Positions 1 to 46,553 of a stretch of DNA of 46,553 bases are shown one piece after another. Where the stretch lies: sequence record MK372342. One strand, given 5' to 3'. The position numbers and the translations under genes are program-made. The stretch comes from Escherichia phage vB_EcoS_IME542. Positions within the stretch are counted from its first letter, which is position 1; each line of letters begins with the position of its first letter. Under the pieces are notes generated by a model, which was not told where the DNA came from, ran no database searches, and saw only the letters and a list, made by a program, of their open reading frames with translations.

Positions 1-434
1 GCATCAGATGAGACCTGAGCACCAATAGCAGTAATTTCTCCAAATTGTGTGTTAACTCGGCTTACATCACTTGAAAATTTATCCTGATCAAAATCCTTAA
101 AAACATCAACTGCTGTTGCGACCTCTGATTCCATTGATTGATAGTAACGGAGAGTTTCAGCAACATCCTGAGCTAAACCCTGAACGGTAATTCCATCGTG
201 AGCAAGAATCGCGTAACCAGTTCCGGCAGGAACGGTATCAGAATTGGGGTTATAAACATTAATCTGAGTATCACTGATAATTTCAGAGATGGTGTAAATT
301 TGTACTGGTTCAGTTTTAAATACGATGGTTGCACCAACTCTAATCAGTGTAAGGGGCGCCTTCCATGTTGTCCCTACGCCAGTCACCTCGCCATTAGCGG
401 CCAGAGACGCTGTTCCTAAGTCATAAATTGCCAT
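1..434 (-). CDS. lateral tail fiber / tailspike, N-terminal part (start codon at 434..432; ORF runs off the window at position 1 and continues in frame at 46553)
   Basis: Hand translation of minus strand from ATG 434: MAIYDLGTASLAANGEVTGVGTTWKAPLTLIRVGATIVFKTEPVQIYTISE..., no stop to position 1; GGAG RBS 10 nt upstream; not in ORF track because it has no stop in window. Confidence 0.7.
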   Translation of the reverse strand, partial: MAIYDLGTASLAANGEVTGVGTTWKAPLTLIRVGATIVFKTEPVQIYTISEIISDTQINVYNPNSDTVPAGTGYAILAHDGITVQGLAQDVAETLRYYQSMESEVATAVDVFKDFDQDKFSSDVSRVNTQFGEITAIGAQVSSD

Positions 435-458
435 TGTGTAAAGTCTCCATTTGTAAAA

Positions 459-473
459 TAGCACTAATTGCTA
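459..473. promoter_or_regulatory. stand-alone copy of palindromic box TAGCA-CTAAT-TGCTA, just downstream of a minus-strand extended -10 (TGcTACAAT, 488..480) for the tail fiber gene
   Basis: Perfect inverted repeat read directly; same box occurs at 15 other intergenic sites. Confidence 0.5.
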
Positions 474-498
474 ATTTGGATTGTAGCATCTTTAAGGC

Positions 499-524
499 AT
501 AAAAAAACCTCCCGAAGGAGGTTA
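499..524 (-). terminator. rho-independent terminator after primase gene
   Basis: Minus strand reads AACCTCC-TTCG-GGAGGTT followed by TTTTTTT; overlaps stop codon. Confidence 0.7.
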
Positions 525-1445
525 ACTATTCAATAAATCACTCGCTTTATATATCTTCTTCCTGATACCGCTCTTGAATGAGTATTCATCATTTGGTATT
601 ACCACGTCAACGTTCCTGTCATCCGCAACGCAAAGCAATTCCCTATCAAGCTTGCATGCCACTCTCAGCTTGTAGTTTCTAAGCGCATAAGCAACCATCT
701 CCATGTTGTAGCTAGAGTGGCAAACAAGCACACAGCGTTTGCCAGTAGCAAGATGAACGCGAACACCATCAATCCAATTATCGACCAGATAAGCGTACTC
801 ATCATCTTTAAAGGTGCCAATAACAGCAATAGACTGGCGAGTATAATCTTTTGCAGCATAACTAACACCCCCTTCTTCATTGATAAACATTACATTGCAC
901 ATTTCTTCTGATATGCCGTCACTATAAGCCATAAAGCACGGCACTGCGTGTATTAGTTCGCCTGATTTTGTCCTGCCAGCATCAAAACCAAACTCGCTAT
1001 AAATACCCTCGTATATGCTGAGTGGAGTAGATTCTACTCTCTCAGTCCTTTCCATTATCTCCAGGCATCTTTCGTGATCAATCTGTGCGCCCATTTTGTA
1101 GAGCTGGGTTCTTGATGCTTGCTTGTTTGCTTTAACTATAACCTCAATTGGTGTTAAGTTCAGCCAGTCACCAAGCAAATTTACTGAATCGGCGAAGGAC
1201 GATCCAGTGCACTTCATGACCCATCCTATACCGGAGTCACTTCCGCATTTCGAACAAACTGCCGCGCCATTTCCTTTTTCACTGCCTATTTCGTCGGTAA
1301 ATCTGAATCTGTCAGTGCCAAAGCAGTATGGGCATGGTCCGTGCTTCTTACTTAGGTGTCTATCATTCCAACCAAGTTCCTTTGCATAAAATGATTTCCA
1401 CAATCCGGCCATCTTAGGTATAACTTCATTCTTATCGTAATTCAT
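522..1445 (-). CDS. DNA primase (zinc-ribbon, phage/plasmid primase type)
   Basis: N-terminal CPYCFGTDRFRF...CSKCG zinc-ribbon motif typical of P4/T7-type primase Zn-binding domains; 307 aa. Confidence 0.6.
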   Translation of the reverse strand: MNYDKNEVIPKMAGLWKSFYAKELGWNDRHLSKKHGPCPYCFGTDRFRFTDEIGSEKGNGAAVCSKCGSDSGIGWVMKCTGSSFADSVNLLGDWLNLTPIEVIVKANKQASRTQLYKMGAQIDHERCLEIMERTERVESTPLSIYEGIYSEFGFDAGRTKSGELIHAVPCFMAYSDGISEEMCNVMFINEEGGVSYAAKDYTRQSIAVIGTFKDDEYAYLVDNWIDGVRVHLATGKRCVLVCHSSYNMEMVAYALRNYKLRVACKLDRELLCVADDRNVDVVIPNDEYSFKSGIRKKIYKASDLLNS

Positions 1446-1921
1446 TTGCTTAACCCGTGATTTTCGTGAAAGTTGTATTTTCTCTCTGCTTCAATTCTTA
1501 CTTTATACGCCTGCTCTGGAGTATCGAAGTTCCCAAGGTGTAGATGCTTGCCGTCAACCTTGATGTGAGCCTTAAATTTTCCGTGATTTAGCTTTGCCAC
1601 TCCACAATAACCATTTGTTGATAAAACGCTAAGCTTGCAATTTCTTGAGTTACCTTGATTTGTTGTTACTCTTAGGTTTTCTATTCTGTTATCTAATTTG
1701 TTATGGTTTATATGATCAATGTAGTCGCCATTTTGAAGCTCTCCATTAAACATCTCCCACACAACTCTATGTACATAAGTCCTAAAGCCATTAACAGACA
1801 CTTTGTAATAGCCAGATGTAGATAGTGAGTTGCACTCATCGCCAACCTTAACACGTCTTGCAGTGCTAATCTTCCAATGCAATTTGCCATCTACATAGTA
1901 AAAATAATCATGCCAGTTCAT
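1442..1921 (-). CDS. HNH homing endonuclease (HNH + AP2-like C-terminus), paralog 1 of 5
   Basis: MNWHDYFYY...DHINHNKLDNRIENLRV HNH motif; shares N- and C-terminal motifs with ORFs at 20312, 32960, 42296, 43536. Confidence 0.85.
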   Translation of the reverse strand: MNWHDYFYYVDGKLHWKISTARRVKVGDECNSLSTSGYYKVSVNGFRTYVHRVVWEMFNGELQNGDYIDHINHNKLDNRIENLRVTTNQGNSRNCKLSVLSTNGYCGVAKLNHGKFKAHIKVDGKHLHLGNFDTPEQAYKVRIEAERKYNFHENHGLSK

Positions 1922-1936
1922 TTTCTTCTCTCCAAT

Positions 1937-1966
1937 AAAAAAGGATGTACCGATTATGGCACATCC
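1937..1966 (-). terminator. terminator hairpin after HTH gene whose loop carries an extended -10-like TGcCATAAT for the downstream HNH gene
   Basis: Minus strand: GGATGT-gccataatcggt-ACATCC then TTTTTTATT. Confidence 0.5.
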
Positions 1967-1972
1967 AATTCC

Positions 1973-2446
1973 TTACTCTTTAGCTTTTCGTGCTGCTTCG
2001 TTGGCGGCTTTAATTTTTCGCCACGAACGACACTCTGGCTTAGTGGCCAGTTCAGCCTCTGTAACCACGCGCAGCATGTGACGCTTTTTGCAGCGCAGAG
2101 TTAGCGGCTTGCCATTGCCGTCGAATTGCAGGTCTGGTCGGCAGAATGTGGCTCGAAAGCCTTCTCCATTTCGCTTGTAGTAGTTGTGTGAAAGCTGAGC
2201 TCCACGTGCCGATATCATTCCGCGCTTAAACCATTCTTCTACAGCCTGCGGTGTCACCTTTAGCTGCTTTGCGATATTCGCCTTTGTGCCGAAGAAATCA
2301 AGAACAATCTCCAGTCGCGCGCGTAGCCCGGCTCTTACTTCATCTTTTAAAACGTAGTAACCCGATGGTCGTTTTCGTTGTTTTTTGTCTTCAGTGCGGA
2401 CAGTTCCGTTATTGCCGTTAATGGTTCGCTTATCAACTGCATTCAT
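1973..2446 (-). CDS. HTH DNA-binding protein (candidate transcription regulator)
   Basis: 157 aa, basic; helix-turn-helix-like segment ANIAKQLKVTPQAVEEWFKRG; GAGGTGA RBS. Confidence 0.45.
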   Translation of the reverse strand: MNAVDKRTINGNNGTVRTEDKKQRKRPSGYYVLKDEVRAGLRARLEIVLDFFGTKANIAKQLKVTPQAVEEWFKRGMISARGAQLSHNYYKRNGEGFRATFCRPDLQFDGNGKPLTLRCKKRHMLRVVTEAELATKPECRSWRKIKAANEAARKAKE

Positions 2447-2459
2447 TTAATCACCTCAA

Positions 2460-2501
2460 TAGCATTTTTTGTTAAACAATAGGTTCGATAATTGCTATTA
2501 T
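2460..2501 (+). promoter_or_regulatory. promoter for helicase operon: degenerate TAGCA box plus extended -10 TGcTATTAT (2493..2501); overlaps a divergent minus-strand -10
   Basis: TAGCAttttttGTTAA then TGCTATTAT read directly; divergent intergenic region 2447..2542. Confidence 0.5.
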
Positions 2502-2542
2502 ACAGCAATGCAACGAACTAACAAACAGCTAGGATATTTAAA

Positions 2543-4537
2543 ATGCTTCCAGTAGAGCGCTTAGTAGCCAACTTTGATCAAGAGAAGATTAAGCAGATTC
2601 AGAAGGATTATCAGTTTGGAGAAATCACGCCATACCCATTCCAGTGCGTGACATTCGACCAAATAGGTAAGCACATCGCTAAGTACGAAGCGCCATTCAT
2701 AGCAGACCTGTCGGTATCGGCAGGTAAGACAATCATTCTTGCCATGATTGGTAAACGCATGGAGCAGCTTGGCCTTCCTTACATGGTGCTTTCTCGCCAG
2801 TCAGAAATCATCAGCCAGAATGCTGAAGAACTCCGTAACTTCGGTATCCGTAATAGCGTATATTGCGCTGGCCTTAACGTTAAATCTGTTTACTACCCAA
2901 CTATAGTGGCAAGTGAAGGAACGGCGGCAAACGGCTTGTTCAAGGGGCTTGGTGACTATGTTCCGGCAGTTATCGCTATTGATGAGTGTCACATGCTAAA
3001 TCATATGGATATTGTCGAAGCCGAAGAGAACGAGGAAACGTTTGAGCAGATGAGCACCGCAAAAGGTGAGATGGTTTTCAAGGATGGTGAATACACGGGG
3101 TTAACTGGTACAGGTCGTTCGCAATACACTTTAATCATTACAGAGATGAAACGCCGTTGCCGTGAGAAATACAAGCGAGAACTACGTATCTTTGGTCTCA
3201 CTGGTAGCCCATACCGTGATAACAATCATATCGTGGTAAGTAATCCTAACATTCGAGGATTTTGGCGTAAGACGGTTATGCAGGTTCCAACCAATTACCT
3301 GGTGGATTTGGGTTTTGTTGTCCCAACTGTTTACGGTGAGGTTGGTGATTTGGGTTATGATCTTGCTGAATTTGCGCCAGATGGTGATGATGGAATCAAA
3401 GACTTCAGTAAGAAAGAAATGGATGCGATGCAGGAAAAAATTCATCAAAACCAGTCCATGACGCAAAAGATTATGCAGTTCGCAGCCAAGTTTATGGAAA
3501 CTCGTAACGCAGCGCTAGTAACTTGTTCAGGCAAGCGGCATTGCGAGGAGGCAGCCGCGGCGCTTCCTGATGGCGTAACCTGGGCTATAGTAACTGACTC
3601 TACTGGTGAGAAAAAACGTCGTGAGATTCTTTCTGACGCAGCTGAAGGTAAGTATAAATTCATCTTTCAGATTGGTTGTCTCACAACCGGCGTGAACGTC
3701 CCGCCATGGGATACGTCAATAATTCTTCGGAAGGTTGGAAGCATCACGTTATTGATTCAACTTTTGGGGCGAGGTATGCGGATTCTTAAGAAGAAGCATA
3801 AGGAAATGGGAATGGTTAAGGATGATCACGTGGTGCTGGACTTCGCTGGTACTCTTGATGATATGGCAGAATTGTACTTTGACCCAATTATAGAGGAGGT
3901 GCAAGACCAGAAATTCAAGTCTTCTAGTAAAGGTGGTGACGAGCCAAGGGTATGTCCAGCTTGTAGCTATGAGAACTCGCCATTTGCTCGTCGTTGTAAT
4001 AATGTTATCGAAGGTAAAAGGTGTGAGCACTTTTTTCAGTTTCGTACCTGTGATGATATTGAAGACACGCAGACAAAAGTTACTATTAAGAAAGGTTGTG
4101 GTGAGAAGAATGATATTGCTGCTAAAAACTGCCGTTGCTGCGGAGAAATGCTTATTGACCCTAACGCAAAGCTGTCTGGAAAGATGTATCGACAAGGGGA
4201 TTGGTTGAGAGTTTACGGATTCAGTATTGGGTTAACTAAAAACCAAAACGGGATCGTTGCTCGCTATGAAATCATGGCTCACAGCGGTGACAGGTTTGTT
4301 GCTTACGAAACTTTCTTTCCAGAGAGTGATCATCGCGTTTGCTCTGTGAAGTGGAAGGCGTTTTGCCAAACTCACATCGCTAACAAAACAGAAGCATTTC
4401 GCATCGGGAGACTGCGTAATGCAAGAATGATTATGACTAACGCAAGTCAATTTCGTGAGCCTTTGCGGGTGACTCATAGAAAAAATCAGAAAGGTCAGGA
4501 TATCATTGCAAACAAATCTTTTACTATGGAGGATTGA
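2543..4537 (+). CDS. SF2 (DExH-type) helicase with C-terminal zinc-ribbon region
   Basis: Walker A VSAGKT, motif II IDECH, C-terminal CPACSY...CRCCG cysteine pairs; 664 aa. Confidence 0.7.
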   Translation: MLPVERLVANFDQEKIKQIQKDYQFGEITPYPFQCVTFDQIGKHIAKYEAPFIADLSVSAGKTIILAMIGKRMEQLGLPYMVLSRQSEIISQNAEELRNFGIRNSVYCAGLNVKSVYYPTIVASEGTAANGLFKGLGDYVPAVIAIDECHMLNHMDIVEAEENEETFEQMSTAKGEMVFKDGEYTGLTGTGRSQYTLIITEMKRRCREKYKRELRIFGLTGSPYRDNNHIVVSNPNIRGFWRKTVMQVPTNYLVDLGFVVPTVYGEVGDLGYDLAEFAPDGDDGIKDFSKKEMDAMQEKIHQNQSMTQKIMQFAAKFMETRNAALVTCSGKRHCEEAAAALPDGVTWAIVTDSTGEKKRREILSDAAEGKYKFIFQIGCLTTGVNVPPWDTSIILRKVGSITLLIQLLGRGMRILKKKHKEMGMVKDDHVVLDFAGTLDDMAELYFDPIIEEVQDQKFKSSSKGGDEPRVCPACSYENSPFARRCNNVIEGKRCEHFFQFRTCDDIEDTQTKVTIKKGCGEKNDIAAKNCRCCGEMLIDPNAKLSGKMYRQGDWLRVYGFSIGLTKNQNGIVARYEIMAHSGDRFVAYETFFPESDHRVCSVKWKAFCQTHIANKTEAFRIGRLRNARMIMTNASQFREPLRVTHRKNQKGQDIIANKSFTMED

Positions 4538-4773
4538 TTATGAGTGCATTAGCTTTAGCTATAAAGGAAATGATTGAAGAAGACATAAAGAAAAGAAACT
4601 ATGAGACTATAATGTCCGTCTCTGATAATGTTTTTGAACATATACTATATCATGGGGTAACGAGCGAGGATTCCTGTTGTGCAGGTATGGTGTACAATGG
4701 CATTTACCTTAGTGAGCATGAAATAATCTCAGCTTACTTTTCTAGAAATCAAGATGCGGAACCATTATTTTGA
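4534..4773 (+). CDS. hypothetical protein
   Basis: 79 aa ORF, ATGA start/stop overlap with helicase gene. Confidence 0.4.
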   Translation: MIMSALALAIKEMIEEDIKKRNYETIMSVSDNVFEHILYHGVTSEDSCCAGMVYNGIYLSEHEIISAYFSRNQDAEPLF

Positions 4774-5189
4774 AAATCACAGATAAAGAAGATTACATTG
4801 AGTTTTACCCTGGTGCTGTAAAGTCATGCCCAAAGGAGGACGACGAACAGATCTTTTGCTCTGATTGGGTTAAGTATCATTACCCTCAGATTGTTTACTG
4901 GCACACAGTTAATGAAGGGATGAAATCAATTGGGTCAGCAAGGAAGGATGCAGCTAAAGGGCTCCTTAAGGGCGTATCAGACTGCTTATTCCTGATACCT
5001 GAATCACTTCGCGGAAAGTACCCTTTCGGAGCCATAGAGCTAAAGAGGGCTGGCAAAACCCAGGCTAGCACAGTCAGCGACGAACAAAAGTCTTTCCTTA
5101 AAAGCGTAAGAGAATCAGGTGGTTTCTCCGCTGTAGCCTATGGGCGCGAAGGTTTTCTTGCAGCATTCAAAGAAATGATTTCAAAATAG
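4770..5189 (+). CDS. VRR-NUC / PD-(D/E)XK-like nuclease
   Basis: D-x(n)-E-L-K arrangement (DCLFL...GAIELKRAGK); 139 aa; stop TAG lies inside the TAGCA box. Confidence 0.5.
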   Translation: MKITDKEDYIEFYPGAVKSCPKEDDEQIFCSDWVKYHYPQIVYWHTVNEGMKSIGSARKDAAKGLLKGVSDCLFLIPESLRGKYPFGAIELKRAGKTQASTVSDEQKSFLKSVRESGGFSAVAYGREGFLAAFKEMISK

Positions 5190-5247
5190 CACGAATTGCT
5201 AAAGACGAATTGGTGAGTTGGTGTATTATCAACTCATCGAAACGAAA
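5187..5247 (+). promoter_or_regulatory. boxed promoter element: TAGCAcgaatTGCTA, TGTATTAT -10, CATCGAAACGAAA leader
   Basis: Read directly; shares architecture with 14 other copies. Confidence 0.55.
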
Positions 5248-5267
5248 CAAGCAAAGAGAGAAAGAAA

Positions 5268-5462
5268 ATGGCTACTATCTATACTGGCAAAATGTACGAA
5301 TCACGCAAAACTGGTTATGTGTACGAGTTGGTTATCACTGAAGGCGGTTATGTGCTTGATGATAATTGTGGTTACTCATTCGAAGTTAGCCCAACCTACA
5401 AAGATGATTTAGAAACTGTTAAAAACGCATTCGGCGAAAAATTTGATGAGGTATCAGAATAA
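5268..5462 (+). CDS. hypothetical protein
   Basis: 64 aa, purine-rich RBS, downstream of boxed promoter. Confidence 0.5.
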   Translation: MATIYTGKMYESRKTGYVYELVITEGGYVLDDNCGYSFEVSPTYKDDLETVKNAFGEKFDEVSE

Positions 5463-5683
5463 TGGCTATCTTTACTTTTGAAAATCAATGGGAAGTGTTT
5501 AAGTTAATGGCAGTTCATGAGCTAAAGAAATCTGGTTATAACAAAAACCCATGGGACTTAGCACTTTGTCTTGATATGAGCTTTGAAGAAGATTATTTAA
5601 ATACCGATATTGATACATGGCGTGACCGTATAATTGCTGATATCGAAGAAATGAAAAAGGATTGCCTGGAGGATTTTGAGTGA
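5462..5683 (+). CDS. hypothetical acidic protein
   Basis: 73 aa ORF, start overlaps previous stop. Confidence 0.45.
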   Translation: MAIFTFENQWEVFKLMAVHELKKSGYNKNPWDLALCLDMSFEEDYLNTDIDTWRDRIIADIEEMKKDCLEDFE

Positions 5684-5808
5684 TGAAAATAGTAGACAAA
5701 GAGATGTTCGAGATTGCACAGGTTTACGCAAGTGACGCTGTTAAGACTCGATCAGAGTATTGCTGGATGTGCGCTCGAGAATACTTAAAAATGGCTTACG
5801 GCCTATGA
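5683..5808 (+). CDS. hypothetical small protein (41 aa)
   Basis: Hand-translated MKIVDKEMFEIAQVYASDAVKTRSEYCWMCAREYLKMAYGL; GGAGGA RBS; below ORF-track length cutoff. Confidence 0.35.
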   Translation: MKIVDKEMFEIAQVYASDAVKTRSEYCWMCAREYLKMAYGL

Positions 5809-6047
5809 TAGTTGAAACCGGACGCGCCGCTGTATGGGCGCACTGTGGAGAGGCGGGTTTGCAAGATGACATCAAGAAAATATCTAAATACTTCGATATT
5901 CAAGAAATCAGCGTTGTGTACGGCGGTAAATTTTCATATATACAAGATCGTCCAAGGAAATATGTGAGAGTTAAGCCTGGTGTGAGTATTGATGTTAACG
6001 ATTTCCTGAAATCTCAGGGATGCAAATTTAAGATAACGAAGGTTTAA
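5805..6047 (+). CDS. hypothetical protein (ATG 5805 preferred over track TTG 5760)
   Basis: ATGA overlap with preceding small ORF; 80 aa. Confidence 0.45.
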   Translation: MIVETGRAAVWAHCGEAGLQDDIKKISKYFDIQEISVVYGGKFSYIQDRPRKYVRVKPGVSIDVNDFLKSQGCKFKITKV

Positions 6048-6049
6048 AT

Positions 6050-6301
6050 ATGTTAGGTTTAGATTTTCAGCCAGAGCATTACGATTTAGTACATGGGCAA
6101 AGTGGAGCAAAGTTCAGAGCGATACCTATTGCTGACTGGTTTCCTCCTGATTATGTGGATGTGAACGCAAAAACTAAAGACGGAAAGTGGGTGCAGATTT
6201 ACTATTCTCCAGCTTGTGGAAACCTTTGCATGACTGACTTAGATCAGAAATTAGCAATTAGTGCTGAGATGATTGATTATTGGTTAAAAGAGGTTGAATG
6301 A
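6050..6301 (+). CDS. hypothetical protein
   Basis: 83 aa ORF, 2 nt after previous stop. Confidence 0.45.
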   Translation: MLGLDFQPEHYDLVHGQSGAKFRAIPIADWFPPDYVDVNAKTKDGKWVQIYYSPACGNLCMTDLDQKLAISAEMIDYWLKEVE

Positions 6302-6383
6302 GAGCACTAACACTAGTAGCATTAACACCACTGTTTAGCTTTATTATCTTATACTTTATCGTAATGAATTAAGGAACTTAAAA

Positions 6384-7514
6384 ATGGCAACTGCAAAAAT
6401 AACCAACGAACAGCTTCGTGAAGAACTAGCGAGCGGCATGACTAACAAAGCAATAGCAGAGAAGTACGGTATGAATATTCGCAATGTTGAATTGCGTCGT
6501 AGTAAGCTAGCTAAGGCTGGAGATGGGCACGGTAGAGATGTAAGCAACCTTATTCCTCAAGGTTATGCAGTTAAGGGTGTATCAAGTCTTATTGGTGCTG
6601 ATGGTGAGATTAAGCAGCAGTGGGTTAAGTCTGACATCGACAAAGAGAAGCAAGAAGAGATGATGTTTCAGGCTATTGAAGCGCTTACTGATGAATTGCC
6701 GCGCGAGAAGCCTAGAGCATTAAGAGTTGGTTTGTGGGAAGACACTTTAAGTCTTTATCCTGTTTTTGATATGCACATTGGAGCAATGGCGCACCATGCA
6801 GAATGCGGGGAGAATTACAGTACTGAAATCGCAGAGCGTGTCCTTAATGATTATTTTGATTACGCTGTTGCTAAGGCTCCTTGTTCTAAGAAAGCAGTAT
6901 TGCTGATTGGTGGCGACTTCCTCCACTCAGATGGATTGGAAGCTGTTACGCCTACTAGTCATCATGTGCTGGACCAGGATAGCCGATACCATAAGCTTGT
7001 TTACGTAGCGGTTCGAGCGACTCGGCGAGCAATTAGCCGGATGCTTGATAAGCATAAAGAAGTTGAAGTTCAGATTATTCCAGGTAACCACGACCTTTCG
7101 GGTATGATTTGGTTGCGTGCAGCAATGGCGGCATTCTATATGGATGAGCCAAGGGTAAATGTTGATGCTTCACCTGCTGCGTTGCACGTAACTCAGTTTG
7201 GCAAGACGCTTCTTGGATACTGTCATGGTCATGAGCTTCGCAAGCCAGATACTCGCTTATCAACTTTGGCACGTGACCACCGCAAGGCGTTTGGTGAATC
7301 AGAATATGTTTATACCCATTCGGGCCATTATCACCATCAAACGATTACAGAAGGTAACTTGGGTATTGATGAGTCTCATGGTCAGCTTGGTGCGAAAGAT
7401 GCTTACAGCGCAAACGGTGGTTATCGCTCTTATCGCCAGGCGTCTGTAATAATCTACAGCCCTAAATTCGGCGAGATTGGTCGATTCACTTGTCGCCCAG
7501 AAATGTTTAGCTAA
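6384..7514 (+). CDS. calcineurin-like metallophosphoesterase with N-terminal HTH-like domain
   Basis: Motifs DMHIG, GGDFLHSDG, IPGNHDL, GHYHH; N-terminal MTNKAIAEKYGMNIRNVELRRSKL. Confidence 0.6.
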   Translation: MATAKITNEQLREELASGMTNKAIAEKYGMNIRNVELRRSKLAKAGDGHGRDVSNLIPQGYAVKGVSSLIGADGEIKQQWVKSDIDKEKQEEMMFQAIEALTDELPREKPRALRVGLWEDTLSLYPVFDMHIGAMAHHAECGENYSTEIAERVLNDYFDYAVAKAPCSKKAVLLIGGDFLHSDGLEAVTPTSHHVLDQDSRYHKLVYVAVRATRRAISRMLDKHKEVEVQIIPGNHDLSGMIWLRAAMAAFYMDEPRVNVDASPAALHVTQFGKTLLGYCHGHELRKPDTRLSTLARDHRKAFGESEYVYTHSGHYHHQTITEGNLGIDESHGQLGAKDAYSANGGYRSYRQASVIIYSPKFGEIGRFTCRPEMFS

Positions 7515-7572
7515 TAGCACTTTTTGCATAACCAATGCCGTAGAAATGCGGCATAATCACCGCATCGAAACT
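7515..7572 (+). promoter_or_regulatory. boxed promoter element (TAGCActtttTGCAT, hairpin TGCCG/CGGCA, CATAAT, CATCGAAAC)
   Basis: Read directly. Confidence 0.5.
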
Positions 7573-7598
7573 AGATAAACTAAACGAGTAAACACAAA

Positions 7599-7775
7599 AT
7601 GACTAAAATGATTTATTGCACCAAAAACAATTCCAAGACCCTGCCATTTACAGTCAACCAGCCGTACAATGCAGAGTACCAAGGTGACGGATATTACAAG
7701 ATTTACGGCGACGATATGACGTGGATTTTAGCGCCGATTGATGGTTCGTTAGTTGAATTTATTATCGCAGATTAA
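7599..7775 (+). CDS. hypothetical small protein (58 aa)
   Basis: Hand-translated MTKMIYCTKNNSKTLPFTVNQPYNAEYQGDGYYKIYGDDMTWILAPIDGSLVEFIIAD; follows boxed promoter. Confidence 0.4.
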   Translation: MTKMIYCTKNNSKTLPFTVNQPYNAEYQGDGYYKIYGDDMTWILAPIDGSLVEFIIAD

Positions 7776-7797
7776 CACATCAAAAACATAGATTTGC

Positions 7798-7828
7798 AAG
7801 CGGGGGGCCTTTTGGCTCCCCTTTTTTG
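7798..7828 (+). terminator. rho-independent terminator
   Basis: GC-rich hairpin GGGGGGCC-tttt-GGCTCCCC followed by TTTTTTGTG. Confidence 0.6.
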
Positions 7829-7903
7829 TGCTTACAATCCACACTTGCCTACTGTATTATATTTACACTATCTATTGACAAATTAGGATTTAAAGGTGAT
7901 CAC

Positions 7904-8119
7904 GTGAGGGAAGTAATTAACGCCGCTACGGCATCAACAGGTGGGGCGGCTGTAACTGGCGCCGCAACTGGTCAAATGACAATCGCAATAATCAGCCTTA
8001 TAGCTCTTGTTGTTTTCGGGTTGTGGGGAGCTTACTGGAAGTTTAAGGATAGCCAGGCAATCAGGAAGGCGCTGGAGTCAGGAGATTTAAAAAAAGCTAT
8101 CAATATTAGGAGTAAGTAA
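7904..8119 (+). CDS. holin, pinholin-like (GTG start at 7904; ATG at 7976 is an alternative)
   Basis: Gly/Ala-rich weakly hydrophobic segment then TM helix MTIAIISLIALVVFGLWGAYW and charged C-terminus; immediately upstream of SAR endolysin; track start TTG 7826 lies inside the terminator. Confidence 0.55.
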   Translation: MREVINAATASTGGAAVTGAATGQMTIAIISLIALVVFGLWGAYWKFKDSQAIRKALESGDLKKAINIRSK

Positions 8120-8604
8120 TGAAGCAGAAGCTGGCAATTAGTGCAGCGACGGCAGCGGCAATATACATAGCAGCGCCGATTATTGAGCTTGTAGAGGGCG
8201 TTGAGTACAAGCCTTACATGGACATTGCAGGAATCCCTACGGTCTGTGCTGGCATTACTGGCCCTGATGTTGTATGGGGTAAGAGGTACAGTAACAGGGA
8301 GTGCCGGAATCTGCTTGAGAAGCACATTCAGATTCATGGGAAGTATGTTCAGGATGCGGTGACATACCCTATCTCTCCAGAAACAAGAGCGGCATTAATC
8401 AGTTTTAGTTATAACGTTGGCGGCTCTGCAATGAGGAAGTCCACGGCAGTAAGGTTTATTAACCAAGGTAAGATTGAGGAGGGTTGCAAGGCTCTCGGGA
8501 TGTGGAACAAGATAACCAAGAATGGTAAGAAGGTTGTCGTCAAGGGGCTCGTGAACAGGCGCAACGAGGAAATAAAATTATGCTTAAGTGGGGTTGGAAA
8601 ATGA
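8119..8604 (+). CDS. SAR endolysin (T4-lysozyme-like muramidase with N-terminal signal-anchor-release domain)
   Basis: N-terminal hydrophobic ISAATAAAIYIAAPII followed by E-x8-D-x5-T catalytic spacing (ELVEGVEYKPYMDIAGIPT). Confidence 0.8.
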   Translation: MKQKLAISAATAAAIYIAAPIIELVEGVEYKPYMDIAGIPTVCAGITGPDVVWGKRYSNRECRNLLEKHIQIHGKYVQDAVTYPISPETRAALISFSYNVGGSAMRKSTAVRFINQGKIEEGCKALGMWNKITKNGKKVVVKGLVNRRNEEIKLCLSGVGK

Positions 8605-8993
8605 AGGTTGTATTAATTGCTGCGGTGATTCTGCTTTCTGGTTGTTCGGCAACATCTGCGCTGACCGGGTTAATTGGTAGTAAACCAGAGATTAGTGCTC
8701 AGGCAGGTGCGGAGAACAATAAGGTTGGAGTTGGTTTAACGAGCAAGGTTGACTCCAGTAGCTCCAGTGAATCCACGGTTAAAGATTCCAAGGTTGGGTC
8801 GCTGGATAGCTCTAGCGGGAAAAAGACTTCTGACAACTCGATTAAGGCCTCAACAATCACTGCTGAGAAGATTGAAATCACCAACAATGATTCATCTGGA
8901 ATTTATGAATTACTGGCATTAATTGGGTTCCCTCTGTTAATTGTTTTTAATGGCTGCTATGTACTTTATAGAGCAAACAAAAAAGCCCCGTAA
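8601..8993 (+). CDS. unimolecular spanin (N-terminal lipoprotein signal plus C-terminal TM helix)
   Basis: MKVVLIAAVILLSGC lipobox and C-terminal LLALIGFPLLIVFNGCYVLY; ATGA overlap with endolysin stop; architecture of the phage T1 u-spanin. Confidence 0.7.
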   Translation: MKVVLIAAVILLSGCSATSALTGLIGSKPEISAQAGAENNKVGVGLTSKVDSSSSSESTVKDSKVGSLDSSSGKKTSDNSIKASTITAEKIEITNNDSSGIYELLALIGFPLLIVFNGCYVLYRANKKAP

Positions 8994-9008
8994 TGGGGCT
9001 ATTTTTAT
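8975..9008. terminator. bidirectional terminator between convergent spanin and minus-strand genes
   Basis: GCCCC-gtaat-GGGGC flanked by A-run and T-run. Confidence 0.6.
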
Positions 9009-9340
9009 GCAAATAATTCTTCGTCATTCATGTTTGCTATTTTCATCATCTCATTCACATAGGCACTAGACTTACCTTCAAAGCTCATAAATTCAAACTG
9101 GAATGGCCTTTTGCTCGAGCCTTTAGACCAGTACACACCATTAACTCCATCAAGATACCCAGCCGTAAGCATTCTCGCCATAAACTCCTTCGAGCAACTC
9201 GATGCAAAATATCTTTCATCAACCCCCGCAGCTTTAGCAATCCTTGCACAATCCTTGTGCTTGTAGATGAATCTTGCGAGGTGTTGGCGGTTGAAGTTTT
9301 TGCATCCTTCGCAGAACCTGTACACGTCGAGAAGAAACAT
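9005..9340 (-). CDS. hypothetical protein
   Basis: 111 aa ORF, last gene of minus-strand early block. Confidence 0.45.
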   Translation of the reverse strand: MFLLDVYRFCEGCKNFNRQHLARFIYKHKDCARIAKAAGVDERYFASSCSKEFMARMLTAGYLDGVNGVYWSKGSSKRPFQFEFMSFEGKSSAYVNEMMKIANMNDEELFA

Positions 9341-9343
9341 AGG

Positions 9344-10927
9344 TTACCCCAGCAGTCTTGGATTGATGTAAATTTTATCACCAATCAGGCACGTATAGTT
9401 TTTTTCGTCCAGCATCGGAATCAAATGGTCCTTAATACGAGTCATGATTCCAGCTTGAGCTTCAAAAGGTTTAACCTTTCGCGCAGCTTCATACAATGAG
9501 CGAACACCAACGACACCCTTACCATTTTTTCCTTGCTTAATCAGAATATCAACCAGCTTATTCATCTCAGCATTATCACCGGCGTGACCAGCGGCACTAG
9601 CGGATGACAAATAAGTCTTGCTTAGTTCGTTAAAAATCATAACCGCCTCCTGCATTGTCTCAAGCTCAATCTCCCTGGACTTCTGGGGGCTCGACCCTGC
9701 TGGTGCGAACCAGTTACGAATAACGTGCAGCACAGAGGCGATACGAATTGCTTGCTTATCAAACTTACCTAGAGCGCCACGTAACATTGTGTGAGAGTAC
9801 TTACCACCATCACCAAGGTGCGGTTCCATTTCCTGACGCGCGCGGTTCAGGTAACACATTGAAGAGGCACTTACAGTTAGTTTCACTTCGACTTCACTCA
9901 TAATCTCATGAACGAGACGGAAGTAATCAGCCTTCAGCCCACCGTCAATAGCCTCATATGTTGAGTCACCATTCTCGTCAACAAACACGCGGTCTCCAAG
10001 GAATGACTTCTCACGCACAAGCAAGAAACGTTCTGACACACCGATACCACGCGCACCAGCATTCATGATCGCGTTGATGGTCTCATCCTGTGCGATAACA
10101 GAGATGCAGCCCATAGCGACAAAGCTCATGTTATTTTCAGCGTTCGCACGCGCAATAGAAACGTTACCAGCATCCCATGCTTTCAGCACAAGCTCGCTGT
10201 TCGTTTTCTTTGAGCCATCACCATAGGTCATGCCAAGTAGTGAGTTTACGCTCGTTGCCTCATCAGAGATTACTGCGAAGTTGCCCTGTCGGTTGTTTAT
10301 TCGCGCAAGACCTTCCGGCGTGGTGTCGGATACGGGGAAAACGATATCGCACAGCTTTTCCAGCTTCTCTTCTAAATCTTCTTTTTCCTCAAAAAGTGAA
10401 GCCATCTCTGACGGAGATTTTTCCTGCTTCATCTCTTTGGATAATGCAGATAGTTTGGCAATAATCTTTTTGCGCTCGCGCTTTCGCACTTCATTAATCC
10501 GCTCAGTCTCAGCAATCATTGGGGCAATTGAAAGCGAGTTAATTGCTGATTTACCAGTTGATGGTGGCTGGCTTGTTACGACGTAGAGCGCGGTTGGCTG
10601 CTGATTTCCGTGATACTCAACAGTAAATCGACCAAGCATGGCGGCAGAAATGCACCCCAGAAAGTGCATATAAGCTGAAGACTCAGGGAATTGAACCGAA
10701 CGAGCAATGTTAGCTGATAACTTGCCCACAACATCAATATCATTACCTAGTGAGATTACAGGGTACTTATCATTTGCAGCATCAATCTCGACCGGAGCCT
10801 TCCAGAATGATTGGGACTGTCGATAACCATTAGCATTAATAGCCACGCGAAGCGGTGGAAGGTTGTCGGTCGCAGCAATTGCCATAACCTGCTCAACAGA
10901 TAGTTTATCTTCGTTGAAATCAAACAT
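9344..10927 (-). CDS. P-loop NTPase, putative replication-associated ATPase (deviant Walker A QPPSTGKS)
   Basis: Walker A-like PPSTGKSA and Walker B-like AVISDEAT; ATG 10927 with GGAG RBS preferred over track GTG 10969; 527 aa. Confidence 0.5.
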   Translation of the reverse strand: MFDFNEDKLSVEQVMAIAATDNLPPLRVAINANGYRQSQSFWKAPVEIDAANDKYPVISLGNDIDVVGKLSANIARSVQFPESSAYMHFLGCISAAMLGRFTVEYHGNQQPTALYVVTSQPPSTGKSAINSLSIAPMIAETERINEVRKRERKKIIAKLSALSKEMKQEKSPSEMASLFEEKEDLEEKLEKLCDIVFPVSDTTPEGLARINNRQGNFAVISDEATSVNSLLGMTYGDGSKKTNSELVLKAWDAGNVSIARANAENNMSFVAMGCISVIAQDETINAIMNAGARGIGVSERFLLVREKSFLGDRVFVDENGDSTYEAIDGGLKADYFRLVHEIMSEVEVKLTVSASSMCYLNRARQEMEPHLGDGGKYSHTMLRGALGKFDKQAIRIASVLHVIRNWFAPAGSSPQKSREIELETMQEAVMIFNELSKTYLSSASAAGHAGDNAEMNKLVDILIKQGKNGKGVVGVRSLYEAARKVKPFEAQAGIMTRIKDHLIPMLDEKNYTCLIGDKIYINPRLLG

Positions 10928-10939
10928 CTTAATACTCCA

Positions 10940-11000
10940 TCTCGTTAATATGCGGGCATTATATAACACCCGCTCAGTATGTCTTTATCTTTTAGTGCTA
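10940..11000 (-). promoter_or_regulatory. boxed promoter element (degenerate box, -10 TATAAT within hairpin loop GCGGG/CCCGC)
   Basis: Minus strand reads TAGCACTAAAAGATA ... GAGCGGG-tgttatataat-GCCCGC ... AACGAGATGGAG. Confidence 0.45.
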
Positions 11001-11354
11001 TTATGAGTATTTTGCTTCAAACCTGTAGTCGCCACAGATAGTAACAAATCCAACATCCTCATCCCTATATAGCTGCCAGGCGGTTCCTTCTTTGTCATAG
11101 ATATATCCAGCGCGCTGACCAAGTCCAGCATGGATATCAACTTGATATCGCTTTCCTTCAGTGAAGTATTTGCGAATAGATGAGTGATGGTTAACCTTTG
11201 TACAATATAGAGTCTTGGTCTTGATGTATTTTCCGCGCTCTGTAAGATTCTGCCATTTTCCATTAACCTTAATCTGCTCTACACCATCTTTAACGCGGGC
11301 CTTGAACAAATTGTTATCGCTTGATACCCAGTTTTTTGTAATCGTAGTAGTCAT
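11001..11354 (-). CDS. hypothetical protein
   Basis: 117 aa ORF. Confidence 0.45.
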   Translation of the reverse strand: MTTTITKNWVSSDNNLFKARVKDGVEQIKVNGKWQNLTERGKYIKTKTLYCTKVNHHSSIRKYFTEGKRYQVDIHAGLGQRAGYIYDKEGTAWQLYRDEDVGFVTICGDYRFEAKYS

Positions 11355-11580
11355 TTTAAGCCCTCTCTTTCGTTTTCCACATGAATTTGTTAGGTACTGA
11401 TTTGCGCACGATGCGCACGACTATCTTATCTGTCTTTTGTACCAGTCCGTAAATCTTGCCATCAAGTGACGCGCGGTACACTGCCTCTTCCATTGCGTCA
11501 CAAAAGTTGTCGAACATTAGTGAGCCTTACAGTTGCTAGAAAATTTAGCACCAGCAAACTTTGAAGGGCCGCGGTTAGCG

Positions 11581-11691
11581 TTAATTGCTTCGTAAGTTTT
11601 TTTTAGTGTCGCGAGCATCAATCACTTCAACAACCATCATGGCAACCATCGGGAAAACTACTGCGATAACCATCATAGTTAAAATAATCAT
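11581..11691 (-). CDS. hypothetical small membrane peptide (36 aa)
   Basis: Hand-translated MIILTMMVIAVVFPMVAMMVVEVIDARDTKKNLRSN; AAAGG RBS; directly downstream of boxed promoter. Confidence 0.35.
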   Translation of the reverse strand: MIILTMMVIAVVFPMVAMMVVEVIDARDTKKNLRSN

Positions 11692-11699
11692 TTTCTTTA

Positions 11700-11770
11700 C
11701 CTTTCGTTGTTTCGTTTCGATGGAAAGATAATACCGCATCCTTGCGATTTCGTTTTAGCAATTCGTGCTA
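11700..11770 (-). promoter_or_regulatory. boxed promoter element (perfect TAGCAcgaatTGCTA, hairpin CGCA-agga-TGCG, TATTAT, CATCGAAACGAAA)
   Basis: Read directly on minus strand. Confidence 0.55.
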
Positions 11771-11916
11771 TTTCTTGCCTTTTCTATCGCCTTGAGCATA
11801 ATCTCGTGGCTTTCCAGCAAGTCCTCACGAAACCAGTCACCACAAGGCCAGCCCTTTCCGCTATAGGCGCTGATGACCTCAAGATCGAAATAATTTATCT
11901 CAGATGGTAGTAGCAT
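11755..11916 (-). CDS. hypothetical small protein (53 aa) whose C-terminus NSTNC-stop is encoded by the palindromic box
   Basis: Hand-translated MLLPSEINYFDLEVISAYSGKGWPCGDWFREDLLESHEIMLKAIEKARNSTNC; GGAGG RBS. Confidence 0.35.
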   Translation of the reverse strand: MLLPSEINYFDLEVISAYSGKGWPCGDWFREDLLESHEIMLKAIEKARNSTNC

Positions 11917-11919
11917 TAT

Positions 11920-12108
11920 TTAGGCCTCCATAATGTATTCAAACTCTGATGTAAACAATGGAAGTTCCCTTCCTGACGTAGTTTTAATACTAACCTCACC
12001 GGACTCATACTGGCGCATAACTTCGTAAACACCTCCAATCTCGACTTCGTAGAAATCTTTCTCATACTTGCCGTGTTTCGTTGCAAAGCTGATTAATTTA
12101 ATTTTCAT
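11920..12108 (-). CDS. hypothetical protein
   Basis: 62 aa ORF. Confidence 0.45.
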   Translation of the reverse strand: MKIKLISFATKHGKYEKDFYEVEIGGVYEVMRQYESGEVSIKTTSGRELPLFTSEFEYIMEA

Positions 12109-12347
12109 TATTTCACCTCATCAAACGTTGCGATTCCAGGAATAAACATACCAAGATTCCAGCCAGCGATAGCAATCCATCCAGAATCGTGCTTGTGAGG
12201 TCTCTCAGCGCCATTAATAACCCATTCGTTCGGGATTGTCTTACCTTTAATAATTAGCGGCTCGGCGTCGTATACAGAGCCTTTAACGAATGGAGTTAAT
12301 ACTTTCTTGTCGGCGCTGGTAATGCAATTGGTGCAGCGAATTTTCAT
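12108..12347 (-). CDS. hypothetical protein
   Basis: 79 aa ORF, start/stop overlap with 11920..12108. Confidence 0.45.
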   Translation of the reverse strand: MKIRCTNCITSADKKVLTPFVKGSVYDAEPLIIKGKTIPNEWVINGAERPHKHDSGWIAIAGWNLGMFIPGIATFDEVK

Positions 12348-12591
12348 ATTTCAATCCTCAAATAAATGGTAAACACTCGACGCATCCAAGTCCATCGCAG
12401 CACAGGAATTCATCATCTGACTGGAATTGCTTAGCTAAATTAATATCCAACTTTCCGCGCACCACAAGGTCGGTGTAATCCTCGTTAAGCCCAATCAGTG
12501 CGCATTCGTGGCGTAACTTATCTTTATAAATATTTATATCTGTACCCTCATTTGGTTTGTACCGGATGTCGTCCGGCGGCGATATAATTTA

Positions 12592-12831
12592 TTAGTGCTG
12601 CTTTGCTGTGTAAAACTTCCAGTCATCCTGGACTTCAATCAATGTACCTTTGGCGATCATTGAGTTGAGGCTATCTTCAGTAAGGAGAGTTCTCAACCAG
12701 GTGTATTTGTTGCCTACTCGAACATTGCCACAGTTATTAAACACGCTACCGTTTACCAACATCATCTCAACGCCTTTTGAGCCAGGCTTAGTGAAGAGAC
12801 GTTTTTCTGTTTTAGTGGTCTGAATGCTCAT
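12592..12831 (-). CDS. hypothetical protein (ATG 12831; track ORF extended to 13020 through the promoter element)
   Basis: MSIQTTKTEKRLF... starts 10 nt after GGAGA RBS downstream of boxed promoter. Confidence 0.5.
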   Translation of the reverse strand: MSIQTTKTEKRLFTKPGSKGVEMMLVNGSVFNNCGNVRVGNKYTWLRTLLTEDSLNSMIAKGTLIEVQDDWKFYTAKQH

Positions 12832-12843
12832 TTTTTTATCTCC

Positions 12844-12914
12844 GGTGTGTTCGTTTCGTTTCGATGAAGTAACTATACGCCATCCTTGGCATTGAGGTTT
12901 AGCAATTCGTGCTA
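12844..12914 (-). promoter_or_regulatory. boxed promoter element (perfect box, hairpin GCCA-agga-TGGC, TATAGT, CATCGAAACGAAACGAA)
   Basis: Read directly on minus strand. Confidence 0.55.
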
Positions 12915-13204
12915 TTGCGTTCGATGTATGCATTAATTTCTTCAGAAGTTTCCATTGCGGAGCGGAAAGCGCCTTTTGCGTGGCGAGCATCACGGAATGA
13001 CTGGAAGAATTTACGAGCAACGTTTGCGAACATCGCGCCAGTTATACGAGCATCACCGAAATTAGTTTCGATTGAGTTACTGATGCCATCACGGAACTCA
13101 TTCTCAGTCATGAACATTTCAGCAATTTCAGCGGTGGCGAAAAGGTCTGCCAGTGATTGCATATTTTCGTGGTCAGCTTTAGTGAAAAGGTTCATGTTAA
13201 TCAT
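12899..13204 (-). CDS. hypothetical protein; C-terminus NSTNC-stop encoded by the palindromic box
   Basis: 101 aa; GGAGA RBS; first gene of minus-strand early block. Confidence 0.5.
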   Translation of the reverse strand: MINMNLFTKADHENMQSLADLFATAEIAEMFMTENEFRDGISNSIETNFGDARITGAMFANVARKFFQSFRDARHAKGAFRSAMETSEEINAYIERNSTNC

Positions 13205-13221
13205 TTTCGTGTCTCCGTGAG

Positions 13222-13285
13222 TTCTTCGTTTCGATGGAGTAATAATAGCAAATCACTCCTGATTGGTCATTAGCAAAAAGTGCTA
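13222..13285 (-). promoter_or_regulatory. boxed promoter element (perfect box TAGCActttttGCTA, hairpin AATCA/TGATT, extended -10 TGcTATTAT, CATCGAAACGAAG)
   Basis: Read directly on minus strand. Confidence 0.55.
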
Positions 13286-13305
13286 TTCGTTGGATTTATT
13301 GATTC

Positions 13306-13400
13306 TTGCAGATATTGCAATGATTCACCTCATTATTGCACATATAGCAATATTGTATCTGATGCAATGATGTTTTTGATTGTTGCGAATTTAGCAATTA
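13306..13400. repeat. cluster of short WWGCAAT motifs (ATTGCAAT, ATAGCAAT, GATGCAAT, TTAGCAAT, TTGCAC, TTGCGAAT) in divergent control region
   Basis: At least six copies within ~100 bp read directly; ATTGCAAT is itself palindromic. Confidence 0.45.
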
Positions 13401-13549
13401 TTTGTGTGGGAGTGAATGAATAGAGGAAGGACTACCATACAAGTTGATTTTGATTCTGGCTGAGCCATTTTGGATGTACACGTTACCGAAGTTATGTTGT
13501 GTAGATGCACCCACCCTCCGTAGGAATGCTGTACGCCTATAACGCGCAA

Positions 13550-13635
13550 TTACGCAATGGTTACATAATAATATCTATATATATCAACCTTTTACTTTAT
13601 TATTATTATTATTATTATATATATGTATATCTTGT
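13550..13635 (+). repeat. copy A of ~85 bp direct repeat with (TTA)7 microsatellite in divergent non-coding region
   Basis: TTACGCAATGGTTACATAATAATATCTATATATATCAACCTTTTACT(TTA)n... nearly identical to 40753..40835. Confidence 0.7.
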
Positions 13636-13800
13636 ATATCTGTCATATGGGGAGGGTCGATAGTTTTTTATGAAAATGACTATATTTATCTATATTAATA
13701 TATATAGGTATACCCCCGACATTTCCGCGGAAATTCATACACACGACATTTACACCGCTTCTGGCGCGGCTCTCAGAGTGGTTTGGCGTATCTGGCTGAA

Positions 13801-13846
13801 AATAACATGAGATAACACTTGATAACATGTAGATGTGTGATACTAT
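13801..13846 (+). promoter_or_regulatory. candidate early promoter: three phased 10-bp repeats (AATAACATGA GATAACACTT GATAACATGT), -35 TTGATA, 16 nt spacer, extended -10 TGaTACTAT
   Basis: Read directly; about 40 nt upstream of RBS AGGAG and start 13889. Confidence 0.5.
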
Positions 13847-13888
13847 GGATGCATCTTAACGAAGAGCAACCAATCAGGAGTAATAAGA

Positions 13889-14407
13889 ATGTCAGAACGT
13901 AAAGAAGCAGTAAGTCTTGGTGAAGTAGCTCGCTACATGGCGACTCAGGCTTTAAATAGCGACACGAAATCATTTGCAGTACCAGTGCGTATGATTGTTC
14001 GCCAGGTGTACGGGCTTAGCAAGGAGGAAATTAGCAAGGTTTATGATGAAGACCTTAAGCCGGATGGTAAGTACAATCTCAATAAGCTGAAGTCCTCATA
14101 CGTTTCAAACACAGTAAGTCGCATGCCTGAAATTAAGGCTGCAAACGTCAGGTCCATGTTCTCGATAAAGGATATGGAGTTTAATGGTGAGGAGGTTCGT
14201 TCTGCGGTAATCTCGCTTGTTCCTGGTGCAATCAATCATGGCTCACGAAGCAAAGCAGGGGAAGAGAGGGAGGCGGCTATCATTGAGAAGTTCAAGAAGC
14301 GACTTCTTGCAGTTACTCCGAGCGTAATCCACCTGAAAGGCGAGGAGCTTAATGGCGCAATGTTCGCACTAACCGCTTACCAGGAACTTATCAAGGAGAC
14401 CAAATAA
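13889..14407 (+). CDS. hypothetical early protein (first gene of plus-strand early operon)
   Basis: 172 aa; AGGAG RBS 8 nt upstream. Confidence 0.55.
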   Translation: MSERKEAVSLGEVARYMATQALNSDTKSFAVPVRMIVRQVYGLSKEEISKVYDEDLKPDGKYNLNKLKSSYVSNTVSRMPEIKAANVRSMFSIKDMEFNGEEVRSAVISLVPGAINHGSRSKAGEEREAAIIEKFKKRLLAVTPSVIHLKGEELNGAMFALTAYQELIKETK

Positions 14408-14941
14408 TGGGAATGTTTGATTTCAATGATGTGAAGCTAAGTGGCGAGGAAATCGTAAGAATTGCGCAGCGTGATGGTTACTCAATTCTTCGCGTGGCAA
14501 TCAGTAATAACTGATATCGGCAAACTCAGCGCTTCTGGGGTCGCCCTGATGCATCGTCAATCTACAAAGGTAGCGAGCATGCGGTTCTTGTTAATCTAAT
14601 TAGGAAAATGGGAAGAAACGGGAAAAGGGGTGCTTGGTGTTAGGTCATTATACGAAGGCCTCAGGAAATCAAAACCAGTTGATTCACGTAATGTCAGACT
14701 AATGGCGAGGCTTCAGGAGGGACTTATCCCAGACCTAGAGAAGATGAATCTCGTCTGCATGATTGGTGATAAGATTTATGTTCACCCTGCAATCCTTGAT
14801 GAGTGTTGGGAACCTAACTTCAAAGTATACGAAGGTGAGCATCCTAGTAGACTACCATACCACTTGCGTTACAGTGAGGAGGAGGTTGAGATGGCTATGA
14901 AGTTCTATCGGAAAGCTAAATTACTCCTGACTGGGAAATAG
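14407..14941 (+). pseudogene. disrupted, internally deleted paralogue of the P-loop ATPase gene (9344..10927): N-terminal and C-terminal homology only, in-frame TGA and a frameshift
   Basis: MGMFDFNDVKLSGEEIVRIAQRDGYSILRVAISNN-stop-YRQTQRFWGRP matches ATPase N-terminus MFDFNEDKLSVEQVMAIAATDNLPPLRVAINANGYRQSQSFWKAP; GVRSLYEGLRKSKP...LVCMIGDKIYVHP matches ATPase C-terminus GVRSLYEAARKVKP...YTCLIGDKIYINP. Confidence 0.5.
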
Positions 14942-15000
14942 CACTTTTTGCCTAACGTAATAATGCCAAGGATGGCATAATCATCTCATCGAAACGAGAG
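14939..15000 (+). promoter_or_regulatory. boxed promoter element (box TAGCActtttTGCCT, hairpin GCCA-agga-TGGC, extended -10 TGgCATAAT, CATCGAAACGAGAG)
   Basis: Read directly. Confidence 0.55.
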
Positions 15001-15018
15001 ATGCAAAGGAAAAATAAA

Positions 15019-15237
15019 ATGAACAAGACAATCACACTGCAATGCATTAAGACAAATAACCCAGAATTTATTAAAGTTCACAAATATTTAGCAACCCTGG
15101 TAGACGGTAAAACATGGGCAGTTAAAGGTGGCTTCCAGGATTACAAATTCCCACTTGAGCACATACCTGGCGGAAACCTTGGTTTTGTTAGTAGCTGCCG
15201 CTCAGTTAAGTTCGTTTTTGAAGTGGTAATGAAATAG
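15019..15237 (+). CDS. hypothetical protein (second ATG with AAAGGA RBS preferred)
   Basis: 72 aa; stop TAG inside next box. Confidence 0.45.
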   Translation: MNKTITLQCIKTNNPEFIKVHKYLATLVDGKTWAVKGGFQDYKFPLEHIPGGNLGFVSSCRSVKFVFEVVMK

Positions 15238-15262
15238 CACTTTTCATCCTGACTGGTATAAT
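15235..15262 (+). promoter_or_regulatory. boxed promoter element, short form (TAGCA half-box, extended -10 TGgTATAAT)
   Basis: Read directly. Confidence 0.45.
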
Positions 15263-15334
15263 CCCCGCATAAACCACACGAAAGGAATTTGATTGACCAT
15301 ATACGAACACAAATTCAGCAGCAGGGGTATTGAT

Positions 15335-15418
15335 ATGCTCCTGCACTATTTAGACGAAAAATACGCAAAGCTCATGCTTAAGACGCATGGCGGCACAATA
15401 ACGAGGGTTGAGATATGA
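15335..15418 (+). CDS. hypothetical small protein (27 aa)
   Basis: MLLHYLDEKYAKLMLKTHGGTITRVEI; AGGGG RBS; ATGA overlap with next gene. Confidence 0.3.
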   Translation: MLLHYLDEKYAKLMLKTHGGTITRVEI

Positions 15419-15675
15419 GTAACTACGATCGAGAAATTATTGGGATTGATGGAACTGTGACAAAAGTAGATGTTTATCGTGTTCTTGATGCGTTCGGTGT
15501 ATCGGACCCGGCCACGCAGCATGCGATAAAGAAGATGCTTTGCACTGGCTTGCGTGGCCACAAGGATTACCTGACTGACCTTAATGACTCAATTGAATCA
15601 TTGCAGAAGGCTAAAGAGCTTTACGGTCAGAGAGTGATTAACGAGTCGGCCAAACCAAAACTTAATGTTAAATAG
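15415..15675 (+). CDS. hypothetical protein
   Basis: 86 aa ORF. Confidence 0.5.
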   Translation: MSNYDREIIGIDGTVTKVDVYRVLDAFGVSDPATQHAIKKMLCTGLRGHKDYLTDLNDSIESLQKAKELYGQRVINESAKPKLNVK

Positions 15676-15734
15676 CACTTTTTGTTAAAACTCCAGGGAA
15701 GGAGTTTGGCATAATAGCTTCATCGAAACGAGAG
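15673..15734 (+). promoter_or_regulatory. boxed promoter element (box, hairpin AAACTCC-agggaa-GGAGTTT, extended -10 TGgCATAAT, CATCGAAACGAGAG)
   Basis: Read directly. Confidence 0.55.
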
Positions 15735-15745
15735 AGGGATTCAAG

Positions 15746-15826
15746 ATGTACTACGACGTTATCGCTGTTTGCCTGGTTGGTATTGTGGCTATTGTTGCCA
15801 TTGTTAAGATTACGGAGAAGAATTAA
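15746..15826 (+). CDS. hypothetical small membrane peptide (26 aa)
   Basis: MYYDVIAVCLVGIVAIVAIVKITEKN, single TM helix. Confidence 0.35.
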   Translation: MYYDVIAVCLVGIVAIVAIVKITEKN

Positions 15827-15957
15827 TGCACAATCAATTGATGATGGGTGATGTTTTATATCAAACAATGCCATGGCTAATCTGGTCACTTGGATTTATG
15901 ATTGTGTATATGATTGCATCCTTCGCGGATGACGATAAAGAGGAGATTAAAGAATGA
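15826..15957 (+). CDS. hypothetical small membrane protein (43 aa)
   Basis: MHNQLMMGDVLYQTMPWLIWSLGFMIVYMIASFADDDKEEIKE, TM helix plus acidic tail; start overlaps previous stop. Confidence 0.35.
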   Translation: MHNQLMMGDVLYQTMPWLIWSLGFMIVYMIASFADDDKEEIKE

Positions 15958-16181
15958 TTACGATTAACCTGTCAGAGACAGATGCAGCAATTCTTAAGTC
16001 GATAATTAACTCACCAAAAGATACAAGGAGTTTTGCTGTAATGCGTGTGGCTAAAGAGGTTTGCACTCAGATTAACAATCAGCAATTCGATGTAAGCGAC
16101 TTCGAGTCATCTCGCCAGTACGAGTCACTAAGCGTCAACGCTGCATACTTGGCTAACTGGGATAAGGAAACAAAGAAATGA
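15954..16181 (+). CDS. hypothetical protein
   Basis: 75 aa ORF, ATGA overlap. Confidence 0.45.
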   Translation: MITINLSETDAAILKSIINSPKDTRSFAVMRVAKEVCTQINNQQFDVSDFESSRQYESLSVNAAYLANWDKETKK

Positions 16182-16315
16182 TTTACGTTCATACGTACTA
16201 CACGGGAAAATTTAACAGCGTTAAGCACGTTAGAGTGCACGATAGCTACGAGAGCGCAAAGGCGCAATGGCTGGTTCTTGGCGGTGACATTAATTCATAT
16301 AAAATCGCTGAATAG
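16178..16315 (+). CDS. hypothetical small protein (45 aa)
   Basis: MIYVHTYYTGKFNSVKHVRVHDSYESAKAQWLVLGGDINSYKIAE; stop TAG inside box. Confidence 0.35.
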   Translation: MIYVHTYYTGKFNSVKHVRVHDSYESAKAQWLVLGGDINSYKIAE

Positions 16316-16374
16316 CACTAATTGATAAAACAGGGTTGGGGTAATTTGGTATAGTTACCCTATCAAACGAGATG
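16313..16374 (+). promoter_or_regulatory. boxed promoter element (box TAGCActaatTGATA, hairpin GGGTAA/TTACCC, extended -10 TGgTATAGT)
   Basis: Read directly. Confidence 0.5.
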
Positions 16375-16385
16375 AGGTGACACAT

Positions 16386-16565
16386 ATGAGATTCCAACAG
16401 AGCGAACCTAAGCTTCAGGCCAACCACTTCGATGGCTACGCAACATTCATCATTGCACAGGCTTGCGGAATGCGTGAAGACCCACAGGTTCACACAATTC
16501 ATTTAACTGAAGAGCAGGCTCGAGAGTTGGCTTACGAAATTCTTGAGCAATTGAATCGAATTTAA
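16386..16565 (+). CDS. hypothetical protein (ATG 16386 with GAGGTGA RBS)
   Basis: 59 aa. Confidence 0.45.
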   Translation: MRFQQSEPKLQANHFDGYATFIIAQACGMREDPQVHTIHLTEEQARELAYEILEQLNRI

Positions 16566-16614
16566 CGCATCTAAAACGCATTCTAACGAACGATAATTTA
16601 AGGCATACGATTAG

Positions 16615-16770
16615 ATGGATAACTACGAATTACCAAGCCAGTGGGCAAAGAGAAAGATGGATGAGGCTAGGAATGGAGATATTGCTATGATGTACTTTGA
16701 GCCAATGAATCTATGGAAGGAGCGCGAGGATAAGATGGGACTTACAGCAGAGAAAAAAGAGCAAGAATAG
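16615..16770 (+). CDS. hypothetical small protein (51 aa)
   Basis: MDNYELPSQWAKRKMDEARNGDIAMMYFEPMNLWKEREDKMGLTAEKKEQE; weak RBS. Confidence 0.3.
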   Translation: MDNYELPSQWAKRKMDEARNGDIAMMYFEPMNLWKEREDKMGLTAEKKEQE

Positions 16771-16831
16771 CTAAACGCATTCGCCATGGACGGCATATAA
16801 TTACCTTATCAACACAATGAGAGATTGAGAG

Positions 16832-17020
16832 ATGAGTTATTCAAAGATTTATGTAGTCTATGGGTATAATATAGGTGACGAAGATTCTATAAGCGTCATC
16901 GCATTCCCGACGAGGTGTGACGCTGAATCATTCGTAAATTCAATGAACTGTAATGATAAGATGGCGTTTGATGAATACGATTTCGAAGAGATTGATTTTG
17001 CTGATACAACGAGAGGTTAA
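16832..17020 (+). CDS. hypothetical protein
   Basis: 62 aa ORF with GAGAG RBS. Confidence 0.45.
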   Translation: MSYSKIYVVYGYNIGDEDSISVIAFPTRCDAESFVNSMNCNDKMAFDEYDFEEIDFADTTRG

Positions 17021-17023
17021 ATA

Positions 17024-17260
17024 ATGTTCGGATTAGAAGACGCATACTTTAACGCAGTTAAGCGCCAGGCTGACAAGCTGAACGATGAGTACGGCAAACT
17101 GGGAGCAAAGAAGAAGGATGATAAAGTTGTTGCTGCACTTATAACCCAGATCTGGGGGCCCGTATCAACACTAATCGCGAGGGATAAGTTTGTATGGATT
17201 GCGGGTTATAGAAAAGGTCGTGTTGGTCATGATGAGAATGGGAATAGCCTTTATGAGTAA
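17024..17260 (+). CDS. hypothetical protein
   Basis: 78 aa ORF, 3 nt after previous stop. Confidence 0.45.
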   Translation: MFGLEDAYFNAVKRQADKLNDEYGKLGAKKKDDKVVAALITQIWGPVSTLIARDKFVWIAGYRKGRVGHDENGNSLYE

Positions 17261-17665
17261 GTTAGATAAAGCATTTTTTAGATTTGCTTTTTGTCTAGTG
17301 GTTGCATACAGCATCGGCGCTGTTGTGTTCGTGGTTATGTTATGAGCGAGTTAACAATCTGGTTTATCGAAGGGCTGGTTGCTTGAGATTATTTTTAATC
17401 GTTTAAATGAGGATTGTTAAAAAGATCTTGCATCTCTGAGCGGAAGCATCTAATATTAACCACGTAGACAAACGAGGCCACCAAGTGGCAACGGCGCACG
17501 GAGCGCAACTACTAAGTCCGTCGCTCATTAGGTAGCGTATGCGGCACATTAAACCCTCAAGGGGCTTGTAAGACCTAGCGCAAATAGGCAGTTAAATCGG
17601 TCGTAGCAGGCGACGCTGGAGCCGTAACCAGTAATCTTCATCTAGCAAGTCTAGCTAAAGATTAT

Positions 17666-17740
17666 GCTCTGTTAGCTTAATGGAGAAAGCCGCAGCCTTC
17701 TAAGCTGTTGATGGTGGTTCAACTCCACCACGGAGCGCCA
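17666..17740 (+). tRNA. tRNA-Arg (anticodon UCU), CCA encoded
   Basis: Hand-folded cloverleaf: acceptor GCTCTGT/ACGGAGC, D-arm GCTT-AATGGAGA-AAGC, anticodon stem GCAGC/GCTGT with loop CTTCTAA, T-arm GGTGG-TTCAACT-CCACC, discriminator G, CCA. Confidence 0.7.
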
Positions 17741-17759
17741 AATTCAAGGAGCACTATCA

Positions 17760-17942
17760 ATGTGGGATGTGAAGTTATCTATTCGTTTAATGGGTCGCAG
17801 TTGCAAGAATTGCACTCAAGAATACATCGCGTCAGTTGCCGCAATCAGCGCTGAGGATGCGGTAGCGAAAGTAAAGGAGATGTCGGGCGCTGACCCTGAC
17901 ACTCATAAATTCCTAGTATCTTACGTTCGTGAGCGAAAATAA
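17760..17942 (+). CDS. hypothetical protein
   Basis: 60 aa; AAGGAG RBS; followed by terminator. Confidence 0.45.
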   Translation: MWDVKLSIRLMGRSCKNCTQEYIASVAAISAEDAVAKVKEMSGADPDTHKFLVSYVRERK

Positions 17943-17986
17943 AAAGTGTTATACCCTCGTTTAAGTTTCATCTCTCTCGTTGTTTT

Positions 17987-18011
17987 AGCCCTCGCTTGAG
18001 GGCTTTTTTTC
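17987..18011 (+). terminator. rho-independent terminator
   Basis: AGCCCTC-gctt-GAGGGCT followed by TTTTTTT. Confidence 0.75.
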
Positions 18012-18021
18012 GTCTGCAATA

Positions 18022-18030
18022 TGCTATAAT
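18022..18030 (+). promoter_or_regulatory. extended -10 promoter element TGcTATAAT for the packaging/structural operon
   Basis: Perfect TGnTATAAT immediately after the terminator; no upstream TAGCA box. Confidence 0.45.
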
Positions 18031-18053
18031 CTATCCTGAACAGAGGAGGATTT

Positions 18054-18155
18054 ATGAGTAATATTATTGCTACAATTATCTTTGGTGCCACTTTGCCTTT
18101 CATTTGTTCTAGGTGTGGTATGGTTACTAACTTTACTAGGATTCTAATAACATGA
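18054..18155 (+). CDS. hypothetical small membrane peptide (33 aa)
   Basis: MSNIIATIIFGATLPFICSRCGMVTNFTRILIT; strong GAGGAGG RBS; ATGA overlap with next gene. Confidence 0.4.
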   Translation: MSNIIATIIFGATLPFICSRCGMVTNFTRILIT

Positions 18156-18658
18156 GCAAAGTAGCGTTAAAGATGGGCGAGGGGAATTTCAAGGCGCTCT
18201 ACAACAAGAAGTATGGCGATATTGCTATGGTGGCAATCAATCGCAAGTACACGCCAGAAGAGGTGTTTGATTTCGCGGTGAGATACTTCTCATGGGCTGA
18301 GAGTGAGGCAATCAAAGCTATTGAGACGGCGGCTTTCCGGGGAGTTGTTAGTGAAAACCTTGTACATAAGCCGAGAGTATTCACATTAACCGGCCTGGCG
18401 CTATTCATGGGTGTCAATATCAATAGATTCGCCAGCTGGCGTACTGAGGCTGGTTACTCTGACGTGATGGAATTTATTGATAACGTAATCTACGAGCAAA
18501 AATATCAGCTTGGCGTTGCGGGTATCATCAACCCCACAATCGTTGGTAAAGAGCTAGGGATTGATAAGCCGCAGGAGATTACCATTAGCAACAACTCCAC
18601 AGCTAACGACGTTGATAGCATGAAGGAAGCGCTGGAGTCTGTGATTAGCAAGCTGTAA
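18152..18658 (+). CDS. terminase small subunit (putative)
   Basis: 168 aa gene immediately upstream of terminase large subunit; call is positional. Confidence 0.5.
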   Translation: MSKVALKMGEGNFKALYNKKYGDIAMVAINRKYTPEEVFDFAVRYFSWAESEAIKAIETAAFRGVVSENLVHKPRVFTLTGLALFMGVNINRFASWRTEAGYSDVMEFIDNVIYEQKYQLGVAGIINPTIVGKELGIDKPQEITISNNSTANDVDSMKEALESVISKL

Positions 18659-18676
18659 CAATACGAGGGTATAACA

Positions 18677-20251
18677 ATGACTGATGTTTTAGTTTGGGAG
18701 GAACTATCCCAATCAGAGAAACAGGCGATTAAGCTACTATCCACCCACAACTTCGAAACATTCCTTCGTGTGTGGTTCAGCATCACGCAAGGGCAGAAGT
18801 ATATAATGAACTGGCATCATAGATACCTATGCAGGATTGTTGATGAGATTATTAGCGGAGAGCGAAAGGATACAATCATAAATGTATCACCTGGCGCCGG
18901 AAAAACCGAAATCACGTCCATTCACTTTCCTGTTTATAGTTACCTCAAGCTACCAAAAGTTCGTAACCTTAGCCTGTCATTCTCTGATAGCCTGGTCAAG
19001 CGAAACTCTAAGCGAGTTAGGGACCTTATTAAATCAATGGAGTTCCAGGAGTTATTCCCAAGCAGGTTCGGTACGTGTAAGGATGACGAGATTCAGGTGC
19101 TTGATGAATCAGGAAAGGTTAGATTTGAGTCAATATCAAAGGCTATTGGAGGGCAAATAACCGGATCGAGAGGTGGTTACATTACGGATACTTATAGCGG
19201 CTGCCTGATGCTGGATGACGTTGATAAAGTTGATGACATGCTTAGCAAGGTGAGGCGTGAAGCAGTACATATGCTTCTAAAGAACACAATTCGCTCTCGT
19301 CGGGCAAGTTCGGTAAAAGGAAAAGCAACACCAATTATATCAATACAGCAGCGATTGCATGTGAACGATAGCTCGTGGTTCATGGCTGAATCTGGGGGTA
19401 TGGGTATAGATTTCGATGTTGTGAAGATTCCAGCGATAGTTACTGAGGATTACATCGACACGCTCCCTGACTGGCTAAAGCCACACTTCGAGGCTGATGT
19501 TCTATCTAGCGAGTACATCGAGCGAGATGGGGTTAAATACTACAGCTACTACCCACAGAAGGAATCCATTCATGATTTAATGGCAATGCAGGACGCGGAC
19601 CCATATACGTTCGCAAGCCAATATATGCAAAGCCCAATAGCTCTCGGTGGCAACATGATTGATACGGATTGGTTTATTCGTTACGGTGGGGATTTGCGAG
19701 CGCCATTAAAGTATGACTACCGATTCATCACTGCGGATACCGCGCTCACGACTAAGTCGTACAGTGACTTTAGCGTGTTCCAGTTGTGGGGCGTTAAGGA
19801 TAGAAAGCTATACCTTCTTGATATGGTTAGGGGTAAGTATGAGGCACCGGAACTCGAGGCAACACTATTGGACTTTGAGGCCAAAGCAAGAGCCACTAGT
19901 CGAGAGGAGGGGATACTTCGCAAGGTAATAATCGAGAAGAAAGCGTCAGGTATCGGCTTAATTCAATCTGCAAGTAGGGTTATGCGCACACCGATTGAGC
20001 CATTTATACCAGATACAGACAAGGTAACTCGCGTACTTTCTGCCATGCCTCAGATTAAGGCTGGCAATGTCATGATACCAGAGTCAGCGCCGTGGATGAG
20101 TGCACTCATCTCTGAGTTTTCAGCATTTACAGCAGACCTATCTCACCGCCATGATGACATTGTAGACACAACAACCATGGCAATAAACTGTGAGCTAAAT
20201 TTAGCCGACGATGCAAAACTAAGAATGCTGCGCCTTGCTGGGATTAAGTAG
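18677..20251 (+). CDS. terminase large subunit
   Basis: 524 aa; Walker A-like VSPGAGKTE, Walker B-like CLMLDDVDK; position before portal. Confidence 0.8.
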   Translation: MTDVLVWEELSQSEKQAIKLLSTHNFETFLRVWFSITQGQKYIMNWHHRYLCRIVDEIISGERKDTIINVSPGAGKTEITSIHFPVYSYLKLPKVRNLSLSFSDSLVKRNSKRVRDLIKSMEFQELFPSRFGTCKDDEIQVLDESGKVRFESISKAIGGQITGSRGGYITDTYSGCLMLDDVDKVDDMLSKVRREAVHMLLKNTIRSRRASSVKGKATPIISIQQRLHVNDSSWFMAESGGMGIDFDVVKIPAIVTEDYIDTLPDWLKPHFEADVLSSEYIERDGVKYYSYYPQKESIHDLMAMQDADPYTFASQYMQSPIALGGNMIDTDWFIRYGGDLRAPLKYDYRFITADTALTTKSYSDFSVFQLWGVKDRKLYLLDMVRGKYEAPELEATLLDFEAKARATSREEGILRKVIIEKKASGIGLIQSASRVMRTPIEPFIPDTDKVTRVLSAMPQIKAGNVMIPESAPWMSALISEFSAFTADLSHRHDDIVDTTTMAINCELNLADDAKLRMLRLAGIK

Positions 20252-20294
20252 CACTTTTTGTTAAAAGAATAACTCAAGGATGAGTTATCATAAT
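20249..20294 (+). promoter_or_regulatory. boxed promoter element in front of HNH gene (box TAGCActttttGTTA, hairpin ATAACTCA-agga-TGAGTTAT, CATAAT)
   Basis: Read directly; terminase stop TAG is the first three bases of the box. Confidence 0.5.
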
Positions 20295-20311
20295 AAAAAT
20301 AAGGAGGGAAA

Positions 20312-20836
20312 ATGATTAAGCGAACTGAAATTTACGATATAGCAATAGATTATCTTACATACGACGGTGTTAATGTTTTATGGAAGAAGAAGATAAAAAA
20401 GAGTAAGTACTACCCTGGAGATGTTGCTGGAACAATTGACTTTCAGGGGTATATTAGGGTTGCTCTATTCAGAAAACCAGTAATGGCGCACAGGTTCGCT
20501 TGGGAGTTTATTAATGGACCAATACCTGACGGTATGCAAGTTGACCATATAAACCACAACAGGTCCGATAATAGAATTGAGAACTTAAGGTTAGTCACCC
20601 ATCATGAGAACTCAGTAAACATAAAGATGCCGAAGAACAACACATCTGGTCACATTGGCGTTCACTACAATAAAAACAGGGGGACCTGGCAAGCTTCGAT
20701 AGGTGGGCGCAACAAAGAAACTCATGAGCATCTTGGGTGTTTTCACAACAGGGAGGACGCAATAAAGGCAAGAAAGATAGCTGAGATTAGGCTTGGTTAT
20801 CACAAAAACCATGGCAAGACAGATGATGAAATCTGA
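20312..20836 (+). CDS. HNH homing endonuclease, paralog 2 of 5 (between terminase and portal)
   Basis: VDHINHNRSDNRIENLRLVT HNH motif, C-terminal GYHKNHGK. Confidence 0.85.
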   Translation: MIKRTEIYDIAIDYLTYDGVNVLWKKKIKKSKYYPGDVAGTIDFQGYIRVALFRKPVMAHRFAWEFINGPIPDGMQVDHINHNRSDNRIENLRLVTHHENSVNIKMPKNNTSGHIGVHYNKNRGTWQASIGGRNKETHEHLGCFHNREDAIKARKIAEIRLGYHKNHGKTDDEI

Positions 20837-20844
20837 GTTACAAT

Positions 20845-20868
20845 AGCCCCACATGGGGCTTTTTTTAT
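20845..20868 (+). terminator. rho-independent terminator
   Basis: AGCCCC-acat-GGGGCT followed by TTTTTTT. Confidence 0.7.
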
Positions 20869-20880
20869 TGGAGAAATGCA

Positions 20881-22137
20881 ATGGTAAAAACAGACAGCTA
20901 CGCCAATATCTTTCTTGGCGGCAGTGATGGTAGTGAGATTTACGGAAGTTTACAGAATCAAGCGCCTACAATTCTGGCTTCGCTTTATGCGGATAATGCA
21001 ATTGTGCGTCGAATTATTGACACAATCCCAGAGACGGCACTAGCAGCAGGATTCCACATTGACGGTATTGATGACGAACCCGCATTCTGGTCTCGCTGGG
21101 ACGATTTGGAGATGACGCAGAATATTAACGACGCTTGGTCGTGGGCCAGATTATTCGGCGGTTCTGCCATTGTAGCTATCGTTAAGGACAATAGAGCGCT
21201 AACAAGTCCGGTCAGAGAAGGTTCTGAGCTTGAAACTGTTCGCGTTTACGACCGTACGCAGGTAAAAGTACAGACTCGCGAAGAGAATCCGCGCAACGCA
21301 CGTTTCGGTAAGCCGCTAACCTATCGCATCACTACTAACGAGAGTGAAATGTTCTACGACGTACACTACAGCCGCATTCATATCATCGATGGTGAGCGAA
21401 TCCCTAACGTAATGCGTAGGCAGAATGATGGCTGGGGTCGTAGCGTTCTATCCAGTGACATTCTTGACTCAATCAAGGATTACACTAACTGCGAGCGACT
21501 CGCCACGCAATTACTTAGACGTAAACAGCAGGCAGTGTGGAAAGCGAAAGGGCTGGCTGAGTTATGTGATGATAGCGAGGGGTTTGGCGCTGCAAGATTA
21601 CGACTAGCGCAGGTTGACAATAATAGCGGCGTTGGTCAGGCAATTGGTATTGATGCCGAATCTGAAGAGTATAGCGTTCTCAACTCTGATATTGGCGGTA
21701 TTGATGCGTTCCTGGATAAGAAGTTTGACAGAATCGTTGCTCTGAGCGGCATTCATGAAATCATCCTGAAGAACAAGAACGTTGGTGGCTTATCATCCAG
21801 CCAGAATACGGCGCTTGAGACATTCCACAAGTTGATTGACCGTAAGCGCAACGCTGAACTACTGCCAATTCTTGAGTTCTTAATCCCGTTCATCGTAAAC
21901 GCAGAAGAATGGTCAGTTGAGTTTAACCCTCTAGCCCAGGAATCAAGCAAGGACAAGGCAGAAGTTTTGGAGAAGAACGTAAACAGCATCGCAGCACTAA
22001 TTGCATCTGGCGCTATGGATACCAATGAGGCACGTGATACACTACGAGCTATCGCACCAGAGATTAAGATTGGTGATAATGATATTCAGTTCGAGCAATC
22101 GGATTTAATTACAGAGACGGAGGTTGTAATTGCGTAA
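20881..22137 (+). CDS. portal protein (putative)
   Basis: 418 aa gene directly after terminase module; call is positional and by size. Confidence 0.6.
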   Translation: MVKTDSYANIFLGGSDGSEIYGSLQNQAPTILASLYADNAIVRRIIDTIPETALAAGFHIDGIDDEPAFWSRWDDLEMTQNINDAWSWARLFGGSAIVAIVKDNRALTSPVREGSELETVRVYDRTQVKVQTREENPRNARFGKPLTYRITTNESEMFYDVHYSRIHIIDGERIPNVMRRQNDGWGRSVLSSDILDSIKDYTNCERLATQLLRRKQQAVWKAKGLAELCDDSEGFGAARLRLAQVDNNSGVGQAIGIDAESEEYSVLNSDIGGIDAFLDKKFDRIVALSGIHEIILKNKNVGGLSSSQNTALETFHKLIDRKRNAELLPILEFLIPFIVNAEEWSVEFNPLAQESSKDKAEVLEKNVNSIAALIASGAMDTNEARDTLRAIAPEIKIGDNDIQFEQSDLITETEVVIA

Positions 22138-22202
22138 ATTAACTGGTTTCGGAGAGGGGTAATGAATGATGAGTTTGATGGATTTTAGTGAGGATAATTG
22201 GG

Positions 22203-23312
22203 ATGTGTAAAATACGCTATGACAGTGCAAAGGTGAAGGCTCGATTTGATGAAAACGGCTTTCTTGTTGATACCCCGATTGTTGCGCGCGTCGGGGTGCA
22301 AACTTACTACCTTCCAGACGGTACGGAACGCAGAGAATTTAGGCCAGCCTCAGAGGTATTTAAACCTGATTCTCTGGCTAGTTATCAAGGTAAGCCAATT
22401 ACATTGGGTCATGTGTTTGTTAACTCAGAGAATGCTAAAGAGGTTGTTGTAGGTGCTGTATCTGGCGCAGCTATGCGTGAAGACTCGAATGTTATTGTTC
22501 CTTTAACTGTTTACGACAAGGAATCAATTGAGAAGGCTAAATCTGGCGAGGCTGGTGAGTTATCAGTAGGATACTCCACTGTTGATATTGATTCGAAAGG
22601 TTGGGGTAGCAATGAAACTGGTGAGTATAAGCTAGATGGGGAGTACCAATCACAAGGTGAAATCCCTTCTGACTGGGTTAGATTCGATGCTCTGCAAACT
22701 GAAATCAAAGTAAACCACGTCGCACTTGTCTATCATGGTCGCGCGGGGGTAGCCAAACTTAATTTTGACGCTCAACAGGAAAACCCGTATACTGACAGCG
22801 TTGATTCTATTAAAGAGGACGTAAAAGAAATGGTTAAGATTAAACTAGACGGCGCTCAGGAGTTTGAAATTGCTCCCGAAGTCGCCGCTCACATTGAAGC
22901 AGTTAAAGCTGACTCCGCAAAAGAGAAAGCAAAAGCTGACGCGCTGGAAGCTGAGCGTGATGCACTTAAGGCTAAAGTTGATGCAATGCCAGCAGAAATC
23001 GAGAAAGCAGTTGCTAAAGCGAAATCAGACGCAGACGCGCTCGCAACTCTGGTTGCTGTTGCTGCTGAAGCTGGTGTTAAAGCTGATGGTCTGGATGCTA
23101 AAGGCATCAAAGTAGCTTACGTTAAAGAAGTCTCAGGTCTGGATGTTTCTGAGAAGTCTGACGCGTATATCGACGCGGCGTTCGACATTGCCAAGGAATC
23201 TGATAAAATGGCTGAAGTTCGCAAGGCTACCACAGCTTCCGATAAATCTGACGGCAAAGATGATGTGAAGGTTCTTAACCCTCGCGCTCGTCTGGCTAAA
23301 ATTAAAAAATAA
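22203..23312 (+). CDS. head morphogenesis protein: putative prohead protease/scaffold with Ala/Lys/Glu-rich coiled-coil C-terminus
   Basis: C-terminal AKEKAKADALEAERDALKAKVDAMPAEIEKAVAKAK... repeats; position between portal and capsid genes; ATG 22203 with GAGGA RBS. Confidence 0.5.
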   Translation: MCKIRYDSAKVKARFDENGFLVDTPIVARVGVQTYYLPDGTERREFRPASEVFKPDSLASYQGKPITLGHVFVNSENAKEVVVGAVSGAAMREDSNVIVPLTVYDKESIEKAKSGEAGELSVGYSTVDIDSKGWGSNETGEYKLDGEYQSQGEIPSDWVRFDALQTEIKVNHVALVYHGRAGVAKLNFDAQQENPYTDSVDSIKEDVKEMVKIKLDGAQEFEIAPEVAAHIEAVKADSAKEKAKADALEAERDALKAKVDAMPAEIEKAVAKAKSDADALATLVAVAAEAGVKADGLDAKGIKVAYVKEVSGLDVSEKSDAYIDAAFDIAKESDKMAEVRKATTASDKSDGKDDVKVLNPRARLAKIKK

Positions 23313-23322
23313 GGAGTCCTAA

Positions 23323-23793
23323 ATGGCAATTCGTTCTGTAGCTCTGGCAGGTATGGTAGCTGATACTTCCCTGTATAATATCGATGGCGCTTGTGTAGTT
23401 GGTGGCACTGCTCCAATCAATGTCGGTGTGGCTGTTAAAGTTTACCCAGCACCACTAATCGATGGTCACAAAGTTGTGGTCGCTACTGGCATCGCAGCTA
23501 ACCAGGCTGTCGGCGTAGTTGTTAACTCTCATTACGAGACTCCAGACGGCACCGCTAAAGCGAAGGAAGCCGTTAACGTAATGACTGATGGTAGAATTTG
23601 GATGCGCACCACCCTTACAAGAGCGCCAACATTTGGTGCTCCTGTACTGGTAAGCGCTACTGGCGTTGTAGGCGATTCTGGTGCAGCAACTGGCTGGACC
23701 TTCGCTGGCGGCTTCATTCCTAACACTGGCACTAAGCCGCAAGACCTTAGCGTAGATGGCGCTTTGGTTGAGGTTCAGGTTAAACAGAAGTAA
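23323..23793 (+). CDS. putative capsid decoration or other abundant head protein
   Basis: 156 aa; strong RBS TAAGGAG; Gly/Ala/Val-rich; followed by strong terminator. Confidence 0.35.
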   Translation: MAIRSVALAGMVADTSLYNIDGACVVGGTAPINVGVAVKVYPAPLIDGHKVVVATGIAANQAVGVVVNSHYETPDGTAKAKEAVNVMTDGRIWMRTTLTRAPTFGAPVLVSATGVVGDSGAATGWTFAGGFIPNTGTKPQDLSVDGALVEVQVKQK

Positions 23794-23810
23794 GATTATC
23801 CTTAATTAAA

Positions 23811-23837
23811 TAAGCCTCCTTCGGGAGGTTTTTTTAT
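23811..23837 (+). terminator. rho-independent terminator
   Basis: AAGCCTCC-ttcg-GGAGGTT followed by TTTTTTT. Confidence 0.75.
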
Positions 23838-24119
23838 GCTTAAAATCTGTTAACATCAACTCTCTTAAACAATTTCAGGAGTAACAAAATTAGCCTCATT
23901 GAATTAGTAAGGGAAAATATTCGCAATGGCGCAGTTAACATTAAAGGTGTTGAACTATCTAATGAGTTCTCTGTCTTTAAGGAGATTCGACCAGCCACAT
24001 CAATTGCGTCACCGCAAACAATCACTGCAAGGGATGAAACAAAGCTAAGATTTACTAACTACGGGTTTGCGACTGTTGCCAGCTCCTACACAGGAACTGC
24101 GCCAAGTAACGGCATTCAA

Positions 24120-25163
24120 ATGAAAGTCGAGTTTATGACAGATAGTCAACTTTTTGAGATTAAAACTATTGGTTCAATTGCCACATACTCAATCTTTGTT
24201 GATGGAAAGCTCTGCAATGCTGACGCAATCACTACCGCAAACGGAGAGGCTGTTAGCTGGATTCAGGTAAAGGCTAACGATGGAGTAATTCGAAAGGTAA
24301 GGCACGTTGAGATTTATGGCATAAACACAGCGCTTGGTGCAATCCAGGCAAACACGGAAGACACATTCTCTTCGGATATCAGCTCTGAGCGGCCATTAAT
24401 TTATCAGATGGGTGATAGTTACACTTATGGTACTGGTGCTGCATACCCAACTCAGGCTTATGTATCATCCCCAGCAATCAATGACTTTTATGCATATAGT
24501 CGCGCCCTAGGATTTGACGGAATTGCTGAATGGATCGGAGGTAGTGGGTGGAACAGTACTGGCGGTCAGTATCCAGCAACAAGGGTATCAACCAGGCTTG
24601 CTAATATTAACAGAAAACCATCTGCGATTGTTTTCGCTCTTGGTTACAATGACGCTGCCGCAATTAACTCTGGTACAAACAAAGAAAAGCTAGTAACCAG
24701 CATGATTGAAGCGGTATCGGCAGCCAAGGCCGCTCACCCAAATGTTCCAATCGTTGTAGTAAGCCCCGCCACTCCGAAGGGAATTACATCAAACATTCAG
24801 ACTGTTTATGACCTGGTTAAGGGTTTCTGCTCTAAGAATGGTATCGAGCTGCTCGAGGTTAGTAATGCGGTAACTAACGCCAATTCTGTTGTTTACACTG
24901 GCACGGATAACGTTCACCCTAACGGTCTTGGGCACCAACATCGTGGCTTGGAGATTGCAAGGTACGTCAAAAGGGTTGCTTTGTCTGGCGGCAGCCTTGT
25001 TCCGAAATTTACCTCTGGATATATTGTTAACTTTATCGAGAGAAACGGATTTTCTGTTGAAGTTAAATCGGAAACTGTTCAAGCTGAATCTCTTGAGGCT
25101 GCACAAAATATCATCAAGTCACGAGCTGAAGCTAACGGCTCTATAATGATTGAAATCGTTTAA
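24120..25163 (+). CDS. SGNH/GDSL-family hydrolase (esterase) with N-terminal non-catalytic domain
   Basis: Block I YQMGDSYTYG, block III LGYNDA, block V DNVHPN; in-frame stop-free extension upstream to 23844 without ATG/GTG/TTG. Confidence 0.7.
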   Translation: MKVEFMTDSQLFEIKTIGSIATYSIFVDGKLCNADAITTANGEAVSWIQVKANDGVIRKVRHVEIYGINTALGAIQANTEDTFSSDISSERPLIYQMGDSYTYGTGAAYPTQAYVSSPAINDFYAYSRALGFDGIAEWIGGSGWNSTGGQYPATRVSTRLANINRKPSAIVFALGYNDAAAINSGTNKEKLVTSMIEAVSAAKAAHPNVPIVVVSPATPKGITSNIQTVYDLVKGFCSKNGIELLEVSNAVTNANSVVYTGTDNVHPNGLGHQHRGLEIARYVKRVALSGGSLVPKFTSGYIVNFIERNGFSVEVKSETVQAESLEAAQNIIKSRAEANGSIMIEIV

Positions 25164-25254
25164 CTTAAGCGCCTCATGGACGAGGCTATTGCTACACCTG
25201 AAAACTAGTGTATAATTGACTTGTACATACCTAACTGAAAAGGAATAAACAAGA

Positions 25255-26199
25255 ATGGCCATTAAATTTGATGCAGAACAAGCAAAAATCACCGCTCACC
25301 TCGAGCAAATGGGCGTAGATAAAGCAGATGCTGCTGGTATCTGGACTGTTAAACAGCTGACCGCATCACTGAATCGCGCTTACGAACAAGAATACGCAGA
25401 CAACTCAGTTGTTAATATCTTTCCTGTAACCAACGAAATTCCGGGTCACGCGAAATACTTCGAATACCCTGAGTTTGATGGCGTTGGTATTGCTCAGATT
25501 ATCGCTGATTACTCAGATGACCTGCCGCTTGTTGATGCTTTTATGACCGAGAAGCAAGGTAAAGTTTTCCGTTTTGGTAACGCGTTCCTGATTTCCACCG
25601 ACGAAATCAAAGCCGGTGCCGCAACTGGTCAGTCACTGTCAACTCGCAAACAGGCTCTGGCTTTCGAAGCTCACGATAACCTGCTTGATAAGCTGGTATG
25701 GCAGGGCTCTGCCCCGCACGGCATCGTAAGCGTGTTTGACCAGCCGAATATTAACAACGTAGTTGCAACTCCTAACTGGAGCGTCCCACAGAACGCAGTT
25801 AACGACGTTACCGCAATGATTGATGCTGTAGAAACCAGCACCCAGGGCTTCCACCATGTAACTGATATTCTGCTGCCAGCTTCCGCTCGCCGTGTAATGC
25901 AAACGCTGGTTGCTAATACAACCCTGAGCTATGGTGAGTTGTTTACTCGTAACAACCCAGGTGTAACCCTGCGCTTTATGCAGTTCCTGGACAACTACGA
26001 TGGCGCAGGCGGTAAAGCTGCACTGGCGTTTGAAAAGGATCCGCTCAACATGAGCATCGAGATTCCGGAAGCGACGAACGTGCTACCTGGTCAACCTAAG
26101 GATTTGCATTTTAAATATCCTGTAACTTCCAAGGCAACTGGCTTGATTGTATACCGCCCTCTGACAATGGCAGTAATCAAAGGCATCACCTTCGCTTAA
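25255..26199 (+). CDS. major capsid protein (putative)
   Basis: 314 aa; position in head module; GGAATAAAC RBS; strong terminator after; call not motif-based. Confidence 0.65.
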   Translation: MAIKFDAEQAKITAHLEQMGVDKADAAGIWTVKQLTASLNRAYEQEYADNSVVNIFPVTNEIPGHAKYFEYPEFDGVGIAQIIADYSDDLPLVDAFMTEKQGKVFRFGNAFLISTDEIKAGAATGQSLSTRKQALAFEAHDNLLDKLVWQGSAPHGIVSVFDQPNINNVVATPNWSVPQNAVNDVTAMIDAVETSTQGFHHVTDILLPASARRVMQTLVANTTLSYGELFTRNNPGVTLRFMQFLDNYDGAGGKAALAFEKDPLNMSIEIPEATNVLPGQPKDLHFKYPVTSKATGLIVYRPLTMAVIKGITFA

Positions 26200-26204
26200 T
26201 AAAT

Positions 26205-26228
26205 TGCCCTCTCAGGAGGGCTTTTTTA
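26205..26228 (+). terminator. rho-independent terminator
   Basis: GCCCTC-tcag-GAGGGC followed by TTTTTT. Confidence 0.75.
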
Positions 26229-26291
26229 CGTCTGTACCAAATGGAATTGTTGGGTTATAATCACCAAATCAGATAAACAAAGGAGAAAGTA

Positions 26292-26537
26292 ATGATTAAG
26301 TTAGAACACAGTGGCGCGTGCATGATTGTTTACAAGGGTGATAAATACTTACCAGGCGACACAATTGAAGCAAATGAACTTTGTGACGGACTGAAGCGTC
26401 TGATTGCTGAAGGCAAACTCACCATTGAAGGTGACTACAAGGCAACAAAAGAAGTGGCACAAGAAATCAACAGTAAGAAAAAGCGAAAAGAACCGAAGAC
26501 CATTGACGAGGCTCAGACTGGTCAGGAATATAAATAA
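26292..26537 (+). CDS. hypothetical protein
   Basis: 81 aa; AAGGAG RBS. Confidence 0.45.
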   Translation: MIKLEHSGACMIVYKGDKYLPGDTIEANELCDGLKRLIAEGKLTIEGDYKATKEVAQEINSKKKRKEPKTIDEAQTGQEYK

Positions 26538-26578
26538 CCAAATGGGCGCTTCGGCGTCCGTTTTTGTATGGGGGTTTT

Positions 26579-26971
26579 ATGAACGAACAAGCACTAGTCT
26601 TTATGAGATCGTTAGTTCCTGCTTTGCGTAACGTGCCGGATGAAACTCTGGACGTATGGCTTGAACTGGCAAAGCTATACATCTGCGCCAGTAAGTTTGG
26701 TGATGATGCTTACAAGGCTTTGGCGCTATACACTTTACACATAGCCTTTCTTGATGGTGCACTTAAGCAGAATGAGTCACTAGATGATTATGGCAAGAAG
26801 GTAGCCAGTTACTCCCTGAGCGGTGAATTCTCTATTAGCTACGAATCAAGCTCTCAAACCCAATCATCACTAACAGCTACTCCATGGGGTCGTCTTTATT
26901 GGAATCTCCTTCGCAAGAAAGGTGGCGGCTTTGGTTTAATTTCGTCCTCTGGGCGTGGGTGCGGTTGCTGA
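26579..26971 (+). CDS. putative head-tail connector/adaptor protein
   Basis: Positional; ATG 26579 preferred over track start 26564. Confidence 0.4.
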   Translation: MNEQALVFMRSLVPALRNVPDETLDVWLELAKLYICASKFGDDAYKALALYTLHIAFLDGALKQNESLDDYGKKVASYSLSGEFSISYESSSQTQSSLTATPWGRLYWNLLRKKGGGFGLISSSGRGCGC

Positions 26972-27342
26972 TGAATTATTCTCAAGTAGAATCATTAATG
27001 CGCACGGGAATAAATATCTTTAGCGATGGCGATGGCACTTTCACCATGAAAACAGGTAAGGGCGGCGTTGAGATTGTTGATGGTGTTGAGGTTCCGGTAT
27101 CTGGTGGCGTTGCTTTGATTAAGGGTTTAGTAAGGGAGATTAAGAATAGGGATATTGATGGAGAATATATCCAGTTTGGCGACAAGCGTGGAATCTTCAC
27201 TTCTGAAGTTCCTATCCTGCAAGGCTATAAGATTATCGTAGATAGTGAAACTTACGTAGTGGTTGACCCAAGACCAGTTAAACCAACGGGTACTGTAGTG
27301 GCTTACAGACCCATCCTTAGGAGGATTGCTACTTATGGATAA
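26971..27342 (+). CDS. putative head-tail joining (neck) protein
   Basis: Positional; ATG 26971 overlaps preceding stop (TGATG). Confidence 0.4.
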   Translation: MNYSQVESLMRTGINIFSDGDGTFTMKTGKGGVEIVDGVEVPVSGGVALIKGLVREIKNRDIDGEYIQFGDKRGIFTSEVPILQGYKIIVDSETYVVVDPRPVKPTGTVVAYRPILRRIATYG

Positions 27343-27772
27343 CAATGTTGGTGGCTTAGCCACCTTCACCAACTCTATTAATAATTGGATTTCAAGGGCT
27401 GATGATGGCTTCTCGGACATTGTTTCCGGAACTGTAATTAAAGCGGCAAATGCTATTGTTGATTTGTCTCCTGTAGATACTGGTAGGTTCAAAGCAAACT
27501 GGCAAATCACCGCCAACTCACCAGCCCAGCAATCATTAAATGATTATGACAAATCAGGAAATGAAACTAAGGCTTCATTAGCCAGGCAGGCGAGGGCAGT
27601 TGCTAACTCCAGTGCCACAAAAGTTATCTACATCACCAACCGCCTTGATTATGCGTCTGGCCTTGAATACGGGTCATCAAGGCAAGCGCCAGCGGGTGTT
27701 CTTGGCGTTGTTAATATCAGGCTTGGCAGGTATTTTGAAGAGGCAGTAGCTGAAGCTAGGAGTAAGCGATAA
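27335..27772 (+). CDS. tail completion / neck protein, HK97 gp10-like
   Basis: Motifs VDTGRFKANWQ and YASGLEYGSS; AGGAGG RBS before ATG 27335. Confidence 0.55.
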   Translation: MDNNVGGLATFTNSINNWISRADDGFSDIVSGTVIKAANAIVDLSPVDTGRFKANWQITANSPAQQSLNDYDKSGNETKASLARQARAVANSSATKVIYITNRLDYASGLEYGSSRQAPAGVLGVVNIRLGRYFEEAVAEARSKR

Positions 27773-28170
27773 TGCAATATGAATTATCTTTAGCATCAAG
27801 AAGGTTTGTAACTGATTTAGTAAAAACATTACCAGTCAGATATCCAATTGCTTACGAAAATGTAGCTTTCTCCCCACCAAATAATGGTGGAATGTGGTTC
27901 AAGTATGACTACACAGAAGCTGATACTGTAACATACGGGATAAGCAGAAAGTGTAAATATTATGTGGGCATGGTTCAAGTGTCAATCTTCTTCTCACCTG
28001 GAGATGGTATCGATACCGCAAGGAGAATTGCTAATCAATTGGCAGAATCAATGACTGATGGTACAATGCTTGACACAGGCTACATTTATGAGGGTGGAGT
28101 AGTTCACCCAGTAGTGAAGTCACAATCTGGCTGGTTCATTCCAGTTCGTTTCTATGTTCGTCTAGACTAA
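27772..28170 (+). CDS. putative tail terminator / minor tail protein
   Basis: Positional, upstream of major tail protein. Confidence 0.4.
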   Translation: MQYELSLASRRFVTDLVKTLPVRYPIAYENVAFSPPNNGGMWFKYDYTEADTVTYGISRKCKYYVGMVQVSIFFSPGDGIDTARRIANQLAESMTDGTMLDTGYIYEGGVVHPVVKSQSGWFIPVRFYVRLD

Positions 28171-28181
28171 AAGGAAAATAT

Positions 28182-28838
28182 ATGGCCCATCTTAGTAACG
28201 GCACTCAGGTCTTCGTAGAAGGCACCAGGGGAGCTACTATCGACGTAACCGCGATTTCCAACGCCGTTACTCCTGTTTTAACTTTATCCAGCGTTGAAGA
28301 TATTGCTCGCGGTGATTACCTTCTGTTTACCAGCTCAGCTTCAACCCTGCTGGCTGACAAGCAAGTTCGCGTTACCGCAGTATCTGGTTCAACTGTAACC
28401 GTTGAAGGTATTGATACCTCCAACACCACCAAGTTCCCGGCCGGTTTAACTGGCGAAGTGGTTAAGATTCTTAGCTGGTTTGAGGTTCCTTGTGTTCAGG
28501 ACGTATCCACTGACGGTGGTGAACAGCAGTTCGTTAACTTCCAGTGTTTGTCCGATGACCGTGAACAGCAGATTCCAACCTATAAGTCTGCTGTAACTAA
28601 CACCTACACGTTCGCGCACGAATACACCAACCCTGTATATCCGGTTCTGCGTAACTACGATGAGTCTGGCCAGGTTGTTGCGATTCGTCTGTTCGTACCT
28701 CGAGCTAGCGAAATGCGCTTGCAGTCCGGCACTATCGCTTTCAACGACACCCCTACCATTGGTGTTAACGAAATCGAAACGGTATCCATCGCAGTATCAA
28801 TTCGTGGTCGCCTGTCCTCTGTGGCAGCTGAAGTTTAA
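28182..28838 (+). CDS. major tail protein (putative)
   Basis: 218 aa; AAGGAAAA RBS; followed by strong terminator; precedes chaperone and tape measure genes. Confidence 0.6.
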   Translation: MAHLSNGTQVFVEGTRGATIDVTAISNAVTPVLTLSSVEDIARGDYLLFTSSASTLLADKQVRVTAVSGSTVTVEGIDTSNTTKFPAGLTGEVVKILSWFEVPCVQDVSTDGGEQQFVNFQCLSDDREQQIPTYKSAVTNTYTFAHEYTNPVYPVLRNYDESGQVVAIRLFVPRASEMRLQSGTIAFNDTPTIGVNEIETVSIAVSIRGRLSSVAAEV

Positions 28839-28844
28839 AACACA

Positions 28845-28868
28845 AACCCTCTTCGGAGGGTTTTTTAT
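28845..28868 (+). terminator. rho-independent terminator
   Basis: AACCCTC-ttcg-GAGGGTT followed by TTTTTT. Confidence 0.75.
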
Positions 28869-28872
28869 TGCA

Positions 28873-28933
28873 TAGCACTTTTTGCTAAAGCACTTATTCA
28901 GCTTTACTGTATAGTTATCTCATCGAAACGAAA
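28873..28933 (+). promoter_or_regulatory. boxed promoter element (perfect box TAGCActttttGCTA, hairpin AAAGC/GCTTT, TATAGT, CATCGAAACGAAA)
   Basis: Read directly. Confidence 0.55.
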
Positions 28934-28948
28934 TGAGAGATTAAAGAA

Positions 28949-29197
28949 ATGAATAACGTTAAAAACATCATCAAACTTGCTGCAGTTCTTGTTGCTTTTT
29001 ATGCAGTAGTTCAGATTGTTAACCCAACTGGTGAGGCTGATGCCAATAGCAAGGCAAACAAATATACCGTTGAGTTCGCTAAAGCTGAGCGAGCATGTCA
29101 GGAGCTTGTGGGTAGTAAAGTTGACCAAATCATGAAATATGGCAAAGAGGTCTGCAAGGACTCAGCTGCTAAGATTGCAAAAGAAAACACTAAGTAA
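28949..29197 (+). CDS. small secreted or membrane-anchored protein (possible moron)
   Basis: N-terminal hydrophobic IIKLAAVLVAFYAVVQIV; own boxed promoter; inserted between major tail and chaperone genes. Confidence 0.45.
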   Translation: MNNVKNIIKLAAVLVAFYAVVQIVNPTGEADANSKANKYTVEFAKAERACQELVGSKVDQIMKYGKEVCKDSAAKIAKENTK

Positions 29198-29236
29198 TAG
29201 AATACATACTCACAAACAATAAGAGGATTAACTAAG

Positions 29237-29551
29237 ATGGCTAAGTTCAAACTTTCACTGGCAGCACTCCCTGACTTCAAGCTTCCGGTAAAATTCAAGC
29301 TGGCTAACGACCAGGATGTAGAGGTTATCTTTACAGTCAAGCATAAGAAAACATCTGAGCTTCAGGAGCTTTTGCAGAAAGAAGACTTGAGTACTAAAGA
29401 ATTGATTATGGCAATCGCCTCTGATTGGGATTTGGAAGAAGAATACAACGAGGATAACGTTAATGAGTTCTCCGACCTGTTCCCAGCGTCAACGGTTGCA
29501 CTGACTACCGCTTACATGCAGGCACTGGCAGGCCAGCGGGTAAAAAACTAA
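29237..29551 (+). CDS. tail assembly chaperone (lambda gpG-like)
   Basis: 104 aa acidic protein immediately upstream of tape measure gene; ends at slippery heptamer. Confidence 0.6.
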   Translation: MAKFKLSLAALPDFKLPVKFKLANDQDVEVIFTVKHKKTSELQELLQKEDLSTKELIMAIASDWDLEEEYNEDNVNEFSDLFPASTVALTTAYMQALAGQRVKN

Positions 29552-29871
29552 AGAGGGCGGTGTATCTACAGTACCAGTCAGATCCAACTGATGCCGAACT
29601 GGAAGCTATTGGGATGCGCCGCTCTGATTACGAAGATGAAGAGCCTGAAGTTTTACACTTCGACGACAACATGATGAAGGCTTGGGACATTTATTGTTCA
29701 ATGGCCACGCAATGGAGGGTTGGAGCTAACGGAGCTACAGGGTTAGATTACAACGTGCTAAATTTCCTCTTTAGAGTGTATAATGTCTCAGAAGAAGAAT
29801 TGGTGCTCAGTGATTTACGCATCCTTGAAGCTAAGGCTCTCGAGATGATGGATAATCTGAGAAAAAAATAA
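29542..29871 (+). CDS. gpT-like extension reached by programmed -1 frameshift at A_AAA_AAC (29542..29548), giving a G-T fusion
   Basis: Downstream ORF is in the -1 frame and open from the heptamer; zero-frame stop TAA immediately follows the heptamer. Confidence 0.6.
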   Translation, partial: KKLKRAVYLQYQSDPTDAELEAIGMRRSDYEDEEPEVLHFDDNMMKAWDIYCSMATQWRVGANGATGLDYNVLNFLFRVYNVSEEELVLSDLRILEAKALEMMDNLRKK

Positions 29872-29906
29872 CCCGCTTCGGCGGGTTTTCTATTATGGAG
29901 GCTTAG

Positions 29907-32888
29907 ATGGCAACAAATGAATTAGCCGGAATCACACTAGCCGTAGACGTCTCGCAGGTAGACAGAGGTACACAGTCCCTGCGGAAGTTCAGGCAGGCAA
30001 ACCAGCAGGCCGCTTCCGGCATTAGTGAGTTCGTCAACGCCGAGCAGGTTGCAAAGAATCAAGCCAGAGACACAGCTCGCGCACTGGCTGAACGGCAATC
30101 ATCTTTGGCTAAATTGCAAACGGCTATTGACCCAACTGCGGCAAAGTTCCGTAAACTCCAGGAGGCTGCTGTAGGTCTTGATAAGGCTTTCGCGGCTGGA
30201 GTAGTTCCTGATGAGGAGTTTTTCCGCTTAGGTGAGGCGCTTGAAACGCAGAACGCAAAACTTGCTCGTTCACGTGCGGCACTAACTGAAGAGGGTAGAG
30301 CGGCGGCGCAAGCTGCAAAGGATAAGGCAAAGGCAAAGGCTGAAGCGGATAGATTCATTGCATCACTTGAGCGTCAGGCTCAGGCGGCAACATTGACGCG
30401 AGAGGAGTACCTAAAGTTACAAGCGGCCCAGCTTGGCGTAAGTTCTCAGGCGGCGCCTATTATTGACAGAATCGCCGATGCATCACGGAAGGCAAACACC
30501 CAGCTAATTGCTCAGAGCAAGGCCTTTCAACGCTCTGGCTTAAGCGCAGGTCAATACAAGGCTGCAATCTCTCAATTGCCAGCGCAGATTACAGATATTG
30601 GGACATCACTTGCTGGCGGCATTCCGATTTGGCTTATTGCAATTCAGCAAGGTGGACAAATTAAGGATGCATTTGGAGGTATTGGTAACACATTTAGTTT
30701 TGCGCTTGCTGCTTTAAACCCGTTCAACGTAGCAGTTGGGGTTCTCGGTGGCGCGCTTGTTGCTTTAGGCGTCGGTGCTGCGCAGGCTGAAAGTGAATTC
30801 AGGGCGTTAAACTCCGCCATTGCGTTCTCAAACAACTCCACAATCGCATCAATCTCGCAGGTTAGAGAGTTGGTTAGCTCTGTTTCTGATGCCACTGGTG
30901 CAACCAGAGGACTTGTGACTAGCATCGCAACAAGCCTTGTTGAGCAAGGAAACCTTACGCTAACGCAGATTGACAAGATTACTAAATCAACAGCCAGATG
31001 GGCTCAGTTGACAGGTAAGGATGCAAAGGAAATTACTGGTTACTATAACCAGATTGCGAGCGACCCAATTCAAGGACTTGCTGATTTAGACAAGAGGTTT
31101 AACTTCCTTACACAGGGGCAGTTAACAACAATTGAAAGATTGAGAGAGACTAGGGGTGAGGTTGAAGCCGTAACTGCTGCTATTGATATATTTAGCAAAT
31201 CACAAGAGGCAAACCTTAACGATATTGCAGCCCAGCTTACTCCTCTTGAATTGGCCTGGAATGACTTCAGGAAGTACATATCTGATGTATGGGATGCAAT
31301 TAGTCGCAGAACGGTTGGGGCGCTAAACCTGTTTGTTGACGTAATCGCCGGAACAATTGAGCAAATTAGGGTCTTCATCAACCAGGGTGATGTGCTGATT
31401 GGTGAATTCGTAATTAGCGCAACACAGGCACTGCAGAACATCCCCGGCCTTGATGGTGTTGGTGATGATGTTGTCAAGGGACAGCAGAAGATTATCGATG
31501 CCGCTAAGAAGCAAAACATTGAGCTAGAGAAGTCTATCAAGGAGCGCGATGCCAGAATCAGAGAAGGAGAACTTGGCTACGTTACTCGCAGAGAAAATCA
31601 GAATACCAATGAGCAGTCAGGCACGGATGAGGAGTTTGCAAAAAGGAAGAAAGCGCTTCAGGATGAACTTGATGCGATCAAGAAGAGCAGGAAAGAAGAA
31701 AATGGTAGGGTTAAAGAGCAAAGAGACCTTACAATTGGTTACGAATCTGGCGTACTTGCACTACAGGCACAACTCAAGGTGCTTCAGGAAAACAGGGATA
31801 TTGGCGCAGTAATAAGCAATGAGCGCAAGCAGTATCTTCAGGAGGTTGCAAAATTCCAGATTCTTGAGCAAAGGCAGCGTGATGGCTCAATAAAAAAAGA
31901 GCAAGCAAGACTTATTCTCGAGAAAGATAAAGTTCTGGAACTAGCAAGGCAGAAAGCTGAACTTGGCGATCAGATTGTTTTGCAGGAAAGAGCTAATAAG
32001 TTAGCTGAGGATAACAGGAAGAAGATTCTTCAGATCAACAACGAAGCAAATAACATTGGTTTTGGCGCCGGATTATCATCTCGTGAGCAGCAGAGAGCCA
32101 GAGAGATTCAGTCGCTTCAGTCCAATCAGTTAAACAAAGGTGGCTCTGTAGATGACACTGATTTTCAGGCTTTACTCGAAGCAAGGCGTAATTTCTATGC
32201 TCAAGAGGATGCGCTACGTGAAAACTGGCTTGCTGGCGTGAATCAATCCTTTGCTAACTGGGCTGAAAGCGCTACAGATGCTTTCTCAATTGCCGGAAGT
32301 TTAACCACTAAGGTATTTGAAGGCATTACTGACCAGATTACTGACCTTGTAACCACTGGAGAAACAAACTTCAGGGAGTTTACTGTAAACATACTCAAGC
32401 AGATTGCAAGAATTGCAACTCAGCTTCTTATTGTTAAGGCTATCGAGTCTAGCTTAAGTAGCTTTGGTGGTACTGGTGGCGCGATTGGGTCTATCGCATC
32501 TGCGATTGGCGGTGGCTTTGCTAGCGGCGGTTACACTGGAGACGGTGGAAAATATCAACCAGCAGGCACTGTACATAAGGGGGAGTTTGTATTCACAAAA
32601 GAAGCAACAAGCAGGATTGGTGTTAAAAACCTTTACGCATTGATGAGAGGTTACGCAAATGGCGGTGTTGTAGGCGGGCCTTCGGGCTATGCAAATGGCG
32701 GCTTGGTTTCTGGTGGTGCAGATGTTAATGTTAGCGGAATAACCGTTAACGTTAATAGTGGGATTGGAAGCGACCCGGAACAGGCCAAGGCGCTGCAAAA
32801 TGGCGTTAAGGCAATTGTAGCAGAAGAGATTGCTCAGTCTTTCCAGCAGGGCGGCAGAGCATTTGCTTATTTGAGAGGTTTCAACTAA
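29907..32888 (+). CDS. tail tape measure protein
   Basis: 993 aa, long alpha-helical Ala/Gln/Glu-rich N-terminal half, Gly-rich C-terminus; position after G/GT. Confidence 0.85.
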   Translation: MATNELAGITLAVDVSQVDRGTQSLRKFRQANQQAASGISEFVNAEQVAKNQARDTARALAERQSSLAKLQTAIDPTAAKFRKLQEAAVGLDKAFAAGVVPDEEFFRLGEALETQNAKLARSRAALTEEGRAAAQAAKDKAKAKAEADRFIASLERQAQAATLTREEYLKLQAAQLGVSSQAAPIIDRIADASRKANTQLIAQSKAFQRSGLSAGQYKAAISQLPAQITDIGTSLAGGIPIWLIAIQQGGQIKDAFGGIGNTFSFALAALNPFNVAVGVLGGALVALGVGAAQAESEFRALNSAIAFSNNSTIASISQVRELVSSVSDATGATRGLVTSIATSLVEQGNLTLTQIDKITKSTARWAQLTGKDAKEITGYYNQIASDPIQGLADLDKRFNFLTQGQLTTIERLRETRGEVEAVTAAIDIFSKSQEANLNDIAAQLTPLELAWNDFRKYISDVWDAISRRTVGALNLFVDVIAGTIEQIRVFINQGDVLIGEFVISATQALQNIPGLDGVGDDVVKGQQKIIDAAKKQNIELEKSIKERDARIREGELGYVTRRENQNTNEQSGTDEEFAKRKKALQDELDAIKKSRKEENGRVKEQRDLTIGYESGVLALQAQLKVLQENRDIGAVISNERKQYLQEVAKFQILEQRQRDGSIKKEQARLILEKDKVLELARQKAELGDQIVLQERANKLAEDNRKKILQINNEANNIGFGAGLSSREQQRAREIQSLQSNQLNKGGSVDDTDFQALLEARRNFYAQEDALRENWLAGVNQSFANWAESATDAFSIAGSLTTKVFEGITDQITDLVTTGETNFREFTVNILKQIARIATQLLIVKAIESSLSSFGGTGGAIGSIASAIGGGFASGGYTGDGGKYQPAGTVHKGEFVFTKEATSRIGVKNLYALMRGYANGGVVGGPSGYANGGLVSGGADVNVSGITVNVNSGIGSDPEQAKALQNGVKAIVAEEIAQSFQQGGRAFAYLRGFN

Positions 32889-32931
32889 TAGCACAAAATG
32901 GTAAAGCCAAAAGGATTTGGCTTGCTATAAT
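32889..32931 (+). promoter_or_regulatory. boxed promoter element in front of HNH gene (box TAGCAcaaaaTGGTA, hairpin AGCCAAA-agga-TTTGGCT, extended -10 TGcTATAAT)
   Basis: Read directly. Confidence 0.55.
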
Positions 32932-32959
32932 CAACTCATTAAAATCATAAGGAGATAAA

Positions 32960-33430
32960 ATGAACTGGAATGATATTTTTGATTATAGAAATGGCGTTCT
33001 TTATTGGAAGATAAAGCCAGCAATACAATACAATATTGGCGATGTTGCTGGTTTCTTTTGTGAAAAGAGAGGTTACATAATCGTTCAATACAAGCGTGTA
33101 AAGGTAATGGCCCATAGGGTTGTATGGGAAATGTTTAATGGAAGAATAGCTGATGACATGGAAATTGATCACATTGACCACTCTAGAAAAAACAACAACA
33201 TATCAAACATAAGACTGGTAACGAAGAGTGATAACATGAAAAACAAAAGCATGTACTCATCAAATAAAACTGGCGTTGTCGTGGTTAGTTACTGCAAAAC
33301 AAAGAAAAAATTTATATCAAAGATAGGTAAGAGAATTCTATTAACAACAAGCAATTTTGAAGAGGCTGTAAAAGCGAGAAAAAGCGCAGAGATAGCCCTT
33401 AATTATCACAAAAATCACGGGGGTAAATAA
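32960..33430 (+). CDS. HNH homing endonuclease, paralog 3 of 5 (between tape measure and gpM-like gene)
   Basis: MNWNDIFDYRNGVLYWKIK..., EIDHIDHSRKNNNISNIRLVT, C-terminal NYHKNHGGK; AT-rich codon usage. Confidence 0.85.
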   Translation: MNWNDIFDYRNGVLYWKIKPAIQYNIGDVAGFFCEKRGYIIVQYKRVKVMAHRVVWEMFNGRIADDMEIDHIDHSRKNNNISNIRLVTKSDNMKNKSMYSSNKTGVVVVSYCKTKKKFISKIGKRILLTTSNFEEAVKARKSAEIALNYHKNHGGK

Positions 33431-33431
33431 T

Positions 33432-33782
33432 ATGGCTCTAGATACGTTTAATTTTTGCACTCAGATTCAAAATGGAGGCGCGACATTCTCTAACACCAAT
33501 AACGTGCGTATTGTTAGCTTTGGCAATGGTTATGAACAAAGAGGGACGGGAGGATACCGCAGCAATAAGCGCAGCTACCAGATGACTTACACAAACAAGA
33601 ACTGGCGTGAGGTTATGGATTTCTGTTTCAATCACATCATCACACCATTCTTCTGGAGAACACCGCAAGGCGATACTTCTATGTTTGTTATTCAGCAAGA
33701 TAGCATCAGTGTAACGCCATTAAGTAGCGAAGTTCAGACTGTAAGCATGCAATTCGTGGAAGTCTTTAGCTCAATGCGTTAA
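33432..33782 (+). CDS. minor tail protein, lambda gpM-like
   Basis: 116 aa; segments SFGNGYEQR and FFWRTP parallel lambda gpM. Confidence 0.55.
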   Translation: MALDTFNFCTQIQNGGATFSNTNNVRIVSFGNGYEQRGTGGYRSNKRSYQMTYTNKNWREVMDFCFNHIITPFFWRTPQGDTSMFVIQQDSISVTPLSSEVQTVSMQFVEVFSSMR

Positions 33783-33786
33783 ACTA

Positions 33787-33810
33787 AGCCCCATTAGGGG
33801 CTTTTTTTAT
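33787..33810 (+). terminator. rho-independent terminator-like hairpin
   Basis: AGCCCC-atta-GGGGCT followed by TTTTTTT. Confidence 0.6.
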
Positions 33811-33821
33811 TGGAGAAAATC

Positions 33822-34577
33822 ATGTTAAGTCCAAAGTTTGAAAATCAGTTGCAAAGCCTTTTCCCTGGCGAGATTGTGACACTAATCCAGGTTGATGGGA
33901 CGGCATTTGGTAGTCTCGTTTATAATTTCCACAATGAAAACATCTCATACACGCCAGAGGAAATCATGCTGGCCCAAATGAACGGAGAGCCACTGCCAGA
34001 GAAGACAATTACCTTCCGCGGTGAAGAGTATGGGCCCCGACCATTTGGTATCTCGGGTATCAATATGACTTCTGACGGCAAGGCAAACAAGGTTACTCTG
34101 ACAGTATCAAACGTAGACCAGCGCATTAGCGCATTGATTCGTGAATACAATGGTCTAGTTAAGGCTAAGGTTACTATCTGGATTACTACGCGCGATAACA
34201 TCAATGAAGACGGAAGCATCGCTGATGGGGACTATCGACGATTCGTTTACTTCATTGAGCGACCAAAGCAGGTTGACTACAAGACTGCCTCGTTTGAGCT
34301 AAGTAGCCCAATGGATATGGATGGAATTTACATTCCAGCGCGACTTGTTCAGTCAGTTTGCTATTGGGCTTCTCGTGGCTGGTATCGTAGCGGCAATGGT
34401 TGCGCCTATGCTGGAAACCGATACTTTGATAAAGATGATAACCCAGTTAGTGATCCCTCATTAGACTTCTGCTCCGGAACGGTAAACAGTTGCAAAATTA
34501 GATTTGGCGCTAACAATCAATTGGATTTCGGCGGTTGTGCGGCAGCAAGCCTTCAGGCAAAGTCCAATCAGAACTAA
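33822..34577 (+). CDS. minor tail protein, lambda gpL-like (C-terminal Cys cluster)
   Basis: C-terminal cysteines CYWAS...CAYAG...CSG...CKI; GGAG RBS before ATG 33822. Confidence 0.65.
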   Translation: MLSPKFENQLQSLFPGEIVTLIQVDGTAFGSLVYNFHNENISYTPEEIMLAQMNGEPLPEKTITFRGEEYGPRPFGISGINMTSDGKANKVTLTVSNVDQRISALIREYNGLVKAKVTIWITTRDNINEDGSIADGDYRRFVYFIERPKQVDYKTASFELSSPMDMDGIYIPARLVQSVCYWASRGWYRSGNGCAYAGNRYFDKDDNPVSDPSLDFCSGTVNSCKIRFGANNQLDFGGCAAASLQAKSNQN

Positions 34578-34590
34578 GAGGGATTTATTA

Positions 34591-35349
34591 ATGTTAAGTT
34601 CAAAGGTTAAACTGGAAATTTTCCAGCACGCAAAGGAAGTTTACCCGCATGAGTGCTGTGGAGTTGTTACGCAGAAGGGTCGTGCGCAGAAGTATCATAG
34701 AATAACCAATGTCAGCAAAGACCCTGAAAATGAGTTTGTACTTGATTCAAATGAGTATGCCGACATTGCATTTAATCTGGTTGATAACGAGTCAATTGTT
34801 TACGTAGTTCACTCCCACACTGGTGATGGTGCGACAACAAGACCTAGCCCAGCGGATATCTGTAGCTGCAACGAGTGCGAGATCCCTTATGTTATCGTCA
34901 GTATTCCAGAAGGAGACATGAGGATACTTGAACCATCAACAATGCCACTAATTGGTCGACCGTGGGGTTTGGGTAGCTTTGATTGCTGGGAGTTAGTCAT
35001 GGGATTTCACAAAAAATACAGCGTCAAACTAAACGACTACCGAGTTAATTACCCGTGGTGGGAGAAGAGGTACGGGGAAAATATCTATGACGACAACTGG
35101 GTTAAGGAAGGTTTTGAGCTAGTAAAAACTTCAGATATTCCAATTGGCTCAATGATCATGATGCAAGTGCAAAGCGAGGTTACTAACCACGCAGGAATCT
35201 ACATTGGCAACAACAGATTCATACATCACCTTTATGGTAAAATGAGTTCTGTAGATATTTATTCCGATTACTGGCGCGAGCGAACTGTTCGCATTGTTCG
35301 CCATAAGGATTTACCAGAGGATGTAATTTATGACCCAGAAACTGATTGA
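34591..35349 (+). CDS. tail assembly protein, lambda gpK-like (JAB/MPN metalloprotease-like plus NlpC/P60-like domains)
   Basis: HSHTGDGATTRPSPAD (H-x-H...S..D) and later Cys (FDCWELV) and His (NHAGIYI); ATG 34591 preferred. Confidence 0.7.
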   Translation: MLSSKVKLEIFQHAKEVYPHECCGVVTQKGRAQKYHRITNVSKDPENEFVLDSNEYADIAFNLVDNESIVYVVHSHTGDGATTRPSPADICSCNECEIPYVIVSIPEGDMRILEPSTMPLIGRPWGLGSFDCWELVMGFHKKYSVKLNDYRVNYPWWEKRYGENIYDDNWVKEGFELVKTSDIPIGSMIMMQVQSEVTNHAGIYIGNNRFIHHLYGKMSSVDIYSDYWRERTVRIVRHKDLPEDVIYDPETD

Positions 35350-35902
35350 TATTAAGTTAGGCCTATCTCTAGGTCGCAAGTTTGGCAAGGTTCACCAAAT
35401 GGCAGTAAACAGTGTGCCTGAGGCAATGAGGGCGCTTTGTTCTCAGATTCCAGCCTTCAAGGAGTTCATGAATAGCCATGTGGGGCAAAACACCAGGTAT
35501 GCAATTTTTGTGGATGGTAGAAATGTTAATGAGCATAGAGTTGCTGATTTTAGCGCCGTTCAGGAGATACGCATTCTTCCAGTTCCGCAGGGTCGTAAGT
35601 CTGGTGGGTTATTTCAGACAATACTAGGTGCCGCGCTTATTACAGTTGGCATCTTCACTGGGCAGGTTTACTTGATTGGCGCTGGTGTTTCTCTGGCTGC
35701 TGGCGGCATTGCCCAGCTTCTTTCACCTCAAGCTACCGGATTAAAAGACCAAAGTAACCAGACAAGCAATAGAGCTTCTTACGCATTCGGCTCTGCTGTA
35801 AACACGGTAGCGGCTGGTTATCCAGTTTGCCTTCCATATGGTTATAGAACGGTTGGCGGCTCCGTGTTTAGTGCGGGAAGCTATTCTGAAGACAATGCTT
35901 AA
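35330..35902 (+). CDS. tail assembly protein, lambda gpI-like
   Basis: 190 aa with C-terminal hydrophobic segment; between K-like and J-like genes. Confidence 0.55.
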   Translation: MTQKLIDIKLGLSLGRKFGKVHQMAVNSVPEAMRALCSQIPAFKEFMNSHVGQNTRYAIFVDGRNVNEHRVADFSAVQEIRILPVPQGRKSGGLFQTILGAALITVGIFTGQVYLIGAGVSLAAGGIAQLLSPQATGLKDQSNQTSNRASYAFGSAVNTVAAGYPVCLPYGYRTVGGSVFSAGSYSEDNA

Positions 35903-35908
35903 ATATCA

Positions 35909-35933
35909 TACCCGCCTAGTGCGGGTTTTTTAT
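35909..35933 (+). terminator. rho-independent terminator-like hairpin
   Basis: CCCGC-ctagt-GCGGG followed by TTTTTT. Confidence 0.6.
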
Positions 35934-35943
35934 TTAGTGTAGA

Positions 35944-38900
35944 ATGGCACAAATGATCAAAACAAACATGAGGCTTTGTGATATGGCTGAAGAAATTAAG
36001 ATTTATGGTGCCAAAGGCGGTAGCCAGAAGCAGCATCAACCAGTGGAGCAGGAAGATAACCTAATTTCACTTAACAAGGTTAAGGTATTACTTGCGGTTG
36101 CTGACGGAGAGGTGGACCCTAACTTCTCATTGAAGGATTTATACCTTGCTGATGTTCCAGTGCAAAATCAGAATGGCACCTACAACTATGAAGGTGTTCG
36201 CGCCGAGTTTCGCGCTGGTACGCAATATCAGGACTATATCGCTGGGCTTGACGGTGCGAACTCAGAGATTCAGGCTTCCAGGGAAATTACGAACGATACC
36301 CCGTACATCATTGCGGTTAATAACAGCCAGCTTTCGGCGATTCGAGTTAAACTCTTTTGGCCTCGACTGATCAAACAAGAAAGTAACGGAGACCTGAATG
36401 GCACAACTTGCGAGTATGCAATTGACTTGTCAGTTAATGGTGGGGCATATCAGCAATATACTCGCGGAGTTGCAAACGGGAAAACAACAACTGGTTACGA
36501 CCGTAGCATACGTGTAAACCTTCCCGCTGAATTTGATAGTGCGCTGGTTCGCATCCGTAAGATTACAGCAGACTCAACAAGTAGCACGCTGGTTAATGGA
36601 ATGCAGATTACAACCTATCAGGAAGTAATTGACGCTAAATTCCGCTATCCGCTTACTGCTCTGGTTTACGTTGAGTTCGGCTCTGACCTGTTCCCTAACG
36701 GAATCCCAACAATCTCTATCAAGAAGCGATGGAAGTTAATTCAGGTCCCAACAAACTATAACCCTGAAAGCAGAACTTACAGCGGCACATGGAATGGTTT
36801 ATTTAAAATGGCGTGGTCAAATAACCCAGCATGGGTTCTTTATGACTTAGTGACAAACCGCAGATATGGACTTGACCAGCGAGAGTTAGGTGTAGAGATT
36901 GATAAGTGGGGCTTGTATGAAGCTGCACAATTCTGCGACCAGATGGTTCCAGATGGTAAAGGTGGAATGGAACCTCGTTATCTTTGCGATATGGTTGTAC
37001 AGAATAAGGTTGAGGCATACACACTAATTCGTGATGTCTGCTCAATATTCCGCGGCCTGACATTCTATGATGGCGAAAAGATTGGCATCGTAGTTGATAA
37101 GCCTCGCAATCCATCTTACATCTTCACGAACGATAACGTTGTAAATGGATTATTCAGCCGCACATTCGCTAGCGAAAAGAGTCTTTACACTACTGCGAAC
37201 GTACAGTTTGATGATGTGGAGAATAACTATCAGCAAGATGTAGAGCCGGTATTTGAATTAGAGGCAACCCGCCGCTTTGGATTTAACCCTGTTGATTTAA
37301 CTGCTATTGGCTGCACTCGCAGAAGTGAAGCAAACAGGCGCGGAAGATGGCTTCTAAAAACCAACCTGAGAAGCGAAACTATCAGCTTCACAACTGGGTT
37401 AGAAGGTATGATTCCGATGATTGGCGAGGTTATTGCGGTTAATGACGCAGCATGGTCGAGCAACTATCAGTTAAACCTTTCTGGTCGAATCGAATCTGTG
37501 CAAGGATTGCAGGTTTTTACTCCGTTTAAAGTTGATGCAGCACCTGGTGACAGAATCCTGCTTAACAAACCGGACGGTAGCCCAGAGGCTAGAACTATCG
37601 CAAGCGTATCTGAAGATGGTAGAACTATTAACCTGAACACGGCGTTCAGTTTTGTAGCTCAGCAAGATACTGTTTTCGCAATCGACAAGGACAATCTGGC
37701 ACTTCAGCAATATGTTGTGACTGGTATTCAAAAAGCAGATACTGATGGTCAGGACTCGTTCCAGTACACAATTACTGCTGTTGAGTACGACCCGAACAAA
37801 TATGACGAGATTGACTACGGAGTTAACATTATAGACCGCCCTACTTCAATTGTAGAACCTGACAGATTGTCGCCACCTGAGAACTTAACAGTATCAAGCT
37901 ACAGCAAGGTTGTTCAGGGTTTATCGGTTGAGACGATGGTAATAGGGTGGGACAAAGCGCCATACGCTAAAACATACAATGTTCAGTGGAGGAAAGAGAA
38001 TGGTAACTGGATTAACGTACCCAGAACAGCTAGCACAGAAGTTGATATTGAAGGTATTTACGCAGGAATCTATGACGTTAGGGTTCGCAGCGTATCAGAT
38101 ACTGAAAACGTCTCTGCCTGGTCTGATATTGTAACTGTATCGCTAACTGGCAAGATTGGTCGCCCATCTGCGCCAACCGTTATTACTGCTTCAACTGATG
38201 AGGTGTTTGGCATTCGTGTTAAATGGGGATTCCCTGAAGGCTCAGGCGACACAGCTTACACTGAACTTCAGCAAGTTGCTGATAACGGTGACGGTACTTA
38301 CAACCCTGATAACGCGAGCTTGCTGACGCTGCTTCCTTATCCAGCCTATGAATACTGGCACACGCCAATTCAGCCAGGCAAGGTTATCTGGTATCGTGCA
38401 AGATTAATTGACAGAATCGGCAACACCTCTGACTGGTCTGATTTCGCTAGAGGTATGAGCACTGACGATGCCAACATTATCAACGAATATATCAAAGTTG
38501 ACATTGAAGGTTCGGAAGGATTCAAATATCTCGAACAGAATGCGATTCAAAAGAATCAGGACATTCAGAATCAGGCTGAGGCAATCATCGAGAACGCATT
38601 AGCAAATGACACTGATGTTCGCCGCATGACAAAGGAGAATGGTGCCAGAAAGGCTGAATACGTTCAGGCGGTGAATCTTATTGCTGATGAAACTCAGGCG
38701 CGCGTAGAGGCTCTCACGCAGCTTAAAGCGCAGATTGATGGTGAGGTTGTAGCTTCCATAACTGAGGTTCAGACGGCACTAGCCACCGAAACAGAAGCAA
38801 GGACCACTGCCGATACTGCTTTGAGAGCTCAGCTTGGAGATACTCAGGCTGCACTTAATGAAAAACTTGACTCATGGGTTGATGCGGAATCCGCTGGCGC

Positions 38901-39372
38901 TCAGTACGGTGTTAAGTTAGGTCTAAAATATAATGGGGTTGAGTATAGCGCAGGGATGAGCATGGAGCTTGTTGGCAGTGGTACTGGCGTTAAGAGTCAG
39001 TTCATCTTTGACGCAAACAGATTCGCTATCAGTAACGGGATTGGATCTGGTTCCGGTCAGTGGTCATTGCCTTTTGTTGTTGAGAGCAACCAGGTGTTCA
39101 TCCAGAGCGCCGTGATCAAGGATGGATCAATCACTAATGCCAAGATTGGTAACAGAATTCAATCAAATAACTACGTTCAAGGAAGTCAGGGGTGGGCTAT
39201 TGATAAATCTGGTTTTGCTGAACTAAGTAATGCCACCGTTAGAGGAAGCCTTTACGCTAACAATGGTAACTTCGCGTTTAACGGAACAGGCAACACTGTT
39301 CAGATTAACGGTAACGGAATCACTGTTAACCTACCAGGTGGAGGAATGGTTGTAGTTGGAGTATGGAGTTAA
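35944..39372 (+). CDS. central tail fiber / host specificity protein, lambda gpJ-like
   Basis: 1142 aa; recognisable gpJ segments (SGTWNGLFKMAWSNNPAWVLYDLVTNRRYG, IDKWGLYEAAQFCDQMVPDGKGGMEPRY, RRGRWLLKTNL). Confidence 0.85.
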   Translation: MAQMIKTNMRLCDMAEEIKIYGAKGGSQKQHQPVEQEDNLISLNKVKVLLAVADGEVDPNFSLKDLYLADVPVQNQNGTYNYEGVRAEFRAGTQYQDYIAGLDGANSEIQASREITNDTPYIIAVNNSQLSAIRVKLFWPRLIKQESNGDLNGTTCEYAIDLSVNGGAYQQYTRGVANGKTTTGYDRSIRVNLPAEFDSALVRIRKITADSTSSTLVNGMQITTYQEVIDAKFRYPLTALVYVEFGSDLFPNGIPTISIKKRWKLIQVPTNYNPESRTYSGTWNGLFKMAWSNNPAWVLYDLVTNRRYGLDQRELGVEIDKWGLYEAAQFCDQMVPDGKGGMEPRYLCDMVVQNKVEAYTLIRDVCSIFRGLTFYDGEKIGIVVDKPRNPSYIFTNDNVVNGLFSRTFASEKSLYTTANVQFDDVENNYQQDVEPVFELEATRRFGFNPVDLTAIGCTRRSEANRRGRWLLKTNLRSETISFTTGLEGMIPMIGEVIAVNDAAWSSNYQLNLSGRIESVQGLQVFTPFKVDAAPGDRILLNKPDGSPEARTIASVSEDGRTINLNTAFSFVAQQDTVFAIDKDNLALQQYVVTGIQKADTDGQDSFQYTITAVEYDPNKYDEIDYGVNIIDRPTSIVEPDRLSPPENLTVSSYSKVVQGLSVETMVIGWDKAPYAKTYNVQWRKENGNWINVPRTASTEVDIEGIYAGIYDVRVRSVSDTENVSAWSDIVTVSLTGKIGRPSAPTVITASTDEVFGIRVKWGFPEGSGDTAYTELQQVADNGDGTYNPDNASLLTLLPYPAYEYWHTPIQPGKVIWYRARLIDRIGNTSDWSDFARGMSTDDANIINEYIKVDIEGSEGFKYLEQNAIQKNQDIQNQAEAIIENALANDTDVRRMTKENGARKAEYVQAVNLIADETQARVEALTQLKAQIDGEVVASITEVQTALATETEARTTADTALRAQLGDTQAALNEKLDSWVDAESAGAQYGVKLGLKYNGVEYSAGMSMELVGSGTGVKSQFIFDANRFAISNGIGSGSGQWSLPFVVESNQVFIQSAVIKDGSITNAKIGNRIQSNNYVQGSQGWAIDKSGFAELSNATVRGSLYANNGNFAFNGTGNTVQINGNGITVNLPGGGMVVVGVWS

Positions 39373-39377
39373 AATAT

Positions 39378-39400
39378 AGCCCCCTTCTGGGGGCTTTTTT
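39378..39400. terminator. terminator hairpin between convergent J gene and minus-strand RBP gene
   Basis: AGCCCCC-ttct-GGGGGCT followed by TTTTTT. Confidence 0.65.
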
Positions 39401-40370
39401 AGTACATGTTTGGTATGTACGGTAACCGCATTGAGATGTTGGTGTTGAATGGGAACCGCGCGCCAGACTGCGTTGAGTAGTTACCATAAACACTTCCTTT
39501 ATGCGCCCTAACCTGACCATTTGACATTGCAACGCCCTTGTATCTAAGGTTGTTGTATCTACCAGTAACCTCAACCATCGCGCCGCACCTTAGTATTGGG
39601 AAAAACCCATTACCTATTGATTGGTATGAGTTGGAAAGCTGGAGGAATCCACTTAGTACAAAAGGTCGCTTGACGCTGGAAAACACTATCTGGCCAGAGG
39701 CGTTTGACATTGTTAAACCAGGCCCTGCGGTTGGTGCTGTATTGTTGAATATAACAAGATCGATAGTTACTGATGCTGATACATTATCAATTCCTGTGTA
39801 GGTATTGTTTCTACATAGTATTCTTTTCCCGTCAAACTCAAGGGTGACATTTGGGTTATTCCACCTTCCAAACGGTATTCCAGTCATCGGGAGTGTATAG
39901 CTTCCATTCACAGTCACAGTTCCGACATACTGAGCAGTCAGGAGTCTACTGTTTGATGTTATTGCAGTGAAGTTAGTCGAATCACTGACAAATATCCCCT
40001 CACTGCCTGGTGATTCACCAAGAACCTCAAAACCTTGCGCACCAAATCCAATCAAACGTCCTGATGAGCCGTTAAAGTTACCTATACTTATCCTTCCAGT
40101 TGAGTTATTGACCCTGGAAAATCCATTCATGAAATAAACCTCAGGTATGAAGTTGAAGTCATAAACGTCAATAGCCTTTGTCGGCAATATGAAGGCCTCA
40201 GATCCTTGAGTCATTGTTAGTCCGAAGTCTCTAGTGCCATTGGCGGAATTAAACGTGGAGTTACTGCTAAGGCTTCCTGTTACTGATGGCGCTCTTAAAC
40301 CTGCAGTTATCTCCATTCTCGGTCTTCCGTCATTCAAGTCTATCAAGATACCCTGAGGCATTATTTCCAC
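39399..40370 (-). CDS. putative receptor-binding protein (antisense, downstream of J)
   Basis: 323 aa Asn/Ser/Thr/Gly-rich protein; co-transcribed with upstream lipoprotein gene; call is by position and composition. Confidence 0.45.
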
Positions 40371-40591
40371 TCCTTGGTGCCATGATCTTTAACTGATCCA
40401 GAGAAGTTTTTGATACCATCCCAGCGGATATCTGTTTCACCTGAAGCTACAACTACACCTCCTTTCCATTTAGCAACACATGAGCCGTTAACTTCAGTCG
40501 CGCACCAACCGTCAGGTCGGGGTCCGGAAGAACAACCTACAGTCATGATTACTGCTGCCGCGATTATTGCTGATTTGATGAAGTTAGTCAT
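40361..40591 (-). CDS. small lipoprotein, candidate superinfection-exclusion (Cor/Llp-like) protein
   Basis: [22 protein letters not shown] signal peptide with lipobox; 76 aa; AAGGA RBS; boxed promoter upstream. Confidence 0.5.
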
Positions 40592-40609
40592 TTTGTATTC
40601 CTTAGTGAG

Positions 40610-40675
40610 TGTGTTTCGTTTCGATGGAGTAACTATAGCAAAGGATGATTACGGAGTCTTTAGCTATTCGTGCTA
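40610..40675 (-). promoter_or_regulatory. boxed promoter element (box TAGCAcgaatAGCTA, extended -10 TGcTATAGT, CATCGAAACGAAACAC)
   Basis: Read directly on minus strand. Confidence 0.55.
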
Positions 40676-40752
40676 TTGTATACGCGTAACCGATGTAACT
40701 CGGTGTATACAATCTCGTCCGCGGAAAATGGTATACGCGCTGTTACGCCTAG

Positions 40753-40835
40753 TTACGCATTAGTTACATTAAAATATCTATATATATCAACCTTTTACTC
40801 TTATTATTATTATTATTATATATTACTGTGTATAT
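40753..40835 (+). repeat. copy B of ~85 bp direct repeat with (TTA)5, in second divergent non-coding region; flanked by GTATAC-containing repeats
   Basis: TTACGCATTAGTTACATTAAAATATCTATATATATCAACCTTTTACTC(TTA)n; matches 13550..13635. Confidence 0.7.
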
Positions 40836-40986
40836 CATGTAACTACTTCTATAGAGTGTTCCGGTTATAATTTTAATATCATGTGGATTTATACAGTATT
40901 GCGCGGCAGCTATACCGATGCACCCTTAGCGAGAAACGGTATACACGATATACACACTAGTTACATTAAGCTATATCTGGGCCGAG

Positions 40987-41334
40987 ATGCCAGAAAGCGT
41001 AACCATTGGCAATGTCTACACGAAATTACAAGGATTCACGCGTAAGTATGAGTCAACGATTGGCAAAACCAATTGGACTAGCTACCGTGCCGAATATATA
41101 GTTAACCCATCGAAAGCAAACAACCAGAGAGATAGAGAAATGACCTACTACATTATCAAAGAGAAAAACAACGCACTGTTCGGCGATTGCTACTTTGGTG
41201 GCCCTGCTGGATACACAACGGATAAAAACGAGGCTGACAGATTCGAGACCAAAGAAGAAGCCCGCGATGTTCTGACCGGGTGCTTCACTGAAGAAGATTT
41301 GAAATCTGTTAAGGTAGTTAAGGTTAAGGAATAA
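40987..41334 (+). CDS. hypothetical protein (alternative start ATG 41140 with purine-rich RBS)
   Basis: 115 aa ORF; no good RBS at 40987. Confidence 0.4.
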   Translation: MPESVTIGNVYTKLQGFTRKYESTIGKTNWTSYRAEYIVNPSKANNQRDREMTYYIIKEKNNALFGDCYFGGPAGYTTDKNEADRFETKEEARDVLTGCFTEEDLKSVKVVKVKE

Positions 41335-41337
41335 AAT

Positions 41338-42309
41338 ATGGGCTTTAAAGTTTTTACGCGAGAGGAGTTAAGCAGCGAGTCTTACCACTCTGAGACTGAT
41401 CACATCTCTGGCAGTTCACTTGTCGAGATTATCCAGGGTTCTCCAGCTAAGTGGAAGTTCAAGCAGCGAAACAATGATAGTAAGGCGCTTAAGTTTGGCA
41501 CTTTATCTCACTGTATGATTCTAGAACAAGATGTGTTCGATAAAGAGTACTTGCGAGCAACCGACCTTGATGCGATTGATGGTTTAATTACAAGTCAGAC
41601 AGCATTATCGGCAGCACTTAAAAAAGTTGGTGTAGCTGGCACGTCAGGGAAGGGGTATAGCGAGCTTGTAGAGATGATGTATCGCTCTGGTGAGGATTGG
41701 AGTGTTAAATGGTTAATTGAGCAGCAGGAGAGCGCCCAAGCGCTTGTGGAGGGTAAGGAGCTGGTTAGCGCAGCAGACTATGACGAAGTGGTCGCCATGC
41801 GTGAGGTTCTTTGCAATATTCCGGCATATAATAAAATCGTGAATAGCGAAACGGCGCAGAAAGAGTTATCAATATTTGGTGAGATTCTCGGTGTAGGAGT
41901 GAAGATTCGAATAGACCACGTAGATGTAATTGATGGAGTTGTATGCATTACAGACCTGAAGACGACAGCCAGCGCATCACCTCAGGAGTTTGGGAGGCTT
42001 GCATTCAAGCACGGGTATCTCGCAAAAATGGCCCTTCAGCACGATGTTTTCGTCAGGGCTTTTAACGAGAAAAGAAGAACAAAAGTAAGGTTACTTGCAA
42101 TCGAGAAAGAGGCACCTTACTTACCAATGCTTTACAATATTACAGAAGAGCAACTGAAGGTTGGTCGTAGAATGTATCTAGAGGCCCTTGCAACTTACAA
42201 GAAGTGCAAAGAGAATGATGTGTGGCCCGGATATGCGATGGGTGCAACAGAGATTGATTTAGATGTACCTGAGTGGGATATGAGGAAATACAGAGATGAA
42301 CTGGTCTGA
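41338..42309 (+). CDS. recombination exonuclease, PD-(D/E)XK type (putative)
   Basis: IDHVDVIDGVVCITDLKTT resembles D...(D/E)xK nuclease core; located next to Erf-like and SSB genes. Confidence 0.5.
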   Translation: MGFKVFTREELSSESYHSETDHISGSSLVEIIQGSPAKWKFKQRNNDSKALKFGTLSHCMILEQDVFDKEYLRATDLDAIDGLITSQTALSAALKKVGVAGTSGKGYSELVEMMYRSGEDWSVKWLIEQQESAQALVEGKELVSAADYDEVVAMREVLCNIPAYNKIVNSETAQKELSIFGEILGVGVKIRIDHVDVIDGVVCITDLKTTASASPQEFGRLAFKHGYLAKMALQHDVFVRAFNEKRRTKVRLLAIEKEAPYLPMLYNITEEQLKVGRRMYLEALATYKKCKENDVWPGYAMGATEIDLDVPEWDMRKYRDELV

Positions 42310-42787
42310 AATTTTTGATTACGATGGGGTTAATTTGATATGGAAGATAATGAGCGGAACTAGAGGTTGCATTGGTAAAGTTGCTGGAAATGTAAGTAAG
42401 ACTAACGGTTATGTAAGGTTGAGGTACGATGGCAGGGAGCACAAGGTTCACAGAATTATATTGGATATCGTAAATGGTAAAATACCTAGTGGTTTATTTG
42501 TTGATCACATAAATCACATTAGAAATGATAACAGGATTGAGAACTTGCGATTGGTGAATAGGCAAGGAAATGCCATGAATCAGTCATTGAGAAAAACAAA
42601 CAAAACCGGAGTTCTGGGTGTTAGTTGGGTGCCAAGGCTATCAAAATATGTAGCAAGAATGGGTGTGGATGGTTACGAGTATCACATTGGGTGTTTTGAC
42701 TCAATCGAGGAAGCCGCTAGAGCAAGAAAAAGCGAAGAGGTTAAGTTGGGATTTCATAGAAATCACGGAAATAGCACAAATTGCTAA
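42296..42787 (+). CDS. HNH homing endonuclease, paralog 4 of 5
   Basis: MNWSEIFDYDGVNLIWKIM..., VDHINHIRNDNRIENLRLVN, C-terminal GFHRNHGN; overlaps end of exonuclease gene by 14 nt. Confidence 0.85.
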   Translation: MNWSEIFDYDGVNLIWKIMSGTRGCIGKVAGNVSKTNGYVRLRYDGREHKVHRIILDIVNGKIPSGLFVDHINHIRNDNRIENLRLVNRQGNAMNQSLRKTNKTGVLGVSWVPRLSKYVARMGVDGYEYHIGCFDSIEEAARARKSEEVKLGFHRNHGNSTNC

Positions 42788-42843
42788 AACAACAATGGAT
42801 AGCTCAGGTATAGTTATCCCATCAAAAACGAACGAGGTTAAAG

Positions 42844-43494
42844 ATGCAAATTTCAGAATCATGCAAATCAATTTTAAACGCGCTACACACTGCAAAAGCA
42901 ATGTTTGCAAAGGCTGAGCGCTCTAAGCAGAACTCGCACCTTAAAAACAAGTATGCAACCTTAGATGATGTTTTAGCAGCCGTTGAGCCTGGTTTGGATG
43001 AGTGTGGTTTGGTTATGTTTCAAAGCGTCCTAGATGACGAGCAAACTAATAGAATGAAGGTTGAGACAAAGCTATTTCATGCTGAGTCAGGAGAGTGGGT
43101 TAGCTTCTTAATGATTGTCCCAATCAGCAAGAATGACGCTCAAGGTTACGGCTCTGCTCTTACATATGCTAGACGCTACGGCATTACAGCAGCTTTAGGT
43201 CTTAGTCAGGCAGATGACGATGGCAATCTCGCAGCTAAAGGTGTTAAAGACTTCAAGCGCGAGCTAGAGAAGTGCAACACGCTTGATGAGTTACGTAAAG
43301 TCTGGAAAGAGGCCAAGCAATCACTAGACGCGGCGGGATGGAAGGTTTTCGAACCTCACATTATCGAGCGCAAGGCAGAGATTGAAGCCAATGCAGCAAC
43401 TGGATTCAACCCAGCAACACCAAAGAAAGTTGCAGAAAAAAGTGGTGCTGACGAAAAGGTTGAAGTAGAATCACAACAAATCGACACATTCTAA
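42844..43494 (+). CDS. erf: Erf-like single-strand annealing protein
   Basis: KNKYATLDDVL and GYGSALTYARRYGITAALGL parallel P22 Erf KYKYRSCEDIL and GATSSYARKYCLNGLFGI. Confidence 0.65.
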   Translation: MQISESCKSILNALHTAKAMFAKAERSKQNSHLKNKYATLDDVLAAVEPGLDECGLVMFQSVLDDEQTNRMKVETKLFHAESGEWVSFLMIVPISKNDAQGYGSALTYARRYGITAALGLSQADDDGNLAAKGVKDFKRELEKCNTLDELRKVWKEAKQSLDAAGWKVFEPHIIERKAEIEANAATGFNPATPKKVAEKSGADEKVEVESQQIDTF

Positions 43495-43535
43495 ATAAAA
43501 CGGGGCTTATGCCCCAACAAAACAGAGAGAAAAGA

Positions 43536-44048
43536 ATGAATGGTAAGAATTTGAGCTTTGAATACTTATCTAAGTTATTCAAAATAGATTCAGATGGAAA
43601 CCTTTGCAGGAGATTCGCGGTAAAAAAGGCTAAGGCCGGATTAGTTGTAGGAAAGCCGGATCATCTTGGTTATATGTCAATATACCAAGACAATAAAAGA
43701 CTAAAAGTGCATCGCATTGCATATTGCGTTAACTCTGGAGAGGATTTGCTAGGTAGCTTTGAGATTGATCATATTGATGGTAATCCATCAAACAACAACG
43801 TTGCAAATTTAAGGAAATGCAATAGGGTAGAAAACCAACAAAACAGTGGTGCCAATAAAAATAATTCACTTGGATATAAAGGTGTTTGCTTACACAAGAA
43901 AACAGGAAAGTACTTCGGTAGATGGATGTACAATAGAAAGTTTTACTCAACAAAGTATCACCTGCTACCTATAGATGCGTACAATGAGTTGTTGGATATA
44001 AAATCAAAGTTTAAATCCGAATTTATAAACGGAGAGGAAATGAAATGA
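43536..44048 (+). CDS. HNH homing endonuclease, paralog 5 of 5 (divergent)
   Basis: EIDHIDGNPSNNNVANLRKCNRVEN; ATG 43536 with purine-rich RBS preferred over track 43509. Confidence 0.75.
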   Translation: MNGKNLSFEYLSKLFKIDSDGNLCRRFAVKKAKAGLVVGKPDHLGYMSIYQDNKRLKVHRIAYCVNSGEDLLGSFEIDHIDGNPSNNNVANLRKCNRVENQQNSGANKNNSLGYKGVCLHKKTGKYFGRWMYNRKFYSTKYHLLPIDAYNELLDIKSKFKSEFINGEEMK

Positions 44049-44473
44049 GTCACGTAATTACCGGTACAATTCGCCGCCAGCCATTCACAAAAGAAGGCAG
44101 CAATTCAAATGGTTTATGGAAAATGTATGCTATAGACTTGTCAGAAAGATATAAGAACAAAGATAATGAAACTTGCTGGAACAATTACAGGGCTGTATTC
44201 TTTGCAAAAGAATCAATGCTTGCATGGTATGACGAGGCATTTCAGGAAGGAAAGATTGTTAGCGTAAGTTGCGAAACGTTGGCTGTTGATGTTCGTGATA
44301 AGGATGGAAAGACTTACGTAACAATCAACATGAATAACCCGCGACTTGAGTTTAGTCAGCGTGGTGATTCAGCACCACAACAACAACATCAACAGCAACA
44401 GCAGCCGCAACAGCAGCAGCAGCAAAAACAACCACAGCAGAATCAGACTTTTGAAGATGATATTCCATTTTGA
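44045..44473 (+). CDS. ssb: single-stranded DNA-binding protein with Gln-rich linker and acidic DDIPF tail
   Basis: C-terminal ...FEDDIPF matches the conserved SSB tail (E. coli SSB ends DDDIPF); poly-Q linker. Confidence 0.75.
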   Translation: MSHVITGTIRRQPFTKEGSNSNGLWKMYAIDLSERYKNKDNETCWNNYRAVFFAKESMLAWYDEAFQEGKIVSVSCETLAVDVRDKDGKTYVTINMNNPRLEFSQRGDSAPQQQHQQQQQPQQQQQQKQPQQNQTFEDDIPF

Positions 44474-44477
44474 TAGT

Positions 44478-44507
44478 AAAAACCCCGCATAGGCGGGGTT
44501 TTTTTAT
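44478..44507. terminator. bidirectional rho-independent terminator between convergent ssb and tailspike genes
   Basis: A-run, CCCCGC-atag-GCGGGG, T-run. Confidence 0.75.
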
Positions 44508-44509
44508 TG

Positions 44510-46553
44510 TTAAAAGTTTCTATATACCTCAGTCCACCCCTCTGGCTCTATTAACTCAACCATAATAATGTGTCTAGTTGATTTCAAGGCCACGTCTACT
44601 CCTCCTTTCATATAAAAACTTGAACTAGATTTTAATGTCAAAGTGTTTGATGCAGAAGCTGATGAACTCCTTATTTGTATTTGCATCCCGGCTTCCTCAG
44701 TGTAGCCAGTTATTCCATCTACACTAGAGCTTGCACTATGAGTTAATCTATATTTATTACCGGGATTTGTATTAAATTGTATCTTCTGGTTACTTCCCGA
44801 AACGGTCACATTAACGACAGGATTAATTAATACTCTCGCTAACTGCTTAGTAAACTCAGTTCGACCAACCCCAGAGTTTGGCATTACGGAGTTCCCAATA
44901 TCAAGGTCTGTAGTTCGCGTTGTGTAGTTACGAAGAGCAGTGGTGTTAACTGCAATGTTTTCCACCCACTGGTTACTACCGCCGCCCGCCTCAATATCTA
45001 CCCCACCTGTTTGCGTGGTGTTAAGAAGATAAAACATATTAGAAAAACTAGCATCTTGGCTTCCACATGTATTACCAATAACGCGACATGATGAAAGGCT
45101 GCCTTGTATAAAGAATGCAGCTAAAGGGATGCTTCCGACAGTAATCCAGTCTTCCATGTTGTAATCGTCACTACCATTGAACCCAGCATCAACATGATTA
45201 TCCCTAATGATCATGTTAGGGTTGTTGTTTGTTCCAGAATAATGCCCAATAAAAAACCCACCACGACGTATCCTATTGCCATGACACAACACATGACCTG
45301 CATTTGAACCACCAGTAATTCGAATTCGCCCGTACTCAATTGCGTTATCGCGAATTGTGATTGATGCGGTCGTCAAGTTTGACGCAACAGTTTGCAGTGT
45401 TACACCGCCTCTTATCGTGGCTGTTCCTTCGTACAATGGCTCACACTCGTAAGGGTTGGTTACTGGGATAACTCCAGCACTGCGGAATGTATTGTCATGG
45501 ATTTCCACATACTGCATATTCTGGCCTGACGAGTTTGGTTCTAGATCTATTTCTCCGTAAATAATATTGTCATGTACTTTCAGGCCTACGACGTCGATAA
45601 CAGCCATTGCCAAACGGGATCGTGTGCCGCCACCTGATGCGTCCCAGGATCGAATGCCGTTGCCGTAACGCTCCTTAAGTATGCAATTCCTTACTGTTAC
45701 ATCTCTAGAGAATTTTCCTGTTATTGCGCCATTCTCAAGATCTCCACCAAAATAGATGCAGTCACCGTAGAAGTTATCAATGTAAACATTATCGAAAATG
45801 ACGCTCTTGCATTTATAACCCAACGCGAATGCCTGGTCTCTTTCTCGAGAGGGCGAAGTAGCACCGCCACCGTAACCTATCACCTTCATATTTCGGATGA
45901 TAACGTTGTTCGCAGCATAAAGCCCGAACAATCTTCCAATATCATCGCAATAGAGTTCGGTTGAGAATCCATCCCCCTCAATAATTACATTCTTTAAACC
46001 TGCACCCTCAACACCTAAAGTAACAGCTACGCCACCTGGCTTGTATGTGTTTAGACGCTTAAATCTAAACTTCCCTGACGGGAATCTTAATGTCACATTA
46101 CCTCCGTTGGAAATAACATCATTGATTGCTTCCTGAAGTGCAGTGACGTTATTTGTTCCGTTAGATACGCCAGTGGTGGGATCAAAGTCACCAACAAGAC
46201 CGTAATCTGTAACAAGGTTAATAACTGTATTCTGGTAAAAATCAGCAATCGTAGTCGATAAGTTTGATGTAAGACCGCCCCTTTTCAAATTAATGAGTTC
46301 ACCTCCTCTCTCGGACAAATCATTAATTATTTTTGAGTCAGTCTCATCCCTGGAGTAAACATCAAGGTTCTGCCTTGCTAGTGGCTTGTCAGTTAAGTCT
46401 GATAGCGCCAAGTCTTTTCTTAATAGGTTCTGTATGTCAAGTGACGCCGCATAATCTGCCGCCTCCCGCGCTGATGCAGCTGCCGCATCTTTGTCAGCGG
46501 ATGCGCTGGTTGCACTTGCTGCCGCTGCATTCTTATCGGTGGTCACTTTGGCG
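44510..46553 (-). CDS. lateral tail fiber / tailspike, C-terminal part with predicted beta-helix (pectate-lyase-like) glycan-depolymerase domain; 5' end continues across window edge to 434..1
   Basis: Frame is open to position 46553 (track start 46546 is an internal GTG); Ala-rich N-proximal segment with KPLARQNLDVY; recurring beta-strand motifs (VIIRNM, VTVRNC, ITIRDN, MIIRDN). Confidence 0.75.
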   Translation of the reverse strand, partial: AKVTTDKNAAAASATSASADKDAAAASAREAADYAASLDIQNLLRKDLALSDLTDKPLARQNLDVYSRDETDSKIINDLSERGGELINLKRGGLTSNLSTTIADFYQNTVINLVTDYGLVGDFDPTTGVSNGTNNVTALQEAINDVISNGGNVTLRFPSGKFRFKRLNTYKPGGVAVTLGVEGAGLKNVIIEGDGFSTELYCDDIGRLFGLYAANNVIIRNMKVIGYGGGATSPSRERDQAFALGYKCKSVIFDNVYIDNFYGDCIYFGGDLENGAITGKFSRDVTVRNCILKERYGNGIRSWDASGGGTRSRLAMAVIDVVGLKVHDNIIYGEIDLEPNSSGQNMQYVEIHDNTFRSAGVIPVTNPYECEPLYEGTATIRGGVTLQTVASNLTTASITIRDNAIEYGRIRITGGSNAGHVLCHGNRIRRGGFFIGHYSGTNNNPNMIIRDNHVDAGFNGSDDYNMEDWITVGSIPLAAFFIQGSLSSCRVIGNTCGSQDASFSNMFYLLNTTQTGGVDIEAGGGSNQWVENIAVNTTALRNYTTRTTDLDIGNSVMPNSGVGRTEFTKQLARVLINPVVNVTVSGSNQKIQFNTNPGNKYRLTHSASSSVDGITGYTEEAGMQIQIRSSSASASNTLTLKSSSSFYMKGGVDVALKSTRHIIMVELIEPEGWTEVYRNF

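Follow-up and report, generated by a model that had tools for sequence, protein, structure and literature searches.

The DNA analysed here, referred to as the window, is the whole 46,553-nt sequence of Escherichia phage vB_EcoS_IME542 (record MK372342). Between the gene for its major tail (tube) protein and the gene for tail assembly chaperone G lies an open reading frame of 82 codons, ORF82, which begins with ATG and spans positions 28949-29197 on the + strand. An earlier note on this sequence had described an 82-aa ORF lodged between the terminator of the major tail gene and a gpG-like gene; the ORF, the terminator and the two flanking genes (PF08813 and PF08748) were all found. The terminator hairpin (28844-28863) has an 8-bp stem and a folding energy of -11.5 kcal/mol (z = -3.6; one of 200 shuffled sequences folds as well). 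A hairpin is present at this position, as a feature of the backbone, in 59 of 59 T1-like loci surveyed. On the downstream side, the slippery heptamer at the end of the G frame joins this frame to the DUF1799 frame by a -1 shift, and the description "gpG-like" is therefore correct. The 993-aa tape measure gene comes next after the DUF1799 frame, with another terminator (29870-29887) separating it from the unit made of ORF82, G and GT. A promoter scan reported a single sigma-70-like site hereabouts, which has its -35 hexamer inside the last codons of ORF82 and is also a promoter in the annotation of EC3a. Coordinates of all features are collected in Table 1.

Table 1. Features of the ORF82 locus and copies of the associated sequence motifs in the IME542 genome. 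Positions are those of the window.
Feature	Position	Strand	Remarks
Major tail (tube) protein gene, family backbone	28182..28838	+	PF08813, E = 2e-68; phrog_584
Intrinsic terminator of the major tail gene	28844..28869	+	stem AAACCCTC/GAGGGTTT, UUCG loop, T-run
Upstream motif ATAGCACTTTTTGCTAAAG of the module; left end of the cassette	28872..28890	+	19 nt; invariant in 6 Braunvirinae
-10-like hexamer TATAGT	28910..28915	+	19 nt downstream of the motif; spacer variable, hexamer conserved
Leader CATCGAAACGA	28921..28931	+	fixed 5-nt distance from the -10-like box
Shine-Dalgarno-like GAGAG	28935..28939	+	9 nt before the ATG
Predicted signal peptide, codons 1-32	28949..29044	+	n-region MNNVKNIIK, h-region LAAVLVAFYAVVQIV, c-region NPTGEADA
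Predicted mature 50-aa domain and stop codon	29045..29197	+	two predicted helices; Cys50 and Cys69 invariant
Sigma-70-like promoter of the chaperone gene, TTGCAA-N17-TAGAAT	29175..29203	+	promoter scan; marks the right end of the cassette
Tail assembly chaperone G	29237..29551	+	PF08748
-1 slippery heptamer A AAA AAC	29542-29548	+	end of the chaperone G frame; sequence read directly
DUF1799 frame (chaperone GT)	29560..29871	+	PF08809
Module copies, genome-wide	2459, 5186, 7514, 13286(-), 14938, 15672, 20248, 28872
Further leader-motif copies	11712(-), 12856(-), 40616(-)

A megablast search with positions 28100-30000 matched 91 phage records, among which IME253, phiA2-1 and ZL19 are the best matches, at about 95% identity. 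All annotated matches belong to the Drexlerviridae, subfamily Braunvirinae (genera Rtpvirus and Guelphvirus), and the top unannotated ones carry the name Veterinaerplatzvirus. Judged by its sequence, IME542 is a coliphage of this subfamily, Rtp-like and T1-like. The Drexlerviridae are virulent phages. The annotation of the 95% identical IME253 lists neither an integrase nor a CI-type repressor, and another relative, MSK, has been described as virulent (PMC8421802). Two records that bear other host names, "Campylobacter phage A110b" and "Pseudomonas phage PsgS01F", share 89-92% identity with these coliphages, and a truncated copy of ORF82 is found on a 46.7-kb contig filed as Nitratidesulfovibrio liaohensis. 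All three are probably T1-like phages that contaminated other projects.

ORF82 and its predicted product

The forward frame of ORF82 is open, over 82 to 89 codons, in all eight loci checked. Pairwise dN/dS values range between 0.03 and 0.3, with many synonymous changes. Since the frame stays open in relatives and dN/dS is this low, these comparisons indicate that ORF82 is a real gene under purifying selection. Its length is fixed at 82 codons among 37 distinct family sequences, in which both cysteines are invariant. A 74-aa ORF on the opposite strand (28904-29128) was discarded as a candidate: its frame is broken in several of the eight loci and is not conserved. The leader of ORF82 is unstructured (-1.4 kcal/mol, z = +1.1). 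The GC content of the gene, 40.2% against a genome mean of 43.6% (sd 4.1% in 249-nt windows), falls at the 20th percentile, and a foreign origin is not distinguishable by GC or GC3. Many records already carry the gene as a hypothetical annotation.

Rates of change differ between ORF82 and its neighbours. With flanks of similar synonymous distance as the reference, the mature domain (dN/dS about 0.2) evolves faster than the chaperone, dN being 0.144 versus 0.031 in the comparison of IME542 with locus L012, and 0.434 versus 0.033 in that with ACG-M12. Inside the gene, the two halves have equal dN/dS (0.25 and 0.21); the higher conservation of the N-terminal half comes with a proportionally lower dS, which led to the rejection of a special functional constraint on this segment. 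The pattern fits a 5' part homogenised by recombination, or of more recent shared ancestry.

Database searches returned one family, phrog_22925, listed as of unknown function, which ORF82 matches at all positions (1-82 of 82; E = 1.3e-55) and which the divergent alleles of ACG-M12 and AN_ECEAS match as well. Apart from this family and chance matches, nothing was found for ORF82 in Pfam, NCBIfam and PHROGs. A word-indexed search of 5.8 billion proteins yielded only 39 close phage relatives, all on contigs of about 49 kb or less, which is at most the size of a phage genome; an exhaustive profile search of 1.84 billion representatives found the family's own cluster, one spurious repeat match and no remote homologue. 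Homologues of ORF82 appear to be confined to these phages.

The N-terminal hydrophobic stretch claimed in the earlier reading is present. It extends from L10 to V24 (15 residues, mean Kyte-Doolittle value 2.55), behind the n-region lysines K5 and K9. Across 37 family members, the c-region has Ala at -1 in 36 sequences and A, T, S or V at -3 in 35, while Pro at -7 (P26), Gly at -5 (G28) and Asn at +1 are all invariant. The predicted N-terminus is a textbook Sec / signal peptidase I signal peptide, with cleavage expected after Ala32 (ADA/N). Published predictions exist for MSK, where MSK_000011 is one of only two genes positive with SignalP 4.1, and is positive with TMHMM too; MSK_000010 is the major tail protein and MSK_000014 the tape measure protein (PMC8421802). 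MSK_000011 is equated here with ORF82 because of this gene numbering and because the MSK ORF that follows the major tail gene is identical to ORF82 at 82 of 82 residues. The idea of a small secreted protein is supported both by the signal-peptide pattern in the 37 sequences and by these predictions for the identical MSK protein. We regard it as highly probable that ORF82 is an accessory cassette for an exported product.

Removal of the signal peptide would leave a basic product of 50 aa (5.55 kDa, pI 9.2). The AlphaFold2 model, a weak one (pLDDT 63, from a 15-sequence alignment), has helices at residues 2-24, 30-54 and 57-81, and a Foldseek comparison of it with the PDB gave generic helical matches, the best at E = 0.7. 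The invariant G55 and G65 flank a short middle segment, around which C50 and C69 are placed symmetrically; from this symmetry we infer that the mature product may be a helical hairpin stapled by a Cys50-Cys69 disulfide. Counting against this model, the two cysteines would not face each other in a simple hairpin. The first cysteine of ORF82 is residue 50, and the protein has no L-x-[GAS]-C lipobox.

The main rival to a cleaved and released product is one that keeps its N-terminus. ORF82 would then be a bitopic inner-membrane protein (N-in/C-out), acting as an injection blocker or as a regulator of lysis timing in the manner of an antiholin. The injection blockers meant are HK97 gp15 and T4 Imm; the antiholin T4 RI has a membrane segment at its N-terminus and a small helical domain in the periplasm. 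A hydrophobic core of only 15 residues, held between K9 and N25-P26, is short for a stable anchor, although the AlphaFold model draws residues 2-24 as a single helix and TMHMM also calls a transmembrane helix in the identical MSK protein (PMC8421802). Conservation in the family is highest over the N-terminal 28 residues, but it is matched by the lower dS noted above, and the small residues at -3 and -1, the Pro at -7 and the Gly at -5 are kept in 37 sequences as if cleavage were selected. As to an antiholin-like role, one copy of the module described below stands upstream of the small gene that precedes the holin, but ORF82 itself lies far from the lysis cassette. An uncleaved protein is, on balance, unlikely, and a cleaved, exported product is the reading retained here.

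The promoter-like module

According to the earlier note, ORF82 has a promoter of its own with perfect boxes. A promoter-like element is indeed found upstream of the gene, but it is a phage-specific module and not a perfect-box sigma-70 promoter. A sigma-70 consensus scan of 27500-30500 gave no site within 28864-28948, and the hexamers that come closest to the consensus, TTGCTA (28882-28887) and TATAGT (28910-28915), deviate from it and are separated by 22 bp; because of this spacing, the module is not a standard -35/-10 promoter. Its consensus reads ATAGCACTTTTTGYTAAAG-N19-TATAGT-N5-CATCGAAACGA, and the position at which the earlier reading let the feature begin, 28873, falls on it.

The module is repeated in the genome. 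With up to three mismatches, ATAGCACTTTTTGYTAAAG occurs eight times (0.06 copies expected), and the leader motif ten times (0.6 expected). All eight modules have the hexamer (T/C)AT(T/A/C)(A/G)T 18-20 nt after the motif, at 19 nt in six of the eight. Six modules also have CATCGAAACGA exactly 5 nt after the -10-like box; one of these six reads CATCGAAACTA. The copies elsewhere in IME542 precede the gene for a 664-aa helicase, small early ORFs, the small gene before the holin, an operon on the minus strand and an HNH gene (20312). ORF82 carries the same signal as the non-structural transcription units of the phage. Rtp has 11 copies of the motif, including one before rtp34, the gene that occupies the place of ORF82 in that phage (see below), and one before each of the two HNH genes interrupting its structural block.

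The HNH genes that interrupt the structural block each lie behind a module, at 20248-20836 in IME542 and at 6316-6864 and 21393-21979 in Rtp; in the cases examined, genes inserted into the late block carry the module. Throughout the module, TTGNNA and the -10 box are spaced by a non-canonical 22 bp. In several copies, the -10 box is enclosed by a variable inverted repeat, the end of which is the CAT of the leader (for instance TGAGTTG/CAACTCA at 5186). We infer that the module is a promoter of the early or middle class, with transcription predicted to start at A28922; a phage factor may be required for its activity, or it may serve as an operator. No description of the module was found in the papers searched, and literature searches on rtp34, on Drexlerviridae transcriptomes and on promoter descriptions produced nothing useful.

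The reverse complement of the motif was noticed in the Tempevirinae (L005, 2715-2745; also L034, L043 and L052), where it reads CTTTTAACAAAAAGTGCTAT and is located just upstream of the chaperone RBS. On the other strand, the motif has a TAGATT box at a distance of 19 nt and is directed into the major-tail terminator, which is bidirectional. This arrangement could correspond to a short antisense transcript or to a leader hairpin (CACTTTT/AAAAGTG).

A slot between the tube and chaperone genes

Fifty loci were fetched via the chaperone protein and combined with annotated records, and in each the interval between the stop codon of the major tail gene and the start of the chaperone gene was measured. 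The interval is 392-515 bp, and filled, in 13 of 13 sampled Braunvirinae loci; it is 68-151 bp, with no ORF, in 46 of 46 other T1-like loci (Rogunavirinae, Tempevirinae, Klebsiella phages and others). ORF82 is present in 80 phage records, as against 1156 records with a homologue of the major tail protein. When Braunvirinae records are defined by a major tail protein at least 80% identical, either ORF82 or rtp34 is present in about 85 of 87. The gene rtp34 encodes an unrelated lipoprotein of 128 aa and occupies the slot in Rtp, RobRod40, MM01 and AugustePiccard. It has the same terminator, module, leader and "ATGAA" start as ORF82, and its product, likewise predicted to be exported, also has two invariant cysteines besides that of its lipobox; this lipobox (LLAG/C), which would anchor the product to lipid, sets it apart. 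Its AlphaFold2 model (pLDDT 38) was unusable. The presence or absence of the gene in related phages, which the earlier note had proposed to check, bears out an insertion with respect to the family backbone: in every sampled locus outside the Braunvirinae the slot is empty, and in four relatives it holds an unrelated lipoprotein gene. IME253 carries ORF82, yet belongs to the same genus, Rtpvirus, as Rtp with its rtp34; the cargo has therefore been swapped between close relatives.

An alignment of six Braunvirinae delimits the exchangeable segment. The terminator, the 19-nt motif, the -10-like box, the leader, the RBS and the sequence "ATGAA" are conserved whatever the cargo, and similarity between the ORF82-type phages and Rtp or RobRod40 stops just past the start codon, at the end of "ATGAA". 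After the stop codon of ORF82 comes the sequence TAGAAT-ACATACTCACAAACA-AGAGGATTA, which aligns with the TATAAT box, leader and RBS found directly after the terminator in relatives with an empty slot. Because the backbone box and leader are retained after the stop, the inserted unit extends from the end of the terminator T-run to the ORF82 stop codon.

Two further observations were made on relatives. Between AN_ECEAS (locus L002, 2001-3367) and IME542 (28182-29551), the major tail protein is 96% identical, ORF82 57% and the chaperone 69%; this drop in identity therefore places a recombination breakpoint at or near the terminator and module, as at a mosaic junction. The early region of BEK12A, a member of the Tempevirinae, encodes a 144-aa lipoprotein that is 27% identical to the rtp34 product, with the cysteines kept; its gene is found after a helicase gene and a small hypothetical gene (locus L061, 2370-2875), behind the same module. 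The position of this gene hints that the cargo of the tail slot came from the early region.

The earlier note had called the insertion a moron, a term whose definition reportedly comes from Juhala et al. 2000. Such elements are recognised as extra DNA that has a promoter and a terminator of its own, deviates in GC content and is expressed from the prophage (PMC3594210). The label is apt as far as the DNA is extra, being absent in relatives, and a promoter is plausible; it does not extend to the GC content, which is normal, to the life style, the phage being virulent, or to a terminator, as the scan found none between the ORF82 stop at 29197 and the chaperone start at 29237 and the next one is that at 29870-29887. 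Since no terminator follows it, ORF82 is also the first gene of an ORF82-G-GT unit ending at the 29870 terminator, and it is not fully autonomous. What the sequence describes is a moron-like exchangeable cassette for exported proteins, not a strict moron.

The same continuity bears on a different reading of the module, in which positions 28872-28931 would be a restart promoter for the chaperone and tape-measure unit, and ORF82 a late passenger gene that might protect progeny from cell debris or modify the envelope before lysis. Besides the missing terminator at 29197-29237, it is in keeping with this reading that every T1-like relative has a -10-like box directly after the major-tail terminator, and that Rtp and RobRod40 lack the backbone box, their chaperone gene coming directly after rtp34. 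However, ORF82-type phages retain the backbone -10, leader and chaperone RBS, so the module was added and is not a replacement, and the genes behind its other copies are replication, small early and HNH genes rather than structural ones. A restart promoter is therefore improbable, and we rank it behind the uncleaved anchor.

A far weaker case can be made for a tail-assembly or virion protein, for instance an extra chaperone or a decoration protein. The gene sits inside the tail gene block and is present in nearly all Braunvirinae. The earlier note would have given up its reading for a gene conserved at this position in all relatives and known as a structural component of the virion; conservation does hold for the cargo within the Braunvirinae (about 85 of 87), but nothing suggests a virion component. 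Phage tails assemble in the cytoplasm, yet ORF82 has a predicted Sec signal peptide. It is missing from 46 of 46 sampled relatives whose tube, chaperone and tape-measure genes are homologous, an unrelated lipoprotein can take its place, and it has no tail-related match in Pfam or PHROG; nor is it among the named structural proteins of MSK, which, being gel-based, is weak evidence (PMC8421802). A structural role is very improbable. Finally, a chance ORF in a long intergenic leader, the region acting at the DNA or RNA level only, would agree with the shortness of the frame, its weak Shine-Dalgarno sequence and its want of homologues outside these phages, but is next to negligible given a dN/dS well under 1 with many synonymous changes, the 82 codons and two cysteines fixed in 37 sequences, an antisense frame that is not conserved and an Rfam scan of 28600-29500 that gave nothing meaningful.

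Predicted action in the infected cell

Altogether, the reading that we favour, with a probability of about 0.55, is that of a non-structural, exchangeable cassette whose product is exported and acts on the envelope. The cassette would consist of a copy of the repeated promoter-like module and the gene for an 82-aa preprotein, placed in the Braunvirinae after the major-tail terminator and before the chaperone gene's ancestral promoter and leader. The module would fire independently of the late tail transcript, probably alongside the early and middle genes that bear it. The preprotein would be exported by Sec and cut after Ala32, leaving in the periplasm a basic helical product of 50 aa, stapled by the Cys50-Cys69 disulfide, which would act on the envelope of the infected cell. 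The envelope is proposed as the site of action because both cargos of the slot are small, apparently exported proteins with conserved cysteine pairs. Near-universal retention in the Braunvirinae counts against an accessory role, and ORF82 could serve a routine step of the lytic cycle in these phages.

The closest functional analogues of ORF82 would be HK97 gp15, T4 Spackle and T4 RI. When a second phage comes in, T4 Spackle (Sp) blocks its tail lysozyme, and RI senses superinfection and delays lysis. Both are small, come from a virulent phage and combine an N-terminal segment for export or anchoring with a short helical domain in the periplasm; the analogy is a functional one only, as they have no detectable similarity to ORF82 in sequence (no PHROG or Pfam match) or fold (best Foldseek match at E = 0.7). 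HK97 gp15, reportedly a moron product (Juhala et al. 2000; Cumby et al. 2012), is similar to ORF82 in that its small, envelope-targeted gene was added in the tail operon near the chaperone genes and is absent from related phages. It belongs to the YebO family, to which ORF82 shows no sequence relation (no Pfam or NCBIfam match, nor any in the profile search of 1.84 billion representatives). Moreover, the gp15 gene lies between the chaperone and tape measure genes, is provided with a promoter and a terminator of its own and is expressed from the prophage, whereas ORF82 belongs to a virulent phage, lacks a terminator and is predicted to be secreted rather than inserted in the membrane. The gp15 protein blocks DNA entry and leaves the outer-membrane receptor untouched (PMC3594210).

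Another group of small phage proteins acts at the receptor. Rtp45, T5 Llp and T1 Cor resemble ORF82 in their very small size (about 6-7 kDa when mature) and in facing the periplasm; virulent siphophages make them to stop adsorption to infected cells and debris, and at least Rtp45 has an intramolecular disulfide (PMC13164509). These are lipoproteins encoded beside the receptor-binding protein, each matched to one receptor, whereas ORF82 has no lipobox, is located between the tube and chaperone genes, and occurs in the LptD users JeanPiccard and OzMSK as well as in the FepA user IME253. For these reasons, receptor masking of the Cor/Llp/Rtp45 kind is unlikely; the idea of a receptor-matched exclusion protein was rejected, ORF82 being found with two different receptors. 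The receptor-masking role is already filled by Rtp45 in these phages.

The likeness to gp15, Spackle and RI leads us to favour periplasmic exclusion or protection that is independent of the receptor. The likeliest role would be superinfection exclusion or another form of protection after adsorption, such as blocking the DNA entry of a second phage. We put this function forward tentatively, as less likely than not, by analogy solely in size, compartment and genome position. It is doubtful, though conceivable, that ORF82 founds a new class of factors, soluble, periplasmic and receptor-independent, which exclude other phages or block injection, are expressed early and travel with a portable gene-shuttling module. 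If this were true, recombination at the module would move genes for exported proteins, and HNH genes too, back and forth between the early region and the block of late structural genes. Tail operons that contain accessory genes for small envelope proteins are familiar, and such genes are a fairly ordinary kind of phage accessory gene; ORF82 is an uncharacterised addition to this known class of elements.

Laboratory and industrial cultures of E. coli are repeatedly contaminated by Rtp-like phages, which are also candidates for therapy. A small exported protein kept in about 80 sequenced isolates probably alters the envelope of infected cells, and how a co-infection between such phages ends may depend on it. 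The slot, together with its portable promoter-like module, could serve to place cargo genes in these phages.

Follow-up and report, generated by a model that had tools for sequence, protein, structure and literature searches.

The G/GT frameshift of the tail assembly chaperone genes is reportedly conserved among the long-tailed phages, as Xu, Hendrix and Duda are said to have found in 2004. The frameshift of phage lambda (Levin, Hendrix & Casjens 1993; Xu, Hendrix & Duda 2004, 2013 and 2014; summarised in PMC5009743) yields GT and G at a ratio of about 1:30 (PMC5009743), and this GT:G ratio is essential for lambda tail assembly. For T1-like phages, a G/T frameshift is mentioned in the paper on phage Stevie (PMC4319613), and a G-T fusion was hypothesised in that on Rogue1 (PMC3496638); no paper treating phage T1, a slippery sequence and a tail assembly chaperone together was found in a literature search. 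Tail assembly chaperones are also reported to trigger bacterial Avs immune sensors, which bind the N-terminal core common to the short and long isoforms (bioRxiv 10.64898/2026.01.04.697583). The G/GT frameshift that we describe here is very probably real but not new, an ordinary case of an arrangement already described in T1-like phages.

The G and T reading frames lie between the major tail and tape measure genes

The window, i.e., the whole stretch of 46,553 nucleotides analysed here (Escherichia phage vB_EcoS_IME542, MK372342), represents a T1-like E. coli siphophage of the Drexlerviridae, whose classified close relatives belong to the Braunvirinae, genus Guelphvirus. A 1.1-kb query covering the region 28900 to 30000 is 100% identical to Escherichia phage phiA2-1, 99.9% identical to vB_EcoS-IME253 and 80-97% identical to ~75 further coliphage records. 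The genes of the locus and its landmarks are organized as follows:

28182 to 28838, + strand: major tail (tube) protein gene, the upstream landmark (Pfam PF08813 Phage_tail_3, E = 2.2e-68)
28949 to 29197, + strand: 82-aa ORF with a hydrophobic N-terminus (PHROG 22925, unknown function, E = 1e-55)
29237 to 29551, + strand: gene G, putative tail assembly (tape measure) chaperone, 104 aa, 11.8 kDa (ORF list, Pfam, PHROG)
29548 to 29871, + strand: T segment, -1 frame after the predicted shift, 107 codons plus stop (translation, Pfam, PHROG, wobble periodicity)
29907 to 32888, + strand: tape measure gene, 993 aa, the downstream landmark (TMP_2, E = 1.1e-48; Tape_meas_lam_C, E = 1.2e-19)
33432 to 33782: M homologue, a gpM-like minor tail gene (Pfam-confirmed)

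G matches the Pfam family PF08748 (Phage_TAC_4) over the complete profile (positions 1-124 of 124; E = 3.2e-33, 115 bits, gathering cut-off 21.1), and T likewise matches PF08809 (DUF1799) from end to end (positions 1-80 of 80; E = 5e-16, 59.1 bits, gathering cut-off 26), giving the order major tail protein, 82-aa ORF, G (Phage_TAC_4), T (DUF1799) and tape measure (TMP_2). G also matches PHROG 569 and PHROG 17368. On the latter, a family of 213 positions, G aligns at 1-107 and T at 113-210, indicating that a fused GT is already a database family. A sequence-based search for solved structures of G or T found none, and the putative functional roles of the two proteins are transferred by synteny and family annotation only.

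The 82-aa ORF, for which the Pfam search returned no match, is found in the close relatives examined, OzMSK, 2725-N35 and CEB_EC3a, and is missing at the same place in the T1, Tlsvirus, Vilniusvirus and Sauletekiovirus loci; it has the look of a small accessory gene acquired by insertion. On the other side of the locus, an ORF for a 156-aa HNH_3 endonuclease (32960 to 33430, + strand, E = 2.8e-19), likely a homing endonuclease, lies between the tape measure and gpM-like genes, and position and inspection are the sole basis for assigning the ORFs that follow the M homologue as lambda-like L, K, I and J. On the + strand, the G-T cassette is flanked by hairpins that resemble intrinsic terminators and have T tracts, one at 28844-28863 following the major tail gene and the other at 29870-29887, within the 35 nt that separate the T stop from the start of the tape measure gene, and a sigma-70-like promoter site is present at 29175-29203, just upstream of G. 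Terminators are annotated at equivalent positions in the T1 record, and a terminator after T is annotated in the CEB_EC3a record. The flanking terminators and the promoter-like site may set the expression ratios of the tail tube, chaperone and tape measure proteins.

An in-phase slippery heptamer abuts the stop codon of G

Standard decoding of 29237 to 29551 would yield G, whose translated C-terminus reads ...AGQRVKN. The zero-frame codons that close the gene are GTA (29540-29542), AAA (29543-29545), AAC (29546-29548) and TAA (29549-29551), and they contain the following elements:

29542 to 29548, + strand: slippery heptamer A_AAA_AAC in X_XXY_YYZ phase, with AAA (Lys) as the P-site and AAC (Asn) as the A-site codon (sequence and phase)
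29549 to 29551, + strand: stop codon TAA of G, directly 3' of the heptamer and inside the -1-frame codons CTA AAG (Leu-Lys)

The -1 frame stays open between 29467 and 29871 and overlaps G by 85 nt, stop codon included. Its first start codon is the GTG at 29560, from which the downstream ORF runs to 29871 (103 codons), and the ORF list contains no start codon in this frame from 29467 to 29559. The initial annotation had proposed that A_AAA_AAC at 29542 to 29548 closes a gpG-like ORF with TAA next to it, and that the 103-codon downstream ORF, in the -1 frame, stays open through the heptamer; the sequence and its phase bear out both points to the base. The predicted GT fusion has 211 aa and a computed mass of 24.3 kDa, compared with 11.8 kDa for G.

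With 14 copies of AAAAAAC in the window and 14.25 expected, the occurrence of the heptamer alone is within chance; what goes beyond chance is its phase, position and conservation. For comparison, we used the 135 in-phase heptamers of the loose X_XXY_YYZ form that lie in ORFs of at least 80 aa. Among these, the -1 frame extends for a median of 6 codons with a 95th percentile of ~63, compared with 107 codons at the G site, where zero sense codons are left in the zero frame after the heptamer. The few longer -1 extensions in the set are all located in ORFs that overlap another gene's frame.

The locus resembles lambda in arrangement and probable mechanism

The layout of G and T follows that of lambda in several respects. 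Two small ORFs lie between the major tail and tape measure genes; the second is read in the -1 frame, runs over the 3' end of the first and lacks a conserved initiation site; an in-phase slippery heptamer with a Lys codon context sits inside the overlap; and an abundant short form and a rare long form would be expected. The heptamer is also conserved among relatives, and from it onward selection on the encoded protein acts in the new frame. At the level of sequence, the G/T locus of the window displays every feature that defines the conserved tail-chaperone frameshift. The lambda-style G/GT frameshift upstream of the tape measure gene that the initial annotation had put forward is supported by gene order, protein families, frame geometry and comparative sequence, and a programmed -1 frameshift between G and T is, on this evidence, highly likely.

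The two systems also differ. The heptamer is A_AAA_AAC in the window and G_GGA_AAG in lambda, and it forms the last two sense codons of G and abuts the stop, whereas the lambda site is located several codons before the G stop. Unlike in lambda, the proteins of the window belong to the families Phage_TAC_4 and DUF1799, an extra 82-aa ORF is inserted between the major tail gene and G, and T, which in lambda overlaps H, is set apart from the tape measure gene by a terminator-like hairpin. BLASTP gave no significant pairwise similarity to lambda G/T, with E = 1.3 for G against G and E = 0.029 for T against T over 12 residues only, and on these values we rejected the view that the two proteins are sequence homologues of lambda gpG and gpT. 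What the locus shares with lambda is its arrangement and probable mechanism, without detectable sequence homology.

The same A_AAA_AAC, within an A6C run, is used at the IS1 insA-insB' junction, where Lys-tRNA slippage takes place with low efficiency. Lys-tRNA slippage on an A-run is likewise known from E. coli dnaX (A_AAA_AAG; PMC5009743). Unlike dnaX, with its SD-like stimulator upstream and its strong hairpin downstream, the window has no conserved internal SD, and its predicted downstream structure is lineage-specific; the biological outputs of dnaX and IS1 are unrelated to that of the tail chaperones. Within the Drexlerviridae, T1 (ST40/ST39) and other members have the same protein families, the GYA AAA AAC TAA site and the KKLKRAVYL junction. 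Phage vB_ecoS_OzMSK (PQ659294), which is 97.3% identical over the region and has an identical slip site, carries a joined "tape measure chaperone" CDS of 635 nt encoding 211 aa, equal in length to the predicted GT.

The slip motif and the frame break recur among relatives

The comparative set comprises 83 distinct related loci from GenBank phages and IMG/VR, spanning Braunvirinae, Rogunavirinae, Tempevirinae, Tunavirinae (including T1), Vilniusvirus, Sauletekiovirus, Klebsiella T1-like phages (taken to be Webervirus) and Dhillonvirus, the G of the last being 28% identical to that of the window. The 3' ends of G in this set fall into four forms:

GYA AAA AAC TAA (TGA in 2): 49 of 83 loci, in most lineages, window included
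GCA AAA GTT/GCC TAA: 27 of 83 loci, in the Klebsiella T1-like phages
GCA AAG GTC TAA: 5 of 83 loci, in Rogunavirinae
A5 variants: 2 of 83 loci, scattered

In phage T1, G ends with GCA AAA AAC TAA. In all loci without an A5 variant, A_AAR lies exactly two codons before the stop, and the stop itself (TAA, or TGA in the 2 loci) is at the same exact place. From A_AAR on, the -1 frame always reads K-(K/G/S)-L-(K/R)-R-A-V. In Dhillonvirus CS16, a TGA closes the -1 frame just before the heptamer (CG TGA AAA AAC TAA), which confines the shift to 10 nt.

An A5 run is present in four database genomes, each of them an isolate-genome entry, represented by our loci L002 (MN840485, phage 2725-N35, at ~2140-2150), L058/L138, L079/L130 and L134. 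It puts T in the +1 frame and stretches "G" to 117-122 aa, and the G and T frames are not fused. In the chaperone context, IMG/VR contains 62 contigs with A6 versus 3 with A5, all of the latter being imports of isolate genomes, and one A5 genome has a further frame break nearby. We rejected the A5 variants as genuine +1 frameshift sites on the basis of these counts and of their restriction to isolate imports; they are probably homopolymer sequencing errors, and genuine A5 genomes with +1 slippage are unlikely.

Sequence variation places the change of coding frame at the heptamer

Site-wise entropy was calculated over 63 unique related sequences anchored on the stop codon of G. Upstream of the heptamer, entropy is highest at the third zero-frame codon position (means of 0.81, 0.44 and 1.58 for the three positions), and downstream of the stop it is highest at position 3 of the -1 frame (0.51, 1.43 and 0.64 in zero-frame numbering), locating the changeover of the coding frame at the heptamer. 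The A at -7, which begins the slip motif, has zero entropy in the 63 sequences, though it occupies the wobble position of a Val or Ala codon and neighbouring third positions have an entropy of ~1.8. Between the stop and the GTG at 29560, the L-K-R-A codons (CTA AAG AGG GCG) undergo synonymous changes only, Arg being written as AGG, CGG, CGA or CGC and Ala as GCG, GCT, GCC or GCA, so that this segment must be translated in the -1 frame. Taken together, the entropy switch, the L-K-R-A codons and the closed frame of Dhillonvirus place a frame change at the heptamer with about as much certainty as can be had from sequence data.

Alternative explanations for the production of T

T could in principle be made without a fusion, from a start of its own:

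29553 to 29562, + strand: SD-like GAGG (29553-29556) followed by GTG (29560-29562), a possible start of T (sequence)

Independent initiation or termination-reinitiation would use this GTG, the first start codon of the -1-frame ORF, which lies 8 nt past the G stop and is preceded by GAGG; the annotators of OzMSK record an "independent RBS", and several GenBank records list the two ORFs separately. However, the spacing from GAGG to GTG is 3 nt only, and the GTG is replaced by GTT, GTA or GTC in Tlsvirus, T1, Vilniusvirus, Webervirus and Rogunavirinae, with the Val residue and the preceding L-K-R-A conserved through synonymous changes only. In the lineages without GTG, the next ATG is located far inside the conserved domain, and the annotated starts of T, 48-150 nt past the G stop, vary from record to record. 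Independent initiation of the downstream ORF had been named in the initial annotation as the outcome that would speak against a frameshift; the change of the start codon to non-start codons in most lineages, and the protein-level selection acting in the -1 frame on the four codons upstream of it, argue against such initiation. A separately initiated T that makes the fusion unnecessary has, in our estimate, only a slim probability, and independent initiation as the sole route is very unlikely; that some free T arises from the GTG in this lineage, making three products, is unlikely.

The frame could also change in the RNA, if RNA polymerase stuttered on the A6 and added one A to some transcripts, and one extra A in the mRNA does bring G and T into a common frame. 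E. coli RNA polymerase slips efficiently only on runs of ~9 or more, whereas the run at the G slip site is 6 only, and the alignments contain no such long run conserved as a run. Fusions of this type are known to arise by transcriptional slippage on A/T runs (PMC5009743), yet the same G/T geometry occurs with only AAAA in Webervirus and AAAGG in Rogunavirinae, and runs of this kind cannot sustain polymerase stuttering but still permit Lys-tRNA slippage; we consider an RNA-level change of frame extremely improbable. If, finally, there were no recoding at all, G and T would be neighbouring genes with a coincidental heptamer, or a single GT gene interrupted by a sequencing error. AAAAAAC is indeed at chance frequency in the window, and a few database genomes contain probable homopolymer errors at this very run. 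Nevertheless, the frame break, the motif and the stop recur in the 62 IMG/VR contigs with A6 and, across several subfamilies, in ~80 distinct loci, the slip motif begins with an invariant A in wobble position, a single in-frame GT gene is never seen among the related loci, and the A5 variants leave the frames unfused and derive from isolate-genome imports only. The recurrence of the frame break across relatives excludes a sequencing error, and the probability that recoding is altogether absent is next to negligible. Programmed -1 frameshifting at the heptamer is the reading that we retain.

Candidate stimulators of the frameshift

Downstream of the heptamer, a long-range structure is predicted in the window:

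29554 to 29625, + strand: predicted RNA stem of 14 bp, with 29554-29567 pairing with 29612-29625 (RNAfold)

The predicted stem begins 5 nt past the heptamer and encloses a smaller hairpin. Its folding energy in RNAfold is -32.5 kcal/mol (z = -2.39 against dinucleotide shuffles), and it outdoes 98.9% of T-frame synonymous recodings (z = -2.7). The stem is intact in 8 close relatives, and 5 of its 14 pairs are broken in Rogunavirinae. No covariation was found for it, and the RNAalifold consensus of Braunvirinae and Rogunavirinae amounts to only -3.5 kcal/mol; we rejected a structure shared by these two subfamilies, given the negligible consensus fold and the retention of the stem in the close lineage only. 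The 14-bp stem may be regarded as a candidate only, and a weak one, for a frameshift stimulator in this lineage.

In T1, Tlsvirus and many others, a compact hairpin, GGGCGGUUU...AAACCGCC, begins 6-7 nt past the heptamer and folds with -16 to -20 kcal/mol. Unlike T1 and Tlsvirus, the lineage of the window lacks this hairpin, the long-range stem being predicted in its place, and the downstream hairpin of Dhillonvirus is GGCGGCG...CGCCGCC. On the upstream side, the entropy of the 63 sequences reveals no conserved SD-like element, as the wobble positions there vary freely. An Rfam scan of 29400 to 29950 found no frameshift element and returned sub-threshold matches on the terminator hairpin only. 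The strictly conserved stop that abuts the heptamer may contribute to shifting; it is likewise imposed by the Leu-Lys (CTA AAR) conserved in the -1 frame.

Proposed mechanism

In the proposed mechanism, most ribosomes would translate 29237 to 29551 and stop at TAA, giving the 104-aa chaperone G, and a minority would slip one base back on A_AAA_AAC (29542 to 29548), bypassing TAA. Lys-tRNA would re-pair from AAA (29543-29545) to AAA (29542-29544), with or without a shift of Asn-tRNA from AAC to AAA, and the shifted ribosomes would read CTA AAG AGG GCG GTG... up to 29871 to produce the 211-aa GT fusion. We infer GT synthesis, the GT:G ratio and the slip mode (tandem or P-site only) from the sequence, and stimulation by the adjacent stop codon and the predicted downstream stem likewise. 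A_AAA_AAC is a recognised -1 heptamer that in E. coli is less shift-prone than A_AAA_AAG (PMC5009743), and such weak shifting would fit a low GT:G ratio. At the same time, the relative weakness of this heptamer as a shifter in E. coli is a point against the proposed frameshift.

The two slip modes predict different junctions. A tandem slip would give ...QRVKN-LKRAVY..., with the peptides RVKNLKRAVYLQ and ...AGQRVKNLKRAVY, and a P-site-only slip would give ...QRVKK-LKRAVY..., with the peptides RVKKLKRAVYLQ and ...AGQRVKKLKRAVY. The junction peptide offered in the initial annotation, RVKKLKRAVYLQ, therefore holds for a P-site-only slip but not for the classical tandem slip, for which RVKNLKRAVYLQ is expected. 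In the lineages with A_AAG_GUC and A_AAA_GUU, a P-site-only slip is the sole option.

If the proteins act as in lambda, the tape measure protein would be coated by G and by the G part of GT, and the T part would bring in the major tail protein for polymerisation of the tail tube up to the measured length; the virion would contain neither G nor GT. The phage also encodes a tRNA-Arg (17666 to 17740, + strand, anticodon TCT) that reads AGA/AGG, and the first Arg codon of the -1 frame past the shift site is AGG (29554-29556).

Annotation and implications for the family

The main value of the present analysis is correct annotation, i.e., that the relevant product is very probably a 211-aa GT fusion and not separate hypothetical or mislabelled proteins. 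The fusion is unannotated in phiA2-1, which is 100% identical in this region, in the T1 RefSeq entry and in most other records, where the ORFs are separate or shortened. RefSeq re-annotations (e.g., NC_047810, NC_047812 and NC_005833) call the G/T homologues "tail length tape measure protein", and this "tape measure" misnomer for chaperone genes, which has been propagated, is also found in the descriptions of PHROG 569, 680 and 17368. As lambda needs its GT:G ratio, the engineering of T1-like therapeutic phages should keep 29542 to 29551 and probably the downstream stem.

Current understanding is unchanged by the G/GT finding, and the additions are modest, namely a family-wide A_AAR motif, a turnover of second heptamer halves and downstream structures between lineages, and a candidate long-range stem. 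For the family as a whole, one possible though rather doubtful reading is that the minimal A_AAR P-site slip is the sole universal element, and that the second half of the heptamer (AAC, GUC or GUU) and the stimulator have been repeatedly exchanged. The stimulators would then form a series, with a local hairpin in T1 and Tlsvirus, the predicted 14-bp stem in this lineage and none in Rogunavirinae. If this exchange were true, the Drexlerviridae would lend themselves, as a natural series, to the study of G:GT ratio tuning.

Follow-up and report, generated by a model that had tools for sequence, protein, structure and literature searches.

A predicted LptD-binding receptor module with a companion lipoprotein beside the J gene of a T1-like coliphage

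The two minus-strand genes that follow the J-like gene in the window (the whole 46,553-nucleotide stretch of phage DNA analysed here, record MK372342) very probably form the terminal-receptor module of a T1-like coliphage (Drexlerviridae, Braunvirinae), in which a receptor-binding protein (RBP) would recognize LptD and a small lipoprotein would mask the same receptor. The module, the LptD receptor and the exclusion mechanism are already known, from genetic work published in 2021 and structures published in 2025. What the window carries is a different allele of the Rtp44/Rtp45 module set on an Rtp-like backbone. An earlier note on this DNA, made without database searches, had proposed an RBP paired with a receptor-masking lipoprotein and had listed LptD among several candidate receptors. 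The general reading gains support from the analysis, and LptD now becomes the specific prediction, as both proteins match structures bound to the LPS translocon LptDE.

Organization of the locus

The J-like gene, encoding the central tail fibre/tip attachment protein, occupies positions 35944-39372 on the plus strand (ORF list; phrog_31, PF24801, PF13550, PF09327). Facing it on the minus strand is the RBP gene (39399-40361; 320 aa; DUF6453/PF20051, Rtp44/RBP-Oekolampad family, with LptD as predicted receptor), which runs from an ATG at 40361-40359 to a TAA stop at 39401-39399. The gene for a 76-aa putative superinfection-exclusion lipoprotein (40361-40591, minus strand; PF24052, Rtp45 family) lies directly upstream of the RBP gene on the same strand, the arrangement looked for in a cognate pair. 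The order of genes given in the earlier note, a J-like gene and then an opposite-strand lipoprotein gene with a second gene behind it, is borne out by the ORF list and the minus-strand sequence. The note was also right that the lipoprotein stop overlaps the next start: the TAA (40363-40361) and the ATG (40361-40359) have one base in common, reading TAATG. It erred on the length of the second protein, which is 320 aa and not 323: the longer figure counts from a GTG at 40370 in the same reading frame, whereas the PDB chain, every homologue and the annotated genes of OzMSK, Rtp and TR1 begin at the ATG (MPQGILID...).

A Shine-Dalgarno sequence for the RBP gene, AAGGAG (40370-40375, minus strand), precedes the ATG by 8 nt and lies inside the lipoprotein gene, at its 3' end (junction sequence, GCACCAAGGAGTGGAAATAATG). 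This internal site and the TAATG overlap together indicate that translation of the two genes is likely to be coupled. Annotations of Rtp, Bas02, TR1, OzMSK and ETEP102 show this 1-nt overlap as well. On the other side, a gap of 26 nt separates the 3' end of J (39372) from the stop of the convergent RBP gene (39399). It contains a putative bidirectional intrinsic-terminator hairpin (39378-39395, both strands) with a 7-bp stem that includes 6 GC pairs, a loop of 4 and T-runs on both strands. A scan of the region returned 4 terminator-like sites against 1.0 ± 0.9 expected, and terminators are annotated at the same place between the J and RBP genes of ETEP102.

The position of the RBP gene, convergent with J and 26 nt away from it, matches that in nine reference phages, as J, a convergent RBP gene and an overlapping lipoprotein gene are laid out identically in Rtp, Bas01, Bas02, Bas18, OzMSK, ETEP102, TR1, CJ19 and phiEB49. 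This layout is also annotated in 50EP. Variants exist: in the Nonagvirus Bas20 the RBP gene is present without an adjoining lipoprotein gene, and in the Klebsiella webervirus TAH8 it is co-oriented with J, with no lipoprotein gene adjoining. Pfam scores and hundreds of phage homologues (369 phage records for the RBP and 287 for the lipoprotein, by tblastn) show that both genes of the pair are real.

The receptor-binding protein and the lipoprotein

A profile search, as the earlier note had put forward for the larger protein, assigned it to Pfam family PF20051 (DUF6453) with 469 bits against a cut-off of 25, over residues 4-297 of 320, and the corresponding PHROGs search returned phrog_1265 (E = 1.1e-118). 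Among all PDB chains, residues 2-320 align with residues 2-321 of 9RPT chain C (E = 4.9e-68), the same protein being present in 9RPT, 9RPW and 9RQI. Asn, Ser, Thr and Gly make up 40% of the sequence, in keeping with its initial description as rich in these residues. Identity is highest to the RBPs of TR1 (97.8%) and phiEB49 (91.6%), lower to that of OzMSK (64.9% over 319 aligned residues), and falls to 45.8% for Rtp44, 44.5% for Bas02, 42.3% for Bas18 and 46.7% for Bas20; the comparisons with OzMSK, Bas20, Bas02 and Bas18 span 310-319 of the 320 residues. The protein is therefore a member of the LptD family by the rule used in a recent preprint (bioRxiv 10.64898/2026.04.02.716166), being more than 30% identical, at nearly full coverage, to RBPs of LptD-dependent phages. 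We infer that the window's allele is specific for LptD and that its product is located in the virion.

The best structural guide is the RBP of Oekolampad (Bas18), which has been solved on the extracellular side of LptDE, where it inserts into the lumen, contacts extracellular loops EL3-5 and EL11 and holds LptD open (Dunbar et al. 2025, PMC12685063). Homology to this protein is full-length (42% identity), and the N-terminal MxxGIxIDxNDGRPxMxITAGLR and C-terminal IPNMY motifs are kept. Gln298 of the window's RBP aligns with Oekolampad Gln299, a residue that hydrogen-bonds LptD Ser350 (PMC12685063). The differences are that Oekolampad belongs to the genus Dhillonvirus, that the RBP loops differ, and that the lipoproteins are only 40% identical. 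The loops predicted to contact the receptor are the least conserved parts of the RBP. Four substitutions in the RBP are private to the window; one of them, G268R, falls in a GGYN motif that is otherwise well conserved. The AF3 models of complexes that have been published for the LptD RBP family are known to be inaccurate (PMC12685063).

The signal peptide and TVGC lipobox that the earlier note had seen in the 76-aa protein are both there. Read from the sequence, the N-terminus presents K6, a hydrophobic core at residues 7-16, and the lipobox M-T-V-G-C20, after which the sequence continues SSGP..., with Ser21 at position +2. Lipoproteins sorted to the outer membrane lack Asp at +2, and the protein combines a lipobox Cys with the absence of an inner-membrane retention signal at that position. 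Its match to PF24052, the "Phage lipoprotein family", scores 121.7 bits (cut-off 27); in PHROGs it hits phrog_4281 and, weakly, phrog_902 (unknown function). The search of all PDB chains found Rtp45 (9RPS chain D, E = 2.1e-35). Identity amounts to 72.4% with Rtp45 over 76 residues, 77.6% with the OzMSK protein and 100% with those of phiEB49 and TR1. Cys20, Cys30 and Cys38 of Rtp45 are all conserved, and W-C30-ATEVNGS-C38 of the window's protein aligns with W-C30-ATQASGV-C38 of Rtp45. All 17 nucleotide differences between this gene and its phiEB49 counterpart are synonymous, with no non-synonymous change, and comparison of the RBP genes of the same two phages gives 123 synonymous and 27 non-synonymous codon differences. 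Another open reading frame of the window (28949-29197), which lies behind a further copy of the promoter element described below, was considered as a second exclusion lipoprotein and rejected: it has a signal-like N-terminus without a lipobox Cys.

Rtp45 has been solved on the periplasmic face of LptDE, where it carries a Cys30-Cys38 disulfide and a hairpin that moves EL4 outward by up to 20 Å; as EL4 is pushed outward, the RBP cannot bind, and exclusion by Rtp45 has in this sense been demonstrated structurally (PMC12685063). In the accessible parts of the published work on the module we found no in vivo exclusion assay for the PF24052/Rtp45 lipoprotein family. By extension from these structures, the RBP of the window would dock on J, the presumed platform, and would reach with its variable loops into LptDE from the outside of the cell (EL3-5, EL11), thereby triggering irreversible adsorption. 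After export, the 76-aa protein would receive its lipid at Cys20 and be delivered to the outer membrane's inner leaflet, there to bind LptD on its periplasmic face, in between LptE and LptM. Its beta-hairpin, pushed up the lumen, would displace EL4 and block RBP binding. The infected cell might thus be protected from superinfection, and progeny might be spared inactivation on cell debris.

Receptor specificity and alternative readings

The prediction of LptD draws on genetics as well as structure. Directly 3' of gpJ, small siphophages carry allelic "RBP loci" that often include an exclusion gene; each allele type corresponds to one receptor, which is LptD for the Rtp/Bas01/Bas02/Bas18 type; resistance to phages of this type maps to loop deletions in lptD (Maffei et al. 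2021, PMC8594841). Mutations in lptD confer resistance to Bas02, Bas18 and Bas20 (PMC8594841, PMC13035648). A screen of 255 coliphages distinguished four unrelated RBP families at the locus, for FhuA, BtuB, LptD and YncD (bioRxiv 10.64898/2026.04.02.716166). The closest experimentally LptD-dependent relative that we found is OzMSK, which shares the orientation and overlap of the two genes along with the RBP and lipoprotein identities given above. It differs in that a gene for a DNA methylase separates the promoter region from the lipoprotein gene, and in a 5-residue Gly-rich insertion in the lipoprotein; the window's operon is without a Dcm methylase gene, unlike those of Bas01, Bas02 and OzMSK. 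OzMSK was tested on lptD-mutant strains, and an engineered deletion of LptD loop 11 rendered BL21(DE3) resistant (Black et al. 2025, PMC13035648). Its GenBank record describes the RBP as a putative LptD RBP "based on experimental evidence". The RBP of IME542 has already been modelled and named among predicted LptD binders (PMC13035648). A closer RBP allele might be present in JNUWD, for which resistance mutations in lptD are known.

The TR1 protein is 97.8% identical to that of IME542 (TR1 paper). BL21(DE3) supports plating of TR1, and so do the ompF, tsx, ompA, fadL and LPS mutants of this strain (TR1 paper), a pattern that is compatible with, and not proof of, an essential receptor outside the usual non-essential set. 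It does not plate on MG1655 or DH5alpha (TR1 paper), whereas other LptD phages infect K-12. Restriction, the LPS core or a difference in LptD are candidate causes of this failure.

This unusual host range, with BL21 infected and K-12 strains not, is one of the observations that could be taken to mean that the 320-aa protein, while a tail-tip RBP of this fold, has a different receptor or requires another protein receptor besides LptD. Further such observations are the variability of the loop regions and the distance to the nearest validated relative, at only 65% identity. A dual requirement does exist in the group, as Bas01 needs NupG plus LptD (bioRxiv 10.64898/2026.04.02.716166). However, alignment of J showed that the NupG-associated insertion of Bas01, and with it a NupG co-receptor domain, is not present in the window's J. 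The RBPs of Bas18, Bas02, Bas20 and OzMSK all use LptD with mutual identities of 33-47%, the lipoprotein inherited along with the RBP shares 72% identity with Rtp45, which binds LptD, and every family RBP above 30% identity mapped to LptD in the 255-phage survey. We therefore judge a different or additional receptor to be unlikely. Still less probable is the view of the 320-aa protein as a "membrane protein" or moron that is expressed in the host and forms no part of the virion. Such a label does appear in PHROG 1265 (category "moron, auxiliary metabolic gene and host takeover") and in many RefSeq records, but the sequence contains neither a signal peptide nor a hydrophobic segment, and the position and allele of the gene track receptor specificity.

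The earlier note had likened the pair to llp and pb5 of phage T5, and also to Cor-type exclusion lipoproteins. The functional logic of the comparison with T5 holds, both systems having a monomeric tip RBP and a small outer-membrane lipoprotein that acts on the receptor from the periplasmic side and leaves it unable to bind the RBP. The likeness does not extend to sequence. Neither pb5 nor Llp is among the matches in all PDB chains (at E ≤ 0.01 for the RBP and E ≤ 1 for the lipoprotein) or in Pfam, and the resemblance to T5 is therefore one of analogy, not homology. T5 differs further in its receptor, FhuA, and in that Llp works by long-range allostery, whereas Rtp45 displaces EL4 sterically (PMC12685063). 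One might nonetheless suppose that the pair is a Cor- or Llp-type system directed at FhuA or another TonB-dependent transporter, in the manner of T1, phi80 or T5: the gene logic is alike, with a small lipoprotein adjoining the RBP, and one GenBank record (H24) names the neighbouring lipoprotein "Cor superinfection exclusion protein". Against this, PF24052 and PF20051 are the only families that Pfam returns at E ≤ 0.1, and it is the LptDE-bound structures, not pb5 or Llp, that both proteins match in the PDB. Phage Rtp, moreover, is said to infect independently of FhuA and TonB. The chance that a TonB-dependent transporter is the target seems to us very slight.

Promoter element and exchange of the module

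The earlier note had a "boxed" promoter driving the lipoprotein gene, and no such promoter could be identified: the number of sigma-70 matches between 39300 and 41100 equals that expected by chance (5 against 5.0 ± 1.9), and the count therefore lends no support to any particular one. One candidate among them, GTTACA-17-TATAAT (10/12; 40815-40843, minus strand), stands some 225 nt before the ATG within a strongly conserved non-coding stretch, and the block that holds it is conserved in Rtp, ETEP102 and phiEB49. A more distinctive pattern is found closer to the gene. The predicted promoter element of the operon (40613-40675, minus strand) recurs at a minimum of 11 sites in the window, and was recognized purely as a sequence pattern. 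It starts with the inverted repeat TAGCACGAATAGCTA (40675-40661), placed 23 nt before a candidate -10 hexamer, TGc-TATAGT (40637-40632); 4 nt further on comes a conserved 15-mer, CCATCGAAACGAAAC (40627-40613), then a Shine-Dalgarno sequence, AAGGA (40603-40599), and the lipoprotein ATG at 40591. With up to 2 mismatches allowed, the window contains 7 copies of the 15-mer, against 0.08 expected. Aligned copies share the succession TAGCAC-N4-TGYTA, 22-23 nt, TATAGT or TATTAT, 4 nt, YCATCGAAACGA, 10-20 nt, and a Shine-Dalgarno sequence with ATG.

In IMG/VR, the repeat stands 22-23 nt upstream of TATAGT in 43 of 45 distinct instances, and the remaining two carry TTGACA-18-TATAGT in its place. The pattern speaks for TATAGT as a true -10 and puts the inverted repeat near -42, a position typical of class II activators. 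The element is invariant in Rtp, phiEB49 and ETEP102 and is the probable promoter of the operon. Transcription would run leftward from it, through both genes, to the bidirectional terminator shared with J. A search of the accessible literature for the motif strings themselves found no paper that contains them.

Conservation extends beyond the element. In Rtp, ETEP102 and phiEB49, the stretch of some 270 nt that precedes the lipoprotein gene is much more strongly conserved than the coding regions, and the leader matches 209 phage records. Folding of the 236-nt leader RNA did not indicate a stable structure (z = -0.53), and an Rfam scan of 39300-41100 at E ≤ 1 returned rsmX and GcvB alone, at chance level and far below their gathering scores. 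A GTATAC-N20-GTATAC pair and the 9-mer TAGTTACAT were tried as genome-wide elements and set aside as local features, being clustered at 40680-40970 and not repeated elsewhere.

It is tempting to speculate that the operon promoter is one copy of a little-studied cassette that moves between unrelated phage families, with expression of the RBP and exclusion genes depending on an uncharacterised activator and/or a leader RNA signal, an idea we offer tentatively and hold to be rather doubtful as it stands. The start of the transcribed part of the cassette, (C)CATCGAAACGAAAC, following TAGCAC-N4-TGYTA and TATAGT, is almost invariant, and Klebsiella weberviruses as well as a T4-like phage of Enterobacter also have the cassette. 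A conserved 157-aa protein (1973-2446, minus strand) with a sub-threshold Cro-like HTH is a candidate regulator. The genome paper on Rtp reportedly proposed Rtp52 in connection with ten conserved inverted repeats.

The module of Rtp, Bas01 and Bas02 has the same layout, the same 1-nt overlap and the same conserved upstream leader as the window's. Identity to Rtp and its BASEL relatives reaches 72-74% for the lipoprotein and 93-94% for J as a whole (Rtp43, 93.6%). These phages depart from the window in the RBP (45-46% identity) and in the last 210 or so residues of J (64-86%). The J protein is a mosaic. Up to residue ~917 it shares 94-100% identity with Rtp43 and Bas02; over residues ~917-1130 its identity is 92-98% with CJ19 and ETEP102 and only 64-86% with Rtp43. 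As the identity of the C-terminal part follows CJ19/ETEP102 and not Rtp43, the tail-tip portion of J (from approximately 38730 to 39372, plus strand; Phage_Tail_Tip domain at residues 971-1109 in Pfam) is inherited together with the RBP and lipoprotein genes.

Over the 1.5-kb locus, nucleotide identity is 99.4% with TR1, 97.6% with CJ19 and 96.8% with TH21, and over 6.5 kb the window and TR1 are 99.6% identical. TR1 is classified in Drexlerviridae; Braunvirinae; Christensenvirus. The same allele is present in GenBank in TR1, CJ19, TH21, 50EP and phiEB49 and, from the literature, in IME542, and it occurs in three genera, Christensenvirus, Nouzillyvirus and Lindendrivevirus. This spread and the mosaic J agree with the published horizontal exchange of RBP loci and co-variation of J tip and RBP (PMC8594841; bioRxiv 10.64898/2026.04.02.716166). 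A separate observation concerns the J and RBP differences from TR1, 16 of which are non-synonymous and 1 synonymous. This excess might capture receptor recognition in the course of adaptive change.

The practical value of assigning the two genes to an RBP and its lipoprotein is one of annotation. The TR1, CJ19, TH21, 50EP and phiEB49 records label them only "DUF6453 family protein", "hypothetical protein" or "membrane protein", and the "membrane protein / moron" labels on DUF6453 in PHROGs and RefSeq are outdated. The mosaic J tip, the non-synonymous excess and the promoter cassette offer modest leads on regulation and host-range evolution in T1-like phages. For the phage itself, the predicted terminal receptor is LptD, an essential protein; resistance of a strain by way of fhuA (tonA) or porin mutations would therefore not stop it, and deletion of LptD loop 11 would be a likely route to resistance.

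A mosaic central fibre gene and its divergence from TR1

The J-like central tail fibre gene (35944-39372, plus strand) converges on the gene for the predicted receptor-binding protein (RBP; 39399-40361, minus strand), upstream of which lies the gene for a putative superinfection exclusion lipoprotein (40361-40591, minus strand). A recombination junction lies within J: upstream of it, the gene resembles those of phages Rtp and Bas02 (94-100%), whereas downstream, over about 38730-39372 (codons ~917-1130), it is of the CJ19/ETEP102 type (92-98%). The tip of J has therefore been inherited together with the RBP and lipoprotein genes, and we found the same allele of the RBP/lipoprotein module in three Drexlerviridae genera. 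The J reading frame can open at ATG 35944, giving 1142 amino acids; comparison with the homologues of TR1 and phiEB49 (both 1129 amino acids) and with Rtp43 (1136 amino acids) suggests a later start, near ATG 35980.

The window shares with phage TR1 a stretch of 99.6% identity (measured over 6.5 kb), and nearly all of the changes in the host-recognition genes, compared over positions 36800-40361, are non-synonymous. The RBP gene carries seven such changes and no synonymous one (window to TR1: E116A, I123L, M159V, K179E, M218I, R268G and Q298K), and the 3' part of J has nine against one. This contrasts with the comparison of the RBP gene to that of phiEB49, where synonymous changes outnumber non-synonymous ones 123 to 27 (Fisher p=1.3e-5). 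The window alone has E116, M159, K179 and R268, the last replacing the second glycine of a GGYN motif retained by most relatives. Lys298 of the TR1 protein occupies the position of the LptD-contacting Gln299 in the Oekolampad (Bas18) homologue.

A repeated promoter-like cassette and the region between the divergent operons

A promoter-like cassette recurs in the window. It comprises an inverted repeat (TAGCAC-N4-TGYTA), a 22-23 nt spacer, TATAGT or TATTAT, 4 nt, and YCATCGAAACGAAAC, followed by a Shine-Dalgarno (SD) sequence and ATG. At least 11 copies are present, their inverted repeats starting at 5187, 15673, 16313, 20249, 28873, 32889 and 42772 on the plus strand and at 11756, 12900, 13271 and 40661 on the minus strand; a 15-mer from the cassette occurs seven times in the window against 0.08 expected. 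Further instances (loci L010, L011 and L013-L060) were collected, and the cassette is also present in Klebsiella weberviruses and in a T4-like Enterobacter phage (EBPL). Rfam has no entry for it, and none of the papers in the library searched contains the motif strings. The -10 and CCATCGAAAG core recurs, lacking the inverted repeat, at 41107-41142 (plus strand) within a 115-aa ORF (40987-41334); after it come an SD-like GAGA and an ATG at 41140 (MTYYIIKEK...). The true gene may be this 64-aa C-terminal portion instead of the 115-aa ORF annotated in TR1.

The divergent operons are separated by an intergenic region (40680-40975) that holds three exact copies of TAGTTACAT and a fourth with a single mismatch, four of the nine GTATAC sites of the window, and a 24-nt direct repeat (83%; 40754-40777 and 40951-40974). 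A nested hairpin, ATTGTATAC...GTATACAAT, spans 40675-40713. Much of the region is unchanged across Rtp, ETEP102 and phiEB49, and these elements may represent operators or a second promoter. The leader also contains an (AAT)n microsatellite (40800-40820), at which TR1 is off by exactly one 3-nt unit and other aligned relatives by 1-2 nt.

Three HNH_3 endonuclease genes (42296-42787, 43509-44048 and 1442-1921) are scattered among recombination and replication genes; the PDDEXK exonuclease, Erf and primase genes lie at 41338-42309, 42844-43494 and 522-1445. A 678-aa ORF (44510-46546, minus strand), which has no match in Pfam, occupies the place where relatives encode a lateral tail fibre or tailspike.

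The RBP and its lipoprotein partner across phages

In PHROG 1265 and many RefSeq records the RBP is labelled "membrane protein" (category moron/host takeover), which conflicts with the solved structure of a homologue, a soluble tail-tip RBP. Homologues were compared in the records of phiEco32, Bas89, Bas93, EP335, PY54, TAH8 and Bas20. The phiEco32-like podoviruses carry distant relatives of both the RBP, a DUF6453 protein (23-28% identity), and the lipoprotein (40-50%), separated by tens of kb, and the temperate Yersinia phage PY54 has a DUF6453 homologue. In the Klebsiella webervirus TAH8, unlike the window, J and the RBP gene point the same way; no lipoprotein gene adjoins the RBP gene there, nor does one in Bas20. 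Pairing of RBP and lipoprotein is thus not obligatory across the family.

Follow-up and report, generated by a model that had tools for sequence, protein, structure and literature searches.

What does the repeat-rich DNA between two diverging operons do in Escherichia phage vB_EcoS_IME542? T1-like phages (family Drexlerviridae) are well known as contaminants of laboratories and fermentations and are often considered for therapy. No replication origin has been located in them (PMC7718038, PMC11447400). In the literature on T1-like phages we found no transcript-start, replication-intermediate, binding or origin data for any relative. In the window (the whole stretch of DNA analysed, 46,553 nucleotides of sequence record MK372342), an earlier note made from the letters alone had singled out positions 40676-40986 as a divergent control region that may be a second regulatory or replication-related site. 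We find there a compact element of short repeats, an IHF-type site and a predicted unwinding stretch. The combination is of a familiar kind; we found no earlier account of this element itself, and the genome descriptions of phages SU57, TLS, MSK, Rogue1 and AHP make no mention of it. It is a precise, testable candidate for the missing piece in the replication and early control of these phages.

The locus is 99.2% identical to that of Escherichia phage TR1 and 78-90% identical to those of about 120 other Rtp/T1-like Drexlerviridae coliphages, mostly Braunvirinae; the window is a Braunvirinae (Drexlerviridae) phage. Two further records, MG065688 (Campylobacter phage A110b) and PP134917 (Pseudomonas phage PsgS01F), carry the Braunvirinae locus at 83-90% identity and are likely coliphage contaminants or cases of host mislabelling. 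The region lies between a minus-strand lipoprotein/RBP operon and a plus-strand recombination operon, with flanking genes as the earlier note had described them (Table 1). HNH endonuclease genes of the window (20753-20876, 33359-33818, 42707-42768) have a 62-nt 3' segment in common, and downstream of two of them lies the same terminator-like hairpin with a ribosome-binding site (AGCCCCA..GGGGCTTTTTTTATTGGAGAAA), an arrangement that recalls mobile cassettes.

The stretch singled out ends at 40986, before an ATG at 40987 that is not a conserved gene start, and this right boundary we had to move. Positions 40987-41139 are open in the window as part of a 115-codon ORF and are annotated as coding in TR1, Rtp and EC3a. 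The ORF carries in-frame stops in Msk, IME253, RobRod40, DTL, an IMG/VR contig and the Nouzillyvirus group, is frameshifted in 2004V, and lacks its ATG in others. The conserved gene to the right is a small one on the plus strand, from ATG 41140 to 41334 (64 aa), with a Shine-Dalgarno sequence upstream, and the annotation of the SU57 record covers only a short gene matching this ATG. Since the ORF at 40987 is disrupted in most relatives, the non-coding region extends from 40592 to 41139 (548 bp); in the alignment of relatives, 3-periodicity is absent among the variable sites of 40981-41073. That the region is coding (ORF 40670-40870 or 40987-41139) or specifies a structured non-coding RNA is scarcely credible. 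In several relatives a plus-strand frame runs open across the core (40676-40900), where some depositors placed ORFs, but the variable sites show no codon periodicity (23/18/26) and the relatives differ by 1-nt and 4-nt indels and by stops. As to RNA, no Rfam match rose above noise, and the folding energy is no better than that of shuffled sequences on either strand (z = -0.03 and -1.5).

All of the repeats listed in the earlier note are present: GTATAC at 40678, 40705, 40731 and 40939, GTTACGC at 40742 and 40752, and GTTACATTAA at 40763 and 40960. GTATAC shows no genome-wide enrichment (9 in the window versus 7.2 expected); four of the nine fall within 262 bp, where a Poisson estimate gives 0.06 expected per 311 bp (P ~5e-7). 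Likewise, four of the window's five copies of AGTTACAT lie at 40693-40966. Tandem Repeats Finder independently returned two arrays, of period 10 at 40734-40767 (3.3 copies) and of period 9 at 40936-40955, along with the TTA run (40801-40825). The TTA run, previously given as (TTA)5, is a perfect (TTA)6 at 40801-40818.

The palindrome GTATAC, which had been taken as the repeat unit, is not itself conserved: its third copy is ATATAC in most relatives, and its first is GTTAC in the EC3a/2004V/AugustePiccard group. The conserved unit is a hexamer, WTACRY, of which the GTATAC and GTTAC motifs are variants. Fifteen WTACRY hexamers occur in the 400 bp from 40676 to 41075 versus 1.65 expected, ten of them in the shared core; because the pattern was defined after the sequence had been inspected, P-values for this enrichment are optimistic. 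Four of these iterons form a direct array with 10-11 bp spacing that takes in the third GTATAC, both GTTACGC motifs and the first GTTACATTAA. An inverted pair that ends the A+T tract opposes this four-unit array, and the core iterons converge, in phased arrays, on the tract between them. The right conserved block takes in the fourth GTATAC together with the second GTTACATTAA; it also includes a partial third copy of the array (40951-40974 versus 40754-40777). The hexamers may resemble OmpR/ArcA-type direct-repeat sites and the P4 iteron.

Table 1. Features of the non-coding region, its flanks and related sites (window coordinates).
Feature	Position	Strand	Remarks
DUF6453 gene	39399-40370	-	left flank
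Phage_lipoprotein-family gene	40361-40591	-	left flank
Leftward promoter-type cassette, lipoprotein/RBP operon	40612-40677	-	21-nt repeat, TATAGT, leader CATCGAAACGAAAC
Left iteron group	40680 (+), 40684 (-), 40693 (-), 40703 (-); span 40680-40708		contains first two GTATAC; all kept in 21/21 genomes
Copy B of paralogous element	40727-40841	+	
Phased direct array	40733, 40743, 40753, 40764; span 40733-40769	+	ATACGC, TTACGC, TTACGC, TTACAT
A+T tract	40770-40827		58 bp; IHF consensus and (TTA)6-TATAT
IHF consensus TATCAACCTTTTA	40785-40797		perfect match to WATCAANNNNTTR; A/T run upstream; at left edge of tract
(TTA)6-TATAT	40801-40825		
Closing inverted pair	40828, 40837; span 40828-40842	-	ATACAC, TTACAT; kept in 19/21 genomes
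Nearly invariant block	40843-40900		Braunvirinae/Nouzillyvirus-specific; perfect TATAAT at 40866-40871 without a usable -35
Hypervariable spacer	40901-40912		0 invariant columns
Right conserved block	40913-40980	+	inverted repeat 40911-26 / 40928-43; iteron trio at 40941, 40950, 40961
Open but non-coding stretch	40981-41073		two more inverted iterons; palindrome CCAATTGG at 41069-41076
Outlying iterons	40997, 41040	-	
Rightward promoter, recombination operon	41074-41139	+	TGGACT-17-TATAGT (41074-41102), start near 41109, leader CATCGAAAGCAAAC
Small gene, exonuclease VIII, HNH endonuclease, Erf recombinase		+	right flank
Copy A of paralogous element	13525-13636	+	
21-nt repeat copies	458, 5186, 7514, 11001 (-), 11771 (-), 12915 (-), 13286 (-), 14938, 15234, 15672, 16312, 28872, 32888, 40676 (-), 42771		

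We aligned the region in 22 genomes from Braunvirinae, Nouzillyvirus and Rogunavirinae. The core is 88-96% identical to the window in 16 Braunvirinae/Nouzillyvirus genomes (about 93% across genera) and 78-84% identical in Rogunavirinae, compared with 84-86% for the exonuclease VIII gene, 72-78% for the lipoprotein gene and 66-68% for the DUF6453 gene. The share of invariant columns among 17 Braunvirinae/Nouzillyvirus genomes is 68% in the core versus 0-7% in the two flanking promoter/leader segments, and the element is the locus's best-conserved non-coding DNA across several genera. The earlier note had made its reading depend on conservation in related phages; the core exceeds even its flanking genes in this respect. 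Homology with Rogunavirinae stops at about 40854, after which other genes follow; the part common to all is about 40681-40854. The neighbours of the core vary (lipoprotein gene, Rha-type gene or small ORFs), the left side being taken either by the lipoprotein promoter or by a Rha-type gene with its own 21-nt-repeat promoter; the core keeps its boundaries and travels as a unit despite these changes. Scans of IMG/VR gave nine and six loci only, all or mostly from the same phages.

Within the core, conservation follows the hexamers. In the relatives, 86% of hexamer positions are invariant versus 30% of other non-AT positions (Mann-Whitney P = 8.6e-9), and substitutions stay within WTACRY in 21/21 genomes for eight of the ten core iterons and in 19/21 for the other two (tolerated changes include ATACGC to ATACAC or TTACAC, GCGTAA to ACGTAA, and TTACAT to TTACAC). 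The phased array keeps all four iterons in 21/21 genomes, with changes falling in the spacers. Conservation and the iteron pattern reveal selection for protein binding but not what that binding serves, and the recombination genes are adjacent. The element could on these grounds be some other architectural site, such as a genome organiser, a recombination hot spot feeding RecE/Erf, or a target or decoy for a nucleoid protein; nothing positive speaks for any one of these, and we consider them improbable even taken together.

Beyond the aligned genomes, T1 keeps the architecture of the element with diverged sequence. Its 527-bp cor-recE spacer holds eight GTTAC/GTAAC motifs versus 1.06 expected, on both sides of about 75 bp of A+T DNA, and by eye the A+T tract is followed by GTATAT-C-N-TGTA, as in the window. 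In a Tempevirinae phage and a Klebsiella phage, the non-coding DNA is likewise about 500 bp long, with an A+T tract in its centre and other short repeats (GAACA/TGTTC; GCGCAACG). Such subfamily-specific repeats would fit a binding protein that evolves along with the phage.

The A+T tract contains an IHF consensus and the (TTA)6-TATAT run. The element also has a paralogue in the window, copy A, and the 13-mer TATCAACCTTTTA that carries the IHF consensus is identical in copies A and B. The surrounding 26 bp, ATATCTATATATATCAACCTTTTACT, match exactly between A and B in most of the Braunvirinae genomes examined; some A copies (those of Msk, TH30 and A110b) depart by one or a few bases. Across the window the IHF consensus shows no enrichment (5 versus 3.5 expected). 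Another palindrome takes its place in Rogunavirinae, and it is not evident in T1, so we propose the use of IHF for this subfamily only. By nearest-neighbour stability, no other stretch of duplex in the window is as unstable as copies A and B (z ~5; the next, ~3); in copy B the stretch is 40765-40824.

The two copies align over about 115 bp with three 1-nt gaps, including a 60-nt ungapped stretch that is 85% identical. The earlier note had recognised this shared repeat, which is real, and put its length at about 85 bp, which is too short; its suggested parallel with 13290-13890 is borne out well past that repeat. Exactly two copies are found in 7/7 complete genomes, always in the same two contexts: the lipoprotein/recE region and the diverging region that heads a set of small early-type ORFs. 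The second context adjoins the packaging end. PhageTerm placed the forward packaging start of phage MSK at 36,862 (PMC8421802), equivalent to window ~13435, and the SU57 record was opened at the inferred genome end (PMC7718038), equivalent to window ~13458. Copy A starts 70-90 bp to the right of these positions. The T1 record begins at its 2.8-kb terminal repeat and has ATTACGCC repeats and an A+T tract at 160-300.

These positions raise the question of a packaging-related role, in which iterons and IHF would form a platform for the small terminase subunit, with copy A serving pac and copy B a second or auxiliary site. Copy A lies downstream of the packaging start in the packaging direction, the T1 equivalent is close to the terminal repeat, and repeats flanking an IHF site are the layout of P1 pac and lambda cosB. 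In addition, three database records, NC_007291 (Jk06), MT446404 (TH30) and KC333879 (phiJLA23), start or stop inside region B; assembly or sequencing trouble is the simpler cause, and these ends are probably breaks in repeated, very A+T-rich DNA and not physical ends. No terminus has been reported at region B, and the mapped termini adjoin copy A only. Region B also lacks both the TTGCA/TGCAA cluster and the terminus-surrounding sequence that are specific to region A. Because this cluster occurs in region A only, the element common to A and B is probably not the packaging signal itself. Searches of 5,426 E. coli genomes and 72,556 plasmids gave no match to the core, although satellites borrowing a helper's packaging signal, for example, might have carried a copy there. 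Taken together, we regard a packaging function for the element as very unlikely.

Two further features of region A deserve mention. The TTGCA/TGCAA cluster lies at 13306-13367, just left of the packaging-end estimates (13435-13458), and the T1 record starts within a similar cluster; it is a candidate terminase recognition region of pac, a sequence not previously defined in these phages. At 13802-13846, three period-10 repeats (ATAACATGAG) overlap the window's strongest sigma-70-like promoter (TTGATA-16-TACTAT with a TG), upstream of the DUF7174 gene, and T1 has three GATTAACAC repeats in the equivalent place before TTGACA-17.

We next consider the promoters of the two operons. The leftward cassette adjoins the stretch 40676-40986 with a two-base overlap and consists of a 21-nt repeat at 40659-40677 (reverse complement AATAGCACGAATAGCTAAA), TATAGT at 40632-40637 and a leader of the same type as that of the rightward promoter. 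The rightward equivalent in T1, a Tempevirinae phage and a Klebsiella phage is a near-consensus TTGACT-16-TATAAT/TAAAAT. An earlier study described the 21-nt repeat for TLS and reported it from T1, Rtp and Rogue1 too, assigning it no function (PMC11447400). It is expected about 76 nt upstream of a start codon, along the direction of transcription, and 40659-40677 on the minus strand matches this T1-family repeat, aaATAGCACnnnTTGnTAAAA, about 70-85 nt upstream of ATG 40591. The rest of the element is not this repeat: one copy of the T1-like direct repeat adjoins it, and the repeat is a separate, already described family, distinct from the WTACRY/IHF/A+T element.

The repeat reads ATAGCAC-nnn-TTGCTAAA and has 15 copies in the window, about 12 of which head a cassette of about 85 nt made of the repeat, a TATAAT-like hexamer, 5 nt, CATCGAAACGA, a Shine-Dalgarno sequence and an ATG. 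It contains inverted half-sites, TAGCA-N5-TGCTA, centred near -42. Judged by eye, the variable 20 nt of the cassette can often fold into a 5-6 bp hairpin, with a stem sequence that changes from copy to copy, or into a stem enclosing the hexamer. This may point to a structural role, of which the published description of the repeat says nothing.

Divergent intergenic regions of phages are usually promoter/operator regions. The idea of a divergent control region holds here insofar as the DNA is non-coding and separates diverging operons; the operon promoters lie at its outer edges (40612-40677 and 41074-41102), so there is more to the central 400 bp than "the control region". The core might instead be an early promoter/operator module in its own right, with back-to-back host-type promoters in the A+T tract and WTACRY hexamers as operators through which a phage regulator would switch early transcription, the whole duplicated like lambda OL/OR. 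It has promoter-like matches: GTTACA-17-TATAAT on the minus strand (start ~40808), TTTACT...TATATT on the plus strand (start ~40830), and possibly TATAAT at 40866. Their placement agrees between copy A, copy B and AHP42, depositors predicted promoters there in EC3a and AHP42, and the phage encodes a Cro-like helix-turn-helix protein. The placement between diverging operons, with a second copy at another diverging region heading small early-type ORFs, also suits such a module.

Other points weigh against such a module. The matches score 9.9 (minus) and 8.3 (plus); 37% of composition-matched shuffles reach the best score, and the window has 3.3 hits per kb that score at least 8.3. The plus-strand spacer would be the TTA run, and relatives differ by 1-5 nt in the length of that run. 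The IHF site would also overlie the -35 of one promoter and the start of the transcribed region of the other. Each operon already has an edge promoter of its own 100-250 bp away, and the hexamer arrays, at 45 to >200 bp from these (40632-40660 and 41074-41102), do not overlap them as operators would. T1, Tempevirinae and Klebsiella phages have no strong promoter adjoining the A+T tract. Finally, the genuine promoter/leader segments of the alignment come nowhere near the continuous invariance seen here over about 200 bp. We regard a promoter/operator module as the main rival to the reading that we prefer, and doubt it.

Our preferred reading, which we advance tentatively, is that the central part (40678-40860), with accessory blocks reaching to about 41045, is a cis-acting site of protein assembly, an origin-type element of iterons, IHF and unwinding. 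What the analysis establishes is the layout of the element, its conservation, its duplex instability and its non-coding nature; we infer protein binding, the use of IHF, melting and a role in replication, which we favour over a regulatory one. At least three repeated sites in helical phase mark an iteron origin, and the element has four (WTACRY, 40733-40769); the easily melted A+T stretch that should adjoin them is at 40765-40824. The element also stands at the head of the recE-erf-ssb module. In our model, a sequence-specific protein, probably phage-encoded, would occupy the WTACRY hexamers, binding the four phased ones on one side of the 58-bp A+T tract and the two inverted ones on the other. 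Host IHF would bind TATCAACCTTTTA at the edge of the tract, bend the DNA and bring the arrays together, whereupon (TTA)6-TATAT, the genome's most easily opened DNA, would melt. The opened DNA could then give entry to the phage primase and to host helicase and polymerase, possibly via an R-loop or D-loop, and copy A, near the packaging end, might be a second origin or a helper site.

The protein complement bears on this origin-type reading. Among ten proteins scanned, we recognised a primase, a RadD-like helicase and the Cro-like helix-turn-helix protein, and no initiator protein or replicative hexameric helicase. The "ATP-dependent helicase" at 2543-4537, beside the primase, is a RadD-like SF2 repair helicase (PDB 6jde, E = 2.7e-34). 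As a classical initiator-iteron origin, the element therefore stands without its partner. An origin at this site may rely on a small phage protein, or on R-loop or D-loop entry of host enzymes. We rejected a DnaA-dependent origin: near-matches to the DnaA box show no enrichment (45 across the window versus 54 expected), and not one box is perfect. GC skew was likewise rejected as a replication signal, since it only mirrors gene orientation.

A bolder proposal is that T1-like phages start replication from paired, paralogous modules of hexamer array, IHF site and unwinding stretch, read by a small WTACRY-binding protein. One module would lie in the terminal redundancy beside pac and the other would head the recE-erf-ssb operon; their joint action would be that of an origin and its helper site, or would couple the start of replication to recombination and packaging. 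We offer this as a speculation, and think it unlikely. Whatever its function, an element of about 180 bp is a small target for origin, promoter and binding assays, and it could serve as a stable marker of Braunvirinae-type phages and as an engineering handle.

Several known systems share parts of this arrangement. Like P1 pac and lambda cosB, the element has short repeats on both sides of an IHF site, and copy A lies less than 100 bp from the packaging start; copy B differs from them in having neither a terminus nor the A-specific TTGCA cluster. The lambda OL/OR regions are likewise two related regions with site arrays heading early operons, in a phage that encodes Cro, as this one encodes a Cro-like protein. 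Their operators are palindromic, whereas the repeats here are mostly direct and phased and stand apart from the operons' own promoters. The transcription-primed origins T4 oriF/oriG, the T7 primary origin and ColE1 have an unwinding stretch beside promoter-like sequence, as here, and here too the phage is rich in recombination functions and has no obvious initiator. Those origins lack the dense iterons of the element, whose core has putative promoter activity only.

A further likeness in layout is to the iteron-type origins lambda ori, pSC101 and R6K gamma, which have phased short sites beside an A+T unwinding stretch and, like the element, stand in or beside a replication/recombination module; the latter two use IHF, with its site at the junction. 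Iteron origins use iterons of 17-22 bp, compared with 6-bp repeats at 9-11 bp spacing here, and go with an initiator gene and DnaA boxes, neither of which we recognised here; their activity is established, and that of the element is predicted. Two related cis sites per genome are also found in Bacillus phage SPP1 (oriL/oriR) and satellite phage P4 (ori/crr). These resemble the present case in having two distant paralogous elements of repeats and A+T DNA, in a pac-type genome of about 45 kb. Their binding proteins, G38P and alpha, are known, and one site lies in or near the gene for its protein; here, one copy stands instead beside pac.

Follow-up and report, generated by a model that had tools for sequence, protein, structure and literature searches.

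The 46,553-nt genome of Escherichia phage vB_EcoS_IME542 (record MK372342; analyzed over its whole length and referred to as the window) likely encodes a tailspike-like lateral (side) fiber of a T1-like siphovirus (Drexlerviridae, Braunvirinae, near TR1), which would adsorb to surface polysaccharide and is probably a depolymerase. Its gene structure, anchor homology, module boundary, fold and conserved motifs were resolved in silico.

Gene structure across the circular join

On the minus strand, an open reading frame with its stop codon at 44512..44510 runs to the window edge. The sequence-only reading had placed the gene at 44510-46553, which is correct for the C-terminal part but incomplete: the window represents a circularly permuted phage genome whose ends fall within the lateral tail fiber gene, and the frame crosses the window ends into 434..1. 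Joining minus-strand 434..1 and 46553..44510 yields a single uninterrupted 2478-nt, 825-codon ORF, with codon 145 split between the two window ends and a GGAG located 11 nt 5' of the ATG at 434. Because the frame crosses the ends, the conserved N-terminal anchor described by that reading is present but encoded at 434..1, outside 44510-46553. The gene and its surroundings comprise the following features:

1..434, minus strand: 5' part of the fiber coding sequence (ATG at 434..432, codons 1-145), encoding the N-terminal anchor domain
506..523, minus strand: terminator-like hairpin, recognized from sequence, 3' of the upstream primase gene
522..1445, minus strand: primase gene, the upstream neighbor
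44045..44473, plus strand: SSB gene, the convergent neighbor
44478..44503, no strand assigned: GC-rich hairpin with flanking A and T runs, recognized from sequence
44510..46553, minus strand: 3' part of the fiber coding sequence (codons 146-825 plus the stop at 44512..44510), 99.7% identical in nucleotides to the TR1 tail fiber gene

The gene is essentially that of the TR1 tail fiber protein (UVD31764.1; OP087522.1; Drexlerviridae, Braunvirinae, Christensenvirus), which has the same length of 825 aa and the same neighbors. The two differ by 10 mismatches in 2478 nt and by 7 amino acids, and they are colinear through the junction. At the genome level, the flanks are 99-100% identical to TR1 from 38507 over the junction to 1952, whereas the helicase gene has diverged (67-88% identity). 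The TR1 record and paper use the generic name 'tail fiber protein', without a beta-helix or depolymerase assignment, and the best BLAST match reported there covered 26% of the protein (PMC10450929).

These comparisons bear on whether the ORF could be truncated or artefactual, with a contig end cutting a pseudogene and no functional full-length fiber being made. It does touch the window end and, taken alone, begins at an internal GTG lacking a ribosome-binding site. However, the window ends join in frame into an 825-aa ORF that is colinear both with TR1 and with a second, metagenomic copy (P0001), the near identity to TR1 continues over the junction, and the GGAG and ATG at 434 supply a start. 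Since the circular join is in frame and the resulting ORF colinear with TR1, we rejected a pseudogene at a contig end as extremely improbable.

The fiber is a separate gene lying between the primase gene and the convergent SSB/recombination genes, an order that is identical in TR1 and JulesPiccard. Judging from its sequence, the hairpin at 44478..44503 is probably a bidirectional terminator common to the fiber and convergent SSB genes; given the terminator-like hairpin after the primase gene, the fiber gene looks like its own transcription unit. We found no tail-fiber chaperone gene downstream of the fiber, where the putative terminator is followed by the convergent SSB gene.

Domain architecture and module junction

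The protein divides into the following parts, all encoded on the minus strand; amino acid positions refer to the full-length 825-aa protein unless given as window residues:

aa 1-147, minus strand: anchor domain, matching PHROG tail-fiber families (E 1e-59) and the N-termini of 7VYV, 7VZ3 and 7LZJ (E ~1e-34)
46418..46546, minus strand: Ala-rich helical segment, aa 148-190 (37% Ala), with an AlphaFold2 helix at window residues 19-46
46319..46417, minus strand: linker, aa 191-223, containing KPLARQNLDVY and the module junction
46387..46355, minus strand: KPLARQNLDVY, aa 201-211
46342..46319, minus strand: module junction, aa ~216-223, with homology boundaries on both sides
44852..46225, minus strand: predicted right-handed parallel beta-helix (aa 255-712; capping helix, aa 281-293)
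44513..44824, minus strand: C-terminal beta-sandwich, aa 722-825, ending in a conserved W-x-E-x-x-R-N-F

The N-terminus places the protein among the lateral fibers. The lateral tail fiber of JulesPiccard (Bas03, QXV81864.1), encoded in the same primase-SSB locus, is 83% identical over aa 1-219, but its C-terminal ~490 residues are unrelated in sequence. Matches over aa 1-175 were also obtained to the N-termini of Depo32 (phage GH-K3, 7VZ3/7VYV) and DpK2 (phage RAD2, 7LZJ), the K2 depolymerases of Klebsiella T1-like siphophages, with sequence similarity becoming undetectable past aa ~175. Among side fibers of the Drexlerviridae, conservation is confined to the far N-terminus, and O-antigen is considered to be their primary receptor (PMC8594841). 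The IME542 protein has both the conserved far-N-terminal anchor and the genome position of these fibers, and the earlier designation as a lateral tail fiber stood. The role we propose for it, binding of a primary, dispensable glycan receptor, is the one proposed for the lateral fibers of JulesPiccard and the BASEL Drexlerviridae (PMC8594841).

Depo32 offers a structural template for the remainder of the protein. This trimeric K2 capsule depolymerase is composed of an anchor, a helix bundle, a neck plus connection and a beta-helix (PMC10581125), the same domain order as in the IME542 fiber. The Ala-rich segment (aa 148-190), modeled as a helix with low to moderate pLDDT, is probably a helical-bundle neck; the corresponding region of Depo32 forms a helical-bundle domain that extends to residue 185 (PMC10581125). 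Both the Ala-rich segment and KPLARQNLDVY exist as first described, except that the motif lies just C-terminal of the segment instead of within it. The architectures differ after the helix, which in Depo32 is followed by a carbohydrate-binding module and a C-terminal helix bundle, whereas the IME542 fiber has a single ~104-aa beta-sandwich. By analogy with Depo32 and DpK2 (three chains per entry, trimeric cryo-EM structure; PMC10581125), the fiber is most likely a homotrimer.

Homology to JulesPiccard stops after aa 219, as does homology to other T1-like fibers; in the megablast comparison, homology extends no further than query nt 210, and short PHROG tail-fiber matches cover aa 185-229. On the other side of the junction, proteins that carry the C-terminal module share homology from ~aa 224 onward. 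This module is mounted on at least five other tail-attachment modules, its carriers including proteins with PF18668 and P22 head-binding N-termini as well as T1-like two-gene, N4-like, T7/SP6-like and Enc34-like contigs. Prophage copies are represented by proteins P0011-P0013 and P0020 from Escherichia marmotae, Enterobacter pasteurii, Obesumbacterium proteus and Leclercia pneumoniae, and some phage contigs carry copies at 70-80% identity. Sequence comparison thus indicates that the helix and sandwich are an exchangeable cassette joined at aa ~216-223, and the gene would therefore determine the range of glycan-bearing strains open to adsorption by the phage. The initial proposal of a host-range module agrees with this recurrence on unrelated attachment domains. 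In a tblastn search of 50,697 phage records, the C-terminal module matched TR1 only, which provides no phage of known serotype specificity from which to infer the substrate.

Beta-helix fold and sequence family

The AlphaFold2 model, computed as a monomer, had a mean pLDDT of 79.5, with 10-residue blocks from window residue 111 onward mostly >85. Its predicted fold is a right-handed parallel beta-helix, a three-stranded solenoid with the N-terminal capping helix of the beta-helix superfamily, and Foldseek searches against the PDB and against BFVD independently agree. All motifs quoted at the outset are present (VIIRNM at aa 362, VTVRNC at 430, ITIRDN at 543 and MIIRDN at 592, besides KPLARQNLDVY at 201-211). 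All four hexamers overlap beta-strands in the model, as strand and Asn/Asp-turn elements of successive rungs. The beta-helix called from such hallmarks was therefore recovered by the predicted fold and by Foldseek, with a signal well beyond chance. Its extent was overestimated at ~600 C-terminal residues: the helix proper spans ~460 (aa 255-712), and the rest of the C-terminal part consists of a connector and capping helix (aa 224-254, extending into the beta-helix) and the separate beta-sandwich, modeled with nine strands and with pLDDT >=90 in most of its 10-residue blocks.

Structural neighbors are mostly glycan-active enzymes. The closest folds are uronate epimerases and lyases, including the A-modules of the mannuronan C-5-epimerases AlgE4/AlgE6 (2PYG, 5LW3), the Vibrio polysaccharide lyase RbmB (9OZD) and an alginate epimerase/lyase (8JA4), at 12-17% identity; GH87, GH110 and GH28 hydrolases score nearly as high. 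There was no sequence-level match to the AlgE, RbmB or 8JA4 enzymes, 2PYG included, and the AlgE resemblance is in fold only. The AlgE catalytic set consists of Tyr149, Asp152, His154 and Asp178 (PMC7385640). This set is absent from the helix family, which keeps K-x-R and D-x-E-x-N, has no invariant His and varies at the Tyr preceding G478 (Y/F/V/I among relatives), and we rejected an AlgE-type epimerase or alginate lyase. The AlgE, RbmB and 8JA4 enzymes are also secreted bacterial proteins, whereas the IME542 fiber is a predicted virion protein. Classical O-antigen tailspikes (HK620, Sf6, P22 and CBA120 TSP1-4) have a helix without sequence similarity to this one, and they are carried on podovirus or myovirus baseplate adaptors as opposed to the siphovirus side-fiber anchor found here.

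At the sequence level, the helix module belongs to a small family of 75 clusters among 1.84 billion representatives. The full protein had no match in Pfam, even at E <=1, and none in NCBIfam, so that HMM assignment of the query itself is impossible. Sequence searches of the PDB with the single sequence and two family profiles gave matches confined to the N-terminal anchor or to adaptors found in other family members. The best PDB match of the helix was an iota-carrageenase, at E 0.04 and over the capping region only, and we rejected GH82 membership. Given these null results across Pfam, NCBIfam and the PDB, the functional call is unanchored by any characterized enzyme. Relatives at 24-37% identity do match PF12708 and PF25692, the phage depolymerase C-terminal domain, in keeping with the depolymerase-type family suggested by the sequence-only reading. 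PF12708 was matched by 13 of 54 relatives (best 5.9e-26; P0022 at 31.4 bits versus a cut-off of 27), and PF13229 also occurs among relatives. For PF25692, E values in the counterpart region of relatives ranged from 1.8e-8 to 2e-2, with most scores under the 25-bit cut-off, and the query gave no match. The link of the query to the PF12708/PF13229 superfamily is thus transitive, via these relatives.

Conservation within the family is concentrated in two motifs:

45656..45676, minus strand: K438-E-R440-Y-G442-N-G444, start of a conserved loop reaching R458
45521..45556, minus strand: G478-E-I-D481-L-E483-P-N485-S-S-G-Q489, candidate catalytic carboxylates

Among 67-69 relatives at <45% identity, K438 is conserved in 96%, R440 in 97% and G442 in 100%, and the second motif is similarly retained (G478 100%, D481 93%, E483 100%, N485 96% and Q489 93%). 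The K438, R440 and G442 positions are invariant in alignments A1 and A3, as is E483 in A3 (where it is E237 by a 579-residue numbering), and R446, R456 and R458 are invariant in a closer 22-member alignment. The resulting family signature is K438-x-R440 and G478-x-x-D481-x-E483-x-N485. K438, R440, D481, E483 and N485 are placed on consecutive central rungs of the predicted helix and would form a candidate site.

Glycan binding and cleavage

Taken together, the sequence features predict that the fiber is probably a polysaccharide depolymerase, and the original hedged wording, that it would 'hydrolyse or bind' glycan, fits the evidence. In the proposed mechanism, the N-terminal ~147 residues would dock the protein on the tail, followed by the Ala-rich helical neck and short linker, with the ~460-residue beta-helix and C-terminal beta-sandwich serving as the receptor-binding part. 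The homotrimer would bind host surface polysaccharide along the helix, and K438/R440 together with D481/E483/N485 would form the putative cleavage site. Reversible binding and cleavage may then let the virion penetrate the glycan layer and reach the outer membrane, where the central fiber and receptor-binding protein would engage the terminal protein receptor.

The charged set K438, R440, D481, E483, N485 and Q489 is 93-100% conserved down to <30% identity while other surface varies, a pattern typical of an active site. Together with the depolymerase-associated Pfam domains of relatives and the predominance of glycan-active enzymes among structural neighbors, this makes it unlikely that the beta-helix is binding-only, recognizing a glycan or other structure through conserved residues that serve binding or folding. 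Such a fiber would agree with the failure of the query to reach any enzyme-family HMM and with the behavior of TR1, which infects BL21(DE3), a strain lacking O-antigen, and forms plaques with a halo of just 0.16 mm (PMC10450929). From that host it follows that the glycan bound by the fiber is dispensable there, and strong depolymerase activity is not evident.

If the fiber is indeed a depolymerase, it could be an active lyase that acts by beta-elimination on a uronic-acid polymer (colanic acid, K-antigen capsule or ECA) and not an O-antigen hydrolase, a possibility we regard as less likely. The AlgE Tyr and His have no conserved counterpart here, the GH87, GH110 and GH28 hydrolases are nearly as close in fold, and a conserved Asp/Glu pair is no less characteristic of tailspike hydrolases, including Depo32 (PMC10581125), whose candidate catalytic Glu423, Asp543 and Glu545 lie in an inter-subunit cleft. 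Still, basic residues adjoin the acidic pair (K438 and R440 family-wide; R446, R456 and R458 in the 22-member alignment) and would suit a carboxylate-bearing substrate, and the small TR1 halo was formed on a host without O-antigen.

More speculatively, and in our view improbably, the cassette might represent an uncharacterized depolymerase family (K-x-R-x-G-x-G ... G-x-x-D-x-E-x-N-x-x-x-Q) whose substrate would be an acidic exopolysaccharide common to many enterobacteria, such as colanic acid or ECA, as opposed to a serotype-specific O-antigen. Strains of the B lineage that are lon-deficient, such as BL21, overproduce colanic acid. A widely shared acidic substrate would account for the occurrence of the cassette in several genera of the Enterobacterales and in at least six tail architectures, as well as for the TR1 halo on BL21(DE3).

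The preferred reading, a glycan-adsorbing and probably depolymerizing lateral fiber, involves nothing conceptually outside the established tailspike paradigm and describes an ordinary phage design. TR1-like phages contaminate BL21(DE3) fermentations, and knowledge of their adsorption apparatus is of some practical value. We know of no characterized member of the cassette family, and finding its substrate would extend the depolymerase toolbox by a new specificity, for instance one directed at biofilm or capsule. For the phage itself, the gene is a likely determinant of which glycan-coated strains it adsorbs to. It also presents a clean case of a receptor-binding cassette swapped among siphovirus, podovirus and prophage tail modules, with a junction just after ARQNLDVY that could help host-range engineering.

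The fibre gene in a circularly permuted genome

The fibre gene is cut by both ends of the window and is delimited by the following features.

44510..46553, minus strand: 3' part of the fibre ORF, ending at 44510 and open up to the window edge
434..1, minus strand: 5' part, with ATG at 434..432, GGAG ahead of it and the frame open to position 1
523..506, minus strand: terminator-like hairpin, 3' of the upstream primase gene
44478..44503: GC-rich hairpin common to the fibre gene and the convergent SSB gene

Joined as 434..1 plus 46553..44510, the two parts form one unbroken ORF of 2478 nt (825 codons). By megablast, Escherichia phage TR1 (OP087522.1; Drexlerviridae, Braunvirinae, Christensenvirus) carries the same 2478-nt gene, named 'tail fiber protein', a generic label under which GenBank already lists it. 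Aligned over the window junction, the two genes are colinear and differ at 10 nucleotides and 7 amino acids, and identity to TR1 is 99–100% from window 38507 across the junction to 1952. Because the ends join in frame and TR1 is colinear and near-identical across them, the window is a complete T1-like phage genome, circularly permuted and opened within the fibre gene. No terminal repeat of 10–500 bp was found between the window ends. The interval of the sequence-only reading, 44510-46553, contains the minus-strand ORF ending at 44510; the N-terminal anchor that it mentions is encoded beyond this interval, at 434..1. Judging by the two hairpins, the fibre gene appears to be transcribed as a separate unit, and no chaperone gene lies 3' of it.

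Several other loci were recorded in the genome.

1442..1921, minus strand: HNH-type homing endonuclease-like ORF
42296..42787, plus strand: HNH-type homing endonuclease-like ORF
43509..44048, plus strand: HNH-type homing endonuclease-like ORF upstream of SSB (179 aa versus 124 aa annotated in TR1)
39399..40370, minus strand: 323-aa protein (DUF6453 in TR1), beyond the 1142-aa central fibre gene (35944..39372, plus strand)
40361..40591, minus strand: 76-aa lipoprotein (lipobox MTVGC), overlapping the 323-aa protein gene

The three HNH-type ORFs are scattered through the replication/recombination module, and TR1 has annotated HNH endonucleases at matching places. In phage JulesPiccard, the place equivalent to that of the 76-aa lipoprotein is taken by a Cor superinfection-exclusion lipoprotein, and the pair at 39399..40591 is probably the Drexlerviridae locus for the terminal receptor-binding protein and exclusion protein. 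In SSB (44045..44473, plus strand), the Gln-rich linker (QQQHQQQQQPQQQQQQKQPQQNQ) that precedes the canonical acidic DDIPF tail is unusually long. Across 1953..4509 (the helicase gene, 2543..4537, and the region upstream), identity to TR1 falls from 99–100% to 67–88%, marking a mosaic recombination boundary; the 12 kb on its opposite side are near-identical to TR1. The structural module (18000-42900) is just ~85% identical to the best deposited phages (for example, IME253, CEB_EC3a and ZL19).

Predicted fold and modular architecture

The N-terminal part of the fibre is familiar. Residues 1–178 match PHROG tail-fibre families (best E 1.4e-59), and residues 1–175 match the N-termini of the Klebsiella siphophage depolymerases Depo32 (7VYV and 7VZ3) and DpK2 (7LZJ) at E ~1e-34, with no similarity to these past residue 175 in the same PDB sequence search. 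The trimeric K2 capsule depolymerase Depo32 runs from an N-terminal anchor with helical bundle (to residue 185) through a neck helix and a connection domain to a 12-rung β-helix, which bears a capping helix, and on to distal domains (PMC10581125). In JulesPiccard (BASEL), the annotated lateral tail fibre, encoded at the equivalent locus between primase and SSB, is 83% identical over residues 1–219, where similarity ends abruptly. According to the BASEL study, relatedness among the lateral fibres of Drexlerviridae is confined to the far N-terminus; the authors hypothesize that O-antigen is the primary receptor these fibres contact, and a dispensable one (PMC8594841).

An AlphaFold2 model built on a 22-sequence alignment (mean pLDDT 79.5, pTM 0.68) scored mostly 80–97 in 10-residue blocks from window residue 111 (residue 258 of the full-length protein) to the C-terminal end, with low confidence in the Ala-rich and linker regions. 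It contains a capping helix (residues 281–293), a long series of short strands (~255–712) and a separate nine-strand C-terminal domain (~722–825). Its structural neighbours included Vibrio polysaccharide lyase RbmB (score 31.6), an alginate epimerase/lyase (31.5), a GH87 glucanase (30.4) and the coliphage K5 lyase (29.8). Foldseek ranked AlgE6, AlgE4, GH110 and RbmB at the top in PDB, and viral tail proteins labelled 'parallel beta-helix' and 'pectate lyase superfamily' in BFVD. The predicted fold is therefore the β-helix of the sequence-only reading, over about 460 residues rather than ~600. All five motifs it quoted are present (VIIRNM 362, VTVRNC 430, ITIRDN 543, MIIRDN 592 and KPLARQNLDVY 201), and each of the four hexamers overlaps a predicted strand. 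The Ala-rich segment is likewise real (residues 148–190, 37% Ala); KPLARQNLDVY follows it instead of lying within it.

Direct family searches with the query gave no match in Pfam, even at E ≤ 1, or in NCBIfam, and no PDB sequence relatives of the β-helix part were found. Among 54 distant relatives, 13 carry PF12708 (best 5.9e-26), nine carry PF25692 (Phage_depo_C) at the C-terminus (best 1.8e-8) and one carries PF13229; further distant relatives bear K1-lyase_C, Peptidase_S74 or other adaptors. Judged by sequence, the query is tied to known families transitively, through these relatives.

Searching residues 189–825 against 5.8 billion proteins returned 27 proteins. Homology among carriers begins at about residue 224, which places the module junction at residues ~216–223, directly after ARQNLDVYS. 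Different N-termini are found on the relatives, among them PF18668 (TSP1/gp66 N-terminal), PF09008 (P22 head-binding), long adaptor-binding regions of N4-like type and a very short form. Four relatives illustrate the wide range of genomic contexts.

P0002, 80% identity: T1-like contig; second of the two genes in a fibre locus adjoining SSB, exonuclease, helicase and primase
P0003, 78% identity: contig encoding DNA polymerase A plus an ssDNA-binding protein of the Enc34 type
P0004, 72% identity: N4-like contig
P0009, 56% identity: T7/SP6-like contig with a Phage_tail_NK adaptor

Prophage copies occur in Escherichia marmotae, Leclercia, Obesumbacterium and Enterobacter, and one record bears the label Pseudomonas aeruginosa; TR1 is the sole carrier of the module among 50,697 deposited phage genomes. 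The family is small, since phmmer over all 1.84 billion cluster representatives matched just 75 at E ≤ 1e-3 (26 at ≤ 1e-30). On two metagenomic phage contigs, L003 (2..2374, 2414..4612) and L007 (1179..3662, 3675..5900), the cassette is 78–80% identical and forms a standalone second gene with a PF18668 adaptor, preceded by a ~790–827-aa tail or fibre gene. Because the cassette is separate there and fused in the window, the one-gene fusion and the two-gene branched layout are alternative mountings of one cassette.

Candidate active site and putative target glycan

Conservation was counted over 67–69 relatives, each <45% identical: N405 (97%), K438 (96%), R440 (97%), G442 (100%), G454 (99%), G478 (100%), D481 (93%), E483 (100%), N485 (96%) and Q489 (93%). 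D409, E439, Y441, R446, S447, R456, S457, R458 and D465 are additionally invariant in a closer set. In the model, the conserved residues sit on about four successive central rungs and a lower-pLDDT loop (residues 439–458). Retention of charged residues against a variable background argues for a candidate active site, more than mere binding.

The many conserved basic residues, together with the activity of the top three structural neighbours on uronate polymers, point tentatively to an acidic substrate and perhaps to a lyase mechanism. Hydrolases of GH87, GH110 and GH28 score almost equally, and an Asp/Glu pair is typical also of hydrolytic tailspikes such as Depo32 (PMC10581125), so that lyase and hydrolase are both candidates. 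The catalytic set of AlgE (Tyr149, Asp152, His154 and Asp178; PMC7385640) was rejected for the fibre, in which a conserved His is absent and the Tyr ahead of G478 is variable among relatives. The fibre resembles AlgE in fold alone.

TR1, from a BL21(DE3) fermentation, infects BL21(DE3) and receptor mutants thereof, not MG1655, and gives a plaque halo of 0.16 mm (PMC10450929). Because BL21 lacks O-antigen, the fibre's putative glycan is, on BL21(DE3), either dispensable, as proposed for the family (PMC8594841), or other than O-antigen; colanic acid or ECA is a possible but unlikely target. The paper on TR1 assigns the particles to the podovirus morphotype and gives a tail of ~9 nm (PMC10450929). 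The genome, by contrast, is that of a Drexlerviridae siphovirus with a tape-measure-sized gene (993 aa; window 29907..32888, plus strand), and the micrograph therefore probably shows broken particles.

Overall, the interpretation as a T1-like lateral tail fibre with a distal tailspike-type β-helix cassette is essentially right, and the fibre follows the well-known plan seen in classical tailspikes and in the depolymerases of Klebsiella T1-like phages. A mildly new aspect is the cassette: its family is small and includes no characterized member, its sequence signature is clear, and its exchange junction is sharply delimited.
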